NCBI RefSeq assembly: GCF_964194155.1
Contig: NC_135916.1
Location: forward strand, 1,364,001 to 1,428,000
Direction: 5' to 3'
Origin: Cetorhinus maximus
Taxonomy: Eukaryota
DNA: 64,000 nt
The notes under the pieces are model-generated. The model ran no database searches, was not told the DNA's origin, and saw nothing but the letters and a program-made list of their open reading frames with translations. This document shows, in pieces, positions 1 through 64,000 of the stretch; position 1 is the stretch's first letter, and the number at the start of each line of letters is the position of its first letter. A program made the position numbers and the translations under genes.

Positions 1-570
1 CCCGCACTGTGCAATAAAACACAGGGATATCCTTACAGCTCCCTATCCGGGATGTGTCCTAGTGCATTCAATGTTTATCTTTTCTTTATTCACATTTGCA
101 GGGTGAGAGTCTGCAATGGAGTGAGCATCGCTCAAAATTCCGCCTCACAACTAAGGCCCATACCTGTTGTTTCTCTAATTCTGTTGGAAGAGATGTTAGG
201 GAATTTCTCAATCCCTTTATTTCATTGTGGAGGGGAGGGGTCGTGGGCGAGTCTAGAGTTGTGTTGGTATAGAATAGGAGAGGGATTGAAATAGACGTAA
301 ACATTTGACGCTTAATAGAATTGCAGTATCGAGGGGGGGATATTACTGAGAGGATTGGATTTAATAAATTCGATTTTCGAGCTAGCTGGTTAATGATGTT
401 GAAGTATTTCAGTTACGTTTAAAGCTCTTTGTTCAATTCTCTTCAGAATTTGATAAATAAATGTATTTCGGGCAGGCAGGAGGAGGAGCTGGTTTACCAG
501 AGACATTGCCCTGTCTGTCACTCAGTCTGTCTCGCCCCGCCTCTCACACTCTCACTCTCTCTCTTCTCTC

Positions 571-606
571 CCTTCCTCAGTCAGGTCGGGGCGGGCTGTA
601 TAAAAG
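571..606 (+). promoter_or_regulatory. H4 core promoter (site II-like TCAGTCAGGTCGG, GC box, TATA)
   Basis: TCAGTCAGGTCGGGGCGGGCTGTATAAAAG at the same distance upstream of all five H4 ATGs (also about 16063, 19237, 26158, 44901). Confidence 0.8.
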
Positions 607-652
607 CGGAACGTGAAGCAGCTCCCCACTCATTCAGCAGTGATTTGACTGA

Positions 653-973
<321 letters not shown>

Positions 974-1006
974 ACAAATCGACCCGACTCTATAACAAAA
1001 CCCAAA

Positions 1007-1048
1007 GGCTCTTCTAAGAGCCGCCCACAACCTCACATTGAGAGCAGT
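1007..1048 (+). terminator. histone 3' stem-loop + HDE (H4)
   Basis: GGCTCT-TCTA-AGAGCC, then GCCCA and purine-rich TTGAGAGCAGT. Confidence 0.93.
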
Positions 1049-1462
1049 GACCTCGGAGAGGGAAAGCGAGGTTTTTGTATTTTGCCATTAGTTCCTTCTC
1101 CTTTCTGAATACAATCATCAGTCACACAAATTTCACTGTTTAATTTGGTTCGGTTTTCATGAATTTACTTCATTTCTTCCTCCCGAGACTAGATTCCAAT
1201 CTTGGCTCCCAAAATAACACCGAGTTCACAAGAAAAAAAATCATCATTTATTGCACTTTGATCAGTAGCAACTATTTTGAGACACATCATTCTCGCTTCT
1301 TCGCTCTGTTTTTACCCTGTCTTTTTTAGCCGCTTCTCTTCCTAGGTCTCTGACGAATGAAAGGACCTGGGAGGTACCAGTAGATGAGCTTTACATGGAT
1401 CAGCCGGTATCGATGCAGCATGTTGCCTGGTTCCAGGGAGCACTGAGCAGAGCTTTATCCTG

Positions 1463-1673
1463 ATAAAAGCAAAAAAACAGCGGATGCTGGAAATCCAAAA
1501 CAAAAACAAAAATACCTGGAAAAACTCAGCAGGTCTGACAGCATCTGCGGAGAGGAACACAGTTAACGTTTCGAGTCCGTATGACTCTTCAACAGAATTA
1601 AGGAAAAATAGAAAAGAAGTGAAAGATAAGCTGGTTTAAGGGGGTGGGACATGTAGAGCTGGATGGAGGGCCA
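1463..1673 (-). mobile_element. Penelope-like element terminal fragment
   Basis: Minus strand GAAACGTTAACTGTGTTCCTCTCCGCAGATGCTG...CCTGCTGAGTTTTTCCAGG; absent from paralogous H4 flanks at about 16910 and 20148. Confidence 0.6.
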
Positions 1674-2330
1674 CTGGCCTGTTTCAGGACGATCAATGAA
1701 AGAATCCGGATATAAACGGGAATGTACGGCAAATATTTAGTGGCCCTTGACGCGAAATACTTTTAAAACAGATGTTGCAGCAAACATGACACAGAATATT
1801 ACCGATTCATTGATTGAAGGATAAAATGCTGTTGATCACGAAGGATCTGCATCCTATACCGTACGGAAGGGTGAAGTGGAATCTCCGCTTTTGGTGCATG
1901 GTCTGGACTGTGAAGATGCATTTACGCACATTGTGGAAGATCTTTCAAATATATAAAGTTAGAAATAAAGATGGTTTACACAAAGTGTCCGCAAGCTCCT
2001 CACCCACAATCGCCTCCCCCAGTCATAAAACACTGGAAACAGGGCCCACACCATTCTCTCTATAACATCTATAGCGATTTGACATGAATAAACCGATACC
2101 GTTGATCAGGTTTATATGTGAAACCCAAAATTCCGGCCATTAATAGGAGTTTTATTCCAGCCTGCTGTAAGCCGATCAGGGAATGAATCCGTGTTCGAAA
2201 GCAGGAAGTCGGTGCAGGGACCGAATTGGGGATCGAAAAGATTGAGAGCTTATTATAATTTTCATTGAGATTGATTTTACCTGCTTTCAAACTAGGTTTA
2301 TTTTAATGTCTGTTACTCGTCCCTCTGAAA

Positions 2331-2953
<623 letters not shown>

Positions 2954-2995
2954 ACTCACCCTACCCGTCACTAGACTTACACCGAGAACCACAAA

Positions 2996-3036
2996 GGCTC
3001 TTTTAAGAGCCACCAAGTCGGTCAGAGAAAGAGCTG
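2996..3036 (+). terminator. histone 3' stem-loop + HDE (H3)
   Basis: GGCTCT-TTTA-AGAGCC ACCAA ... AAAGAGCTG. Confidence 0.95.
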
Positions 3037-3769
3037 CGATCTCTTAACCAAACCGACACTTTAGCCTCTCAGGCCTACAATTTATTTTCCTCACTTTGTC
3101 ACCGGGTAACTGTCCTTTGCTTCCTTTACTGGCTGTTTCGGATGATTTGAGATCATTTAAAAGGCAATTATTTTAATAAAAAGAGAACTTTTTCGCGAAT
3201 TCTGGAGACTGGATATAAATAGTTGCAGCACGTACTACTGATGTCCGCAACATGTAACAGTGCTAGCAGGATGCGTCTCACTCTAACCCACCCTTTCACA
3301 GATATCAGAAATGTTGTCATTACGAAGCGATAGGGATGTTCACACAAGCACAAAAACCCGGATTCAGCTCCAAATGCACCAAAGAGCCACCGAGTCGGTC
3401 AGAGAAAGAGCTGCGATCTCTTGTTAAACAATCTAGCTCCTAAAACACTCGGGCCTACAATTTGTTTAAGTCCTTTTGTTCATCCGGTCTCTCCCTCTGC
3501 TGCATTTGGGGATATGGGGTGATTCCATTTATAGTTCTTTAGCTATTTGACGTCATTGAATTAGAAATGAAATGAATTAATTATTCAATGAATGTTTCCC
3601 TGAACATTGGCAATTGGTCATTTATAGATGCAGCACAGACTCCTCATGTCTGGAAAAGGCAACAGCACCAGCATCTCGTTGTAACCAGCGCTTTCACAGA
3701 TCGCATTAGAAATATAATGTCATTCCGAATCGATAGGGATGTTATCGCGCATCCGGATAGACAACAGGT

Positions 3770-3810
3770 CGCCCCTTTCACTGATTAAGTGAGTGGCTCT
3801 GAAAAGAGCC
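3770..3810 (-). terminator. histone 3' stem-loop + HDE (H2A)
   Basis: Minus strand GGCTCT-TTTC-AGAGCC ACTCA ... GAAAGGGGCG. Confidence 0.93.
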
Positions 3811-3840
3811 TTTGGGTTCTCAGTTTAAAGAATGGTCGCT

Positions 3841-4284
<444 letters not shown>

Positions 4285-4289
4285 TCAGT

Positions 4290-4445
4290 TCCCTTATACC
4301 CTCAGGAGGAATGGTGGTGCGCTCAGAGCTGATTGGGCAATTATATTATAGCTCATAATATTCTTCATGTTACCAATCAGATTTCTGCCTGACTCACCAA
4401 TGCGGGCAAGCAACGTATGAAGTCGGAAGTTAAGGGCGCCAAATC
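4290..4445 (-). promoter_or_regulatory. H2A promoter
   Basis: TATAAG on minus strand at about 4293-4298, CCAAT boxes on both strands, E2F-like TTTGGCGCC; repeated before all three H2A genes. Confidence 0.65.
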
Positions 4446-5369
4446 ATCAGTTAAACAAACGATTATATATTTCAAACTGGAAAAGACAGACAAAAAATTA
4501 ATCAAAGGAAATATCGCACAGAAATAGTCTTAGCTAAACAAAGGATAATTCCTTTACAAATCGTTCTAATGCTTAACATTAAAGCAGTTCTGTTACAGAA
4601 TGTTAGAAGGTTTCTCGCTCTCTTTTCCTCGATAACAGTTTACCCGAAACTGTCAGTTTCTGGTTTTGCCTGTGGACAAGAGGACAATAAAGGCGCCAAT
4701 TTTCCAGAATCAAAACTTTTGTTTTATACAAGTTCGTGAGTGTCAAAAGCGGAGTGCACATTTTTTGGCTTAAATCTGCCAGTATTGAAACTGAGGCATC
4801 CTACACCGCCAGGGCTGATACGGAATGAATTGATCAAATCAACTTTTATAATGCTGGGGAGGGATAGCATCTTTGAGGGATCAAAGATAGACTCTGCTTG
4901 ATTACCTTTATGCAACAAGGCAGGGTCTATTCTGAAGCAGCAAACATACGTTGTATTCCAAACCAACAATAAAAACGAAAATCCTCTGCAGGCTCCGTGA
5001 TTCTGGGATTAAGCCTAATCTTCATTATCCGTTACTTAAATGTAGTTTTCACTCACGGACAATCTATGGTCAATAATATTAAGCTTTTCTTTTGAAATTG
5101 AAATCACCGATATATGTTTCTGTTTTTGTTTTTGTCTCTGTAACATTCAGATTTAAGTCAGTTTGGATTTTATCTGGTGCATGTCAATCCCTGGAGAAAA
5201 TTTTATATTTCATTCGACATCTAATGCTACCAACATAAGATTATGCTTCTATTCTCCTTTTAATCCCCACATTATCTGTTAAACCCTGCTATGGGTGCAT
5301 GGAATATCTGTCTGTTCATGATAGATAAAATGTGAACTTTAATCTGAAATGTATATTTTTCCAAAAAAA

Positions 5370-6357
5370 ATAAAGCAGGGTAAAAAACAGGGAATTACAG
5401 ACTGATTAGTCTACCCTCAGTGGTAGACTTAATACTAGAGTCAACTATGTGATAATAAGAGACTTAGAAAATGTCAAATATATTGGACAAAGATTGCATG
5501 CATTTATGAAAGGAAAATCATGTTTGACAAACCTATTGTAGCTTTTTTTGGGAATTAAATTGCAAAGTAGATAGGGGAAAACCAGATGATGTGGTCTATT
5601 TAGATTTTCAGAAAGCTTTTGTTAAATGGCCACTTAACTGGTTTGTGTACCAAACTGAAGTGCATGGGATGGCGGTTTGGATTGGCATGTACAGTGAAAG
5701 GATTAGTAACAGGATAAAGAGAGCAGGAATAAATCAGTCTTTTTGAGAATGGCAGAAGTTGACAAGTGGTGCGCCACAGGGATCAGTGCTTGGGTCCCAG
5801 TATTCAGAATAGACAAGAATGATTGTGATGAAGGAAGCAAAGGTAATATTTCCAAGGTTGCTGATGACACAAAGCTTTGAGGGAATGTGAGAGATGAGGA
5901 GGAAGTTAAGAGTGCCCAAGGAGATTTAGATAATTTGAGTGAGTGGGAAAAAACATGGCAGATGGAATATAATGTGAGTAGGTGTGAATTCATCCACTTG
6001 GGTACGAAAAACAGAATGGCAGAGTATTATCTACATAGAGATACGTTGGGAAATGTTGATATATGAAGAGACCAGTGTGCAGCACATGATCACCAGGCTG
6101 ATTCATGGGCTGGCAGGGTTGTCACATGAGGGGGGAATGGGCCGATTCGGACTGTATACACTCAATGATTGTAGAATGAGAGGGGATGTATTTGAAATAT
6201 ATGAAATAGTGACAGCGCTGGTCAGGCTGGGTGCAGGGATGATGTTTCCTCTGGCTGAGAGGCCTAGCACATGTATTCACAATCTCAGGATCCATTGTCG
6301 TCCATTTTGGGCTGTGTTGAGCAGAACGTTCTTCACTCAGAGGGTGGTGAACATGTG
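5370..6357 (+). mobile_element. decayed CR1 LINE reverse transcriptase fragment
   Basis: Broken MKGKSCLTNL, DVVYLDFQKAF, GAPQGSVLGP, ADDT and RTFFTQRVVN motifs. Confidence 0.9.
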
Positions 6358-9184
6358 ATTGATTTGCATTCATTTTGTAACCTCCAGTATCTTGTATTAT
6401 ATGTGAATGTATATATTTTTCCCTCCGTGTATCAGTCAGTATCTAAGACGTTTGCAAGAGTGGAATTAACTCTATCTTTAATATTTTAACGTGCTATCTC
6501 CAAAAGTGAGATTTCATTTAAATCTCTCCATATCTGGAACTAGATGTGAAGTTCAAATTGATATTCATATAGTCAACTGCTACAAGTATGTTTTCCTTGT
6601 GTGTCAATCGGTGATATATTGCCTGACTGTGGATTTGGCCCTGTAGCATTCGGATTTTTCTCATTGTTATGTTCTCAGTGTATGTTTGTGGTTTTATCCC
6701 TGTATTTCATTCACTGGTACTTTGCATCAGATGGGGATAGTTCATTGCTTCTCAGCATCTAGTATAATCTGTGAGTTTGGCCATGGTTCTATAATTGTCA
6801 GTCTCTCAAACTGAATGTGAGTGTGTAATAAATCAGTCTTTAATACCAACTAGCTGACAATGAGTGTGTGATTCATTCAGCTGAACTGTGCACCTGGTTT
6901 GTATGGGAATGTGTCACTCTCTGCATCTCTCTCAGTGCCCTTTACAGTGCATGATTTGGGGATTAATTTGAACACGACAGTTTCCAATAGGCGATGTGAT
7001 TGTGCGGTTATTTCTGTATTTTTATGGTTTCAGCTATTCTATTTGAATGAGATCTTTTCTGCCTCATTCAGATTCAGGTAGTGTAGTGAGTGTGGGATTT
7101 ATTATAAAGCTTTCAGACTTGGAAATTTGGGTGATTAACATCTGCATCATGGATTTTTCCTCCCCTGGCGCAATGTGTGTGGAGATAATTATGTAGTTGC
7201 CGTTCTCTGGTGTGCTTTGAATTTATTTTTGTTAATATAGCTGTATTTGGTCTGTGTTTGAACGTGTGAGTAATTTTGCACCTGAGAATTCTGCCCATCT
7301 AAGTAGGTATATTGTTCAATCTGTTTCTGTTTTTCAACACTGTTGCAGGTAAGTGTGAGATAAGACTATATCTGGACTTTTATTGTAACGTGTTGGAATA
7401 TATTTTTATGAAACCCTCAACATAGCAGTATTTGTTAACCTTTGGTTTAACCTATAACATTGGCTTCATGTGTTTTGTAGTCACAGGTTATATTCAATAG
7501 TTGCCTGGGATTGCCATTTGATTTTTAGCTCTGTGAAAACAATTGTGAATATTACAGCTCCTTTAATCAGATACACAGCCTCATATGTAATTTGTGCATT
7601 TTGTATAAAGCGATTGCTGTTGAATCTATACTGATGCCAGCATTTTTGGTGTGAAATATATAGATATGTCTAAATTCTAAGGGGCTGTGCTGCAATTTAT
7701 TCAGTCCCTTCCAATCAGTTATTTCTTGCCTAATGATGCTCAGAATAATTAATTAATTTCTGACCAACGCAACACAATATAATTAAATCTGATATTTGGT
7801 GTGTTTTCTGTGAACATTTTGATTGATGTATGCTCCTCTCATCTAGGTTACATGGAAATAAAAACAAGCAACAGCAAAAAAATCAGACTGCTCAGTTTGT
7901 ATCTTGCATTGAAAAGTTGTCTCTTCCCTTTGAAACAGTATGGGAATGAACAATTAATTGGTTGTGACTGTGGACATAATGACCTGGAAGTTTCTCTGCT
8001 CTCAGTGAAAGATGCTGTACCTACCTTGTGTTGCAGTTGGCTCACTTTTTAACCTTGGTCATTTTGTGACTTTTGAAGTTGTCACTATTATCGACCTTTG
8101 TCACTAACATCATCATGCACCAGGAATAACCATAGCACAGCTTGTGAGCTAAGATTTGTTTGTCTCTTTTCATGTTGTACCTTTCAACCATTATTCATTC
8201 CTGATATTTCGACTGCAGATTGATTTATTAATTTGGAGGCCTGTACTATTATTTCATTAATTTTTCCATGTAGAAATATGAAGGTGAGTTTCACTTTTGG
8301 AACACATGGATGAAAATAGTATTTTGCCATTTTTATTTGAACAGTGATATCCTTCTTTGCTGGACCACTCCTCTGATTGCATTGACAATCACTGGGATGC
8401 ATTTAAGTAGTTTATTCTGTATCTATTGATTTCTGAGATGCAAAGGTGAAAGCTTTGTAACGGTTAATTTTTAAGTCTCATTACAATGTAAATGTCGAAT
8501 TTAGTTTTGTCTGATTTTTCTCATAAATATTTAAATGCCAGGTTTGTTGTCCTCTAAGGCTGTGTTTCCGTCTCCATCTGCCAGTTTTTTTTATGAGTGT
8601 GAGTTTTAAACTGTCGGGTGTGCTTTCACATATGTGAGTATGAATTCCGTTTCTTAATCTGCTGCTGTATTTATCAGTTTCTGGGATTCTTAATGTGACT
8701 GCGACTCAGTACCTGTCAGGTTCTGGTAAGTGATTGCTGGTGTTAGAATGTCCATGTGAATGTCCAGTTGTTTTACTTTCTAGCACTTCCTTACTTGCTA
8801 TTGAGCATTTTTTCCTCACTCTCTCCATTAGTTTGTGGCATGTGAATGTGAGTACTATTTTGTATCTGTCAATAACTGCATTGTGAGCATGGGTCATAAT
8901 TGCAATTGACAGTTTTAGGTACGTGTCTGGAATGCAAATGTGAATTTTACACTGCAGTTCACACTTTTGAATGTCTGAACTTGTGTTTGAGATTACTTCA
9001 CTGAGCCTGACAATGTAACTATGATTATCTCGTAATATTCTCAGTACATTTCCTATGAGTATAGCCTACATTCTTTATCTATTAGTGTCTTAGAAGCAAA
9101 TGTAAGACTTATTCAAAATCTCTGAGTATTACAGAATTGTCATTGTGCGATTGATGATGTGTCTGTGCATGCCTGCTTTTATCT

Positions 9185-9250
9185 GTGTTTGTGTGTGTGT
9201 GAGAGACAGAGAGAGAGCACGTCTGAAGATGTGTGTGTGTGTGTGTGTGT
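9185..9250. repeat. (TG)n/(GA)n microsatellite
   Basis: Dinucleotide runs. Confidence 0.85.
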
Positions 9251-9859
9251 TCACGGTGTGTTTTTGTGTTTACGCTCATTCTGTCTCTCTAATGTGTTTA
9301 TGGACTTATCTTTTTATTTGTCATTGTTCAGTATAGAAATATGCATGTTGATTGGTACTCATAATTATCTGGCATGATGGCATGGATTCATTCTGTACAT
9401 GTCCAATTCTTACCTTATCATTTATGACAGACTTGGCGTGTAAGCAGTAACTGTGAGGTTTGGTGTATGTAAGTTTGCATTTTATCAGTAGCTGACCTTT
9501 TCAGATATGAGAGTGTGGTATTCAATCTACCCACTCATTTTCAGTTTTTGTTGTGAGCATGTCTTTTACTTTGTTAAAGTGAACATGTAGTTTCTGAGAC
9601 TCTGCATTTACAGTGAATGTGTTGTATGAATGAGGATTTTAATCTGTACCTATTTGATTCGGTTCCTTGTTTTATTTTCGTTGCTCAAAATCTCTGGTTT
9701 ACAAGTGATATGTTCCATTCTGCTTGTGTCAATTTTTGAAGAACTGAACAATAGTTTTGCTGAGAATCTGTTGATTTTTTGTGTCTGAATATGGGATTTC
9801 CTTTGTACATGTCAGATTTTAGCATGAAGGAATGTTTATCAACTGCAACTAAGCAAAGC

Positions 9860-10085
9860 CAAAATATTCTCAGCTGGATGTTGGAAACCTCAAAAAAAGG
9901 GAAGAAAATTGCTGGGAATACTGACCAGGATTGTCCACATCTGTGGAGAAAAAGCTGAACTGCCCGTTATCTGAAATTCCTGATGTGATGGAAGGTCATT
10001 TGCCTGCAATGATCACTCTCAATCTTTCTCAACAGTTGTTGCCTTCCCTGCTGAATATTTCCAGCATTGTTAGTGTTTTTTGCCT
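9860..10085. mobile_element. palindromic Penelope-derived element
   Basis: Inverted arms GCTGGGAATACTGACCAGG / CCTGCTGAATATTTCCAGC; same family as 1463-1673. Confidence 0.55.
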
Positions 10086-10933
10086 TCCCCCTGTCTGTGT
10101 TAATTCCCAGCTGGTAAATATCACTCTGCAACTGACAGAGTCTGATAATTACGTTTCACATTTATTCTGTCAGAATCTCCAAGTGCATTTTACTCTGTGA
10201 CTCTCATTTATGTGTGTGTCTGTGTCATTGTCGATTCTGTCAAACAAAAATATTTATGAATGATGGCCACATTTCAGTTTTCCATTTAGTATGAAAGCAT
10301 GAACCTATTTTCCATGTCCCTCTCGGTTTATGGAACGGGGTGATTTGTTTTGATCAGCAACTTAAAATTTTTAATTCATATTCATGTGTGTTTTTACAGT
10401 AGCCATCAAGATCAGCGATGTGTGTAGCCATGCTTCTCCTGTTTTGAAAAGACTTATAGAAAATTTGATTTGTTTCTGCATCTCTATGTCCCTGGTATGT
10501 GCCTGTGGTTTTACAATGTAATTGTTTGTCTCTGTTATGGGAATCCGGGATAGTTCTGTTTTGGCAGATTCTGCTCTGAGAGTGGTTTTATATTATTCTC
10601 TGTACTTTTCAATATCTGCTTTGTGAGTTAAGTTTTAACCATTTTTTATTTGTAGTGATCTGTGGAAGTGAGTATTTATGACAATATTCCTCTGGCATGT
10701 CTATGCACGCCTCCATTAACAAAAATATACTCTATCTTTATTTCTGATATTGAATAAGATTTTTGGAATGGAATTTAACTTGTTGCTTTGCGAGAACTTT
10801 GCATGTATTCATGAATAATTCTGCAAACATTAATTGTCTGATATTTAAGTTGTAGCTAATGATCTACTCTTGTGACCTGAATGGACTGCCCTTCAATCTG
10901 ATAATGGTTGCGATTTTGGACTGAAATTGGTGG

Positions 10934-11426
10934 TGTTGTACTTTCTTCTAAGAATCGACCACAGTGACACAGATACAGGTTTAGGACTGTTTATTAAAGG
11001 GGACAGAGGGAGGATCTGATCCCTTTGATTGTCTATAAACAGAACTCTACTGATTGCAGGATAACATTCTTTTTTAAACACTAAACCGTTCACGTACACA
11101 TTACACTATTCTAATTCCAATCTTGGCAGTACATAATGACATGACAATCAGATGTCACCAGCCCGAGGAACATACCTTTGCTTTCGCAAGCAGGGCCTCT
11201 TCATCTCGTTCTAGCCTGGCTCTATCCCTGATACTTTTTGTCATCACACTGATGTGTTTACCTTCATCCCCCTTCTATCTCCTAACCAGTTAATCCCTTA
11301 TGATCCCGAAGGTCTTCCTAGAGAGAGCTGCTGATACCGGCCCTTATGGTTTACAAGGTTTCACTGGAGAATTTTGCTGACCTTTGGTTTCACTAAAAAC
11401 ATAGAAATCGCTGCTTACCTCTTACA
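10934..11426 (-). mobile_element. solo LTR
   Basis: TG...CA termini, 4-bp GTGG target-site duplication, minus-strand AATAAA near 10990; paralogous sites at about 40357 and 60071 are empty. Confidence 0.8.
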
Positions 11427-11622
11427 GTGGGTCTACCATTCAGCAGTACCGAGTAGTAGTGTTTTGTGGGGATTATAATTCAGTCTCCCCTGTGTGTTAG
11501 CCTACTGGATTGATCATGTGCATCAGGGTTTGAGTTCAATTCGAGTCTGACTATTTCTGCTCTGGGTGATGGTCACAGTGATGTTCTGTCTGTATCTGTG
11601 CACTCTTGGACCAGGATCGTAC

Positions 11623-12600
11623 CTGCTGCCAGTTAGAAGGAGATAGCTGCACCTCTATGTTGGCTGGTGGAACTTGAGCTTGAAACTGATCCCTTCATTA
11701 ACCTGCCAGAGAGGAAGAAAGATATCTCCAGTAACTCAAAATCAGCTGAGGTCAGGAAAAGGCAATAGATCAATGTAATATTTCAACTGATAATCAATAT
11801 CAAAAACACTGTACATATCATGGCGGACAACGAAAAAACTACAGTGTCTGATTCCACTTCTAATTATTGAGAGACATTCAGAAACAACCCGCATCTGTAC
11901 GGCTCCAAGGGTGTCACTACGCGGGCCCAGAGATATTGGTGCAGGACAGATTTCTATTTCCAGCTCCCTTTGTAAGAACCGCCAACTGAATCTAACTGTG
12001 GAAGGTACAATGTTTCTTTGAGACGCCTCAGCTGAACAGCTGGTGCCTGCAACACGTGTCGTTAACATTACTGCTCCACTCCTTACTCTCTGCCTGTTTC
12101 CACTATTCACTGTCCAAAAGCCAACAAGTTGTGTGAATCAGCAGCTAAACTTGGAATATGCATTACAGGGTTGAGGAGAGAAAAAGAAAATAATAGTTTT
12201 CAATTGCAGCTTGCTCAGGTTCTGTCTCCCTCAGCAGGGCCACACACAGCCCCAGAAAGGCCTCTCCCCGTCCACCCGCTCACTCCAAGTTCTGGAACAC
12301 GTTCCCGCTCCGCTCCGCCTCTTACAAACAGCCCCCGGTTCTCCCTGAACTTACCCCGAGTCAATGATGATTTCTGTGCCCACACTGACAAATCGATGCG
12401 CTGCTGGAATCAGAACGCTGTTTACTCGCTTACCCGGGCCCCAGTATTTCCATTTCCGTCTGTTTGAAACAAAGGTCTTCCGCTCAGTGAGTAAAAGGCC
12501 GTCAAGGGCAGTGGTTGGGGGTGGAAGGGAAGCGCGCATGCGCTCGTCTTGTCACCGAGAAATTCCAGAACGCAGGGCTGCAATGCGCATGTGCTTTTGG
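11623..12600 (-). ncRNA. putative spliced non-coding transcript (5' exons) from an NRF1 promoter
   Basis: NRF1 sites; donors GTAAGC (12433) and GTAAGT (12354); exon 11702-11623 with pyrimidine-CAG acceptor and CAG|GTACGA donor. Confidence 0.4.
12534..12594. promoter_or_regulatory. paired NRF1-type sites
   Basis: GCGCATGCGC 12534-12543 and TGCGCATGTGC 12584-12594. Confidence 0.65.
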
Positions 12601-13401
12601 AAACTAACTCCGAACAAACCAGGTCACCTGGTCCTTCCCCAAGTCAATTTCCTCAGGCTTGAGCATAGGAATTGCAATGTGGGAAAAGGCAGAGACGTTA
12701 CGAGCGGGAGGGCCATCCCTGTATTAAATCCAAACTGGGCGTCTTTGCTGATCATTCCAGGATTCCGCAAATTAATCCTCATGTCGAATAGGTGTGTTTG
12801 CTGTTATAGCTCAGAACTTAATATCAGATCGTAAAAGTCTCAAGTTAATATAATCAGATTGAAAATGTCAGTCACTGACTGTCGTATTCAACAATTTTAG
12901 TCGAAGTTTTCCCGGGAGTTCCAGAGTTTATAGAATGTTACATTTCATTATTATTGCCTCAACATCTGTCACTTTCCTGGACTGTGGGACAGAAATGTCT
13001 CTGCCTCTCGTCCAATGTTAGTGAGAGATGAGACCAGGCATCTCTCACCGCTGGTGGGATCTATAAGTGCCGGTCTTATTGATCAGCTCCAGAATATTGG
13101 GTGCTCCAATAAGGATAACTCTCAGTCTTCTAAGATCCAATGATTATAAATTCAACGTGTTCAAGATTTCCTAACCAGTCAACAAGATAATCGCAGGAAG
13201 CTGCTCATGAACATTCCCTGAACTGTACCAAGGGATCGATATTATCCTTTTGTTCTAGCGGATGTTTGAGACACAATTATGAATTGTGATATGTATATAT
13301 TCTGTTGAAATAGTGACAGTGTGTCTTGTTTTCCCTCGATGATGGGTATGAGGGTCACTCATTGTTATATTGTCACACGGTAGAGAAATAGAGGCTAATT
13401 G

Positions 13402-13468
13402 CTCTCTCTCTCTCTCTCTCTCTCCCACACAATCACACACACTTACACACAGAATCACACACACACAC
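13402..13468. repeat. (CT)n/(CA)n microsatellite
   Basis: Dinucleotide runs. Confidence 0.8.
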
Positions 13469-14133
13469 TTGAACCCGCTCTTTGTCCCCCAACCCTCGAA
13501 TTCTGTTGATGTGCATGTTACTAATGTTGTTGATAGGACAATGTCAACTAACACTCACACTCCATCCATGTGATGTGTAGGACTGTCACTGTTCATTCTC
13601 CTCTCAGAAATTCAGGTCTGATATTTCATCAGATTATCGCTAGTCAAAAATCGAAATGTGCTCTGAGAAAATCTGTCACTGTCAGTAACGTGACGAGGCA
13701 GAACGTGCCTCCATTCATAACTGGACGTTGAGATTGGGGTTAAATGCAATTGGTGAAATTGTGGCTTCTCAGTTCAGGAGGACCAACGTTAAAAGGGAAA
13801 TCTAGAGCGACTGGGAGCAGATAATTTGTATTGTCACCAGAAATAAACATCTTGATGTGAGCTATTCAGACAATTACCTGAAATCATATATAATTGGCTC
13901 TACCCCAGATTCTGCAAATCAGACTCTCTGCGGGTCCAATGCCTCAGAGAGTTTAATGTTCGCTGAATTCACAATAGACAGCAAATAAATAGAAATCGGA
14001 GCAAAGATCGAAAAGAGAAGGAAATCTCTACCGAGACATTCACAATTGTTCATCTTGTTACCAATGAACCTCTAAATGTGAACATTGTGTAAGAGAGTGT
14101 TTGAAGTGGGCGGGCGAGTCAGAGGAATGAAAC

Positions 14134-14550
14134 TGTGTTTGTGTGTCCGTTCTGATCAGGACATTTCCGAGTCCCGCTTAGGTAAAATAAAAATATTTTC
14201 CAAAGAAATACACCCCCTGCTCCCCAGCTTGACGCCAAAGTGAGATTTCAAGACAACTTATTTGTTGTTTTCTAGATTTCAGTCTAAAAGTAGAGGAGAT
14301 GTCAGTGATCGGGTGAAGGAGCCGCAGTTAATAGGATTTAAATCGAAATTGGAGTCTTCAATTCGAGTGAAATATTTTCGACAGCGAACATTACAATGTC
14401 AGAGATAAGAAGGATTTAGTCTGGGACACTGCAGAGCCGGAATTTCAATGGAATTGGTGAGTTTGTGAGGAGAGAAAAACACAGAGAGGCAGCAGCAGCC
14501 TGGAGCTGACAGCAGCCTGTCTCCGCCCCGTCCGCTCGCTGCCTTTAAGT
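14134..14550 (+). promoter_or_regulatory. H1 promoter (TG box, H1/AC box, GC box)
   Basis: TGTGTTT 14134-14140, AAACACA 14477-14483, CCGCCCC near 14523, TTTAAG near 14544. Confidence 0.7.
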
Positions 14551-14629
14551 TGCTCAGTGCCGCCACCAGCGGCTTCATTTCTCAGCCCGTTCAGATTGAC
14601 AGAGACACTTTTGTGCAGAGTCCCGGAAC

Positions 14630-15286
14630 ATGACCGATACTGCAGCCGCCGAAACGGCTCCTCCAGCCGCTCCCGCCGCCCAGGTCAAGACTCCCAGGAA
14701 GAAGAAGAAGGCGGCTCCCCGGAGCAGTGCAGCCGGTCCCAAGCTGGGCGAGCAGATCCTCAAGGTGGTGGCGGATTGCAGCGATCGCAAGGGGATGTCG
14801 CTGCCCGCGATCAAGAAGGCGCTGCGCGGCAATGGGGTGGATGTGGAGAAACTCGGCTCCCAGATCAAGCAAAGCATCAAGAGGAATGTGAAGAATGGCT
14901 TCCTGGTTCAGGTCAAGGGCACGGGCGCCTCGGGCTCCTTCAAAGTCCCTAAGAACACAACCCCAGGGAAAGTGGGAAAGAAGGCGAAGGCAGCAGCTGG
15001 CAAGAAATCTCCAGTGAAGAAAGCGGCAGCCAAGAAGGTGACAGCAAAGAAAGCAGCGGCCAAGAAGACTCCAGTCAAGAAAGCAGCGGCCAAGAAATCC
15101 CCAGCGAAGAAGGCAGCGGCCAAGAAATCCCCAGCGAAGAAAGCAGCGGCCAAGAAAACAGCCAAGAAGGCGGCAATTCCAAAAAAGCCGGTGAAGAAAG
15201 CAGCTCCCAAGAAAAAGTCTCCGGCCAAGAAGTTGACGGGCGTCAAAAAAGTGGCGATAGGGAGGGCCAAGCCCAAAACGAGATAA
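14630..15286 (+). CDS. H1: linker histone H1
   Basis: 218 aa; globular domain ending LVQVKGTGASGSFK; Lys/Ala/Pro-rich tail with S/TPxK motifs. Confidence 0.97.
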   Translation: MTDTAAAETAPPAAPAAQVKTPRKKKKAAPRSSAAGPKLGEQILKVVADCSDRKGMSLPAIKKALRGNGVDVEKLGSQIKQSIKRNVKNGFLVQVKGTGASGSFKVPKNTTPGKVGKKAKAAAGKKSPVKKAAAKKVTAKKAAAKKTPVKKAAAKKSPAKKAAAKKSPAKKAAAKKTAKKAAIPKKPVKKAAPKKKSPAKKLTGVKKVAIGRAKPKTR

Positions 15287-15343
15287 GCAAAGACAGAAAA
15301 GAAGGGAAATATCCCGAGCAAATTGTAAACCTCTAAACCCAAA

Positions 15344-15384
15344 GGCTCTTTTCAGAGCCACCCACATTTCACATGAAAGAGCTG
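15344..15384 (+). terminator. histone 3' stem-loop + HDE (H1)
   Basis: GGCTCT-TTTC-AGAGCC ACCCA ... GAAAGAGCTG. Confidence 0.95.
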
Positions 15385-16144
15385 ATCCCCTGATCATTTG
15401 ATCCCTGTCTCCGCGCCGTGAGCTGATTTCAGGTGGAAATGTTTTATTTTCCTGTAAATCCAGTATTCCCGCTGAATCACTGAAATGCGCTTCACCCGCA
15501 CTTCCACTCCCTCCCCCAACTCCGACTCTCATTCCTGCAATAACAGACATCGATATCCTTTCCGATTAGTATCCGGGGTGTGTCCGAGAGCAGTTAATGT
15601 TTATCTTCCTTTCTTTATTCAAATATTCAGGGTGGGAGTCTGCAATAGAGAAACCAGGTGTAAAGGAAACTCCTCACAGCTGACACCCAAAACCCATTAT
15701 TTTCTCTCATTCGGTTGGGAGATGTTGGCAAAATTCCCAATCACCCTGGGAGGGGAGTTGTGGGTGGGGATGGAATTGGAGCTGGGGTTGAAATCGAAGC
15801 AGAATTTGACTCGGATAGAAAGTTCAGTATTGAGACGGAAATGATACGGACAAGACGATGTTTAATCGATTCGAGTTGCTAATTAGCTGCTTCATGATAT
15901 TCAAGTGTGTAAGTTCTGTTCAAAAGACTCTGTTCACTTCCCTTTAGAATTTGACAAATACAATTCTGTTTCTGGCAGGCAGGAGGAGGAGCTGGTTTAC
16001 CAAAGAGGTTGTTCTGTCTGTCACTCAGTCTCTCCCGCCCCGCCTCTCTCTCTCTGTCTCTCCCTTCCTCAGTCAGGTCGGGGCGGGCTGTATAAAAGCA
16101 GAACGTGAAGCAGCTCCCCACTCATTCAGCAGCGATTTGACTGA

Positions 16145-16465
<321 letters not shown>

Positions 16466-16498
16466 ACAAATCGACCCGACTCTATAACAAAACCCAAA

Positions 16499-16540
16499 GG
16501 CTCTTCTAAGAGCCGCCCACAACCTCACATTGAGAGCAGT
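16499..16540 (+). terminator. histone 3' stem-loop + HDE (H4)
   Basis: GGCTCTTCTAAGAGCC. Confidence 0.92.
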
Positions 16541-17559
16541 GACTTCTGAAGGGGGAGAGGGGAAAATAAATCTTTGTATTTTTTTATTAAGAGGCACTGC
16601 TTTGCCACCAATGCATCCTCTTTTCACAATACCATCGTGAGTCCCAAAAATGCCTTGGTTTTATTTAGATCAGTTTTCACGAATTACCGATCTTCCTACC
16701 CGAGGACCACGGCTGCACCCAATGTAATGTCGAATTTCATCAGGAGAAACTATTCTCAAACCTTGTATTCCCCCTTCGTCGCTCTAACTTTATTTTTTTT
16801 TCCATCGGTTTCTATTTCTGGGTCTTTGACGCATGACAGGACCTGGGAGGTACCAGCTTTATACGGATCAGCCTGTATCGATGCAGCATGTTGTCTGAAC
16901 AGAGCTTTATTCTGGCCTCCCTCTGAACAATCAGAAAAATAATCCGAATTCAAGACGGGTTATAAGGCAGACATTGACTGGCTCTTGCTGCCGATTCTAT
17001 TCAGATCAGATTTTACAGCCGGCATGAATCAGACCAATATCGATTTACAGACATGAAAAATAAAACTACCCTTAATCACCTCTATTCTGCAACACGGGCC
17101 GAACAGAAGGTTTGAACAGATAGCTGTTTGATGGCCGCCCAGGACACGATGGACTGTTTCTATGTTGTACAACTTTATGACTGTATCAGAAGGGAAAACT
17201 CTGCTTTTGGCGCTCGGTTTGGACTATACTAAACAGGCATTTCGGAATAATTGTGGAAGAGAGTTTGAATGAAAGTGGGGTATTGGATAAATCCATTAAA
17301 TTGTGGTCCGACGGGCAACGGCACATGGTTGTGATGTACTGTCAAAGGCCAAATGTTATTCACACCCAACACATAATGAAGCCGGAATGAGAGAGGGATG
17401 CAGTTTCCGCCAGTTCATTTTACCTAATACAATAATAAGAACATAATCGTTCATCAATGTAAATTTCGACAGATACACGGTTTAAATAAACGGTCTGCAA
17501 GCCCCCCTCCCCCATAAAGACCCCACGGCGCATCCATTCACCAGCAGAAACAGGAATCA

Positions 17560-17955
17560 CACCATTTTCTCTTGAACATCTATAGCGCGTTGACATGAAT
17601 AAACCCAGTCAGTTGATGAGGTTGATGTGTGAGGGCCAAAATTTCCCCCATCAATAGGAGTTTTATTCCAGCCTGTTGCAAACCGATCAGGGAATGAATG
17701 AGAATTTAATCCGAGTTCCAAACCAGGAAGTCGGAGCTGGGACCGAATTGGGGCTCTCAAACATCGAGATTTTATGATATTTCTACTTTGAGATTGATTT
17801 TATCTGCCTTCAAACTAGGTTTATTTTAATGTCAGTTACTCGTCCCTCTGAAATTGGCGGGCATTTTGAAATTGATGAACTGTCAGTTTCTGCTCCACCA
17901 ATCAGGGCCCAGAAATCCATGCAGCCCGCTGCTCTTTTCAAATTTCTCGGCGGAT
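17560..17955 (+). pseudogene. truncated H3 upstream/promoter region with no CDS
   Basis: Matches about 2050-2430 and breaks at TTCTCGGCGG. Confidence 0.8.
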
Positions 17956-17965
17956 TTCCTTCTTA

Positions 17966-18449
17966 TAAATCCTTCTTATCTCTAACACTGTAATGTTCGC
18001 TGTCGACAATATTTCACGCGAATTGAAGACTCCCACTTCGATTTAAACCTGATTTACAGCGGCTCCTTCACCCGATCGCTGACATGACCTCTACTTTTAG
18101 ACCGAAATCTTGAAAACAACAAAGAAATTGTCTTGAAATCTCACTTTGGGGTTAAGCTGGGGAGCAGGGGGTGTATTTCTTTGGAAAATATTTTAACCTT
18201 ACCCAAGCGGGGCTCGGAAATTTCCTGATCAGAGCGGACACACAAACACAGTTTCATTCCTCTGACTCGCCCGCCCACTTCAAACACTCTCTTACACAAT
18301 GTTCACATTTAGATGTTCATTGGCAACAAGATGAACAATTGTGAATGTCTCGGTAGAGATTTCGTTCTCTTTTCGATCTTTGCTCCGATTTCTATTTATT
18401 TGCTGTCGATTGTGAATTCAGCTAACTTTAAATACTCTGAGGCATTGGA
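17966..18449 (-). other. inverted copy of the H1 upstream region
   Basis: Reverse complement of about 13935-14418. Confidence 0.85.
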
Positions 18450-18534
18450 AGAAGGGTAAGATCCCGAGCAAATTGTAAACCTCTGAACCCAAAGGCTCTT
18501 TTCAGAGCCACCCACATTTCACATGAAAGAACTG
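18450..18534 (+). pseudogene. orphan H1 3' UTR with stem-loop + HDE
   Basis: Matches 15300-15384; stem-loop 18494-18509; no H1 CDS upstream. Confidence 0.88.
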
Positions 18535-19318
18535 ATCCCCTGATCATTTGATCCCTGTCTCCGCGCTGGGAGCAGTTTTTAGATGGAAATGTTTCTTTAT
18601 CCTTCCACGTAAATCCTATTTTCCCGCTCACTCACTGACACACTCTCCACCCGTCCCCTCCCGCACTGTGCAATAAGACACAGGAATATCCTTACAGCCC
18701 CATATCCGGGATGTGTCCCAGTGCATTCAATGTTTATCTTTTCTTTATTCACATTTGCAGGGTGAGAGTCTGCAATGGAGTGAGCATCGCTCAAAATTCC
18801 GCCTCACAACTAAGGCCCATACCTGTTGTTGCTCTCATTCTGTTGGAAGAGAGGTTAGGGAATTTCTCAATCCCTTTATTTCATTGTGGAGAGGACGGGT
18901 CGGGGGCGAGTCTAGAGTTGTGTTGGTATAGAATAGGAGAGGGTTTGAAATAGACGTAAACATTTGACGCTTAATAGAATTGCAGTATCGAGGGGGGGAT
19001 ATTACTGAGAGGATTGGATTTAATAAATTCGATTTTCGAGCTAGCTGGTTAATGATGTTGAAGTATTTCAGTTACGTTTAAAGCTCTTTGTTCAATTCTC
19101 TTCAGAATTTGATAAATAAATGTATTTCGGGCAGGCAGGAGGAAGAGCTGGTTTAACAAAGAGGTTGTTCTGTCTGTCACTCAGTCTCTCCCGCCCCGCC
19201 TTTCACACACACACTCTCTCTCTCTCTCTCACTCTCCCTTCCTCAGTCAGGTCGGGGCGGGCTGTATAAAAGCGGAACCTGAAGCCGCTCCCCACTCATT
19301 CAGCAGCGATTTGACTGA

Positions 19319-19639
<321 letters not shown>

Positions 19640-19672
19640 ACAAATCGACCCGACCCTATAACAAAATCCAAA

Positions 19673-19714
19673 GGCTCTTCTAAGAGCCGCCCACAACCTC
19701 ACATTGAGAGCAGT
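19673..19714 (+). terminator. histone 3' stem-loop + HDE (H4)
   Basis: GGCTCTTCTAAGAGCC. Confidence 0.92.
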
Positions 19715-20948
19715 GACTTCAGAGCGGGAGAGGGAAAGCGAGATGTAGTTTTATATAAACACAGCGTTTCCATCTGCTCATTTTCTATTCACAAAACTAT
19801 CGTGAGTCACACAAGGTTTCATGGTTTAATTTAGTTCTGTTTTCAGAAATTCACTTCCTTTCTAACTCTCGAAGCTCGACTCCAAGCTTAGCTGACAGCT
19901 CCCAAACTAACTCCGAGTCCACAAGATAAAGGCCATCATTTATTACACTTTGATCAGGAGTAACTATTTTGAGACCCATCATTCTCGCTTCATCGCCCCA
20001 TTATCACCCTGTCTTTTTTCTTCGCCATCTGTTCCTGGGTCGTTGAGACATGACAGGGTCTGGGAGGTACCAGTATACCAGCTTTATATGGATCAGCCTG
20101 TATCCATGCTGCATGTTGTCTGGTTCCTGGGAGCACTGAACAGATTTATTCAGGCGATCAATGAAATAACCCGAATTTAAACGGGAATGTAAGGCGAATA
20201 TTGAGAGGCTGATTGAAAAATGTGACTACACTTAATCACCTCGATTTCGCATCCCAGGACGGTCGGAAGGGTGAAGTGGAAGCTCTGATTTTGCTGCATG
20301 GTTTGCACTGCGAAGATGCATTTACGCACATTGTGGAAGATAGTTCAAATATAAAAACTTAGAGGTAAACATTGTTTACATAAAGGGTGCGCAATCCGCC
20401 CACCCACATCGCCTCCCCCACCCATAAAACACTAGAAACAAGAGCCAAGCCATTCTCTCTATAACATTAATAGAGCTATAAACCGATACGGCTGATCAGT
20501 TTTATATGTGAGACACAAAATTTCGCCCATCATTAGGTGCATCATGAAGGGAAGATGTGTTTGGTGGTGGCATCATGCTGGAGTTGGCGGAAATGGCGGG
20601 GGAATGATGCCTCCGGCCAGCAATCGATCAGGGGATGAAAGAATTTAATCTGCGTTCAAAAGCAGGAAGTCGGAGCTGTTACCGAAATGGGGCTCGCAAA
20701 CATTGAGACCTTGTGATATTTGTCGCCTTGATATTTATTTGAACTGCCTTCAAACTAGGTTTCTTTTAATTTCAGTTACTCGTCCCTCTGAAATTGGCGG
20801 GCATTTTGAAATTGATGAACTGTCAGTTTCTGCTCCACCAATCAGGGCCCAGAAATCCATACAGCCCGCTGCTCTTTTCAAATTTCTCGGCGGGATTGCG
20901 CTGCATCCAATCAGGACAGGAGGGAGGTGACGGACATGTCTTAAATAG

Positions 20949-21416
<468 letters not shown>

Positions 21417-21458
21417 ACTCACCCTACCCGACTCTAGACTTACCCCGAGAACCACAAA

Positions 21459-21499
21459 GGCTCTTTTAAGAGCCACCAAGTCGGTCAGAGAAAGAGCTG
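21459..21499 (+). terminator. histone 3' stem-loop + HDE (H3)
   Basis: GGCTCTTTTAAGAGCC ... AAAGAGCTG. Confidence 0.95.
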
Positions 21500-22230
21500 C
21501 GATCTCTTAACCACCAGCACTTTAGCCTCTTTGGCCTACAAATTATTTTCCTCACTTTGTCACCGGGTAACTGTCCTTTGCTTCCTTTACTCGGTGTTTG
21601 GGATGAATTGAGATCATTTAAAAGGCAAATATTTTAATAATAAGGGAAGTTTTTCGCGAATTCTTGAGACTGGATTTAAATAGTTGCAGCACATACTACT
21701 GATGTCTGTAACATGTAACAGTGCTAGCAGGATGCGTCTCACTCTAACCCACCCTTTCACAGATATCATCAGGAATGTTGTCATTACGAAGCGATAGGGA
21801 TGTTCACACATGTACTAAAACCCGGATTCAGCTCCAAATGCACCAAAGAGCCACTAAGTCGGTCAGAGAAAGAGCTGCGATCTCTTGTTAAACAATCTAG
21901 CTCCTAAAACCCTCGGGCCTACAATTTATTTAAGTCCTTTAGTTAATCCGGTCTCTCCCTCTGCTGCATTTGGGGATATGGGGTGATTCCATTTATAGTT
22001 GTTTAGCAATTCACGTCATTGAATTAGAGATGGGATGAGTTAATTATTCAATGAACGTTTCCCTGAACATTGTCAATTGGTCATATATAGATGCAGCACA
22101 GACTCCTGATTTCTGGAAAAAGGCAACAGCACCAGCGTCTCGTTGTAACCAGCACTTTCACAGATCGCATTAGAAATATGTCATTCCGAATCGATAGGGA
22201 TGTTATCGCGCATACGGATAGACAACAGGT

Positions 22231-22271
22231 CGCCCTTTTCACTGATCAAGTGAGTGGCTCTGAAAAGAGCC
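22231..22271 (-). terminator. histone 3' stem-loop + HDE (H2A)
   Basis: Minus strand GGCTCTTTTCAGAGCC at 22256-22271. Confidence 0.93.
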
Positions 22272-22301
22272 TTTGGGTTCTCAGTTTAAAGAATGGTCGC
22301 T

Positions 22302-22745
<444 letters not shown>

Positions 22746-23419
22746 TCAGTTCTCTTATACCCTCAGGAGGAATGGTGGTGCGCTCAGAGCTGATTGGTCA
22801 ATTATATTATAGCTCATAATATTCTTCATGTTACCAATCAGATTTCTGCCTGATTCACCGATGCGGGCAAGCAACGTATGAAGTCGGAAGTTAAGGGCGC
22901 CAAATCATCAGTTAAACAAACGATTATATATTTCAAATTTGAAATGACCGCCAAAAAATTAATCCAAGGAAATATCGCACAGAAATCGTTTTAGCTAAAC
23001 AAAGGAAAATTCCTTTACAAATCGTCCTAATGCTTAACATTAAAGCAGTTCTGTTACAGAATGTTAGAAGCTTTCTTGCTCTCTTTTCCTCGATAACAGT
23101 TTACCCGAAACTGTAGGTTTCTGGTTTTGCCTGTGGACAAGAGGACAATAAAGGCGCCAATATTCCAGAATCCAAACTTTTGTTTTATACAATTTCGTGA
23201 GTGTGAAGAGCGGATTGCACATTTTTTGGTGCAAATTTGCCGGTATTGAAACTGAGGCTTCCTACACCGCCAGGACTTATACGGAATGAATTGATCAAAT
23301 CAACTCTTATAATGCTGGGGAGGGATAGCATCATTGAGGGGTCAAAGATAGACTCTGTTTGATTACATTTATGCAACAAGGCAGGGTCTATTCTGAAGCA
23401 GCAAGCATACGTTGTATTC

Positions 23420-24093
23420 ACAGTTTTGGTCCCGTCGCTTGAGGAAGGATGTAACTCTTTCGAGTACAATCACAGTTCTTGGTTTCCGGGAGTGGGACAT
23501 GAACCCACAACCCTCTGATTCAAAGGCGAGGGTGCTATTAACTGAGCCACAGCTGACACCTTGAGGAAGGCTGTAGTTGCACTGGAGGCGGTTCGGAGGA
23601 TGTTCACTAGATTGATTCCAGAGATGCGAGGCTAGTCTAATGATGAGAGATTGAGCAGTTTAGGCCTATAGTCGCCCGAGTTTGGAAGGATGATAGGAGA
23701 TCTAATTGAGGTATATAAGATGCTAAATGGGATAGACAAAGTCGACATGGAGCGAATGTTTTCCCTCGTGGGGCATTCTAGAACGAAAGGCCATAGTTTT
23801 TGGCTAAGGGGTGGTAGATTACAATCAGAGATTAGGAGGAATTCCTGTTTTCAAAGGGCCATGAACCTGTGGAATTCACTACCTCAGAGTGCAATGGATG
23901 CCGGGGCGCTGAATAAATTTAAGGGTGAGGTGGACAGATTTTTTAATTAGTAACGGGTTGAAAGGTTATGGGGAGAGGGCTGGAAATTGTCGTTGAGGCC
24001 AAAATGAGATCAGCCATGATCGTAATGAATGGCAGAGCAGGATCGAGGGGTTTAATTGCCTACTCCTGTTCCTTGTTCTTATGTTTTTTATGT
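23420..24093 (+). mobile_element. 5'-truncated CR1 LINE 3' end
   Basis: GDLIEVYK and NLWNSLP motifs, TTCTTATG-type tail, flanking TGTATTC repeat; absent at the paralogous site near 4955. Confidence 0.9.
23483..23560 (-). mobile_element. tRNA-derived SINE head nested in CR1
   Basis: A-box TGGCTCAGTT, B-box-like GGTTCATGTCC; flanked by a TTGAGGAAGG(A/C)TGTA direct repeat. Confidence 0.7.
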
Positions 24094-24519
24094 ATTCCAG
24101 ACAAAAAATAACAATTCTCTGCAGGCTATGTGATTCTGGGGTTAAGCCTACCCATCATTATCTGGTATTTAAATGTAGCTTTCATTCACTGACACTCTTT
24201 GGTCAATAATATTGTGTTTTTCTCACTAAATTGAAAACACCGAAATATGTTTCTGTTTTTGTTTTTATCTCTGCAACATTCAGTTTTAAGTCAGTGTGGA
24301 TTTTACCTGGTGCATGAAAATCCCTGGACATTATTTTATATTTCAGTCGACATATGTTGCTGCTAATATCAGAGTATGTTTCTATTGTCATTTTATTCCC
24401 CACGTTATCTGTTAAATCATTCTATGGGTGCATGGAATACTTGTTTCTTCATGATATATAAATGTGAACTTTAATCTGTAATGGCTATTATTCCAAACAA
24501 AATTAGGGAAAAACAATGA

Positions 24520-25442
24520 ATGACAGACCGATTGTCTATTATGTCATAACAGGACACTTAGACAATATCAACGAAATTGGACAAAGACTGCATGCAGTTG
24601 TGAAAGGAAATCATCTTGGACAATCCTATTGGAACTTTTTTGGAGAGGTAACTAGCAAAATAGACAAGGGAGAATCAAATGATATGGTGTATTTGGATTT
24701 TCAGAAAGCTGTTGATAAAGGCCCACAAAAGAGGTTTGTGTACTACATTGAAGTGCATTGGATGGGGGTAATATATGGGCATGGATTGAGAAAAGATTAG
24801 CAAACAGGAAACAGAGAGCAGGAATAAGTCAGTCTTTTTGAGAATGGCAGGAGGTGACAAGTGATGTAGAAAAGATATCAGTGCCTGGGCCCCAGTATTC
24901 AAAATATTCCACAATTATTTTGATGAAGGAACCAAAGGTAATATTTCGAAGATTGCTGATGACACAAAGCTAGGAGGGAATGTGAGAGATGAGGAGGAAA
25001 TTAAGAGTGTTCATGGAGATTGAGAGAAGATGAGAGAGTGGACAGAAACAGGGCAGACGCTGTATAACGTGGATAGATGTGAATTTACCCACGTTGGCAG
25101 GTAAAAAACAATGGCAGAGTTTATTTAAGTAGTGATAGGTTGGGTAATTTTGATATATGAGGGTACCTCCGTGCAGCAAATGATGACCAGGCTGATTCTT
25201 GGGCTGGCAGGGTTGTTGCATGAGGAGAGATTGAAAAGTTTTGGTCTGTATTCACTCAAATTTTGTAGAATGAAAGGGAGATGTAGTTGAAATACTGACA
25301 GGGCTGTACAGACCTGGTGCAGGGATGATGTTTCCTCTGAGTGGGAAGTCTAGAACAAGTGTTCATAATCTCTGGATAGGGGGTAGGCCATTTAGGACTG
25401 TGATGAGCAGAAACATCTTCACTCGGAGGGTGGTGAACATGT
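24520..25442 (+). mobile_element. decayed CR1 RT fragment (paralogue of 5370-6357)
   Basis: VYLDFQKA and IADDTK motifs. Confidence 0.88.
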
Positions 25443-26239
25443 GATCAAGCTGCATTCATTTTGTTACCTCGAGTATCTTGTATTATATGTGAATGAATAT
25501 ATTTTCCCCTCTGTGTATCAATGAGTATCTGTGATATTTGCATGAGTTGGATTAACTCTATATCTAATATATTACGCTATCCACAAAAGTGGGATTTCAT
25601 TTGAATGTCTCAACATCTGGAATTAGATGTGAAGTTCAAGTTGTTATTCATATAGTCAATCAGTTTCTGTGATTCTGAATGTGACTGTGACTCAGTACTT
25701 GTCAGGTTCTGGTAAGTGATTGCTAGTGTTAGCCTGCCGACTTGATTAATGCATTGAAGAAATAGTTTTCACAAACATGCAAGGGATAAAAGTTAGGTAA
25801 AGACAAAACCTACACATGTACAATAATGGATTCATATACACAGAGCACAAATTTGAGATACACAATCAGTACAATAATTGAGATTTATGGAATTAATTCC
25901 AACACAGCTGACGGTCAGGAGGTAGACAATTAAATTTGATGTAAATAAATTCCAAAACTACATTCTGTATCAGAGAAAGACAAATGGGAAATTAGCCCTG
26001 CACACTCCCACACAAACACTCAAACACCCGGATAATCATGCACTAACACACACAGACACACACGCAAAGCATGTGTGGCTGTTTTCTCAGAGACATTGCC
26101 CTGACTGTCACTCAGGCTGTTTCGCCCCGCCTCTCACTCTCTCTCTATCTCTCTCTCCCTTTCTCAGTCAGGTCGGGGCGGGCTGTATAAAAGCGGAACG
26201 TGAAGCAGCTCCCAACTCATTCAGCAGCGATTTGACTGA

Positions 26240-26560
<321 letters not shown>

Positions 26561-26593
26561 ACAAATCGACCCGACTCTATAACAAAACCCAAA

Positions 26594-26635
26594 GGCTCTT
26601 CTAAGAGCCGCCCACAACCTCACATTGAGAGCATT
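26594..26635 (+). terminator. histone 3' stem-loop + HDE (H4)
   Basis: GGCTCTTCTAAGAGCC. Confidence 0.92.
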
Positions 26636-27569
26636 GACCTCAGAGCGGGAGAGGGAAAGCGAGATGTAGTTTTATATAAACACAGCGTTTCCATCTGCTC
26701 ATTCTCCATTCACAAAACTATCGTGAGTCACACAAGGTTTCATGGTTTAATTTTGTTCGGTTTTCGGGAATTCACTTCCTTTCTACCTCTCGAAGCTCAA
26801 CTCCAAGCTTAGCTGACAGCTCCCAAACTAACACCCAGTCCACAAGATAAAGGCCATCATTTATTATACTTTGAACAGGAGGAGCTATTTTGAGACACAA
26901 CATTCTCGCTTCTTCGCACTATTTTCACCCTGTCTTTTTTTCATTACAAACTGAATCAAACAGATATGACATACATAACATGAGTTCCTGAGTCTCATTC
27001 ACAAAGACTTTGGCGGAGTTGCAGTCTGAAGGCTGCACCTTAGTTCACACAAAACCAATGAATGAAACCTGTCTTTGATAAATGCAAAGTTTCATGTTTA
27101 AATGTGCATCAGAGCCGGGAAACAGTAATGGTTTAATTTCTTGCAGAAAATCGCCGTTAAAGTGAACACAGTTCCGAACGATTAAAAGATAGGCCTCCCT
27201 TATTGTACTATATCATATTTAATTGCAAGTCCCACACTCGCTTTTAAAGTCAGGAATCCATTCGTGTTTAAACTCAGACCTTTTTGCAGTCCTAACAGCC
27301 GGCGGAAATTCACGTTTACCGAGTGCTGCGGTTAAGCAATATCGGCCTGGATGTACAAGTGTGATATTATTTTAAAATAATAAAATTATATTATAATATT
27401 GTATCCAGATTGCAGGTTATTAATTCACTCCAGTTTGAAGTGGTTCCGAATGAGTATTTATCTTGTTGCACGACTCGTGTTCGGTCTGCAGATGGAGCCA
27501 GGTCACAATAACTTGCACCTTATCGATTATGAACTCATCGCCCTCCATACTGATCGGAACAAGCTGTTA

Positions 27570-28284
27570 TATTCTGCACTTGCTGTTTTCTGCAATGGAA
27601 TAGTGACTTTAGCTCTGAACCTCTCCGTCACTGCAATTCATTTATGCATTTTATTCTATAGCTGTCAGGGCCTGGAAGTGACTGTGAGGTGGACTTTGCT
27701 TCTGCTGCCATCAGTTTTTGACAAGCTGCAAAAATGTCAGCTTCATTCCATGTGTATCAGTCTCTGGTGCTACACACGAAAGGTGTTACCCTTCAGCATC
27801 TGTCAGTTTGTGGTACTGTGTATGACTGCAGGATTAATACTCTAAATGTCATTTTTGTCAACCTTTCGTTGAAGAATTCATTTCGATTCACAATTTTCCT
27901 TTTAGGATTGTGAAATTGTGTATTTCATTATGTCCTGTCGCTATCCGTGTACTGGGATCGAGTTAATTTTGCACTAAGCAGTACTCTTGTATTATAGGTG
28001 GATTTAATTGTAGCTCTGTGTATCGCCAAGTATCTCTTATGGATTAAGAGATTAATTCTATGCCCTGGTGCAATCAGTGAGAGTGAATTCCATCTGAATC
28101 TGTCAATATCTGGAAATAAATGTGTGGTTCAAAGAGATACTGATTGATTCAACAACTTTGAGTGAGAGTTGTTTTGTGTTCGTCAATCTGTGGCATGTTA
28201 TGTGACTGTGGGTTTCCTCTGTGTCTTTTTGACTGTTTTTCCTTTTTTTGTCGTGTGTCTGTGTGCTTGTTTGTGTTTGTGCGT

Positions 28285-28318
<34 letters not shown>

Positions 28319-31300
28319 TTGTGTGTGCGCGTGTTTGTGTGTGTGTGCCTCGACCTCTGCATTTAATTTTCTGCTACTCTGTTTGTGATTGGATTAATGC
28401 TTTGTTGGTCCTGGGTGTGCCTGTGTTTAAGTTTTTGTTTGCGTGTGTTTGTGTATGTATGCACAAAATCTTGTGCGCATGAGTGTTTATGTATGTGTGT
28501 GAGTTTGCTTTGCATGTGTGTCTGTGTGTGTTAGTGCATGAGTCTGCGAATGTGTGAGTGTTTTTGTGGGAGTGTGCAGGGCTCATTTCCCATTTGTCTT
28601 CGTCCGGTACAGGATGTAGTTTTGGAATTAATTTACATGAAATTTCAGTGTCAACCCTGTGACCGTCAGCTGTGGTGGAATTAATTCCCTCTATCTCAGT
28701 TATTGTACTGATTGTGTATCTCAAATTTGTGCTCTGTGTAGATGACTCCATTATTGTATATCTGTAGGTTTCTTCTGTACTTAATATGTATCCCATGCAT
28801 GTGTGTGAAAACTATTTCTTCAATGCGTTAATCTATTACTGTTTCCCGGCTCTGTTGCAGATTTAGACATGAAACTTTGCATTTATCAAAGACAGGTTTT
28901 ATTCATTTGTTTTGTTTGAACTAAGGTATAGCATTCAGGCTGCAACTTGGCAAAAGTCTTTGTGAATGATAATGAGACGCTTGAACTCACATGCTGTGTA
29001 CCTCATATCTGATTGGTTCAGTTTGTAACGAACTTACGTTATGAATCATAGTGAACATATTGACCTGCAACGTGTTGTTTATCCTTGCTGTATTAATTAA
29101 AATTACTCTTTCTTCTTATTTCAGATATAGCATGAGATCGTTAGAGGGGAATTTAACGTCTTCCACTGTGGGAACCCAGGGTACATTCTTAGTTTTAATT
29201 TTGTACATTTCATTTAGTTGCTCTACCTGTAGCTAAAACTGCACTCTCCTGAAATAAATGAGCTGCCTTTTAACCTGATAATGTTTGTGATTTTGGACTG
29301 GGATTGATGGACCTACCATTCTGCCGTGCTCAGTGGATGTGAATTGGGGAGAAATATTCTGTCTCCCCTGTTGTATTTGACTGTTGCATTGAACACGTCT
29401 ATCTGAAACTTGAGATCAATGTGAATCTGATTCCTGCTCTCAGTGATGGTGGAACTGCTGTTCTGTCTGTGCTCTTTGAACAATAATGTGCCTATGGCCA
29501 TTCGAAGCAGAGGGCTGCATGATTATTTTAGCTGGGGAATCAGTAACTTGGCGCTGGTGCACAAGGGGAGATGGTGGCCCAATGTTATATCATTATCAGA
29601 TTGCAGGCGAGTGTGTGTCTGTGTGTATATATTTACCTGCCGGTCTTTACTATGGGAGAAATTTATTTATTCTGCACTGGTTATATTACGCTATGTGAAT
29701 GTGGGAACACACTGGATCTTTCACTTTTTAACTATGGGATTTATTCATTTCCTGCCTGTGAATTGGGGTTTTAAAATGCACCTAGTTATTCGCTGCTGTG
29801 TGAATGTGTGTTTTAATTTATAAATGTTTGTAATTGATTCTGGGCTTTACTCTGTATCTTTTACTGTCTGTAATGCACATGTGGCTATTTCTCAGCACCT
29901 GCCTGTGACTGAATTGTGAGTATGTTTCTTACTTTCACTGTTTCTGACATGTAATGCATATTTTACTCATTGCCTTTCCGTCACTGGTATGTGGATTTGC
30001 AGATTTTATTCTGTATCTGTAATTCTGTGATATGTCAGTGTGATTTATTATCCTGTTGTTTGTGTCAGGGTCAGAAATGTGAGCATGGAGAAGTTATGCA
30101 GAAACTCTTAGGTTATATTAAATGAATGAGAATTTAATCATTTGCTGTCAATCCCTGGTATGAGAAGTTGCGGTTCCCTCTATGCCCATCATATTCTTGT
30201 GTGTGAGTATTGACTTTTCTCTAGGTCTGTATGCACCTTGTAGGTCATTGTTGATTTTGCTGTGAACATGTCAGTCTGTATTACATGAGTGTAATGTTCA
30301 CATTGCAGCTTTCAATATAGTTTGTGGGCATGGACCTCCCCCCACCCTAACAGCCCCCACACCACCCCCGACTGTATCTCTTAGTCTTTGGTACGGGCTG
30401 TTATGTTTTAATTAGCAACTTACACATTTTGATGCATTTTCACGTGTAATTTTACTGTAGTTATCAACATCTGATCTCTCTGTTCCCAATCTCTTCTTAT
30501 TTTCAAAAGTCGGTTATGGAAAAATTGATTTTATTCTGCACCTCTCCATCTCTGGTATGTGTCTGTGGTTTTATAATGTTGGTGTCTGCCCCTGTTACGA
30601 GAATCCAGCTTTCTTCTGTATCTGTCAGTCCCCCCTATGAGAGTGGTGTTATGTTATTGACTGTACTTGTCAATATCGGCTTTATGAGTGCGGCAGCGCC
30701 CCGAAGCCGAATTTCACATTGGGAACACATCAATGATCCTCCGGATTTATCTCTTTTAATCGTTAGCAGCGGCCTCCTTCTGTGCAGGGATTAGTTCCCT
30801 GATTTGCATGGACAGGATGGTCAATAAACATCCAGTGCAACAGGCAGTTATCAAACTATGGTCAACTGCTTGTAAGGCAGGTATGTTAATCCCTGTCAGA
30901 CCATCAGACTCTATCCTACGCTACACCATCTGCATGTAGGAACACATCACACTGCAAAGTTTTGAATTTGATATTGTCATTTCCCCGTTACATCATCCAA
31001 TTTCAAGTGCTTCTGCTGCGTACGTATGTTGTTGCAGGGCTCATCTTCTGTCAGGAGGTGGCAGCAGTGCACTATAACTTGGATCTGGCCCTTTCTGATC
31101 AAACATCTAGAAAACAATAGCCCTGATGCTGCTCCTGAACCTGGCCAAGCTCACCTGGTTAAAAAGACTACGACAGCGGCCAAATACTTCCGCTCCATAC
31201 AGATCGACACAAGGTGTTTTGTTCTGCACTTGATGGTTTTTGCAATGCAATATTCACCCTAACTACATCTCGGTCACTGGGATTCACTGATGTGTTTTAT

Positions 31301-32335
31301 GCCATACCTGTTGTTTTCAAGCAAGGGACAGAGATATTGCTCTGTAATTGACGGTCTTTGAGTCTCATTTCACTGCAGGTGTTGACTGTTGCTGTGTGAG
31401 TGCACTTTTTGTTCAATACTTGTCAGGTTTTTTCACATTAGAGACAGTGTCTTTTTCGTTACCTACCAGTTTTTTGATATTGAGTGTTAGTTCTATACAG
31501 CTGTGTGCTTATTCAGGTACGTGAATTAGATTCCCCACCAACAGCTCCCCACCCACCCCCAAACCCCGCCCCACCTGTATCTATAGGTCTCCGGCGTGTG
31601 TAAAAATGACTTTGCCACGATCTCTGTCAGTTCCTGGTAAATGTGTGCCCGTGTTAGACTGCCCCTGTGAATTTCTGGTGTGTGAGCATTGATTTTATTA
31701 CGTAGCAGTTCGTTGCTTGGAAGTGATTGGCGCTTTTCTTTTCTCTCCCCCTCTATTCGTCAGTGTGTAGCATGAGAATGTGAGTTTTTATTCTGCATCT
31801 GTCAATAACTGACATGTGAGTGTGGGTCTCTCTTGACATTTGTCAATGTTTGGAATGTGTGTGGTGTGTGAATGTGAATATTACATTGGGTTTTTCAGTG
31901 TCAAATCGGTCATCGTGTGTTTGAGTCTAACTCTCAGTTTCTGACATTTAAATGTGAACATACCTTAAAATTATCAGTTCTTTAGTATGTCAACTACATT
32001 CTGTACCTAATAATATATTTTAAGCCAATCTAAGATTTACTCATTCTCTCAGTAATGTTATGTGGTTATGTAATCTCTGTTATGACTGAATGGACTTTTC
32101 TCTCTATCTGTCAATTTTCAATGTATGAAAGTGCCAGTTGATCAGTCCACATCAGTTTCGGTCATCGATGTATTGCTTCATTCTGTACCTATCCAATTTT
32201 GCATGAAAGTTTTTTTATTAACCACTTCTCACATGATTGTCTTCGATTTAACCTGTATCTGTGAGTCTCTGGTATGTAATTGTGGGTTTAATTTGTACCT
32301 GATGCTTTCAAGTTTGTGTGTGCGGTATTCATTCC
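27570..32335. repeat. decayed 41-bp tandem array with interruptions
   Basis: Four consecutive gap-free 41-bp units start at 30132, 30173, 30214 and 30255. Confidence 0.75.
28252..28348. repeat. (TG)n microsatellite
   Basis: Long TG run. Confidence 0.9.
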
Positions 32336-32359
32336 AACAGCAGAATAGATATGGAAGTA

Positions 32360-33880
32360 ATTCCATGGGATACCACAGGGATCAGTGTTTAGGCCTCAAC
32401 TATCCACAATCTATAACAATAATTTGCATGAGGAAACCAGAAGTATTGTTTCCAAGTTTGCTGACGACATGAAACTTGGTGGGAATGTGAGTGGTGGGGA
32501 GGGTGTCAAGTGGATTCAAGGCCATTTAGACAAGTTGATTGAGTGGGCAAATATATGGCAGATGCTTTAAAACATCGATTATGAACATAAGAACTGAAGA
32601 AATAGGAACAGGAGTGGGCCAATTGGCCCCTGGAGCCTGCCTCATCATTCAATAAGATCATGGCTGATTTCTTTGTGTTTCAATCCCCACATTATCATCT
32701 ACCCCCATAACCTTTGATTCCCTTGCCTATTAAAAATCTATCTAACTCTGCCTTAAAAGTTCTCAATGACCCTGCCTCCACTACCTTCTGAGGCAGAGAT
32801 TTCCAAAGTCACACAGCCCTCTGAGAGAGAAAAAAATATCCTCACCCATGTCCAAAAAAGGGCGATATCTAATTTAGAAACAGTGCCCCCTATTACTGGA
32901 AACATCCTCTTGGTATCCACAATTTCAAGGCCATTCAGGATCTTGTATACATCAATCAATCACCCCTCACTCTTCTAAGACCCAGTGGAAACAAGCACAG
33001 TCTGTCCAACCTTTTCTTATAAGACATCCCACTCATTCTAGGTAACTATCTAGTAAAGCTTCTCTGAACCACCTCCAATTAGTGTGAAGTTATCCACATC
33101 AGTTGAAAAGACAGCATGGGAGAGTATTATTTACATGGTGATAGACTGGGAAAGGTTGAAGTAAAAAGGGAGCTGGGTACCCATGCACACCAATCACTGA
33201 GAGCAAGCATGCAGGTGCAGGTAGCACTTAAGAAGGCAAATTAAATGTTGGCCTTCATCTTGACATGGTTGATTGCAGGAGCAATGATGTCTAACTGCAG
33301 CTATACAGGGCCTTAGCAAGACCACTCCTGGAGTATTGTGTGCAGCTTTGGTCTCCTTGCCTAAGGAAGGATATATTTATCATAAGAGGAGTGCGGCGAA
33401 GATTCACCAGAGTGATTCCGGAGATGGCAGGATTGTCCTCTGAGGAGAGTTTGGGTCGAGTAGGCCTGTTTTCACTGGAGTTTAAAAGGATGAGAGGGGG
33501 TCTCAATGAAAGGTGTAACATTCTGACAGGGCTGGACAGATTGGGTGCAGGGATGATGATTCCTCTGGCTGGGGCTCTAGAACAAGGGGTCACAATCTCA
33601 GGATACGGGGTAGATGGTTTAGAACTGAGATGAGGAGAAACTTCTTCAATCAGAGGGTGGTAAACCTGTGCAATTCTCTATGATAGAAGAGTGTGAAAGC
33701 CAAGTCACTGAATATATTTAAGAGCAAAATAGATAGATTTCAAGACTCCAAAGGGACAAGGCTATGATAACAGTGTGGTTGGATGTTGTTGAGATATAGG
33801 GCAGCCATGATTAAATTGAATGGCAGAGCTGGCTCAACAGGGCAAATGACCTACTCCTGCCCCTATTTTCTCTCTTTCCA
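32360..33880 (+). mobile_element. decayed CR1 with a nested antisense CR1 3' end (about 32585-33080)
   Basis: SKFADDMKLGG and EYCVQLWSP motifs; minus-strand DVYKILNG in the insert. Confidence 0.88.
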
Positions 33881-33889
33881 TGCCTGATA

Positions 33890-35365
33890 TGTGATAATGG
33901 ATTTCAGCTGTACCAGTTAGTTCATGTTTGGGTTGTGTGTAATTTGTTCTGTATTCATATCTCTGACTTGCAAGTGGTATATTTTGCTCTGTTCCTGATC
34001 ATTTCTGATGAGCTGAACGGTGGTTCTGTTTAGAACCTGTTGATTTCTCCTATGTGAATGTGGGATTTCCTTTGTCCTTGTCAGTTTATGGCATGAAGGT
34101 TTAAATCTGCAGCTAATGCAAATTCCAAATACTGTGGATATTGGAAATCTCAAGAAGAAAAATTAAAAATGCTGGAAATACTGAGCAGCTCTGGCAAGAT
34201 TTGTGGAGACAGAAACAAAATTGCCATTTGTTTAAAAACTCCGACCTGATGAAGCGACATTGATCTGAAATGTTCAGTCTTGTTTTTTTCTCCACAGATG
34301 CTCCCAAACTCGTTGATTATTCCCCACATTTTCTTTGTTTGTCCCCGAATATGTTATTTCCAGCAAGTTCATCTGGCAGTTTCTAATGGTTAATTTTGTC
34401 TTTCATATTGACAGGTTGCAATAATTAAATGGAGATTTTGCTCTGTAACTTTCACTTGTTTCTTTTTGTGTATCTGTGTTTTCTGTACCTGCCAGTTTCG
34501 AGTATGTGAGGATTTATTTGTACTGCAAATTTTATATTGTGCCAAGTGGATGTGTATCCGTTAGGTTCTCTGAACTTACTGTGTTTTTAATGCTTTACCT
34601 GTCTGTGAATTAGGATTCTGCACTGTTCCCTGTTATTTGCTCGTGCGACTGTATTGTTCCCAACATACGTGTAATTGCTGCTGGCCTTTACTATGCATAT
34701 GTCAGTCTCTGTAATGTGAGTGTAGCTATTACTCTGCACTTGTTTGTGCCTGATTTGTGAGTATATGTTTGAGTATTTTTGCCTGAAACTTAAATGGAAT
34801 GCGTGTTTTACTATTAACTCTCATTTGCTGAGATGTGTGTATGTGGGTGGATCTAATCCTGTACCTGTACCTCTGTGATATATCAGCGTGACTGTATATC
34901 CCCCCCTATCATTTCAGGGTCACATATGTGAAAATGATTCTGTGTCCCTTAGTTTATTGTAAATGAGTGAGGATTTAATCATTTAATGTGTGTCCTCTGT
35001 ATGAGAATGTTTTTTGAATTGCATTTTCACTAATATCTCTCATTATCCAGTATAATTTATGCAATTTAGTTTCATGCCAGTCAGTTTCTAGTATTTGAGT
35101 GTGATTTCACTCGATATCTTTCTGTCTCTTGCATGCATGCCTTGGTGAAACTTATTTTCAACCTGTCACTGTCTGGTATGTTTTATACTTATATGTCAGC
35201 CATTTTTCAGTGAATGTGACTTTTATTTTGTGTGTTTTTAGTGCTTTTACTTTTATATATGTTTGTAAATTAGGTAACTGGAACAGAATCTTAACCTGCA
35301 GTCAATCAGTTGTGTGTCACTATCTTGTTACATTTGACTAAGTGTCTAAAGTTTACTGCACCTTC
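33890..35365. repeat. decayed 41-bp tandem array
   Basis: Units at 34686-34726 and 34727-34767 match the consensus. Confidence 0.7.
34125..34345. mobile_element. palindromic Penelope-derived element
   Basis: Inverted arms and a CTGATGA...GAAA core. Confidence 0.55.
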
Positions 35366-35377
35366 AGTAGAGAAAAT

Positions 35378-36982
35378 AACTGAGCAAACTATTGGGATTA
35401 AAGGGTGACAAGTCCCCAGGACCTGATGGGCTAAATCCCAGGGTCTTAACGGAAGTGGCAGCATAGATAGTGAATGCATTGGCTATAATATTACAAAATT
35501 CCCTGGATTCTGGAAAGGTTCCAGTGGTTTGGAAAGATGCTTATATAACGCCCTTATTCAAAAAGGGGGGGAGGGAGAAAGTAGTAAACTATAGACCAGT
35601 TAGTATAACGTCTGACATTGGGAAATTGTTGGAATCCATTATTGAGGAAGAAGTAATGGGGCATTTGGAAAGTCAAAATGCATCCATCAGAGTCAGCATG
35701 GTTTTATGAAGAGTAAATCGTGTTTGTCTAATTTGATAGATTTCTTTCAAGATGTGAGAAGCAAAGTGGGTAATGGGGATCCTGTAGATGTTGGATATCT
35801 GGACTTCCAGAAGGCCTTTGATAAGGTGCTGCACAAAAGATTAATACGCAAGGTAAGATTACACAAGGTTAGGGGTAATGTATTAGTTTGGATAGAGGAT
35901 TGGCTAACCAACAGAAAGCAGAGATTCGGGAAAAATGTGTATTTTTCTGGATGGCAATCTGTAACTAGTGGGGTTCCACAGGGTTTGGTCAATGATCCCC
36001 ATTTATTTACAATCTATATTAATGATTTGGATTCAGGGATAGAAGGTCCGATAGCTAAATTTGCAGATGACACCAAAATAGGTGGGAAAGTAAGTTGCAA
36101 TGAAGAAATAAGAAATTTACAAATGGATATGGACAGGTTAGCTGAATGGGCAGATGGAGTTTAACGTGGATAAGTGTGAGTTTATCCATTTCGGTTGGAA
36201 GAATAAAAAGGTGACTTATTATTTAAATTGAGAGAAACTGCAGAATGCTTCAGTACAGAGGGATCTGGATGACCTCACGCATGAATCGCTAAAAGCTAAT
36301 ATGCAGGTACAGCAAGTAATTAGGAAGGCAAATGGATTTTTGGCATTTATTGCTAAAGGAAACGAGTATAAAAATAGACAAGTATTGTTGCAACTGTCCA
36401 AGGCATTGGTGAGACCGCACCTGGAGTACTGTGCACAGTTTTGGTCCCCATACTTGAGGAAGGATGTAGTTGCATTGGAGGCAGTTCAGAGGAGGTTCAT
36501 TAGATTGATTCCAGAGATGTGGGGCTTGTCTTATGAGGAGAGATTGAGTAGTTTAGGCCTATACTCGCTCGAGTTTAGAAGGATGAGAGGAGATCTAATT
36601 GAGGTATATAAGATTCTAAAGGGAATCGACAAAATAGACGAGGAGTGGATGATTCCCCTTGAGGGGCACTCTAGAACGAGAGGCCATAGTTTTAGGCTAA
36701 TGGGTGGTAGGTTTAAATCAATGATGTGGAGGAATTACTTTTCTCAAAGGGTCATGAATCTGTGGAATTCACTACCTCAGAGTGCAATAGATGCCGGGAC
36801 GCTGATAAAATTAAAGGAGGAGATAGACAGATTTTTATTTAGTAACGGGTTGAAAGGTTCTGGGGAAAGGGCAGCAAATTGGCGTTGAGGCCAAAATGAG
36901 ATCAGCCATGATGGTAATGAATGGTGGGGTAGGCTCCAGGGGCTGAATTGCCAACTCCTGCTCCTAGTTCTTATGTTCTTGT
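35378..36982 (+). mobile_element. CR1 LINE ORF2 (RT) to 3' tail, frameshifted
   Basis: PLFKKG, NYRPVS, YLDFQKAFDKV, GVPQG, FADDTK, RPHLEYC, NLWNSLP; tail TTCTTATGTTCTT. Confidence 0.95.
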
Positions 36983-37124
36983 GTGCTACCAATGCATATG
37001 ATCCTGCTAATTTTCAGCTGTGTATGTTTAAAGTACTACCGCAATATCTGCTTCTTAACTATCAGGACAGCATTGAATTACTTAGATGCTGTCAAAGTTC
37101 CATGTATATACTCATAGATGCTTC

Positions 37125-39570
37125 TTGTGTGTTTGTGTGTATGTGTGTTTGTGTCTGTAGGTGTAAATGTTTGTGAATATCTGCGTGACTGTGTGTGTCG
37201 GAGAGAACGTGCATATTTGTTACTGTGTGCATGTATTTATGCATGTATGTGTTTGTGCTTCTGTGTGTGTGAGGGCCTGTGTGTAAGTTTGTGCGCATGT
37301 GTGTGATTTTTTTTGTGTGTGTGTGTTTGTGTATGTGTGCAACAGATGGTGTGCGCATTTGTGTTTATGTATGTTTGTCTGTGTGTGTTAGTGCATGAGC
37401 CTGCGAGTGTGTGAGTGTTTGTGTGGGAGTGTGCAGGGCTCATTTCCCATTTGTCTTTCTCCGGGACAGAATGCAGTTTTGGAATTAAATTTAATGAAAT
37501 TTAAGTGTACAAGCTGTGACCGTCAGTAATGGTGTAATTAATTCCCTATATCTCAGTTATTGTACAGTTTGTGTATCTCAAGTTCATGCTCTGTGTATAT
37601 GACTCACTTATTGTACATGTGATGGTTTCTTCTGTGCATAATATGTATCCCATGCATGTGTGTGAAAACTATTTCTTCAATGCGTTAATCTATTACTGTT
37701 TCCTGGCCCTGTTGCAGATTAAAACATGAAACTTTGCATTTACCAAAGAGAGGTTTTCTTCTTTTATTTACTGTGAACTAAGGTATAGCATTCAGGCTGC
37801 AACTCAGCAAAGTCTTTGTGAATGATAATGAGATGCTTGTACTTACATGTTGTGTATGTCATATCTGATTCATTCCATGTGTAGTGATCTTAAGTTATGA
37901 ATCATAGTGAGGATATTAAACCGGCATGTGTTGTGTATCCATGCCATATTAATTAAAATTACACTTTCTCTTTATTTTAGATATAGTATGAGATCTTTGG
38001 ACGGGGATTCAATGTGTTCCTCTGTGAAACCCAGGTACATTCTTCAGATTAATTTTGTACATTTCAGTCAGTTGCACTATCTGTAGCTAAGACTGCACTC
38101 TTCTGAAATGAATGAGCTGCCTTTCAATCTGATAGTGTTTGTGATTTTGGACTGAGATTGATGGACCTGCCATTCTGCGGTGCTCAGTGAGTGTGAATTG
38201 GGGAGAAATATTGTTCTGTTGTGCTCTTTGAACAATAACGTGCCTATATCCATTCGAAGCACGGGGCTGCATGATTATTTTAGATGGGGAATCAGTACCT
38301 TGGGGCTGGTGCACTACGGGAGATGTTGGCGCAATGTTATATCATTATGAGATTGCAGGTGAGTGTGTGTCTGTGCATGTGTGTGTGTGAGTACATTTAC
38401 CTTCTGGTCTTTACTGTGAGAGAGATTTATTTCTCCTGCACTATTTATATTACATTATGTGAATGTGGGATCGCACTGTACCTTTCACTTTTTAACATCT
38501 TAATTTGGGGTTTATTCATTCCCTGTCTGTGCATGGGGATTTCAAAATGCACCTAGTTATTTGCTGCTTTGTCATTGTGTGTTTTATAGTATAAATGTTA
38601 GTAATTGATTCTGGGCTTTACTCTGGATCATTGACTCTCTGTAATGCATTTGTGGCTATTACTCAGCACCTGCCTGTGCCTGATTTGTGAGTATGCATCT
38701 TACTTTCACTGTTTCTGACATGTAATGCATATTTTTACTCATTGCCTCTCAGTTACAGGTGTGTGGATTTGCAGATTTTATTCTATATCTGTAATTCTGT
38801 GATATGGCAGTGTGATTTATTTTCCTGTTGTTTGTGTCAGGATTAGAATTGTGAGCGTGGAAACATTTTGCTGAAACTCAGGTGATTTTAAATGAGTGAG
38901 AATTTAATCATTTGCTGTCAATCCCTGGTATGAGAAGGTATGGTTTAATCTATGCATATTGTATTATTGTATGTGAGTATTGTCTTTTCCCAGGGTCTGC
39001 ATGCACCTTGTAGATCATTGTCGATTTTGCTGTGAACATGTCAGCCTGTATTACTTGAGTGTGATGTTCACATTGCACCTTTCAATTTAGTGTGTGACCA
39101 ACAACCTCCCCCAACACTAACATCCGCTGCACCACACCCAGCTGTATCTCTTGGTCTTTGGTGCGGGCTTTTAAGTTTTACTCGGCAGCTTACGGATTTT
39201 GATGCATTTTCAGGAGTGATTTTACTGTAGCTATCAACATTTGATTTCTCGGTACCTATTCTCTACCTATTTTGAAAAGTCTGTCATGGAAAAATTGACT
39301 ATATTCAACACCTCTCTTTCTCTGGTATCTGTCTGTGGTTTTACAATGCAAGTGTCTGCCCCTGTTATGGAAATCTAGCTTTATTCTGTATCTGTCAGTC
39401 CCTCCTATGAGAGTGGTGTTATGTTATTCACTGTAATTGTCAATATCTGTTTTGTGAGTTAAGGTTTAAACTTTCTTGTTTGTAGAGATCTGTCAATATA
39501 ACTATTCTGAAAACACTGTTCTGGCATGTGATGTGTATGCGTGTCTGTATTAATGAATAAGTACTTTATC
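37125..39570. repeat. TG-rich microsatellite plus decayed 41-bp array (older duplicate of about 28.4-30.7 kb)
   Basis: Colinear similarity with the 28.4-30.7 kb block. Confidence 0.65.
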
Positions 39571-39577
39571 ATTACCA

Positions 39578-40160
39578 GGAGGAGGTGATGGCGTAGTTGT
39601 ATTGTCATTGGACTAGTAATCTGGAGACCCAGGGTAATGCTCTGGGTTCGAACCCTGACACTGCAGATGGTGGAACTTAAAATCAATAAAAATATGAATT
39701 GAATTAATGATCACCATGAAACCATTGTTGATTGAGGTAAAAACCCTTCTGGTTAACTAATATCCTCTAGAGAATGAAGTTTGTCGTCCATGTACATGTG
39801 ACTCTACACCCACACGTAAATGACCTAGCTAGCCACTCAGTTGAAACAAGCAGCTACAAAGAGATCATTGACAATGGCAATCTCAGCCCTGTCAACCCTG
39901 AGGGACAAGGGCAGCAGATCGATGAAAACACCAAAACCTGGAAGTTCTCCTCCAGGTGCCTCACCATTCTGACATGGAAATATGTTGTCATTGCTGGGTC
40001 AAAAACTAGGAACTCCCTTGCTCTCAGCACTGTGGGTGTATCAACACCACAGGGACTGCAGTGGCTCAAGAAAGCAGCTCACAAACCACCTTCTCAAGGG
40101 CAACTAAATGATGGCACAGCCAGCGAAGCAAACAACTCAAGAATGAATAAAATAAAAGTA
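39578..40160 (+). mobile_element. tRNA-derived SINE with LINE-like tail
   Basis: A-box TGGCGTAGTTG, B-box GGTTCGAACCC, ends GAATGAATAAAATAAA. Confidence 0.7.
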
Positions 40161-40561
40161 TGATTCTGTGTGAGATATTTGGTGTTGAATCTATTGTGCT
40201 GCTTCATGAATGCTGGGTACATTCAAGGATTAATTCAGTGAATTTCAATCAGCTTTATTACCTGATATTTAAATTGTAGCCAATGTTCCACTCTTGTGAC
40301 ATGCATGCAGTGAGCTTCAATCTGATATTGGTTGTGAGTTTGGACTGAAATTGGTGGACCTGCCATTCAGAGGTTCTAAGTAGGAGTGTATTGAGATTAT
40401 TCCAACCATCTCGCCACCTCCGCCCCCCTCTGAGTGTTTGACTATTGGATTGAGCATATGTATCTGGTATGACTTCAACTTGACTCTGACTATTTCTGTT
40501 CGTGGTGATGGTGGAAATGATGTTCTGTCTGTATCTGTGCACTCTGTGAATAATATCATAC

Positions 40562-41550
40562 CTGCTGTCAGTTAGAATGAGATGGCTGCACTTTTATTTT
40601 GGTTGGGAAATCAACAGCTTGAAAACGATCCCTTCATATATTTGCCTAGAGGAAGAAACATATCTCTTGTAAGTCAAGATCAGCTGAGGTTTTGAAAGAA
40701 AATAGATCAACGTAACCTGTCAACTGATAATCAATTTTTATAATGCTCGACAAATCATCAAGAACAATTATAAAGTACAGTCCCTGATTCCACTTCAGCA
40801 ATCTGCTTCGTTACTTTTCAAACAATTGAGAAACATTCAGAAACAATCCTGGCCTGTCCTCCTCCAAGGATGTCACTACCCGCGGGGACAGAGACATTGA
40901 TGCAGGTCAGTTTTCAATCTCCAGCTCCCACTGTAAGAGCCGTCAACTGAAACTAACAGCCGCTGCGACAATGTTTCTTTAACATTTATCACTTGAAATG
41001 CTGGTGCCTGCGATGGGTGATATTTAATTGATTCTTCCCCATCCTCACGGTGCGCCTGTTTCCATTGTTCACTGTCCAAATCCCGACAAGTTGCATGAAT
41101 CAGCAGCTATACTTGGAATATGCATTACAGGATTGAGGGGAGGATATCCCAATAGTTTTCAATTGCAGCTTGCTCAAGTTCTGTCTCCCTCAGCAGGGCC
41201 ACACACAGCCCCAGAAAGGCCTCTCCCCGTCCACCCGCTCACTCCAAGTTCCGGAACACGTTCCCGCTCCGCTCCGCCTCTTACAAACAGCCCCCGGTTC
41301 CCCCTGAACTTACCCCGAGTCAATGATGATTTCTGTGTCCACACTGACAAACCGGGGCCCTGCTGGAATCAGAACGCTGTTTACTCGCTTACCCGGGCCC
41401 TAAGATTTCCATTTCTATCTGTTTGAAACAAAGGTCTCCCGCTCACTGAGTGAAAAACTTCAAGGGCGGAGTCTGGGATAAGGGACGCGCATGCGCTCTT
41501 CTAGCCATGTCTGAGGAGCTGAATGAAAACAGGAATGCGCATGCGTTTTT
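40562..41550 (-). ncRNA. putative spliced non-coding transcript, copy 2
   Basis: NRF1 sites at 41487 and 41536; donors at 41392 and 41313; exon 40645-40562 (TAG acceptor, CAG|GTATGA donor). Confidence 0.4.
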
Positions 41551-43457
41551 CTGAATTAAACGTCACCGAACAAACGTCATTTGCTCCTCCCCTCAGAAAA
41601 TGCTCTCCAGCTTGAGCATCACAATGGGTCTGTGTGGAACGGGCAGAGTTTCAGGCAGGTGGACGATTCCTGTATGAAGCTCAAACTGATATCGTTCCCT
41701 GCAGCATCTTTGCTGTTCATTCACCGGTTTAGCAAATCAATCCGCCCAGTGAATCTATGTCACAAAAAAAACATAAAATGCTGGAAAAACTCAGCAGATC
41801 TGACTACATCTGTGCAGAGGAAGAATGTCTCTCCCCGCTCCACCCCCTTGAGGTTTTCCTGCATTTTTTGGTTTTGTTTCCTCCTCCTCTTTTACCCTGT
41901 CCGCTGTTTAGCCTGAAGATTCTATAGACCGGAATGTTGTGCTGCCAATCCTGCCTTTCCCTCAACCAATGATGGCTTCTATATCACAATTCCTCGTGGC
42001 AATCCTCACCCTTAACTTATCCGTTTTACCTTCAATACGCCTGGCACTAAAGTTGAGGCCATCCAACCTTGCCTTACTTCATTGAAGATTATTGCAGCTG
42101 TACTTCCTCTGTCTTGATTGTTTTACTGGATTATGATGTGTCCCTATTCTTCTAACATTCTGTGTCCCCACCACCTCCCGAATTATTTAAACCCCTCCCA
42201 GTAGCACTAGCCTATCTGTGTGTGTGCCTCTCTCTCTCTCTGCCTCTCTATCCCAATCTCTATCTCTCTTTCACTCACTATTGCTCCCTCTCGTCCTTTC
42301 TCTCTTGCTCCCTTTCGCCCCCCACCCCGATCTCTCTACTTCTGGTGCTGTGAATGTTACTGAAGCTGTGATCCGTCCTCCATTGATATGCGTGACACCG
42401 TTAGTGTTCATCCTCTCTCAGAAATTCAGCTCTGACATTTCATTTGATTATCTCTAATAAAAAATCGAAGTATGTTTTGAAAATCTCTGTTACTGCCAGG
42501 AATGTAACAATCCGCGAATGCGCGTTAACATATAACTGGACCGCTCTGGTTGTTGAGGTAGGGGTACATTGCAAACTGTGAAATTGTGACCTGTCAGTTC
42601 AGGTGGAGCAACATAAACAGGGAGTTCTGGAGGGACCGGGAACAGATAATTTATATTGTCCCCTGGAATAAACATCTTGATGTGGGCTATTCAGATAATA
42701 GCCTGAAATCACATATGATTGGTTCCTCCACGGAATCTGCGAATCAGACAGTCTGCGGCTCCCATGTCTCAGAGTGTTAGATGTTTTTTCTGAATTTACA
42801 ATATGCAGCAAATTAATAGAAAGACAAGCAAAGTTCGAAAAGAGGGGCAATTCTCTCCTGAGACCCTTACATTTGATACTAGTTTCAGCCTGTGAAGGTG
42901 CAGATGTGAACATTGTGTAAGGGAGCGTTGGAAGTGGGCGGGCGAGTCAGAGGAACGAAACTGTGTTTGTGTGTCCGTTCTGATCATGAGGTTTCCGAGT
43001 GCCGCTTGCGTAAAATAAAAATATTTCCCATTCAAAAATTCCCCCTGTTCCCCAGCTTAACCCCGAAGTGAGATTTCAAGATCATTTCTGTGTTGTTTTC
43101 TAGATTTCAGTCCAAAACAAGAGGACATGTCAGCGATAGAGTGAAGGAGCCGCAGTAAATCAGGTTTAAATCGAAACTGGAGCCTTCAATTCGCGTGACA
43201 TCTTTTCGACAGCAAACATTACAATGTTAGAGATAAGAAGGATTTAGTCTGGGACACTGGAGAGCCGGAATTTCCATGGAATTGGGGAGTTTGTGAGGAG
43301 AGAAAAACACAGAGAGGCAGCAGCAGCCTGGAGCTGACAGCAGCCTGTCTCCGCCCCGTCCGCTCGCTGCCTTTAAGTTGCTCAGTTCCGCCACCAGCGG
43401 CTTCATTTCTGAGCCCGTTCACATTGACAGAGACACTTTTGTGCAGAGTCCCGGAAC

Positions 43458-44129
43458 ATGACCGATACTGCAGCCGCCGAAACGGCTCCTCCAGCCGCTC
43501 CCGCCGCCCAGGTCAAGACTCCCAAGAAGAAGAAGAAGGCGGCTCCCAGGAGCAGTGCAGCCGGTCCCAAGCTGGGCGAGCAGATCCTCAAGGTTGTGGC
43601 GGATTGCAGCGATCGCAAGGGGATGTCGCTGCCCGCGATCAAGAAGGCGCTGCGCGGCAATGGGGTGGATGTGGAGAAACTCGGCTCCCAGATCAAGCAA
43701 AGCATCAAGAGGAATGTGAAGAATGGCTTGCTGGTTCAGGTCAAGGGCACGGGCGCCTCGGGCTCCTTCAAAGTCCCTAAGAACACAACCCCAGGGAAAG
43801 TGGGAAAGAAGGCGAAGGCAGCAGTTGGCAAGAAATCTCCAGTGAAGAAAGCTGCAGCCAAGAAGGTGACAGCAAAGAAAGCAGCGGCCAAGAAAACTCC
43901 AGTCAAGAAAGCAGCGGCCAAGAAATCCCCGGCCAAGAAATCCCCGGCCAAGAAAGCAACGGCCAAGAAATCCCCAGCGAAGAAAACAGCGGCCAAGAAA
44001 ACAGCCAAGAAGGCGGCAACTCCCAAAAAGCCGGTGAAGAAAGCAGCCCCCAAGAAAAAGTCTCCGGCCAAGAAGTTGACGGGCGTCAAAAAAGTGGCGA
44101 TAGGGAGGGCCAAGCCCAAAGGGAGATAA
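43458..44129 (+). CDS. H1: linker histone H1
   Basis: 223 aa; paralogue of 14630-15286 with a 5-aa longer tail; AAACACA box upstream. Confidence 0.97.
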   Translation: MTDTAAAETAPPAAPAAQVKTPKKKKKAAPRSSAAGPKLGEQILKVVADCSDRKGMSLPAIKKALRGNGVDVEKLGSQIKQSIKRNVKNGLLVQVKGTGASGSFKVPKNTTPGKVGKKAKAAVGKKSPVKKAAAKKVTAKKAAAKKTPVKKAAAKKSPAKKSPAKKATAKKSPAKKTAAKKTAKKAATPKKPVKKAAPKKKSPAKKLTGVKKVAIGRAKPKGR

Positions 44130-44186
44130 GCAAAGACAGCAAAGAAGGGAAAGATCCCGAGCAAATTGTAAACCTCTGAACCCAAA

Positions 44187-44227
44187 GGCTCTTTTCAGAG
44201 CCACCCACATTTCACATGAAAGAGCTG
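44187..44227 (+). terminator. histone 3' stem-loop + HDE (H1)
   Basis: GGCTCTTTTCAGAGCC ... GAAAGAGCTG. Confidence 0.95.
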
Positions 44228-44982
44228 ATCCCCTGATCATTTGATCCCTGTCTCCGCGCTGGGAGCTGATTTCAGGTGGAAATGTTTTATTTTCCAGTAA
44301 ATCCAGTATTCCCGCTGAATCACTGAAATGCGCTTCACCCGCACTTCCACTCCCTCCCCCAGCTCCGACTCTCATTCCTGCAATAACACACATCGATAAC
44401 CTTTCCGATTAGTATCCGGGGTGTGTCAGAGAGCAGTTAATGTTTATCTTCCTTTCTAAATTCAAATATTCAGGGTGGGAGTCTGCAATAGAGAAACCAG
44501 GTGTAAAGGAAACTCCTCACAGCTGACACCCAAACCCATTATTTTCTCTCATTCGGTTGGGAGATGTTGGCTAAATTTCCAATCACCCTGGGAGGGGAGA
44601 TGTGGGTGGGGATGAAATTGGAGCTGGGGTTGAAATCGAAGCAGAAATTGACTCGTATGGAAAGTTTATTGTTGAGGCGGAAATGAGACGGACAAGACGA
44701 TGTTTAATAGATTCGAGTTGCTAATTAGCTGCTTCATGATATTCAAGTGTGTAAGTTCTGTTCAAAGCGTCTGTTCACTTCCCTTTAGAATTGGACAAAA
44801 TACAATTCTGTTTCTGGCAGGCAGGAGGAGGAGCTGGTTTACCAAAGACGTTGTTCTGTCTGTCACTCAGTCTCTCCCGCCCCGCGTGTCTCTCTCTCTC
44901 CCTTCCTCAGTCAGGTCGGGGCGGGCTGTATAAAAGCGGAACGTGAAGCAGCTCCCCTCTCATTCAGCAGCGATTTGACTGA

Positions 44983-45303
<321 letters not shown>

Positions 45304-45336
45304 ACAAATCGACCTGACTCTGTAACAAAACCCAAA

Positions 45337-45378
45337 GGCTCTTCTAAGAGCCGCCCACAACCTCACATTGAGAGCATT
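45337..45378 (+). terminator. histone 3' stem-loop + HDE (H4)
   Basis: GGCTCTTCTAAGAGCC. Confidence 0.92.
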
Positions 45379-45542
45379 GACCTCAGATCGGTAGAGGGAA
45401 TCTAGTTCTATAAATACACAGCTTTGCCATCAGTGAATTTTCCATTCACAATATAATCGTCAGTCAAACAAGTTTCATGGAATAATTTAGATCGGTTTTC
45501 AGGATTTCGCTTCCCAGCTGAGGAACACGACAGATTCCAAAA

Positions 45543-45610
45543 TTACCCCGAGAACCACAAAGGCTCTTTTAAGAGCCACCAAGTCGGTCAGAGAAAGAGC
45601 TGCGATCTCT
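45543..45610 (+). pseudogene. orphan H3 3' end (stem-loop + HDE); CDS deleted
   Basis: Matches the H3 3' UTR at 21440-21507; stem-loop 45562-45577. Confidence 0.9.
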
Positions 45611-45959
45611 TGTTAAAAACTCCAGCACCTAAAACCCTCAAACCTACAATTTATTTTCTTTCCTTTTGATTACCCGGTTCCCTCCTTCTGCTGCATTTGG
45701 GGTTATGAGGTGATTCCGTTTATATTTGTTTGTAATTTTACATCATTTAGTTGGAAATGGGATGAGTTAATTATTCAAAGAACATTTCCCTGAACATTGG
45801 CAATTGGTCATATATAGATGCAGCACAGACTCCTCATGTCTGGAAAAGGCAACAGCACCAGCGTCTCGTTGTAAGCAGCGCTTTCACAGATCGCATTAGA
45901 AATATAAAGTCATTCCGAATCGATAGGGATGTTATCGTACATACGGATAGACAATAGGT

Positions 45960-46000
45960 CGCCCCTTTCACTGATCAAGTGAGTGGCTCTGAAAAGAGCC
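45960..46000 (-). terminator. histone 3' stem-loop + HDE (H2A)
   Basis: Minus strand GGCTCTTTTCAGAGCC at 45985-46000. Confidence 0.93.
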
Positions 46001-46030
46001 TTTGGGTTCTCAGTTTAAAGAATAGTCGCT

Positions 46031-46474
<444 letters not shown>

Positions 46475-46749
46475 TCAGTTCCCTTATACCCTCAGGAGGA
46501 ATGGTGGTGCGCTCAGAGCTGATTGGTCAATTATATTATAGCTCATAATATTCTTCATATTACCAATCAGATTTCTGCCTGACTCACCAATGCGGGCAAG
46601 CAACGTATGAAGTCGGAAGTTAAGGGCGCCAAATCATCAGTTAAACAAACGATTATATATTTCAAACTGGAAAAGTCCGCCAAAAAATTAATCAAAGGAA
46701 ACATCGCACAGAAATCGTCTTAGCTAAACAAAGGACAATTCCTTTACAA

Positions 46750-46809
46750 ATGGATGTGGTGTACGCTCTGAAACGCCAGGGCCGCACTCTCTATGGATTC
46801 GGCGGCTGA
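46750..46809 (+). pseudogene. H4: 5'-truncated H4 (codons 85-103); intact small [22 protein letters not shown]
   Basis: Identical to the last 60 nt of the H4 CDS; stem-loop at 46843-46858. Confidence 0.9.
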
Positions 46810-47914
46810 ACAAATCGACCCGACTCTATAACAAAACCCAAAGGCTCTTCTAAGAGCCGCCCACAACCTCACATTGAGAGCAGTGACCTTCGAGCGGGAG
46901 AGGGAAAGCGAGATGTAGTTTTATATAAACACAGCGTTTCCATCTGCGCATTCTCCATTCACAAAACTATCGTGAGTCACACAAGGTTTCATGGTTTAAT
47001 TTAGTTCGGTTTTCAGGAATTCACTTCCTTTCTTCCTCTCGAAGCTCAACTCCAAGCTTAGCTGACAGCTCCCAAACTAACACCGAGTCCACAAGATAAA
47101 GGCCATCATTTATTATAATATGATCAGGAGGAGCTATTTTGAGACACAACATTCTCGCTTCTTCGCACTATTTTCACCCTGTCTTTTTTTCATTACAAAC
47201 TGAATCAAACAGATATGACATACATAACATGAGTTCCTGAGTCTCATTCACAAAGACTTTGGCGGAGTTGCAGACTGAAGGCTACACCTTAGTTCACACA
47301 AAACCAATGAATGAAACCTGTCTTTGATAAATGCAAAGTTTCATGTTTAAATGTGCATCAGAGCCGGGAAACAGTAATGGTTTAATTTCTTGCAGAAAAT
47401 CGCCGTTAAATTTAACCCAGTCAGTTCCAAACTATTAAAAGATAGGCCTCCCTTATTGTACTATATCATATTTAATTGCAAGTACCACACTCGCTTTTAA
47501 AATCAGGAATCCATTCGTGTTTAAACTCGGACCTTTTTACAGTCCTAACAGCCGGCGGAATTTCACGTTTACCGAATGCTGCGGTTAAGCAATATCGGCC
47601 TGAATGTACAAGTGTGATATTATTTTAAAAATAATAAAATTATATTATAATATTGTATCCAGATTGCAGGTTATTAATTCACTCCAATTTGAAGTGGTTC
47701 CGAATGAGTATTTATCTTGTTGCACGACTCGTGTTCGGTCTGCAGATGGAGCCAGGTCACAATAACTTGCACCTTATCGTTTCTGAACACACGTCGAGAA
47801 GCAACGGGCCTGATGCTGCTCTTGGAACTTGCCGAGCTCGCCTCCCGCCCCCCGTTAAAGAGGCAATGGTAGTGGCAAACTCACCGCCCTCCATACTGAT
47901 CGGAACAAGCTGTT

Positions 47915-50900
47915 ATATTCTGCACTTGCTGTTTTCTGCAATGGGATACTGACTTTAGCTCTGAACCTCTCCGTCACTGCAATTCATTTATGCATTTTAT
48001 TCTATAGCTGTCAGGGCCTGGAAGTGACTGTGAGGTGGACTTTGCTTCTGCTGCCATCAGCTTTTGACAAGCTGTAAAAATGTTAGATTCATTCCGTGTG
48101 TATCAGTCTCTGGTGCTACACACGAAAGGTGTTATCCTTCAGCATGTGTCAGTTTGTGGTACTGTGTATGACTGCAGGATTAATACTCTAAATGTCATTT
48201 TTGTCAACCTTGCGGTGTAGAATTCATTTCGTTTCACAATTTTTGTTTAGGAATGAGAAATTGTGTATTTCATTATGTCCTGTCGCTATCCGTGTACTGT
48301 GATCGAGCTAATTTTGCACTAAGCAGTAATCTTGTATTATAGGTGGATTTAATTGTACCTCCGTGTATCGCTAAGTATCTCTTATGTAGTCACGAGTGGG
48401 ATTAATTCTATGCCCTGGTGCAATCAGTGAGAGTGAATTGCATCTGAATCTGTCAATATCTGGAAATAAATGTGAGGTTCAAAGAGATACTGATTGATTC
48501 AACAACTTTGAGTGAGAGTTGTTTTGTGTTCGACAATCTGTGGCATGTTATGTGACTGTGGGTTTCCTGTGTCTTTTTGACTGTTTTNNNNNNNNNNNNN
48601 NNNNNNNNNNNNNNNNNNNNNNNNNNNNNNNNNNNNNNNNNNNNNNNNNNNNNNNNNNNNNNNNNNNNNNNNNNNNNNNNNNNNNNNNNNNNNNNNNNNN
48701 NNNNNNNNNNNNNNNNNNNNNNNNNNNNNNNNNNNNNNNNNNNNNNNNNNNNNNNTGTGTGGCTCTATCACTGCATTTAATTTTCTGCTACTCTGTTTGT
48801 GATTGGATTAATGCTTTGTTTGTCCTGGGTGTGCCTGTGTTTAAGTTTTTGTGTGCGTGTGTTTGTATATGTATGCAAGAAATCTTGTGCGCATGTGTGT
48901 TTATGTATGTGTGTGTGAGTTTGCTTTGCATGTGTATCTGTGTGTGTTAGAGCATGAGTCTGCGAGTGTGTGAGTGTTTGTGTGGGAGTGTGCAGGGCTC
49001 ATTTCCCATTTGTCTTCGTCCGGTACAGGATGTAGTTTTGGAATTAATTTACATGAAATTTAAGTGTCAATCCTGTGAACGTCACCTATGGTGGAATTAA
49101 TTCCCTATATCTCAGTGATTGTACCGATCGTGTATCTCAAATTTGTGCTCTGTGTATATTTTTCCTTTATTGTACATGTGTAGCTTTCTCCTGTACCTAA
49201 TATGTATCCCATGCGTGTGTGTGAAATCTATTTCTTCAATGCGTTAATCTATTACTGTTTCCCGGCTCTGTTGCAGATTTAGACATGAAACTTTGCATTT
49301 ATCAAAGACAGGTTTTACTCATTTGTTTTGTTTGAACTAAGGTATAGCATTCAGGCTGCAACTCGGCAAAAGCCTTTGTGAATGATAATGAGACCCTTGA
49401 AATAACATGCAGTGTATGTCATATCTGATTGGTTCAGTTTGTAACGATTTTACGTTATGAATCATAGTGAGCATATTGACCTGGAACGTGTTGTGTATTC
49501 ATGCTGTACTAATAAAAATTACACTTTCTCCTTATTTCAGATATGGCATGAGATATTTTGAGGGGAATTTAACGTGCCCCCAGACTCTTGGTCTTTGGAA
49601 GGGGCTGTTATGTTTTAATTATCAACTTACTTATTTTGATGCATTTTCACATGTGATTTTACTGTAGCTGTCAACATCTGATCTCTCTGTACCCAATCTC
49701 TTCCTATTTTCAAAAGTCGGTTATGGAAAAATTGATTTTATTCTGCACCACTCCATCTCTGGTATGTGTCTGTGGTTTTATAATGTGGGTGTCTGCCCCT
49801 GTTACGAGAATCCAGCTTTCTTCCGTATCTGTCAGTACCCCCTATGAGAGTGGTGATATGTTATTGACTGTACTTGTCAATATCGGCTTTATGATTCCAG
49901 CAGCGCCCCGAAGCCGAATTTTACATTGGGAACACATGAACGATCGTCCTGATTTATCTCTATTTAATCGTTAGCAGTGGCCTCCTTCTGTGCAGGGACT
50001 AGTTCTCTGATTTGCATGGACACTATGGTCAATAAGCATCCAGTGCAACAGGCAGTTATCAAACTATGGTCAACTGCTAGTAAGGCAGGTATGTTAATCC
50101 CTGTCTGACCATCAGACTCTATCCTAAGCTACACCATCTGCATGTAGGAACACATCACACTATAGAGATTTGAATTTGATTTTGTCACTTCCCTGTTACA
50201 TCAACTAATTTAAAGTGCTTCTGCTGCGTACGTATGTTGTTGCACGGCTCACCTTCTGTCAGGAGATGGCAGCAGTTCACTATAACTTGGATCTGGCCCT
50301 TTCTGATCAAACATCTAGAAAACAATAGGCCTGACGCTGCTCTTGAACCTGGCCAAGCTCACCTGGTTAAAAAGACTACGACAGGGGTCAAATACTTCCG
50401 CTCCATACAGATCGACACAATGTGTTTTGTCTGCACTTGATGGTTTTCGCAATGCAATATTCACCCTAACTGGGTACATCTCGGTCACTGGGATTCATGT
50501 ATGTGTTTTATTTCATACCTGTTGTTTTCAAGCAAGGAAGTGAGATATTGTTCTGTAATTGACGGTCTTTGAGTCTCATTTCACAGCACGTGTTTACTGT
50601 TGCTGTGTGAGTGCGCTTTTTATTCAATACTTGTCAGATATTTTGACATAAGAGACTGTGTCTTATTCGTTCCCTACCAGTTTTTTGACATTGAGTGTAA
50701 GTTCTATACAGCTGTGTGCTTATTCAGGTACGTGAATTAGATTGCCCACCAACAGCTCCCCACCCACCCCCAAACCCCGACCCACCTGTATCTATAGGTC
50801 TCCGGCGTGTGTAAAAATGACTTTGCCACGATCTCTGTCAGTTCCTGGTAAATGGGTGCCGGTGTGAGACTGCCCCTGTGAATTTCTGGTGTGTGAGCAT

Positions 50901-51545
50901 TGATTTTATTACATAGAATTTCGTTGCTTGGAAGTGATTGGCGCTTTTCTTTTCTCTCCCCCTCTATTCGTCAGTGTGTAGCATGAGAATGTGAGTTTTT
51001 ATTCTGCATCTGTCAATAACTGACATGTGAGTGTGGGTTTCTCTTGGCATTTGTCAATGTTTGGAATGTGTGTGGTGTGTGAAGGTGAATATTACATTGG
51101 GTTATTCAGTGTCAAATCGGTCATCGTGTGTTTGAGTCTACCTCTCAGTTTCTGACATTTAAATGTGAAAATACCTTAAAATTATCAGTTCTTTTGTATG
51201 TCAACTATATTCTGTACCTATTCATCTATTTTAGGCCAATCTAAGATTTACTCATTCTCTCAGTAATGTTATGTGGTTATGTAATCTCTGTTATGACTGA
51301 ATGGACTTTTCTCTCTATCTGTCAATTATTAATGTATGAAAGTGCCAGTTGATCAGTCCACATCAGTTTCGGTCATCGATGTATTGCTTCATTCTGTACC
51401 TATCCAATTTTGCATGAACGTTTTTTTTATTAACTACTTCTCACATGATAGTCTTCGATTTAAACTGTATCTGTGAGTCTCTGGTGTGTAATTCTGGGTT
51501 TAATTTGTACCTGATTATTTCAAGTTTGTGTGTACGGTATTCATT
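47915..51545. repeat. decayed 41-bp array (duplicate of 27.6-32.3 kb)
   Basis: Colinear with the first copy, with a deletion near 49577. Confidence 0.7.
48588..48755. other. assembly gap at a (TG)n microsatellite
   Basis: Run of N, positionally equivalent to 28240-28345. Confidence 0.98.
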
Positions 51546-51571
51546 CCAACAGAAGAATAGATATGAAAGTG

Positions 51572-53080
51572 ACTCCATGGGGTACCGCAGGGATCAGTGT
51601 TTCGGCCTCAGCTGTTCACAATATATTACCATAATTTGCATGAGGAAACCAGAAGTATTATTTCCAAGTTTGCTGACGACATGAAACTTGGTGGGGATGT
51701 GAGTGGTGGGGAGGGTGTCACGTGGATTCAAGGCCATTTAGACAAGTTGATTGAGTGGGCAAATATATGGCAGATGCTTTAAAACATCGATTATGAACAT
51801 AAGAACAGAAGAAATAGGAACAGGAGAAGGCCATTTGGCCCCTCGAGCCCGCCTCATCATTCAATAATATCATGGCTGATTTCTTTGTGTTTCAATCCCC
51901 ATATTATCATCTACCCCCATAACCTTTGATTCCCTTGCCTATTAAGAATCTATCTACCTCTGCCTTAAAAGATCTCAATGACCCTGCCTCCACTACGTTC
52001 TGAGGCAGAGATTTCCAAAGTCACACAGCCCTCTGAGAGAGAAAAAAATATCCTCACCCATGTCCAAAAAGGGCGATATCTAATTTAGAAACAGTGCCCC
52101 CTATTTCAGGAAACATCCTCTTGGTATCCGCAACTTCAAGGCCACTCAGGATCTTGTATACATCAATCAATCACCCCTCACTCTTCTGAGACCCAGTGGA
52201 AACAAGCACAGTCTGTCCAACCTTTTCTTATAAGACATCCCACTCATTCTAGGTAACTATCTAGTAAAGTTCCTCTGAACCACCTCCAAGTAGTGTGAAG
52301 TTATCCACATCAGTTGAAAAGACAGCATGGGAGAGTGTTATTTACATGGTGATAGACGGGAAATGTTGAAGTAAAAAGTGAGCTGGGTACCCATGCACAA
52401 CAATCACTGAGAGCAAGCATGCAGGTGCAGGTAGCACTTAAGAAGGCAAATGATATGTTGGCCTTCATCATGACATGGTTGATTGCAGGAGCAAGGATGT
52501 CTAACTGCAGCTATACAGGGCATTGGCAAGACCACTCCTGGAGTATTGTGTGCAGTTTTGGTCTCCTTACCTAAGGGAGGATATATTTATCATAAGAGGA
52601 GTGCAGCGAAGATTCACCAGAGTGATTCCGGAGATGGCAGGATTGTCCTCTGAGGAGAGTTTGGGTCAAGTAGGCCTGTTTTCACTGGAGTTTAAAAGGA
52701 TGAGAGGGTGTCTCAATGAAAGGTGTAACATTCTGACAGGGCTGGAATGATTGGGTGCAGGGATGATGTTTCCTCTGGCTGGGGGTCTAGAACAAGGGGT
52801 CACAATCTCAGGATGCAGGGTAGATGGTATAGAACTGAGATGAGGAGAAACTTCTTCAATCAGAGGGTGGTAAACCTGTGCAATTCTCTATGATAGAACA
52901 CTGTGAAAGCCAAGTCACGGAATATATTTAAGAGCGAAATGGATTGATTTCAAGACTCCAAAGGGACAAGGCTATGATAACAGTGTGGTTGGATGGTGTT
53001 GAGATATAGGGCAGCCATGATTAAATTGAATGGCAGAGCAGGCTCAAGAGGGCAAATGACCTACTCCTGCTCCTAATTTC
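51572..53080 (+). mobile_element. decayed CR1 with nested antisense CR1 (duplicate of 32360-33880)
   Basis: SKFADDMKLGG and RPLLEYCVQFWSPY motifs. Confidence 0.88.
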
Positions 53081-53334
53081 TCTCTTTCCATGCCTGATAT
53101 GTGATAATGGATTTCAGCTGTACCAGTTAGTTAATGTTTGGGATCTGTGTATTTTGTTCTGTATTCATATCTCTGATTTGCAAGTGATATATTTTGCTCT
53201 GTTCCAGTTAATTTCTGATGAACTGAACAGTGCTTCTGGTCAGAACCTGTTGATTTCTCCGATTTGAATATGGGATTTCCTTTGTCCTTGTCAGTTTATG
53301 GCATGAAGGTTTAAATCTGCAGCTAATGCAAATT

Positions 53335-53555
53335 CCAAATACGGTGGATATTGGAAATCTCAAGAAGAAAAATCAAACATGCTGGAAATACTGAGCAGAT
53401 CTGGCAACATTTGTGGAGACAGAAACAAAATTGCAATTTTTTTGAAAACTCCGACCTGATGAAGCGTCATTGACCTGAAATGTTCAGTCTTGTTTTTTTC
53501 TCCACAGATGCTCCCAAACTCGCTGATTATTCCCCACATTTTCTTTGTTTGTCCC
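53335..53555. mobile_element. palindromic Penelope-derived element
   Basis: Inverted arms and CTGATGAAGCGTCATTGACCTGAAA. Confidence 0.55.
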
Positions 53556-55102
53556 CCATATATGTTATTTCCAGCAAGTGCATCTGGCAGTTTCTAATGG
53601 TTAATTTTGGCTTTCATTTTGACAGTTTGCAATAATTGAATGGAGATTTTGCTCTGTAACTCTCAGTTGTTACTTTGTGTGTATCTGTGTTTTCTGTACC
53701 TGCCAGTTTCGAGTATGTGAGGATTTATTTGTACTGCAAATTTTATATTGTGCCAAGTGGATGTGTATCCCTTAGCTTTTCTTCAATTACTGTGATTTTA
53801 ATTCTTTACAGTCTGTGAATTAGGATTCAACACTGTTCCCTGTTATTTGCTCGTGTGACTGTATTGTTCCCAACATACGTGTAATTGCTGCTGGCCTTTA
53901 CTATGCATATGTCAGTCTCTGTAATGTGAGTGTAGCTATTACTCTCTACTTGCTTGTGCCTGATTTGTGAGTATATGTTTGAGTTTTTTTGCCTGCTTCT
54001 GACATGGAATGTGTGTTTTACTATTAACTCTCATTTGCTAAGATGTGTGTATGTGGGTGGATCTAATCCTGTACCTGTACCTCTGTGATATATCAGCGTG
54101 ACTGTATATCCCCCCCTAACATTTCAGGGTCACATATGTGAGCATGAAAATGATCCTGTGTCCTTAGTTTATTGTAAATGAGTGAGGATTTAATCATTTA
54201 ATGTCTGTCCTCTGTATGAGAATGTAGGGTTCATTCTGTCCTTAACAGATTCTAGTACTGGATAATTGTCTTTTTTCTCTGTCTGTCTGCCTGTCATGTG
54301 TCTTGTCAGTTTTCTTGTGAACCCGTCAGGCACCGTTATTTGAGCCTGAGTCTGAGGTTGCATTTTCAATTTTATTTGAGCTCCTGACCTTTACTTCCCT
54401 GTATCCCTCCGTTTTTGGTATGTGATGAGTAGTTTTATTCAGGACCTTACACATTTGAAGTCATGTTTATGTGTGTTTTTCCTGTATCTATCAATGTCTG
54501 TTATTTGAGTAAGAGTGCTCCTCCCTTTTTAACAGTTCAGTTCTGGAAGAGTTGGTTTAATTCTGTATCACTCTGTCTTGAATGTGTTGTTGATGATACA
54601 TTATCACTCTCGGTCTCTGTTATGGAAATCCATATTTTTTGTGTTTCTAGCAGTCTCTGCTAAGTGAGAGGTGTTAATATGTTCTCTGTACTTGTCATTA
54701 TGTATTTGGTGACATAAGGTTTAATATCTTTTCGTTTTTTGAATTGCATTTTCACTAATATCTCTCATTATCCAGTATAATTTATGCATTTTAATTTCAT
54801 GCCAGTCAGTTTCTAGTATTTGAGTGTGATTTCACTCGGTATCTTTCTGTCTCTTGCATGCGTGCCTTGGTGAAACTTATTTTCAACCTGCCAGTGTCTG
54901 GTATGTTTTATATTTATATGTCAGCCATTTTTCAGTGAATGTGACTTTTATTTTGTGTGTTTTTAGTGCTTTCACTTTTATATATTTTTGTAAATTAGGT
55001 AACTGGAACAGAATCTTAACCTACAGTCAATCAGTTGTGTGTCACTATCCTGTTACATTTGACTAAGTGTCTAATGTTTACTGCACCTTCAATAGAGAAA
55101 AT

Positions 55103-56703
55103 AACTGAGCAAACTATTGGGATTAAAGGGTGACAAGTCCCCAGCACCTGATGGCCTACATCCCAGGGTCTTAATGGAAGTGGCAGCATAGATAGTGAAT
55201 GCATTGGCTATAATATTCCAAAATTCCCTGGATTCTGGAAAGGTTCCAGTGGTTTGGAAAGATGCTCACATAACGCCCTTATTCAAAAAGGGGGGGAGGG
55301 AGAAAGTAGTAAACTATAGACCAGTTAGTATAACGTCTGTCATTGGGAAATTGTTGGAATCCATTATTAAGGAAGAAGTAATGGTGCATTTGGAAAGTCA
55401 AAATGCAATCCATCAGAGTCAGCATGGTTTTATGAAGAGTAAATCGTGCTTGACTAATTTGCTAGAGTTCTTTGAAGATGTGTCAAGCAAAGTGGGTAAT
55501 GGGGATCCTGTAGATGTTGTATATCTGTACTTCAAGAAGGCCTTTGATAAGGTGCTGCACAAAAGACTAATACGCAAGGTAAGATCACAGAAGATTAGGG
55601 GTAATGTATTAGTTTGGATAGAGGATTGGCTAACCAACAGAAAGCAGAGATTCGGGAAAAATGTGTATTTTTCTGGATGGCAAGTTGTGGGGTGCCACAG
55701 GGTTTGGTCAATGGGCCCCATTTATTTTCAATCTATATTAATGATTTGGATTCAGGCATAGAAGTTCCGATAGCTAAATTTTTCAGACGACACCAAAATA
55801 GGTGGGAAAGTAAGTTGCAATGAAGAAATAAGAAATTTTCAAATGGATATGGACAGGTTAGCTGAAAGGGCAATTTGAATTTAACGTGGATAAGTGTGAG
55901 TTTATCCATTTTTGTTGGAAGAATAAAAAGGCGACTTATTATTTAAATGGAGAGAAACTGCAGAATGCTTCAGTGCAGAGGGATCTGGGTGACCTCGTGC
56001 ATGAATCGCTAAAAGCTAATATGCAGGTACAGCAGGTAATAAGGAAGGCAGATGGAATATTGGCATTTATTACTAAAGGAAAAGAGTATAAAAATAGGCA
56101 AGTATTGCTGCAACTGTACAAGGCATTGGTGAGACCGCACCTGGAGTACTGTGCTCAGTTTTGGTCCCCTTACTTGAGGACCGATGTAGTTGCACTGGAG
56201 GCAGTTCAGAGGAGGTTCACTAGATTGATTCCAGAGATGTGGGGCTGGTCTTATGAGGAGTGATTAAGCAGTTTAGGCCTATACTCGCTGGAGTATAAAA
56301 GGATGAGAGGAAATCTAATTGAGGTATATAAGATTCCAAAGGGAATCGACAAAATAGACGAGGAGTGGTAGATTCACCTTGTGGGGCACTCTAGAACGAG
56401 AGTCCATAGTTTTAGGCTAAGGGGTGGTAGATTTAAATCAGTGATGTGGAGGAATTACTTTTCTCAAAAGGTCATGAATCTGTGGAATTCACTGCCACAG
56501 AGTGCAATGGAAGCCGGGGCACTGAATAAATTAAAGGAGGAGATAGACAGATTTTTAATTAGTAACGGGTTGAAAGGTCATGAGGAGAGGGCGGGAAATT
56601 GGAGTTGAAGTCGAAATAAGATCAGCCATGATTGTATTGAATGGTGGGGCAGGCTTGAGGGGCTGAATTGCCTACTCCTGCTCCTAGTTCTTATGTTCTT
56701 ATG
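55103..56703 (+). mobile_element. CR1 LINE ORF2 (RT) to 3' tail (duplicate of 35378-36982)
   Basis: SQHGFMKSKSCLTNLLEFFE, KAFDKV, RPHLEYCAQFWSP motifs. Confidence 0.95.
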
Positions 56704-56844
56704 AACTACCAATGTATATAGTCCTGCTAATATTCAGCTGCGTATGTTTAAATTACTACCGTAATACCTGCTTCTTAACTACCAGACCAGCACTTAATTA
56801 CTTAGATGCTGTCAATGATCCATGTATATACTCACAGATGATTC

Positions 56845-59372
56845 TTGTGTGTTTGTGTGTGTGTGTGTGTGTAAGTATTTGTGTCTGCAGGTGTGAATGT
56901 TTGTGAAACTCTGCATGACTGTGTGTGTCGGAGAGAAAGTGCAAGTTTGTTACTGTGTGCATTTATTTATGCAAGTGTGTGTTTGTGCGTCTGTGTGTGT
57001 GAGGGCCTGTGTGTATGTTTGTGTGCATGTGTGTGATTTTTTATGTGTGTATGTTTGTGTATGTGTGCAACAGATGGTGTGTACATTTGTGTATATGTAT
57101 GTTTGTCTGTGTGTATTAGTGCAAGAACCCGCGAGTGTGTGAGTGTTTGTGTGGGAGTGTGCAGGGCTCATTTCCCATTTGTCTTTCTCTGGTACAGGAT
57201 GCAGCTTTGGAATTAATTTTAATGAAATTTAAGTGTCTACCCTGTGACCATTACCTATGTTGCAATTAATTCCCTAAATCTCAGTTATTATACTGTTTGT
57301 GTATCTCAAATTTATCCTCTGTGTATATAACTCCATTATTGTACATGTGAAGGTTTCTTCTGTACATAACATGTATCACATTAATAATTCTGAAAACTAT
57401 TTCTCCAATGCATTAATCTATTAATGTTTCCTAGCTCTGTTGCAAATTTTAAAATGAAACTTTGCATTTATCAAAGACCGGTTTTATTCTTTTATTTAAT
57501 GTGAACTAAGGTATAGCATTCAGGCTGCAACTCAGCAAAAGTATTTGTGAATGATAATGAGACGCTTGAATTCACATGCTGTGTATGTCAAATCTGATTG
57601 ATTCAGTGTGTAATGATCTTACGTTATGAATCATAGTGAGAATATTAAACCGGCATGTGTTGTGTATCCATGACGTATTAATTAAAATTACACTTTCTCT
57701 TTATTTTAGATATAGTATGAGATCTTTGGAGAGGGATTCAATGTGTTCCTCTGTGAGAACCTATGTACATTCTACAGATTAATTTTGTACATTTCAGTCA
57801 GTTGCACTATCTGTAGCTAAGACTGCACTCTTCTGAAATGAATGAGGTGCCTTTCAATCTGATAGTATTTGTGGTTTTGGACTGAGATTGATGGACCTAC
57901 CATTCTGCGGTGCTCAGTGAGTGTGAATTGGGGAGAAATATTCTGTCTCCCCTGTTGTATTTGACTGTTGCGTTGAACACGTCTATCTGAAACTTGAGAT
58001 CAATGTGAATCTGATTCCTGCTCTCAGTGATGGTGGAACTGCTGTTCTGTCTGTGCTCTTTGAACAATAATGTACCTATGTCAATTCGAAGCAAAGAGCT
58101 GCATGATTATTTTAGATGGGAAATCTGTAGCTTGGCGTTGGGGCTCAAGGAGAAATGGTAGCCCAATGTCATATAATTTTGAGATTGCAGGTAAGTGTGT
58201 GTCTGTGCATGTGTGTGTGTGTGTGTGTGCGTGTACATTTACCTGCCGGTCTTTAGTATAGAAGAAATTTATTTCTTCTCCACTATTTATATTCCGCTAT
58301 GTGAATGTGGGATCACACTGTATCTTTCACTTTTTAACATCTTACTATGGGGTTTATTTGTTTCCTGCCTGTGAATGGGGATTCCAAAATGCACCTAGTT
58401 ATTTGCTGCTGTGTGACTGTGTGATTTGTTCTATGAATGTTTGTAATTGATTCTGGGCTTTACTCTGGATCATTGACTCTCTGTAATGCATTTGTGGCTA
58501 TTACTCAGCACCTGCCTGTGCCTGATTTGCGAGTAAGCATCTTACTTTCACTGTTTCTGACGTGTAATGCATATTTTTACTCATTGCCTCTTAGTTACAG
58601 GTATGTGGATTTGCATATTAGGTTCTGTATCTGCAATGCTGTGAAATGTCAGTGTGATTCATTTTCCTGTTCTTTGTGTCAGGATCAGAAATGTGAGCAT
58701 GGAAAAATTATTTCAAATGAGTGAGACTTTACTCATTTGCTGTCAATCCCTGGTATGAGAAGGTTTAGTCTATGCCTATGATATTCTTGTGTGCGAGTAT
58801 TGTCTTTTCCCATGGTCTGCATGCACCTTGTAGGCCATTGTCGATTTTGCTGTGAACATGTCAGCCTGTATTACTTAAGTGTGATATTCACATTGCAGCT
58901 TTCAATTTAGTGTGTGAGCAAGGACCTCCCCCCACACTAACATCCCCTGCACTACCCCTGACTGTATCTCTTGGTCTTTCATACAGGCTGTTATGTTTTA
59001 GTCAGCAACTTATGAGTTTTGATGCATTTTCAGGTCTGATATTACTGTAGCTATCAACATCTGATGTTCCTATTTTGAAAAGTCTGGCATGGCAAAATTG
59101 ATTATATTCAACACCCCTCTATCTCTGGAATGTGTCTGTGGTTTTATAATTTAAGTGTCTGCCCCTCTTACGGGAATGTAGCTTTCTTCTGTATCTGTCA
59201 GTCCCTCTTATGAGAGTGGTGTTATGTTATTCACTGTACTTGTCAATATCTGCTTTGTGAGTTAAGTTTTAAACTTTCTTGTTTGTAGAGATCTGTCGAT
59301 ATAACTATTCTGAAAATATTGCTCTGGCATGTGATGTGTATTCATGACTGTATTAATGAATAAGTACTTTAT
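56845..59372. repeat. TG microsatellite plus decayed 41-bp array
   Basis: Duplicate of 37125-39570. Confidence 0.65.
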
Positions 59373-59380
59373 CATTACCA

Positions 59381-59870
59381 GGAGCAGGTGATGGCGTAGT
59401 TGTATTGTCATTGGACTAGTAATCTGGAGAGGCAGGGTAATGCTCTGGGTTCGAACCCTGACACTGCAGATGGTGTAATTTAAAATCAATAAAAATATGA
59501 ATTGAATTAATGATCACTATGAAACCATTGTCGATTTTGGTAAAAACCCTTCTGGTTCACTAATATCCTTTAGAGAATGAAATCTGTCGTCCATGTACAT
59601 GTGACTCTACACCCACAATTAAATGCTCTCAGAAATGGCCTAGCTAGCCACTCAATTGTAACAAATGGCTACAAAAAGATCATCGACAATGGCAATCTCA
59701 GCCCTGTCCTCCCTGAGGGACAAGGGCAGCAGATCGATGATAACACCGCCACCTGGAAATTCCCCTCCAGGTGCCTCACCATTCTGAGATGGAAATATGC
59801 TGCCTTCCCAAGGGCAACTAAATGCTGTCCCAGCCAGCAAAGCAAACAACTCAAGAATGAATAAAATAAA
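59381..59870 (+). mobile_element. tRNA-derived SINE (duplicate of 39578-40160)
   Basis: A and B boxes, same tail. Confidence 0.7.
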
Positions 59871-60276
59871 TGTATGATACTGTGTGAGATCTTTGGTGTT
59901 GAGTCTATTGCATTGCTTTATGAATGCTGGGTACATTCAAGGATTAATTCAGTGAATTTCAATCAGCTTTATTACCTGACATTTAAATTGCAGCCAATGT
60001 TCCACTCTTGTGACATGAATGGAGCGTGCTTCAATCTGATATTGGTTGTGAGTTTGGACTGAAATTGGTGGACCTGCCATTCAGAGGTACTGAGTAGGAG
60101 TGTATTGTGATTATTCCAACCATCTCCCCAACCCCGCCTGCCTTCTGAGCGTTTGACTATTGGATTAAGCACATGTATCTGGTATGACTTCAATTTGACT
60201 CTGACTATTTCTGTCCGTGGTGATGGTGGAAATGATGTTCTGTCTGTATCTCTGCACTCTGTGAGTAATATCATAC

Positions 60277-61265
60277 CTGCTGTCAGTAAGAATGAGATGG
60301 CTGCACTTTTATTTTGGTTGGGAAATCAACAGCTTGAAAACCATCCCTTCATGTATTTGCCTAGAGGTAGAAACATATCTCTTGTAAGTAAAGATCTGCT
60401 GAGGTTTTGAAAGAAAATAGATCAACGTAACCTGTCAACTGATAATCAATTTTATTAATGCGCTACAAATTATAAAGAATAATAAAAAAGTACAGTCTCT
60501 GATTCCACTTCAGCAATCTGCTTCGGTACTTTTCAAACATTTGAGTAAAATTCAGAAACAGTCCTGACCTGTCCTCCTCCAAGGATGTCACTACCCGAGG
60601 GGACAGGTACATTGATGCAGGTCAGGTTTCAATCTCCAGCTCCCATTGGAAGAACCGTCAACTGAAACCAACAGCCGCTGCGACAATGGTTCTTTAACAC
60701 TTATCACTTGAAAAGCTGGTGCCTGCGATGGGTGATATTTACATGATTGTTCCCCATCCTCTCTGTCCGCCTGTTTCCACTGTTCACTGTCCAAATGCCG
60801 ACAAGTTGCATGAATCAGCAGCTATACTTGGAATATGCATTACAGGATTGGGGGGAGAAAATCCCAATAGTTTTCAATTGCAGCTTCCTCAGGTTGTGTC
60901 TCCCTCAGCAGGGCCACACACAGCCCCAGAAAGGCCTCTCCCCGTCCACCCGCTCACTCCAAGTTCCGGAACACGTTCCCGCTCCGCTCCGCCTCTTACA
61001 AACAGCCCCCGGTTCCCCCTGAACTTACCCCGAGTCAATGATGATTTCTGTGTCCACACTGACAAACCGGGGCCCTGCTGGAATCAGAACGCTGTTTACT
61101 CGCTTACCCGGGCCCTAAGATTTCCATTTCTATCTGTTTGAAACAAAGGTCTCCCGCTCACTGAGTGAAAAGCTTCAATGGCGGAGTCTGGGAGAAGCGA
61201 AGCGCATGCGCTCTTCTAGCCATGTCTGAGGAGTTGAACGAGGGCGGGAATGCGCACGCGCTTCT
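60277..61265 (-). ncRNA. putative spliced non-coding transcript, copy 3
   Basis: NRF1 sites at 61202 and 61251; donors at 61107 and 61028; exon 60360-60277. Confidence 0.4.
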
Positions 61266-62284
61266 CTGAATTAAACGTCACAAAACAAACGTCATTTGCT
61301 CCACCCCTCAGTCAATGTTCTCCAGCTTGAGCATCACAATGGGTCTGTGTGGAATGGGCAGAGTTTCAGGCAGGTGGACGATTCCTGGATGAAGCTCAAA
61401 CTGATATCGCTCCCTGCAGCATCTTTGCTGTTCATTCACCGGTTTAGGAAATCAATCCGCCCAGTGAATCTATGTCACAAAAAAAAACATAAAATGCTGG
61501 AAAAACTCAGCAGATCTGACGACATCTGTGCAGAGGAAGACTGTCTCCACCCCCGCCTCCCACATATGCTGAGGTTATCCAGTATTTTTTGTTTTTGTTT
61601 CAGATTTCCAGCACCCGCAGATTGTTGCCTTTATCCCAGTGAATCTACTTGTTTGCTGTGACCGCGCAGAAATTCATATCTGATCCTAAAGAACCCAGTT
61701 TAACAGAATCAGATTGAAACTGTCAGTCACTTAGTGTCATATCGAACAATTTTAGGCGAATTATTCCAGAGAGCTCCAGAGGTTATCGAAATTACATTTC
61801 GGATTCTATTTTCTCACCCTCTGGCATTTCCCTGTTTGTGTGAAAGGAATGTGTCTACCTCTGGCCCATTATCAGCTGCAGCTGAATCGCCTCAACTCTC
61901 CCTATTGGGGATCTGTCAGTTTTAAATTAGTTTTACCGATCAGCTTCAGAATCTTCGGTTTTTCAAAAAGAAAACCTGTCAATCTTCTAAGATCCAATGA
62001 TTATAATTCAACTTGCTCATGATTCCCTCATCAGTCAACAATATCATTCCAGGAATCAACTCATTAACATTCACTGAACTATTTCAAGGGAAGTATATCG
62101 CTCTATGGTTCCAGCCGTTATTTACAACACAATTATTAATTGTGATGTGCGCATATTCTATTGAAACTCTGATAATATGTCTGCCTCTATCCGATGATAG
62201 ATATGAGGGCCAATCGATGTTATGTTGACACATGGTAGTTACAGAGAGACTGCTCTCTCTCTCTTTCTCTCTCTCTCACAGAAA

Positions 62285-64000
62285 CACAGAATCAAAGTGC
62301 AAAATAGGCCCTTCGTACCCTCGATTCTGCACAGACACGTGAGAAACACCTGACCAACCAACCCTATCCCATTTACCATAAATTAGCACCTTGAATGTTA
62401 TGACGTGCCAACTTATGCCCCTTTGTGACTGACCCTTCAAGTAAGGGGAACAGCTGCTCCCTATCCACCCTGTCCATGACCCTCAAAATCTTGTACAACT
62501 AGATCAGGTCGATCCTCTGGCTTCTCTGCTCCAACGGAAACAACACAAGTCTATCCAACCTCTCTTCATAACTTAAATGTTTCATCCCAGTCAACATCCT
62601 GGTGAATCTCCTCTCCAACCCCTCCAGTGCAATCACATCCTTCCTATAATGTGGCGACCAGAACTGCACACAGTACTCCAGCTGTGGCCACACCAAGGTT
62701 CCATACAACTCCAACATGACCTCCCTACTTTTGTAATCTCTGCCTCGATTGGTAAAGGCAAGTGTCCCATATGCCTTTCCCCCACCCCACTAACATGCCC
62801 CTCCGCCTTCAGAGATCTATGGACACACACGCCAAGGTCCCTTTCTTCCTCAGAACTTCCTAGTGCCATGCTGTTCATTGAATACTTCATTGTCAAATTA
62901 CTCCTTCCAAAGTGTATATCCTCACAATTTTCAGGGTTAAATTCCATCTGCCAATTATCTGCCCTTTTTACCATCCCATCTATATCTTCCTGTAGCCCAA
63001 GACACTCAACCCCACTGTTAACCACCCGGCCAATCGTTGTCTCATCTGCAAACTTACTAATCCTACCCCCCACATAGTCATCTATGTCGTTTATATAAAT
63101 GACAAATAATAGGGGACTGAGCATAGATCCCTGTGCTACGAAACTGGAAGCTGGTTTCCAGTCACTAAAGCATCCTTCTGTCATCATCCTCTGCCTCCCA
63201 CAACTAAGCCAATTTTGAATCCGTCTTATCAAATTATCTTTTATCCCATGTGCATTTGTCTTCTTTATTAGTCTCCCATGTGGGAATTTGTCAATGGCTT
63301 TGCTGAAATCCATGTAAAGTGCATCAACTGCACTACCCTCATCTACACACCTGGTCACCTCCTCAAAAAAGTCAAACAAATTTGTTAGGCATGACCTCCC
63401 TCTGACAAAGCCATGCTTACTATCCCTGATCAAACCTTGCCTCTCAAAGTGCAGATAGATATTCTCCTTCAGAAATTTCTCCAATAGTTTCCCTACCATT
63501 GACGTGAGTTTCACTGGCCTTTTGTTCACTAGCTTATCTCCACAACCCTTAAAAGCAGAACCACATTAGCTGTTCTCCAGTCCTCTGGCACCACCCCGTG
63601 GCCAGAGAGGAATTAAAAATTCGGGCCAGAGCCCCTCTCCTCCCTTGCCTCCCTCAGCAGTCTGGGACACAAATCAGCCGGACCTGGATATTTGTCCACT
63701 TTTAAGCCTGCCAACACCTCCAATGCCTTGTCACTCCCTATATCAATTTGCTCAAGAACCTCGCAGTCTCTCTCCCTGAGTTCGATACCTTCATCCTCAT
63801 TCTCTTGTTTGAAGATGAATGTGAAGTATTCATTCAACACTCTAGTGATGTCCTCTGGCTCCACCCATAGATTGCCCCCTTTGTCAGATATGGGCCCTAC
63901 TCATCCCCTGTTTATCCTCTTCCCATTGATATACTTATAGAATATCATGGGATTTTCCCTACTTTTGCCAGCCAGAGCTTTCTCATATCCCCTCTTTGTT
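62285..64000 (-). mobile_element. CR1 LINE ORF2 (RT), antisense, runs off the window
   Basis: HGFVRGRSCLTNL, YMDFSKA, QGSMLSP, SKFADET, PQLEYCVQFWSP in ORFs 62633-63529 and 62499-62717. Confidence 0.95.

Follow-up and report, generated by a model that had tools for sequence, protein, structure and literature searches.

The newt Notophthalmus carries a 222-bp repeat, satellite 1, which separates its histone clusters and is long, homogeneous and present in high copy. Old satellite DNA can also persist as a monomeric layer, as in monomeric alpha satellite, and old satellites frequently derive from transposons. Some tandem repeats, including the Xist repeats and Xenopus Xlsirt, act as repeat-based lncRNA scaffolds. 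Read-through from histone promoters into satellite DNA has been reported in newt and Xenopus oocytes (PMC11602149; review PMC5615363).

The window analysed here, 64,000 nucleotides from Cetorhinus maximus, is a lamniform shark histone cluster in which spacers between H2A and H1 carry a 41-bp array; its H1 matches basking shark best. Like the newt satellite, this array is a non-coding tandem repeat adjoining histone genes. However, it extends for a few kb only, has a 41-bp unit, is decayed by about 35% or more, is low in copy, is broken by insertions and has spread by duplication of the gene unit. Head-to-tail units, variable positions, the lack of a higher-order period and spread by segmental duplication are shared with variant-repeat minisatellites and monomeric satellite layers, but the shark array is far more decayed, lies below TRF detection and has halted its unit turnover. 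The likeness to Xist repeats and Xlsirt goes no further than being tandem and non-coding, whereas structure, covariation and constraint appear to be lacking in the shark sequence. A literature search, with most subscription papers outside its coverage, returned no description of this repeat.

Detection and extent of the array

A first-pass annotation of the window had proposed that a decayed 41-bp tandem array occupies the spacers, and this proposal is borne out, with corrections, by a cross-validated profile and shuffled controls. An iterated 41-column matrix gave 233 matches on the plus strand and 26 on the minus strand, with spacing peaks at 41 (36) and 40 (28). When trained on 29600-30310 alone, the matrix recovered 16 units with four spacings of 40-42 in 6400-9600, where 200 shuffles gave a mean of 1.5 units and no such spacings, and 16 units with five spacings of 40-42 in 31200-32330 (shuffles, 0.5). 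The full profile procedure found 194 matches and 67 spacings of 40-42 in the real spacers, against 31-56 matches and 0-3 such spacings in 15 shuffled spacer sets. With an nhmmer dimer profile, 118 of 118 matches fell on the plus strand, and the reversed window gave one. The consensus learned in this way is identical to the earlier eye-derived consensus at all 41 positions.

Whole-spacer autocorrelation, which had been proposed as a check on the array, is a weak test. Relative to block dinucleotide shuffles, 27570-40560 has a strong lag 40 (z 6.5), together with lag 41 (2.8), lag 22 (6.1) and lag 46 (5.2), all mixed with a GT even-lag signal. Over whole spacers there was no clean lag-41 peak, lag 41 being absent from the top 15 lags in every region, and in 6400-10900 no lag rose above z 3.3. 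The TRF check failed as well: at score 30, none of its 67 rows had a period of 40-42 bp. The units quoted as gapless do align without gaps at 30132/30173/30214/30255 and 34686/34727 (18, 23, 18 and 26 of 41 identical), but the pair 10469/10510 matches at 10 of 41 positions when gapless, and its alignment requires an indel. The array had also been said to form the spacers; it is present in all three but fills only about 25-40% of each. The nhmmer matches cover 23-24% of each spacer, and with hand-set borders 27570-40560 consists of 41% array tracts, 31% high-copy elements, 5% GT-rich sequence and 23% other sequence. The remnants of a fourth, truncated spacer (Table 1) had been overlooked.

Table 1. 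Array tracts, insertions and neighbouring features of the window
Feature	Position	Strand	Evidence and copies
Oldest paralogous spacer, ~4.3 kb array with weak stretches	6368..10700	+	profile, nhmmer; 60-74% identity to other-spacer pieces
Fourth spacer, truncated: remnants 24125-24480 and 25514-25722 flank LINE piece	24125..25722	+	nhmmer E 5.8e-4, 1.3e-6
Array tract, decayed 41-bp units	27570..28240	+	nhmmer tract 27570-28124, best E 1.8e-8; 94.5% duplicate at 47878-48587
Array tract including quoted units 30132-30295	29612..30693	+	13 nhmmer matches, best E 2.3e-10; unit table
Array tract	31210..32334	+	12 nhmmer matches; cross-validated; organism C contigs ~87-90%
Nested LINE fragments, both strands, high-copy, in array	32345..33860	.	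tblastn with RT and tail pieces; X4 depth ~4-6e5
Array tract	33864..34114	+	unit table, nhmmer
Short high-copy element	34115..34365	.	raised depth; also in 6.4-10.9 kb copy (~9855-10075)
Array tract including quoted units 34686/34727	34370..35370	+	7 nhmmer matches, best E 7.6e-14
LINE 3' fragment with reverse transcriptase	35375..36990	+	PF00078 E 3e-14; depth up to 2.3e6
Array tract	38360..39550	+	10 nhmmer matches; 85% to 29459-30689; organism C contig 34 differences/326
SINE-like high-copy element	39570..40150	.	depth 2-5e5
Conserved non-coding core, promoter-like	41131..41460	.	copies at 12201-12500 and ~60846-61175
GCGCATGCGC palindrome	41487..41496	.	other copies within window: 12534 and 61202 only
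Histone H1 gene, right of spacer and core	43458..44129	+	stem-loop RF00032; also 14630-15286
Histone H2A gene, 5' side toward next spacer	46031..46423	-	also 3841-4233 and 22302-22694
Third spacer	47912..59290	+	nhmmer; 83-94% duplicate of 27.5-40 kb
Third-spacer tracts	47912-48560, 49716-49896, 50420-51546, 53074-53324, 53580-54956, 58180-59290	+	nhmmer

The array is older than the insertions that interrupt it, as had been claimed. Unit phase continues across two of them, resuming about four columns before the break after both a 1.5-kb and a 250-bp insertion, and the 1.5-kb LINE is absent from the copy at 6.4-10.9 kb. These interruptions had been named CR1, SINE and LTR. LINE reverse-transcriptase pieces (PF00078) are present, the nested fragments at 32345..33860 presumably being CR1, and we take the element at 39570..40150 to be a SINE; an LTR element was not demonstrated. 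In a Pfam scan of eight window ORFs and one fetched protein, two ORFs contained RVT_1, one had a sub-cutoff match and five had none. The copy of the short element in the 6.4-10.9 kb spacer is 33% diverged from that at 34115..34365, with 47-nt inverted arms at 9905-10071.

Unit decay and duplication history

The 213 full units have a mean identity to the consensus of 65%, and their lengths are 41 (84 units), 40 (47), 43 (21), 39 (16), 42 (14) and others (31). Adjacent units are 49% identical (133 pairs) versus 47% for random de-duplicated units, a star-like decay. The earlier description of an old tandem repeat whose period is more visible than its identity is supported. In the oldest spacer, pairwise identities between 42 units scatter just as widely (SD 0.073) as independent profile draws (0.073). 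The hallmarks of concerted evolution, namely neighbours that are more alike, gain and loss of units and high copy, were not found in the array. Six duplicate pairs differ by 34 indels, the longest of 17 bp and none amounting to a complete unit, and thus unit turnover has halted. Comparison of 78 adjacent pairs at eight variable columns revealed no higher-order alternation (lowest p 0.06). Columns 6, 13, 27, 35 and 40 of the unit are variable, and T3 (0.89) and T15 (0.84) are the best kept. Conservation varies between columns with an SD of 0.145 (T columns) and 0.122 (G columns), versus about 0.06 in simulations from identical monomers, and this excess requires initial variant monomers, unmodelled context effects or earlier constraint. 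At 80% likeness the array is low copy, its depth falling some three orders of magnitude short of that in the LINE and SINE bins, relatives below 80% being invisible to this comparison.

All of these spacers are duplicates of one ancestral H2A-H1 spacer, with copies that are approximately 65-70%, 81-86% and 92-94% identical, and 4952-6576 matches 24091-25659 at 79%. The single orientation of the array in three spacers, to which the first-pass annotation had drawn attention, holds for every nhmmer match, but it is a consequence of the segmental duplication of a single spacer and adds no independent evidence. The association with the histone repeat in the window is upheld by the spacer duplicates and by a gene model from Carcharodon (white shark), which matches 31161-31238 at the left edge of the 31210..32334 tract and in which the spacer piece sits between H2A and H1 parts. 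Judged from these alignments, linkage of the array to histone genes is seen in two species of shark. The age of the array is probably more than 170 million years; at published shark rates, reaching a decay of 0.6 per site would take an implausible 500-1000 My.

Constraint and function

Given that the array had been suggested to have a role in nucleosome phasing or as an RNA scaffold, its rate of change is of particular relevance. In the 94% duplicate, divergence is 5.0-7.8% for array tracts and 4.5-4.8% for shared insertions. The corresponding values are 10.8% versus 8.3% for the 86% pair, 28% versus 33% for the oldest pair, and 3.7% (356 columns) versus 7.0% for the 92% pair. When changes were polarised by an outgroup, 113 of 1568 consensus sites and 51 of 622 non-consensus sites had changed (base-stratified OR 0.95, p 0.79), and 20 of 51 changes were toward the consensus versus about 38% assumed for chance. 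Selection on consensus sites had been indicated by a test without an outgroup (93/1998 versus 74/1011); this signal vanished with the outgroup, and we attribute it to wrong polarity. Unassigned bases within tracts changed faster (35/252), which may be ascertainment. In each of five pairs, the duplicates differ slightly less at high-information columns (OR 1.1-2.4, p 0.06-0.59). These rate tests cover the younger duplications and are blind to any function that depends on composition or length.

Between duplicates there are 34 indels per approximately 1036 substitutions. Neutral simulation at 0.6 per site yields 64% identity and 57% 41-mers, compared with the observed 63-66% and 39-43%. As neutral decay retains more 41-bp units than are observed, the period does not appear to be specially maintained. 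The autocorrelation of AA/TT/TA, 0.000 at lag 10 and -0.002 at both lag 20 and lag 31, lends no support to nucleosome phasing. A structured RNA scaffold finds support neither in folding (consensus p 0.23; mean z of the 213 real units -0.08 on the plus strand and -0.16 on the minus strand) nor in covariation (589 paired cells versus 586 expected among 98 de-duplicated units), and Rfam detected no family other than nine histone stem-loops. A per-unit hairpin suggested by eye was rejected for want of a fold signal. No present function was found for the array, which evolves like neighbouring non-functional DNA and is most likely a relic.

We consider it probable that the array is a frozen variant minisatellite that was carried along by duplication of the histone unit. 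A 41-bp minisatellite or satellite with variable positions would have been amplified once, to at least about 100 units, in the ancestral H2A-H1 spacer. Homogenisation then ceased and the units decayed independently, as their star-like similarity shows, and LINEs and short elements entered the array. Several duplications of the whole histone unit followed, from which the common orientation and the association with histone genes result. What preserves the period is the rarity of indels (~0.03 per substitution) and not selection. Judging from the rate tests on younger duplicates, the array today would be a passenger with no sequence-level function, a reading against which its position beside a conserved promoter-like element is to be counted.

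The conserved core and competing explanations

The core of 330 bp that lies beside each spacer has a GC content of 51-53% and a CpG o/e of 0.67. Its copies diverge by 2% versus 6-8% in the flanks in one comparison, and by 6% versus 21-27% in another. It adjoins the palindrome GCGCATGCGC, which we take to be an NRF1-type site and which has three copies in the window and no others, and in two of three copies the H1 gene follows about 2 kb downstream of it. Two identities were rejected for the core, that of a coding exon (stops in all six frames) and that of a structured RNA (no fold signal). A 137-aa ORF in the core had no homolog among 20 candidates of 75-240 aa, and Rfam over 40000-42500 returned nothing beyond one chance match (E 2.8).

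The core could in principle be the promoter and first exon of an lncRNA or piRNA-precursor unit running leftwards through the array, or the spacer could be read rightwards from the H2A promoter, which has no H2B partner at this place, so that the array would form a transcript body with loose sequence requirements. We regard this as unlikely. A core three to four times more conserved than its flanks in both comparisons, CpG-rich and next to GCGCATGCGC, is consistent with it, as are two donor-like GGTAAG sites on the core minus strand; the core conservation, however, could reflect gene conversion or an H1 enhancer. The strand bias of the array (GTGAGT, 29 on plus versus 0 on minus; AATAAA, 4 versus 42) would suit plus-strand elongation, but it follows directly from the letters of the monomer, and the promoter and motif clues disagree in direction. 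Nor is there constraint on the array. Slightly less probable still is the fuller proposal of an undescribed non-coding transcription unit in every shark histone repeat, a conserved 330-bp NRF1-type promoter with a frozen-satellite body, that makes a germline lncRNA or piRNA precursor. If true, the satellite would have been frozen since the Palaeozoic or early Mesozoic, and would be among the oldest recognisable in vertebrates and traceable across sharks and rays.

An accidental presence in the histone cluster, whether as a repeat inside an ancient transposable element or as a dispersed, old genome-wide satellite, is doubtful, though it ranks above transcription. Relatives below 80% identity would escape the depth comparison, but at 80% likeness array and core both have a low copy number, the array has no element ends or transposon ORF of its own, and the two-unit motif had no matches in metagenome and viral contigs (a weak result, as these hold little shark DNA). 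Such an origin would alter the history and the histone linkage and leave neutrality intact. That the array serves the histone locus in chromatin organisation or protein binding, whether for nucleosome phasing or as a zinc-finger landing pad, is quite improbable. The GA repeats of the Drosophila histone locus are an analogue for such a pad, 41 bp is arithmetically near four helical turns, linkage extends to two shark species and columns such as T3 and T15 are far better kept than others. Against this, there is no 10-bp AA/TT/TA periodicity, the period is kept no better than under neutrality, consensus sites have no excess conservation, and from copy to copy tracts have been freely lost, broken up or reordered. 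Coding repeats yield star-like diversity with few indels, which would suit a dead coding repeat whose frame was lost, for example half of an 84-bp zinc-finger unit. This highly improbable reading is largely refuted: the modal length is 41 and 42 is rare (14/213), lags 84 and 123 have no extra peak, and three loose C2H2 pattern matches are accompanied by neither the linker nor CxxCG[KR]xF in six frames. The longest ATG ORFs overlapping array tracts are about 90-130 aa, and the earlier view of a non-coding repeat holds.

As a frozen minisatellite, the array reveals no new mechanism. The core is the more promising lead, and may act either as promoter for an unannotated RNA or in regulating the histone cluster. 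Read as a relic, the array serves well as a marker: it preserves several layers of the cluster's duplication history, and searching sharks and rays with its profile could date the amplification. Slowly evolving shark genomes retain tandem arrays that are invisible to TRF, and thus apparently unique shark DNA hides old satellite.

A 41-bp array in the histone spacers

The decayed 41-bp tandem array proposed in a first-pass annotation for the inter-cluster spacers is real, and its existence is settled by profile methods, where lag and TRF tests nearly fail. In whole-spacer autocorrelation, the check suggested at that stage, lag 41 was not among the top lags, the shuffle-corrected spectrum mixed lag 40 with GT-driven even lags, and TRF reported no 41-bp period. 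Inside model-chosen tracts lag 41 was the highest of the printed lags (z 5.6), a partly circular result because the model had picked the tracts. An iterated matrix gave 233 matches on the plus strand and 26 on the minus strand, with spacings peaking at 40-41. When the training set was cut to 700 bp from a single tract, the matrix still recovered phased units from the other tracts it was tried on, far more than in 200 shuffles. The whole procedure yielded 67 spacings of 40-42 in real spacers versus 0-3 in shuffled ones. With nhmmer there were 118 matches, all on the plus strand, and one in the reversed window; the profile learned the same consensus that had been derived by eye. Strict nhmmer matches occupy 23-24% of each spacer, and hand-set borders about 41% of 27570-40560. 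Remnants at 24.1-25.7 kb are a fourth, truncated spacer.

The histone cluster in the window is of the replication type (five H4, two H3, three H2A and two H1 genes plus a truncated H4), in the approximate repeating order H1, H4, H3, H2A (minus strand), array-bearing spacer, conserved core, H1. The best-matching named H1 relatives come from Cetorhinus maximus, followed by Carcharodon carcharias, which points to a lamniform shark, most likely the basking shark. An Rfam scan of the window returned nine histone stem-loops and no other family. No H2B was seen among the ORFs of the 64-kb window; each H2A faces the spacer, at the place usual for a divergent H2B.

Identity is 83-94% between the spacers at 27.5-40 and 47.9-59.8 kb; for internal spacer blocks it is 81-86% and about 65%, and the 6.4-10.9 kb spacer matches the others at 60-74%. 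Judged by these matches the spacers are paralogues of each other, and a single array orientation is expected of paralogues in a repeating gene order. Local rearrangements are listed below; in addition, 46750-47791 matches 26501-27537 at 97%, and a piece at 47190-47398 is related to the inverted spacer-block copy.

Features of the histone cluster and conserved core
Feature	Coordinates	Strand	Remarks
Inverted H1 upstream-region copy fused to orphan H1 3′ end	17966-18600		histone stem-loop 18489-18534; without H1 coding sequence
Inverted copy of spacer block 28506-29032	25744-27149		interrupted by H4 gene and flanks (26078-26940)
Conserved core	41131-41460		330 bp; copies 12201-12500 and about 60846-61175
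Box C-like and box D-like motifs, short complementary ends	41341-41370	+	30 nt, inside core
Truncated H4 3′ end with stem-loop-like flank	46750-46806		immediately upstream of H2A promoter
Assembly gap	48588-48755		168 bases; paralogue is a long GT microsatellite (28253-28347)

The array predates its insertions, as had been claimed. Unit phase resumes across two of them, broken at columns 8 and 15 and restarting at columns 4 and 11, as expected from short target duplication, so that the insertions are younger. Reverse transcriptase domains confirm LINE pieces among the CR1, SINE and LTR insertions reported earlier (CR1 and SINE being names we assume), while no LTR element was shown. The oldest spacer copy lacks the 1.5-kb LINE but has a 250-bp element in common.

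Decay, age and function of the array

Units are 65% identical to the consensus; neighbouring units are 49% identical versus 47% for random units, and the pairwise spread in the oldest spacer is that of independent decay. Array divergence between duplicates resembles that of shared insertions in three pairs and is lower in one short tract. A majority-rule test (changes at 93/1998 consensus sites versus 74/1011 others) had suggested selection on consensus sites. That design miscounts changes on internal branches, and the signal disappeared once changes were polarized with an outgroup (113/1568 versus 51/622; OR 0.95, p 0.79). With 0.033 indels per substitution, simulating neutral decay to 0.6 substitutions per site reproduced the identity and kept 57% exact 41-mers versus 39-43% observed; the period therefore needs no maintenance, and the idea that it was specially kept finds no support. 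Against pure neutrality, the spread of conservation among columns is twice that of a simulation from identical monomers, and high-information columns diverge slightly less in all five duplicate pairs, none significantly. Variant monomers when the array froze are the simplest reading; earlier constraint on the columns may have contributed.

Two suggested roles found no backing: the array lacks the 10-bp AA/TT/TA signal of nucleosome phasing, and its units show neither the folding excess nor the covariation of an RNA repeat scaffold. Abundant donor-like motifs and scarce AATAAA on the plus strand follow from the monomer sequence. Most likely the array is without present function. Newt satellite 1 is 222 bp. 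The nearest known case is the satellite DNA of newt histone loci, for which read-through transcription is reported (PMC11602149, PMC5615363, PMC2114352), and the likeness is one of position only. The array lacks the properties of an active satellite and behaves like a dead variant minisatellite. It is apparently undescribed so far: the literature searches listed no description of it, repeat libraries in supplements, Repbase or Dfam may already include the unit, and the passages found of the basking shark genome note mention neither satellite nor histone (PMC13044535).

For dating, PMC13100897 gives whale versus zebra shark dS of 0.061-0.111 across about 50 My, by our arithmetic an annual rate of 0.6-1.1e-9 per site in each lineage; an epaulette shark mutation rate of 7e-10 per generation comes from PMC10587355, and PMC4422223, which assumes a shark rate, was left out. 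At about 0.19 per lineage, the oldest spacer duplication would be 170-310 My old, roughly, the rates coming from another shark order. The array is older still, and very old. The full 0.6 per site converts to an implausible 500-1000 My, which again suggests that the monomers already varied or that local rates are faster.

Other sharks and the conserved core

In white shark the spacer edge lies at the same position, since a fused gene model of Carcharodon has a 26-residue stretch, flanked by segments derived from H2A and from H1, that matches 31161-31238 (81%, E 6.5e-8). This model, an 874-aa 'uncharacterized protein' (P0123), is apparently an artefact in which H4, H3, antisense H2A, spacer DNA and H1 have been joined. 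Among eight listed contig pieces each from two other organisms, three from organism B (94-98% identity) and four from organism C (about 87-90%) fall in array tracts. Summed depth in sequencing run X4 was 142-1343 in array bins, 562-690 in the core and 6e4-2.3e6 in the main transposon bins; array and core are low copy at 80% likeness only, by a depth without single-copy reference that older dispersed relatives would escape.

Compared with its copy near 60846 the core shows 2% divergence where the flanks show 6-8%; against 12201-12500 the figures are 6% and 21-27%. The core is 3-4 times better conserved than its flanks. It is CpG-rich and adjoins the window's only three GCGCATGCGC palindromes, which we take to be of NRF1 type. 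Coding sequence and structured RNA were ruled out, and the core has no match among proteins or in Rfam; the motif pair within it is too short for a snoRNA and lacks an Rfam match. It may be under constraint, as an unannotated promoter or as an enhancer of H1, or else be a tract of gene conversion. The spacer may alternatively be a non-coding transcription unit, a reading that the conserved core beside it keeps alive. As a lead, the core is more promising than the array.

What the first reader, a model, noticed from the sequence alone, without database searches (positions are those of the whole stretch)
46560..46890. Stand-alone pre-osteogenic growth peptide (H4 85-103) minigene behind the H2A promoter
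Seen: H2A upstream sequence is fused (2-nt AT microhomology) to H4 exactly at the Met85 codon. This gives a complete ORF at 46750-46809, [19 protein letters not shown], with an intact stem-loop (46843-46858) and HDE. Upstream on the same strand are CCAAT at 46563 and 46587, an ETS-like CGGAAGT, an E2F-like GGCGCCAAA and TATATAT at 46654-46660, with no ATG between the TATA and the ORF. Known: in mammals, initiation at H4 AUG85 yields this 19-mer, the precursor of osteogenic growth peptide ([14 protein letters not shown]); H2A promoters are normally bidirectional with H2B in this slot. Inference: a rearrangement may have created a dedicated OGP-precursor gene, notable in a probable cartilaginous fish. 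It could equally be a chance breakpoint, and the Kozak -3 base is C (weak).
Basis: partly seen in the sequence, partly recalled or inferred. Interest (0 to 1): 0.8.

Follow-up and report, generated by a model that had tools for sequence, protein, structure and literature searches.

The report
Deletion-clipped histone H4 gene remnant
In a histone gene array, a 3.5-kb deletion joined the DNA upstream of an H2A gene to the last 19 codons of a neighbouring H4 gene, and this remnant, present in three large duplicated blocks, is likely an ordinary broken gene rather than a dedicated bone-peptide gene.

Summary
The sequence is as described: a 19-codon ORF (46750-46809, H4 85-103) with stem-loop and HDE is joined through a 2-nt AT microhomology to H2A upstream DNA. 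It is a 3,480-bp deletion: five undeleted sister units remain in the array. The junction occurs 3 times, inside blocks of 53 kb or more that are 98.4-99.1% identical, so one event plus block duplication. The gene reading is weak. No H2B sits in this slot (0 of 33 H2A upstream regions). The CCAAT and E2F-like sites are ordinary H2A promoter elements. The 'TATA' aligns with a poly-T tract in all 8 H2A promoters from other contigs. The junction replaces the Kozak context that all 53 intact H4 genes carry at AUG85. The array holds many other lesions, including another 5'-clipped H4 in 3 copies. About 16% of breakpoints in H4 would leave AUG85 first. Expression and read support stay open, so leaky antisense expression is not excluded. 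Side finding: all 5 retroelement insertions in the array's H2A/H3/H4 coding sequences abut AT|G of the start codon.

The parts
46750..46809 (+). 19-codon ORF = H4 codons 85-103 (preOGP-identical); remnant of a trailing H4 gene
   Evidence: identical in 3 of 3 junction copies
46750..46751 (+). AT microhomology at the deletion junction
   Evidence: paralog left end 23021-23022 and right start 26501-26502
46843..46858 (+). histone 3' stem-loop, same sequence as in 53 of 53 full-length H4 genes of the array
46874..46885 (+). histone downstream element (HDE)-like purine-rich stretch, inherited from the parent H4
   Evidence: against window 26624-26635; function inferred
46424..46749 (.). H2A upstream/promoter region: CCAAT at 46522 (-), 46563, 46587; E2F-like 46625-46633 and 46677-46684; no octamer/H2B box
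46481..46488 (-). TATA box of H2A, facing H2A; a TATA at this position in 13 of 15 aligned H2A upstream regions
46654..46660 (+). TATATAT: array-specific variant of a poly-T tract; candidate outward TATA only
   Evidence: TATA-like in 5 of 15 aligned regions (all from this array), poly-T in 8 of 8 from other contigs
46031..46423 (-). intact H2A gene with stem-loop at 45985-46000
45543..45577 (+). second deletion junction in the same unit: the H3 coding sequence is gone, only its 3' stem-loop remains (3 copies)
23023..26502 (+). in the undeleted sister unit: the 3,480 bp missing at the junction (LINE-like fragments, H4 promoter, H4 codons 1-84; no H2B)
43458..45303 (+). intact H1 (43458-44129) and H4 (44992-45303) of the same derived unit

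Best explanation
A 3,480-bp deletion with a 2-nt microhomology removed the promoter and first 84 codons of a trailing H4 gene, the remnant was copied with its 50-kb-plus surroundings to three places, and it is likely an unselected 5'-truncated H4 pseudogene that at most receives leaky antisense transcription from the H2A promoter. Shown: the deletion relative to five sister units, the block duplications, the absence of an H2B slot, the loss of the native Kozak context. Inferred: repair by end joining, lack of selection, low or no expression.
For: Five undeleted H2A...H4 units remain; H2A ATG to Met85 is 3,807 bp in 4 and 3,693 bp in 1, against 327 bp here; flanks differ by only 2-3% on the right and 2-5% on the left. 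The 3 copies sit in co-linear blocks of 53-56 kb or more at 98.4-99.1% identity. The 984-kb array is full of lesions with similar copy numbers: H2A coding sequence absent with promoter-like remnant x13, H1 3' remnant x9, H3 stem-loop only x3 (same unit as the finding), H4[138-312] x3, H3[316-411] x1. The H4[138-312] control lost its TATA box yet is also in 3 copies, 5-12 differences in 2001 nt. 53 of 53 full-length H4 genes have ACCGCCATGG at AUG85; the junction changes -3 to C. CCAAT and E2F-like sites are shared with H2A promoters that face no such ORF; TATATAT is poly-T in 8 of 8 promoters from other contigs. The H2B box CATTAGCAT is in 21 of 30 H2B promoters and 0 of 15 H2A upstream regions.
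Against: Landing on the Met85 codon itself is a roughly 1% event per H4-internal breakpoint, and the array shows only 3 distinct deletion breakpoints inside core-histone coding sequences. The geometry is gene-like: TATA-like motif 96 nt before the ATG, no upstream ATG, +4 G, intact stem-loop and HDE. The ORF has 0 differences among the 3 copies, though only about 1-1.5 are expected, so this has no power. Eukaryotic promoters commonly fire in both directions (PMC5881035, passages). No RNA data bear on the question.
Confidence: 0.75

Rival explanations
1. Accidental microgene: upstream antisense transcription from the active H2A promoter runs into the H4 remnant, is cut after the stem-loop by the histone 3' machinery instead of being degraded, and the ~180-nt RNA is translated into the 19-mer. 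Expressed, but not selected. All steps inferred.
For: Intact H2A promoter and gene; TATA-like motif, ATG-free leader, stem-loop and HDE in a workable order; antisense initiation is general at eukaryotic promoters and is normally removed by decay (PMC5881035, passages).
Against: The TATA-like motif is not conserved and arises in 7% of shuffles; -3 C; no H2B box; the same upstream DNA in the undeleted units leads into LINE-like fragments, not a gene.
Confidence: 0.15
2. Dedicated, selected preOGP gene: the rearrangement was kept and amplified because it supplies OGP apart from H4.
For: ORF equals preOGP (PMC5133884, passages); 3 copies; exact start at Met85.
Against: Copies are passengers in 50-kb-plus blocks; a TATA-less clipped H4 also has 3 copies; Kozak context was weakened; the event is young (2-3% from sister units); 53 H4 genes in this array alone keep a strong AUG85; searches listed no paper on OGP in a cartilaginous fish or on a stand-alone preOGP gene.
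Confidence: 0.03
3. Origin variant, compatible with the best explanation: the right-hand break was a retrotransposon endonuclease nick at AT|G of Met85, which would explain the exact landing.
For: 5 of 5 retroelement insertions inside H2A/H3/H4 coding sequences of the array have their 3' end at AT|G of the start codon; directed searches found more on other contigs; the junction can be read in the same AT|G phase.
Against: No non-T base before G of Met85 anywhere in G000 (0 matches) and no A-tail at H3 Met90 (0 matches), so internal ATGs are not seen to be hit; no inserted or tail bases at the junction; the other 2 CDS-internal breakpoints are not at an ATG; the main element shows no AT|G preference in 30 copies from C1.
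Confidence: 0.12
4. Assembly artefact: a chimeric join in a repetitive array.
For: None of the pieces listed bridges the junction; the one contig of run X1 that covers 46744 stops matching at 46751 with 10 letters left over, as an undeleted copy would.
Against: Three copies at separate places, one inverted, with 20 variable columns in 802 around the junction and 1-1.6% block divergence; a second shared deletion in the same unit; one search hid 82 pieces, read 62% of X1 and drops human-like records such as H4 sequence.
Confidence: 0.05

Closest known systems
preOGP / osteogenic growth peptide from alternative initiation at AUG85 of mammalian histone H4 mRNA
   Same: Identical 19-residue product, H4 85-103 (PMC5133884, passages).
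   Different: In mammals it comes from an intact H4 mRNA; here the ORF is isolated by a DNA deletion, its Kozak context is weaker, and no transcript, peptide or OGP pathway is shown in this animal.
5'-truncated replication-dependent histone pseudogenes in tandem arrays (birth-and-death / unequal exchange; recalled, not from a call)
   Same: Promoter and 5' coding part lost by deletion, 3' end and genomic flank kept, spread by block duplication; several other cases in this array.
   Different: The breakpoint happens to keep an in-frame ATG and lies 327 bp from an intact divergent H2A gene.
Vertebrate head-to-head H2A/H2B bidirectional promoter (recalled)
   Same: CCAAT boxes on both strands upstream of H2A; an outward-facing ORF at a similar distance.
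   Different: No H2B partner and no octamer/H2B box; in this genome H2B has its own promoter and, where an H2A is near, lies in tandem with it (9 of 30 loci).
Upstream antisense RNAs / PROMPTs
   Same: The ORF lies on the strand and at the distance where such RNAs start (PMC5881035, passages).
   Different: Such RNAs are normally degraded; here a histone stem-loop and HDE could stabilise one. Untested.

Membership tests
Truncated histone pseudogene made by deletion | An undeleted parent arrangement exists and both sides of the junction map to it in order | tested here: met
   5 sister units; window 23022 to 26501-26503
Truncated histone pseudogene made by deletion | Genomic 3' flank continues past the stem-loop/HDE (not a retrocopy) | tested here: met
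   1,042 nt at 96.6% to 26501-27537; no A-tail or target duplication at the junction
Truncated histone pseudogene made by deletion | No functional product | not testable with these tools
   no RNA holder available to lay; too young for a decay test
preOGP source | ORF equal to H4 85-103 | tested here: met
preOGP source | Strong initiation context at AUG85 | tested here: not met
   -3 C, +4 G at the junction against -3 G, +4 G in 53 of 53 full-length H4
preOGP source | Transcript, translation, processing and secretion of OGP | not testable with these tools
   needs RNA-seq, Ribo-seq, peptide mass spectrometry
H2A/H2B bidirectional promoter | H2B head-to-head in sister copies | tested here: not met
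   0 of 33 H2A upstream regions; 0 of the 30 best H2B loci, of 150 scored and 1853 candidates
H2A/H2B bidirectional promoter | Octamer/H2B box before an outward TATA | tested here: not met
   0 of 15 aligned regions; present in 21 of 30 H2B promoters
H2A/H2B bidirectional promoter | Conserved outward TATA box | tested here: not met
   TATA-like in 5 of 15 regions, all from this array; poly-T in 8 of 8 from other contigs
Selected new gene | ORF more conserved than flanks, or shared with other individuals and species | tested here: inconclusive
   0 differences in 60 nt where 1-1.5 are expected; one search shows only undeleted-type ends in organism B at low depth and no listed bridging read in a second sample of organism A

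The most novel reading that the evidence does not exclude
A deletion has put the preOGP reading frame, with a working histone 3' end, in the path of the H2A promoter's antisense transcription, so this animal makes a short, cell-cycle-regulated, stem-loop mRNA that yields the 19-residue OGP precursor with no H4 protein: a natural microgene that uncouples OGP from histone H4, now in three copies.
Probability: 0.1. Interest if true: 0.7.

Novelty: new member of a known kind. Interest (0 to 1): 0.27.

Why it matters
As a broken histone gene it matters little: it is one of many lesions in a fast-rearranging array. If it were expressed and translated, it would show a peptide gene born in one deletion from antisense promoter leak plus a histone 3' end, and would separate OGP from H4, which cannot be done by knock-out in mammals (PMC9154745, passages). 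The start-codon insertion hot spot seen beside it may be the more valuable lead: several retroelement types break H2A, H3 and H4 genes at the same two-letter position.

Tried and rejected
Run search: no RNA holder listed; this is no evidence on expression. Read laying (4 of 24 listed runs): no listed piece bridges the junction and many pieces were hidden, so inconclusive; a closer look at the junction alone was not obtained, which leaves read support and presence in other individuals and species open. Recurrence of the Met85 break with other left flanks: 4 matches, of which 3 are the known copies and 1 (L131) is a decayed full-length H4 with a point change. Retrocopy origin: rejected, genomic flank continues 1 kb past the HDE. 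H2B replaced by the H4 remnant: rejected. H3[316-411] as a parallel minigene: many upstream ATGs, a frameshift, no TATA. AT|G as a genome-wide target of the Tx1-like element: not seen; first base after the tail T 18, G 8, C 4 of 30 copies, all from the start of C1. Earlier findings of the scan: nothing. Smith et al. 2005 on H4 leaky scanning is not held; the JBC 1999 AUG85 paper was seen only as a reference entry. Paper search returned nothing. The host's identity as a cartilaginous fish was not tested. No supplements were read.

Full report
1. Observation. Self-comparison of the window shows 45571-46751 matching 21846-23022 and 46750-47791 matching 26501-27537, the two overlapping in AT. Relative to that sister unit, 3,480 bp are missing: LINE-like fragments, the H4 promoter and H4 codons 1-84. 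The same derived unit has a second deletion that removed H3 and left its stem-loop.

2. Copies. The junction 23-mer has 3 matches in G000, all on C39, control 0. They differ at 20 of 802 aligned columns and lie in co-linear blocks of at least 53-56 kb at 98.4-99.1% identity, one inverted. This is one event carried by block duplication. Five undeleted units remain; they differ from the junction copies by 19-33 of about 1000 nt on the right and 6-17 of 328 nt on the left, so the event is young.

3. The array. In 984 kb of C39 there are 53 full-length H4, 41 H1, 40 H3, 32 H2A and 2 H2B; the unit is H1-H4-H3-H2A. None of 33 H2A upstream regions leads into H2B or has an octamer. Among the 30 best H2B loci (of 150 scored, 1853 candidates) none has a head-to-head H2A within 1.5 kb, 9 have a tandem H2A downstream and 21 carry their own CATTAGCAT box. 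The 'H2B slot' premise therefore fails for what I examined.

4. The promoter. In an alignment of 15 H2A upstream regions the CCAAT and E2F-like sites are kept nearly throughout, and a TATA facing H2A is present in 13: these are H2A elements. The outward TATATAT is TATA-like in 5 of 15, all from this array, and poly-T in all 8 from other contigs. In 2000 dinucleotide shuffles of the last 126 nt a TATAWAW appears in 7% and an ATG-free leader in 73%.

5. Chance and selection. Other lesions reach similar or higher copy numbers: H2A absent with promoter-like remnant 13, H1 remnant 9, H3 stem-loop only 3, H4[138-312] 3, H3[316-411] 1. H4[138-312] has lost its TATA and has two out-of-frame ATGs before Met85, yet also has 3 copies. 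With upstream ATGs at 194 and 206 in 49 of 53 H4 genes, about 49 of 312 breakpoints would leave AUG85 first; exact landing is about 3 of 312 and brings no benefit, since it trades the ACCGCCATGG context of 53 of 53 genes for -3 C. The ORF shows 0 differences among copies, but 1-1.5 are expected from promoter and flank rates (my arithmetic), so the test has no power. Against my reading: only 3 distinct deletion breakpoints fall inside core-histone coding sequences in this array, and one hits this codon.

6. Reads. No RNA holder was listed. Laying 4 of the 24 listed runs gave no listed piece that bridges the junction; organism B showed the undeleted form at low depth; 82 pieces were hidden and human-like records are dropped. 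Read support and expression remain open.

7. Mechanism. Most likely (0.75): a break repaired with 2 nt of microhomology (inferred) made a 5'-truncated H4 pseudogene that rode along in duplications (shown), silent or nearly so (inferred). Next (0.15): antisense transcription from the H2A promoter, general at eukaryotic promoters and normally degraded (PMC5881035, passages), is stabilised by the stem-loop and yields some 19-mer without selection. A selected OGP gene gets 0.03, an artefact 0.05. The deletion also removes the coding regions that in mouse H4 mRNA position the ribosome on the first AUG (PMC8102920, passages), so any transcript would rely on ordinary scanning (inferred).

8. Known biology. 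preOGP is H4 85-103 from AUG85, trimmed by five residues (PMC5133884, passages); OGP cannot be ablated apart from H4 (PMC9154745, passages). Searches (listings) showed no stand-alone preOGP gene and no OGP work in cartilaginous fish; the library lacks most subscription papers. A shark and ray genome preprint (10.1101/2025.06.08.657570, two passages) mentions histone clusters without gene order.

9. Side lead. All 5 insertions found inside H2A, H3 or H4 coding sequences of the array have their 3' end at AT|G of the start codon (H2A at C39:1472280, 1516754; H3 at 1170163, 1807931, 1904377), from at least 3 element types, with target duplications of 13, 14 and about 35 nt where both ends are clear. 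Directed patterns gave 21 matches genome-wide; 15 have a tailed retroelement directly before the G (4 of them the C39 cases), several being duplicates of one event, and 6 are point changes, other joins or unrelated. These patterns see only this position. The main element has endonuclease, RT and a ZCCHC3-like ORF1 (Tx1-like by my recall), with 2,601 matches to its 3' end. Searches (listings) and PMC4494074 (passages, 0 hits for 'histone') showed no description. It could explain the landing at Met85, but no insertion was found at Met85 or H3 Met90, so I give that origin 0.12.

10. Verdict. Real junction, ordinary origin, gene function unsupported but not excluded. Novelty: new member of a known kind. 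Interest 0.27; 0.7 if the microgene proves expressed and translated (probability 0.1).

Noticed in passing
G000 C39:1170163, 1472280, 1516754, 1807931, 1904377; loci L136, L137, L139-L146, L149, L150, L152-L155: Retroelement insertion hot spot at histone start codons: 5 of 5 insertions inside H2A/H3/H4 coding sequences of the 984-kb array end at AT|G of the initiation codon, from at least 3 element types; more on C32 and C678, including two nested insertions at one H2A site. Not found in paper searches. Possibly more interesting than the assigned finding.
   Followed up: partly
L095:6610-9775 (-): Non-LTR retrotransposon with ZCCHC3-like/zinc-knuckle ORF1 and endonuclease-RT ORF2, 2,601 matches to its 3' end genome-wide; this copy is internally shortened.
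   Followed up: partly
L172, L180, L181: Copies of that element whose tail abuts what I recall as U2 snRNA 5' sequence; may point to a preference for 5' ends of short non-polyadenylated Pol II genes.
   Followed up: no
G000 C39:0.95-1.91 Mb: Histone array almost without H2B (53 H4, 41 H1, 40 H3, 32 H2A, 2 H2B); most H2B matches lie on C32 and none of 30 examined is head-to-head with H2A.
   Followed up: partly
G000 C39:1011712, 1109303, 1206417: Another 5'-clipped H4 (nt 138-312) in 3 copies, TATA lost.
   Followed up: yes
G000 C39:1309423, 1531985 and 11 others: 13 units keep an H2A-promoter-like piece at 77-79% identity with no H2A coding sequence behind it.
   Followed up: partly
window 17446-18509: Complex rearrangement: H3 promoter piece, inverted H1 upstream piece and an H1 stem-loop without coding sequence; 9 copies in the array.
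   Followed up: partly
G000 C39:945378: Tx1-like element in reverse orientation ending 3 nt behind the ATG of an H2A-like 5' remnant.
   Followed up: no
L122 (C450): Two H2B genes head-to-head about 860 nt apart.
   Followed up: no
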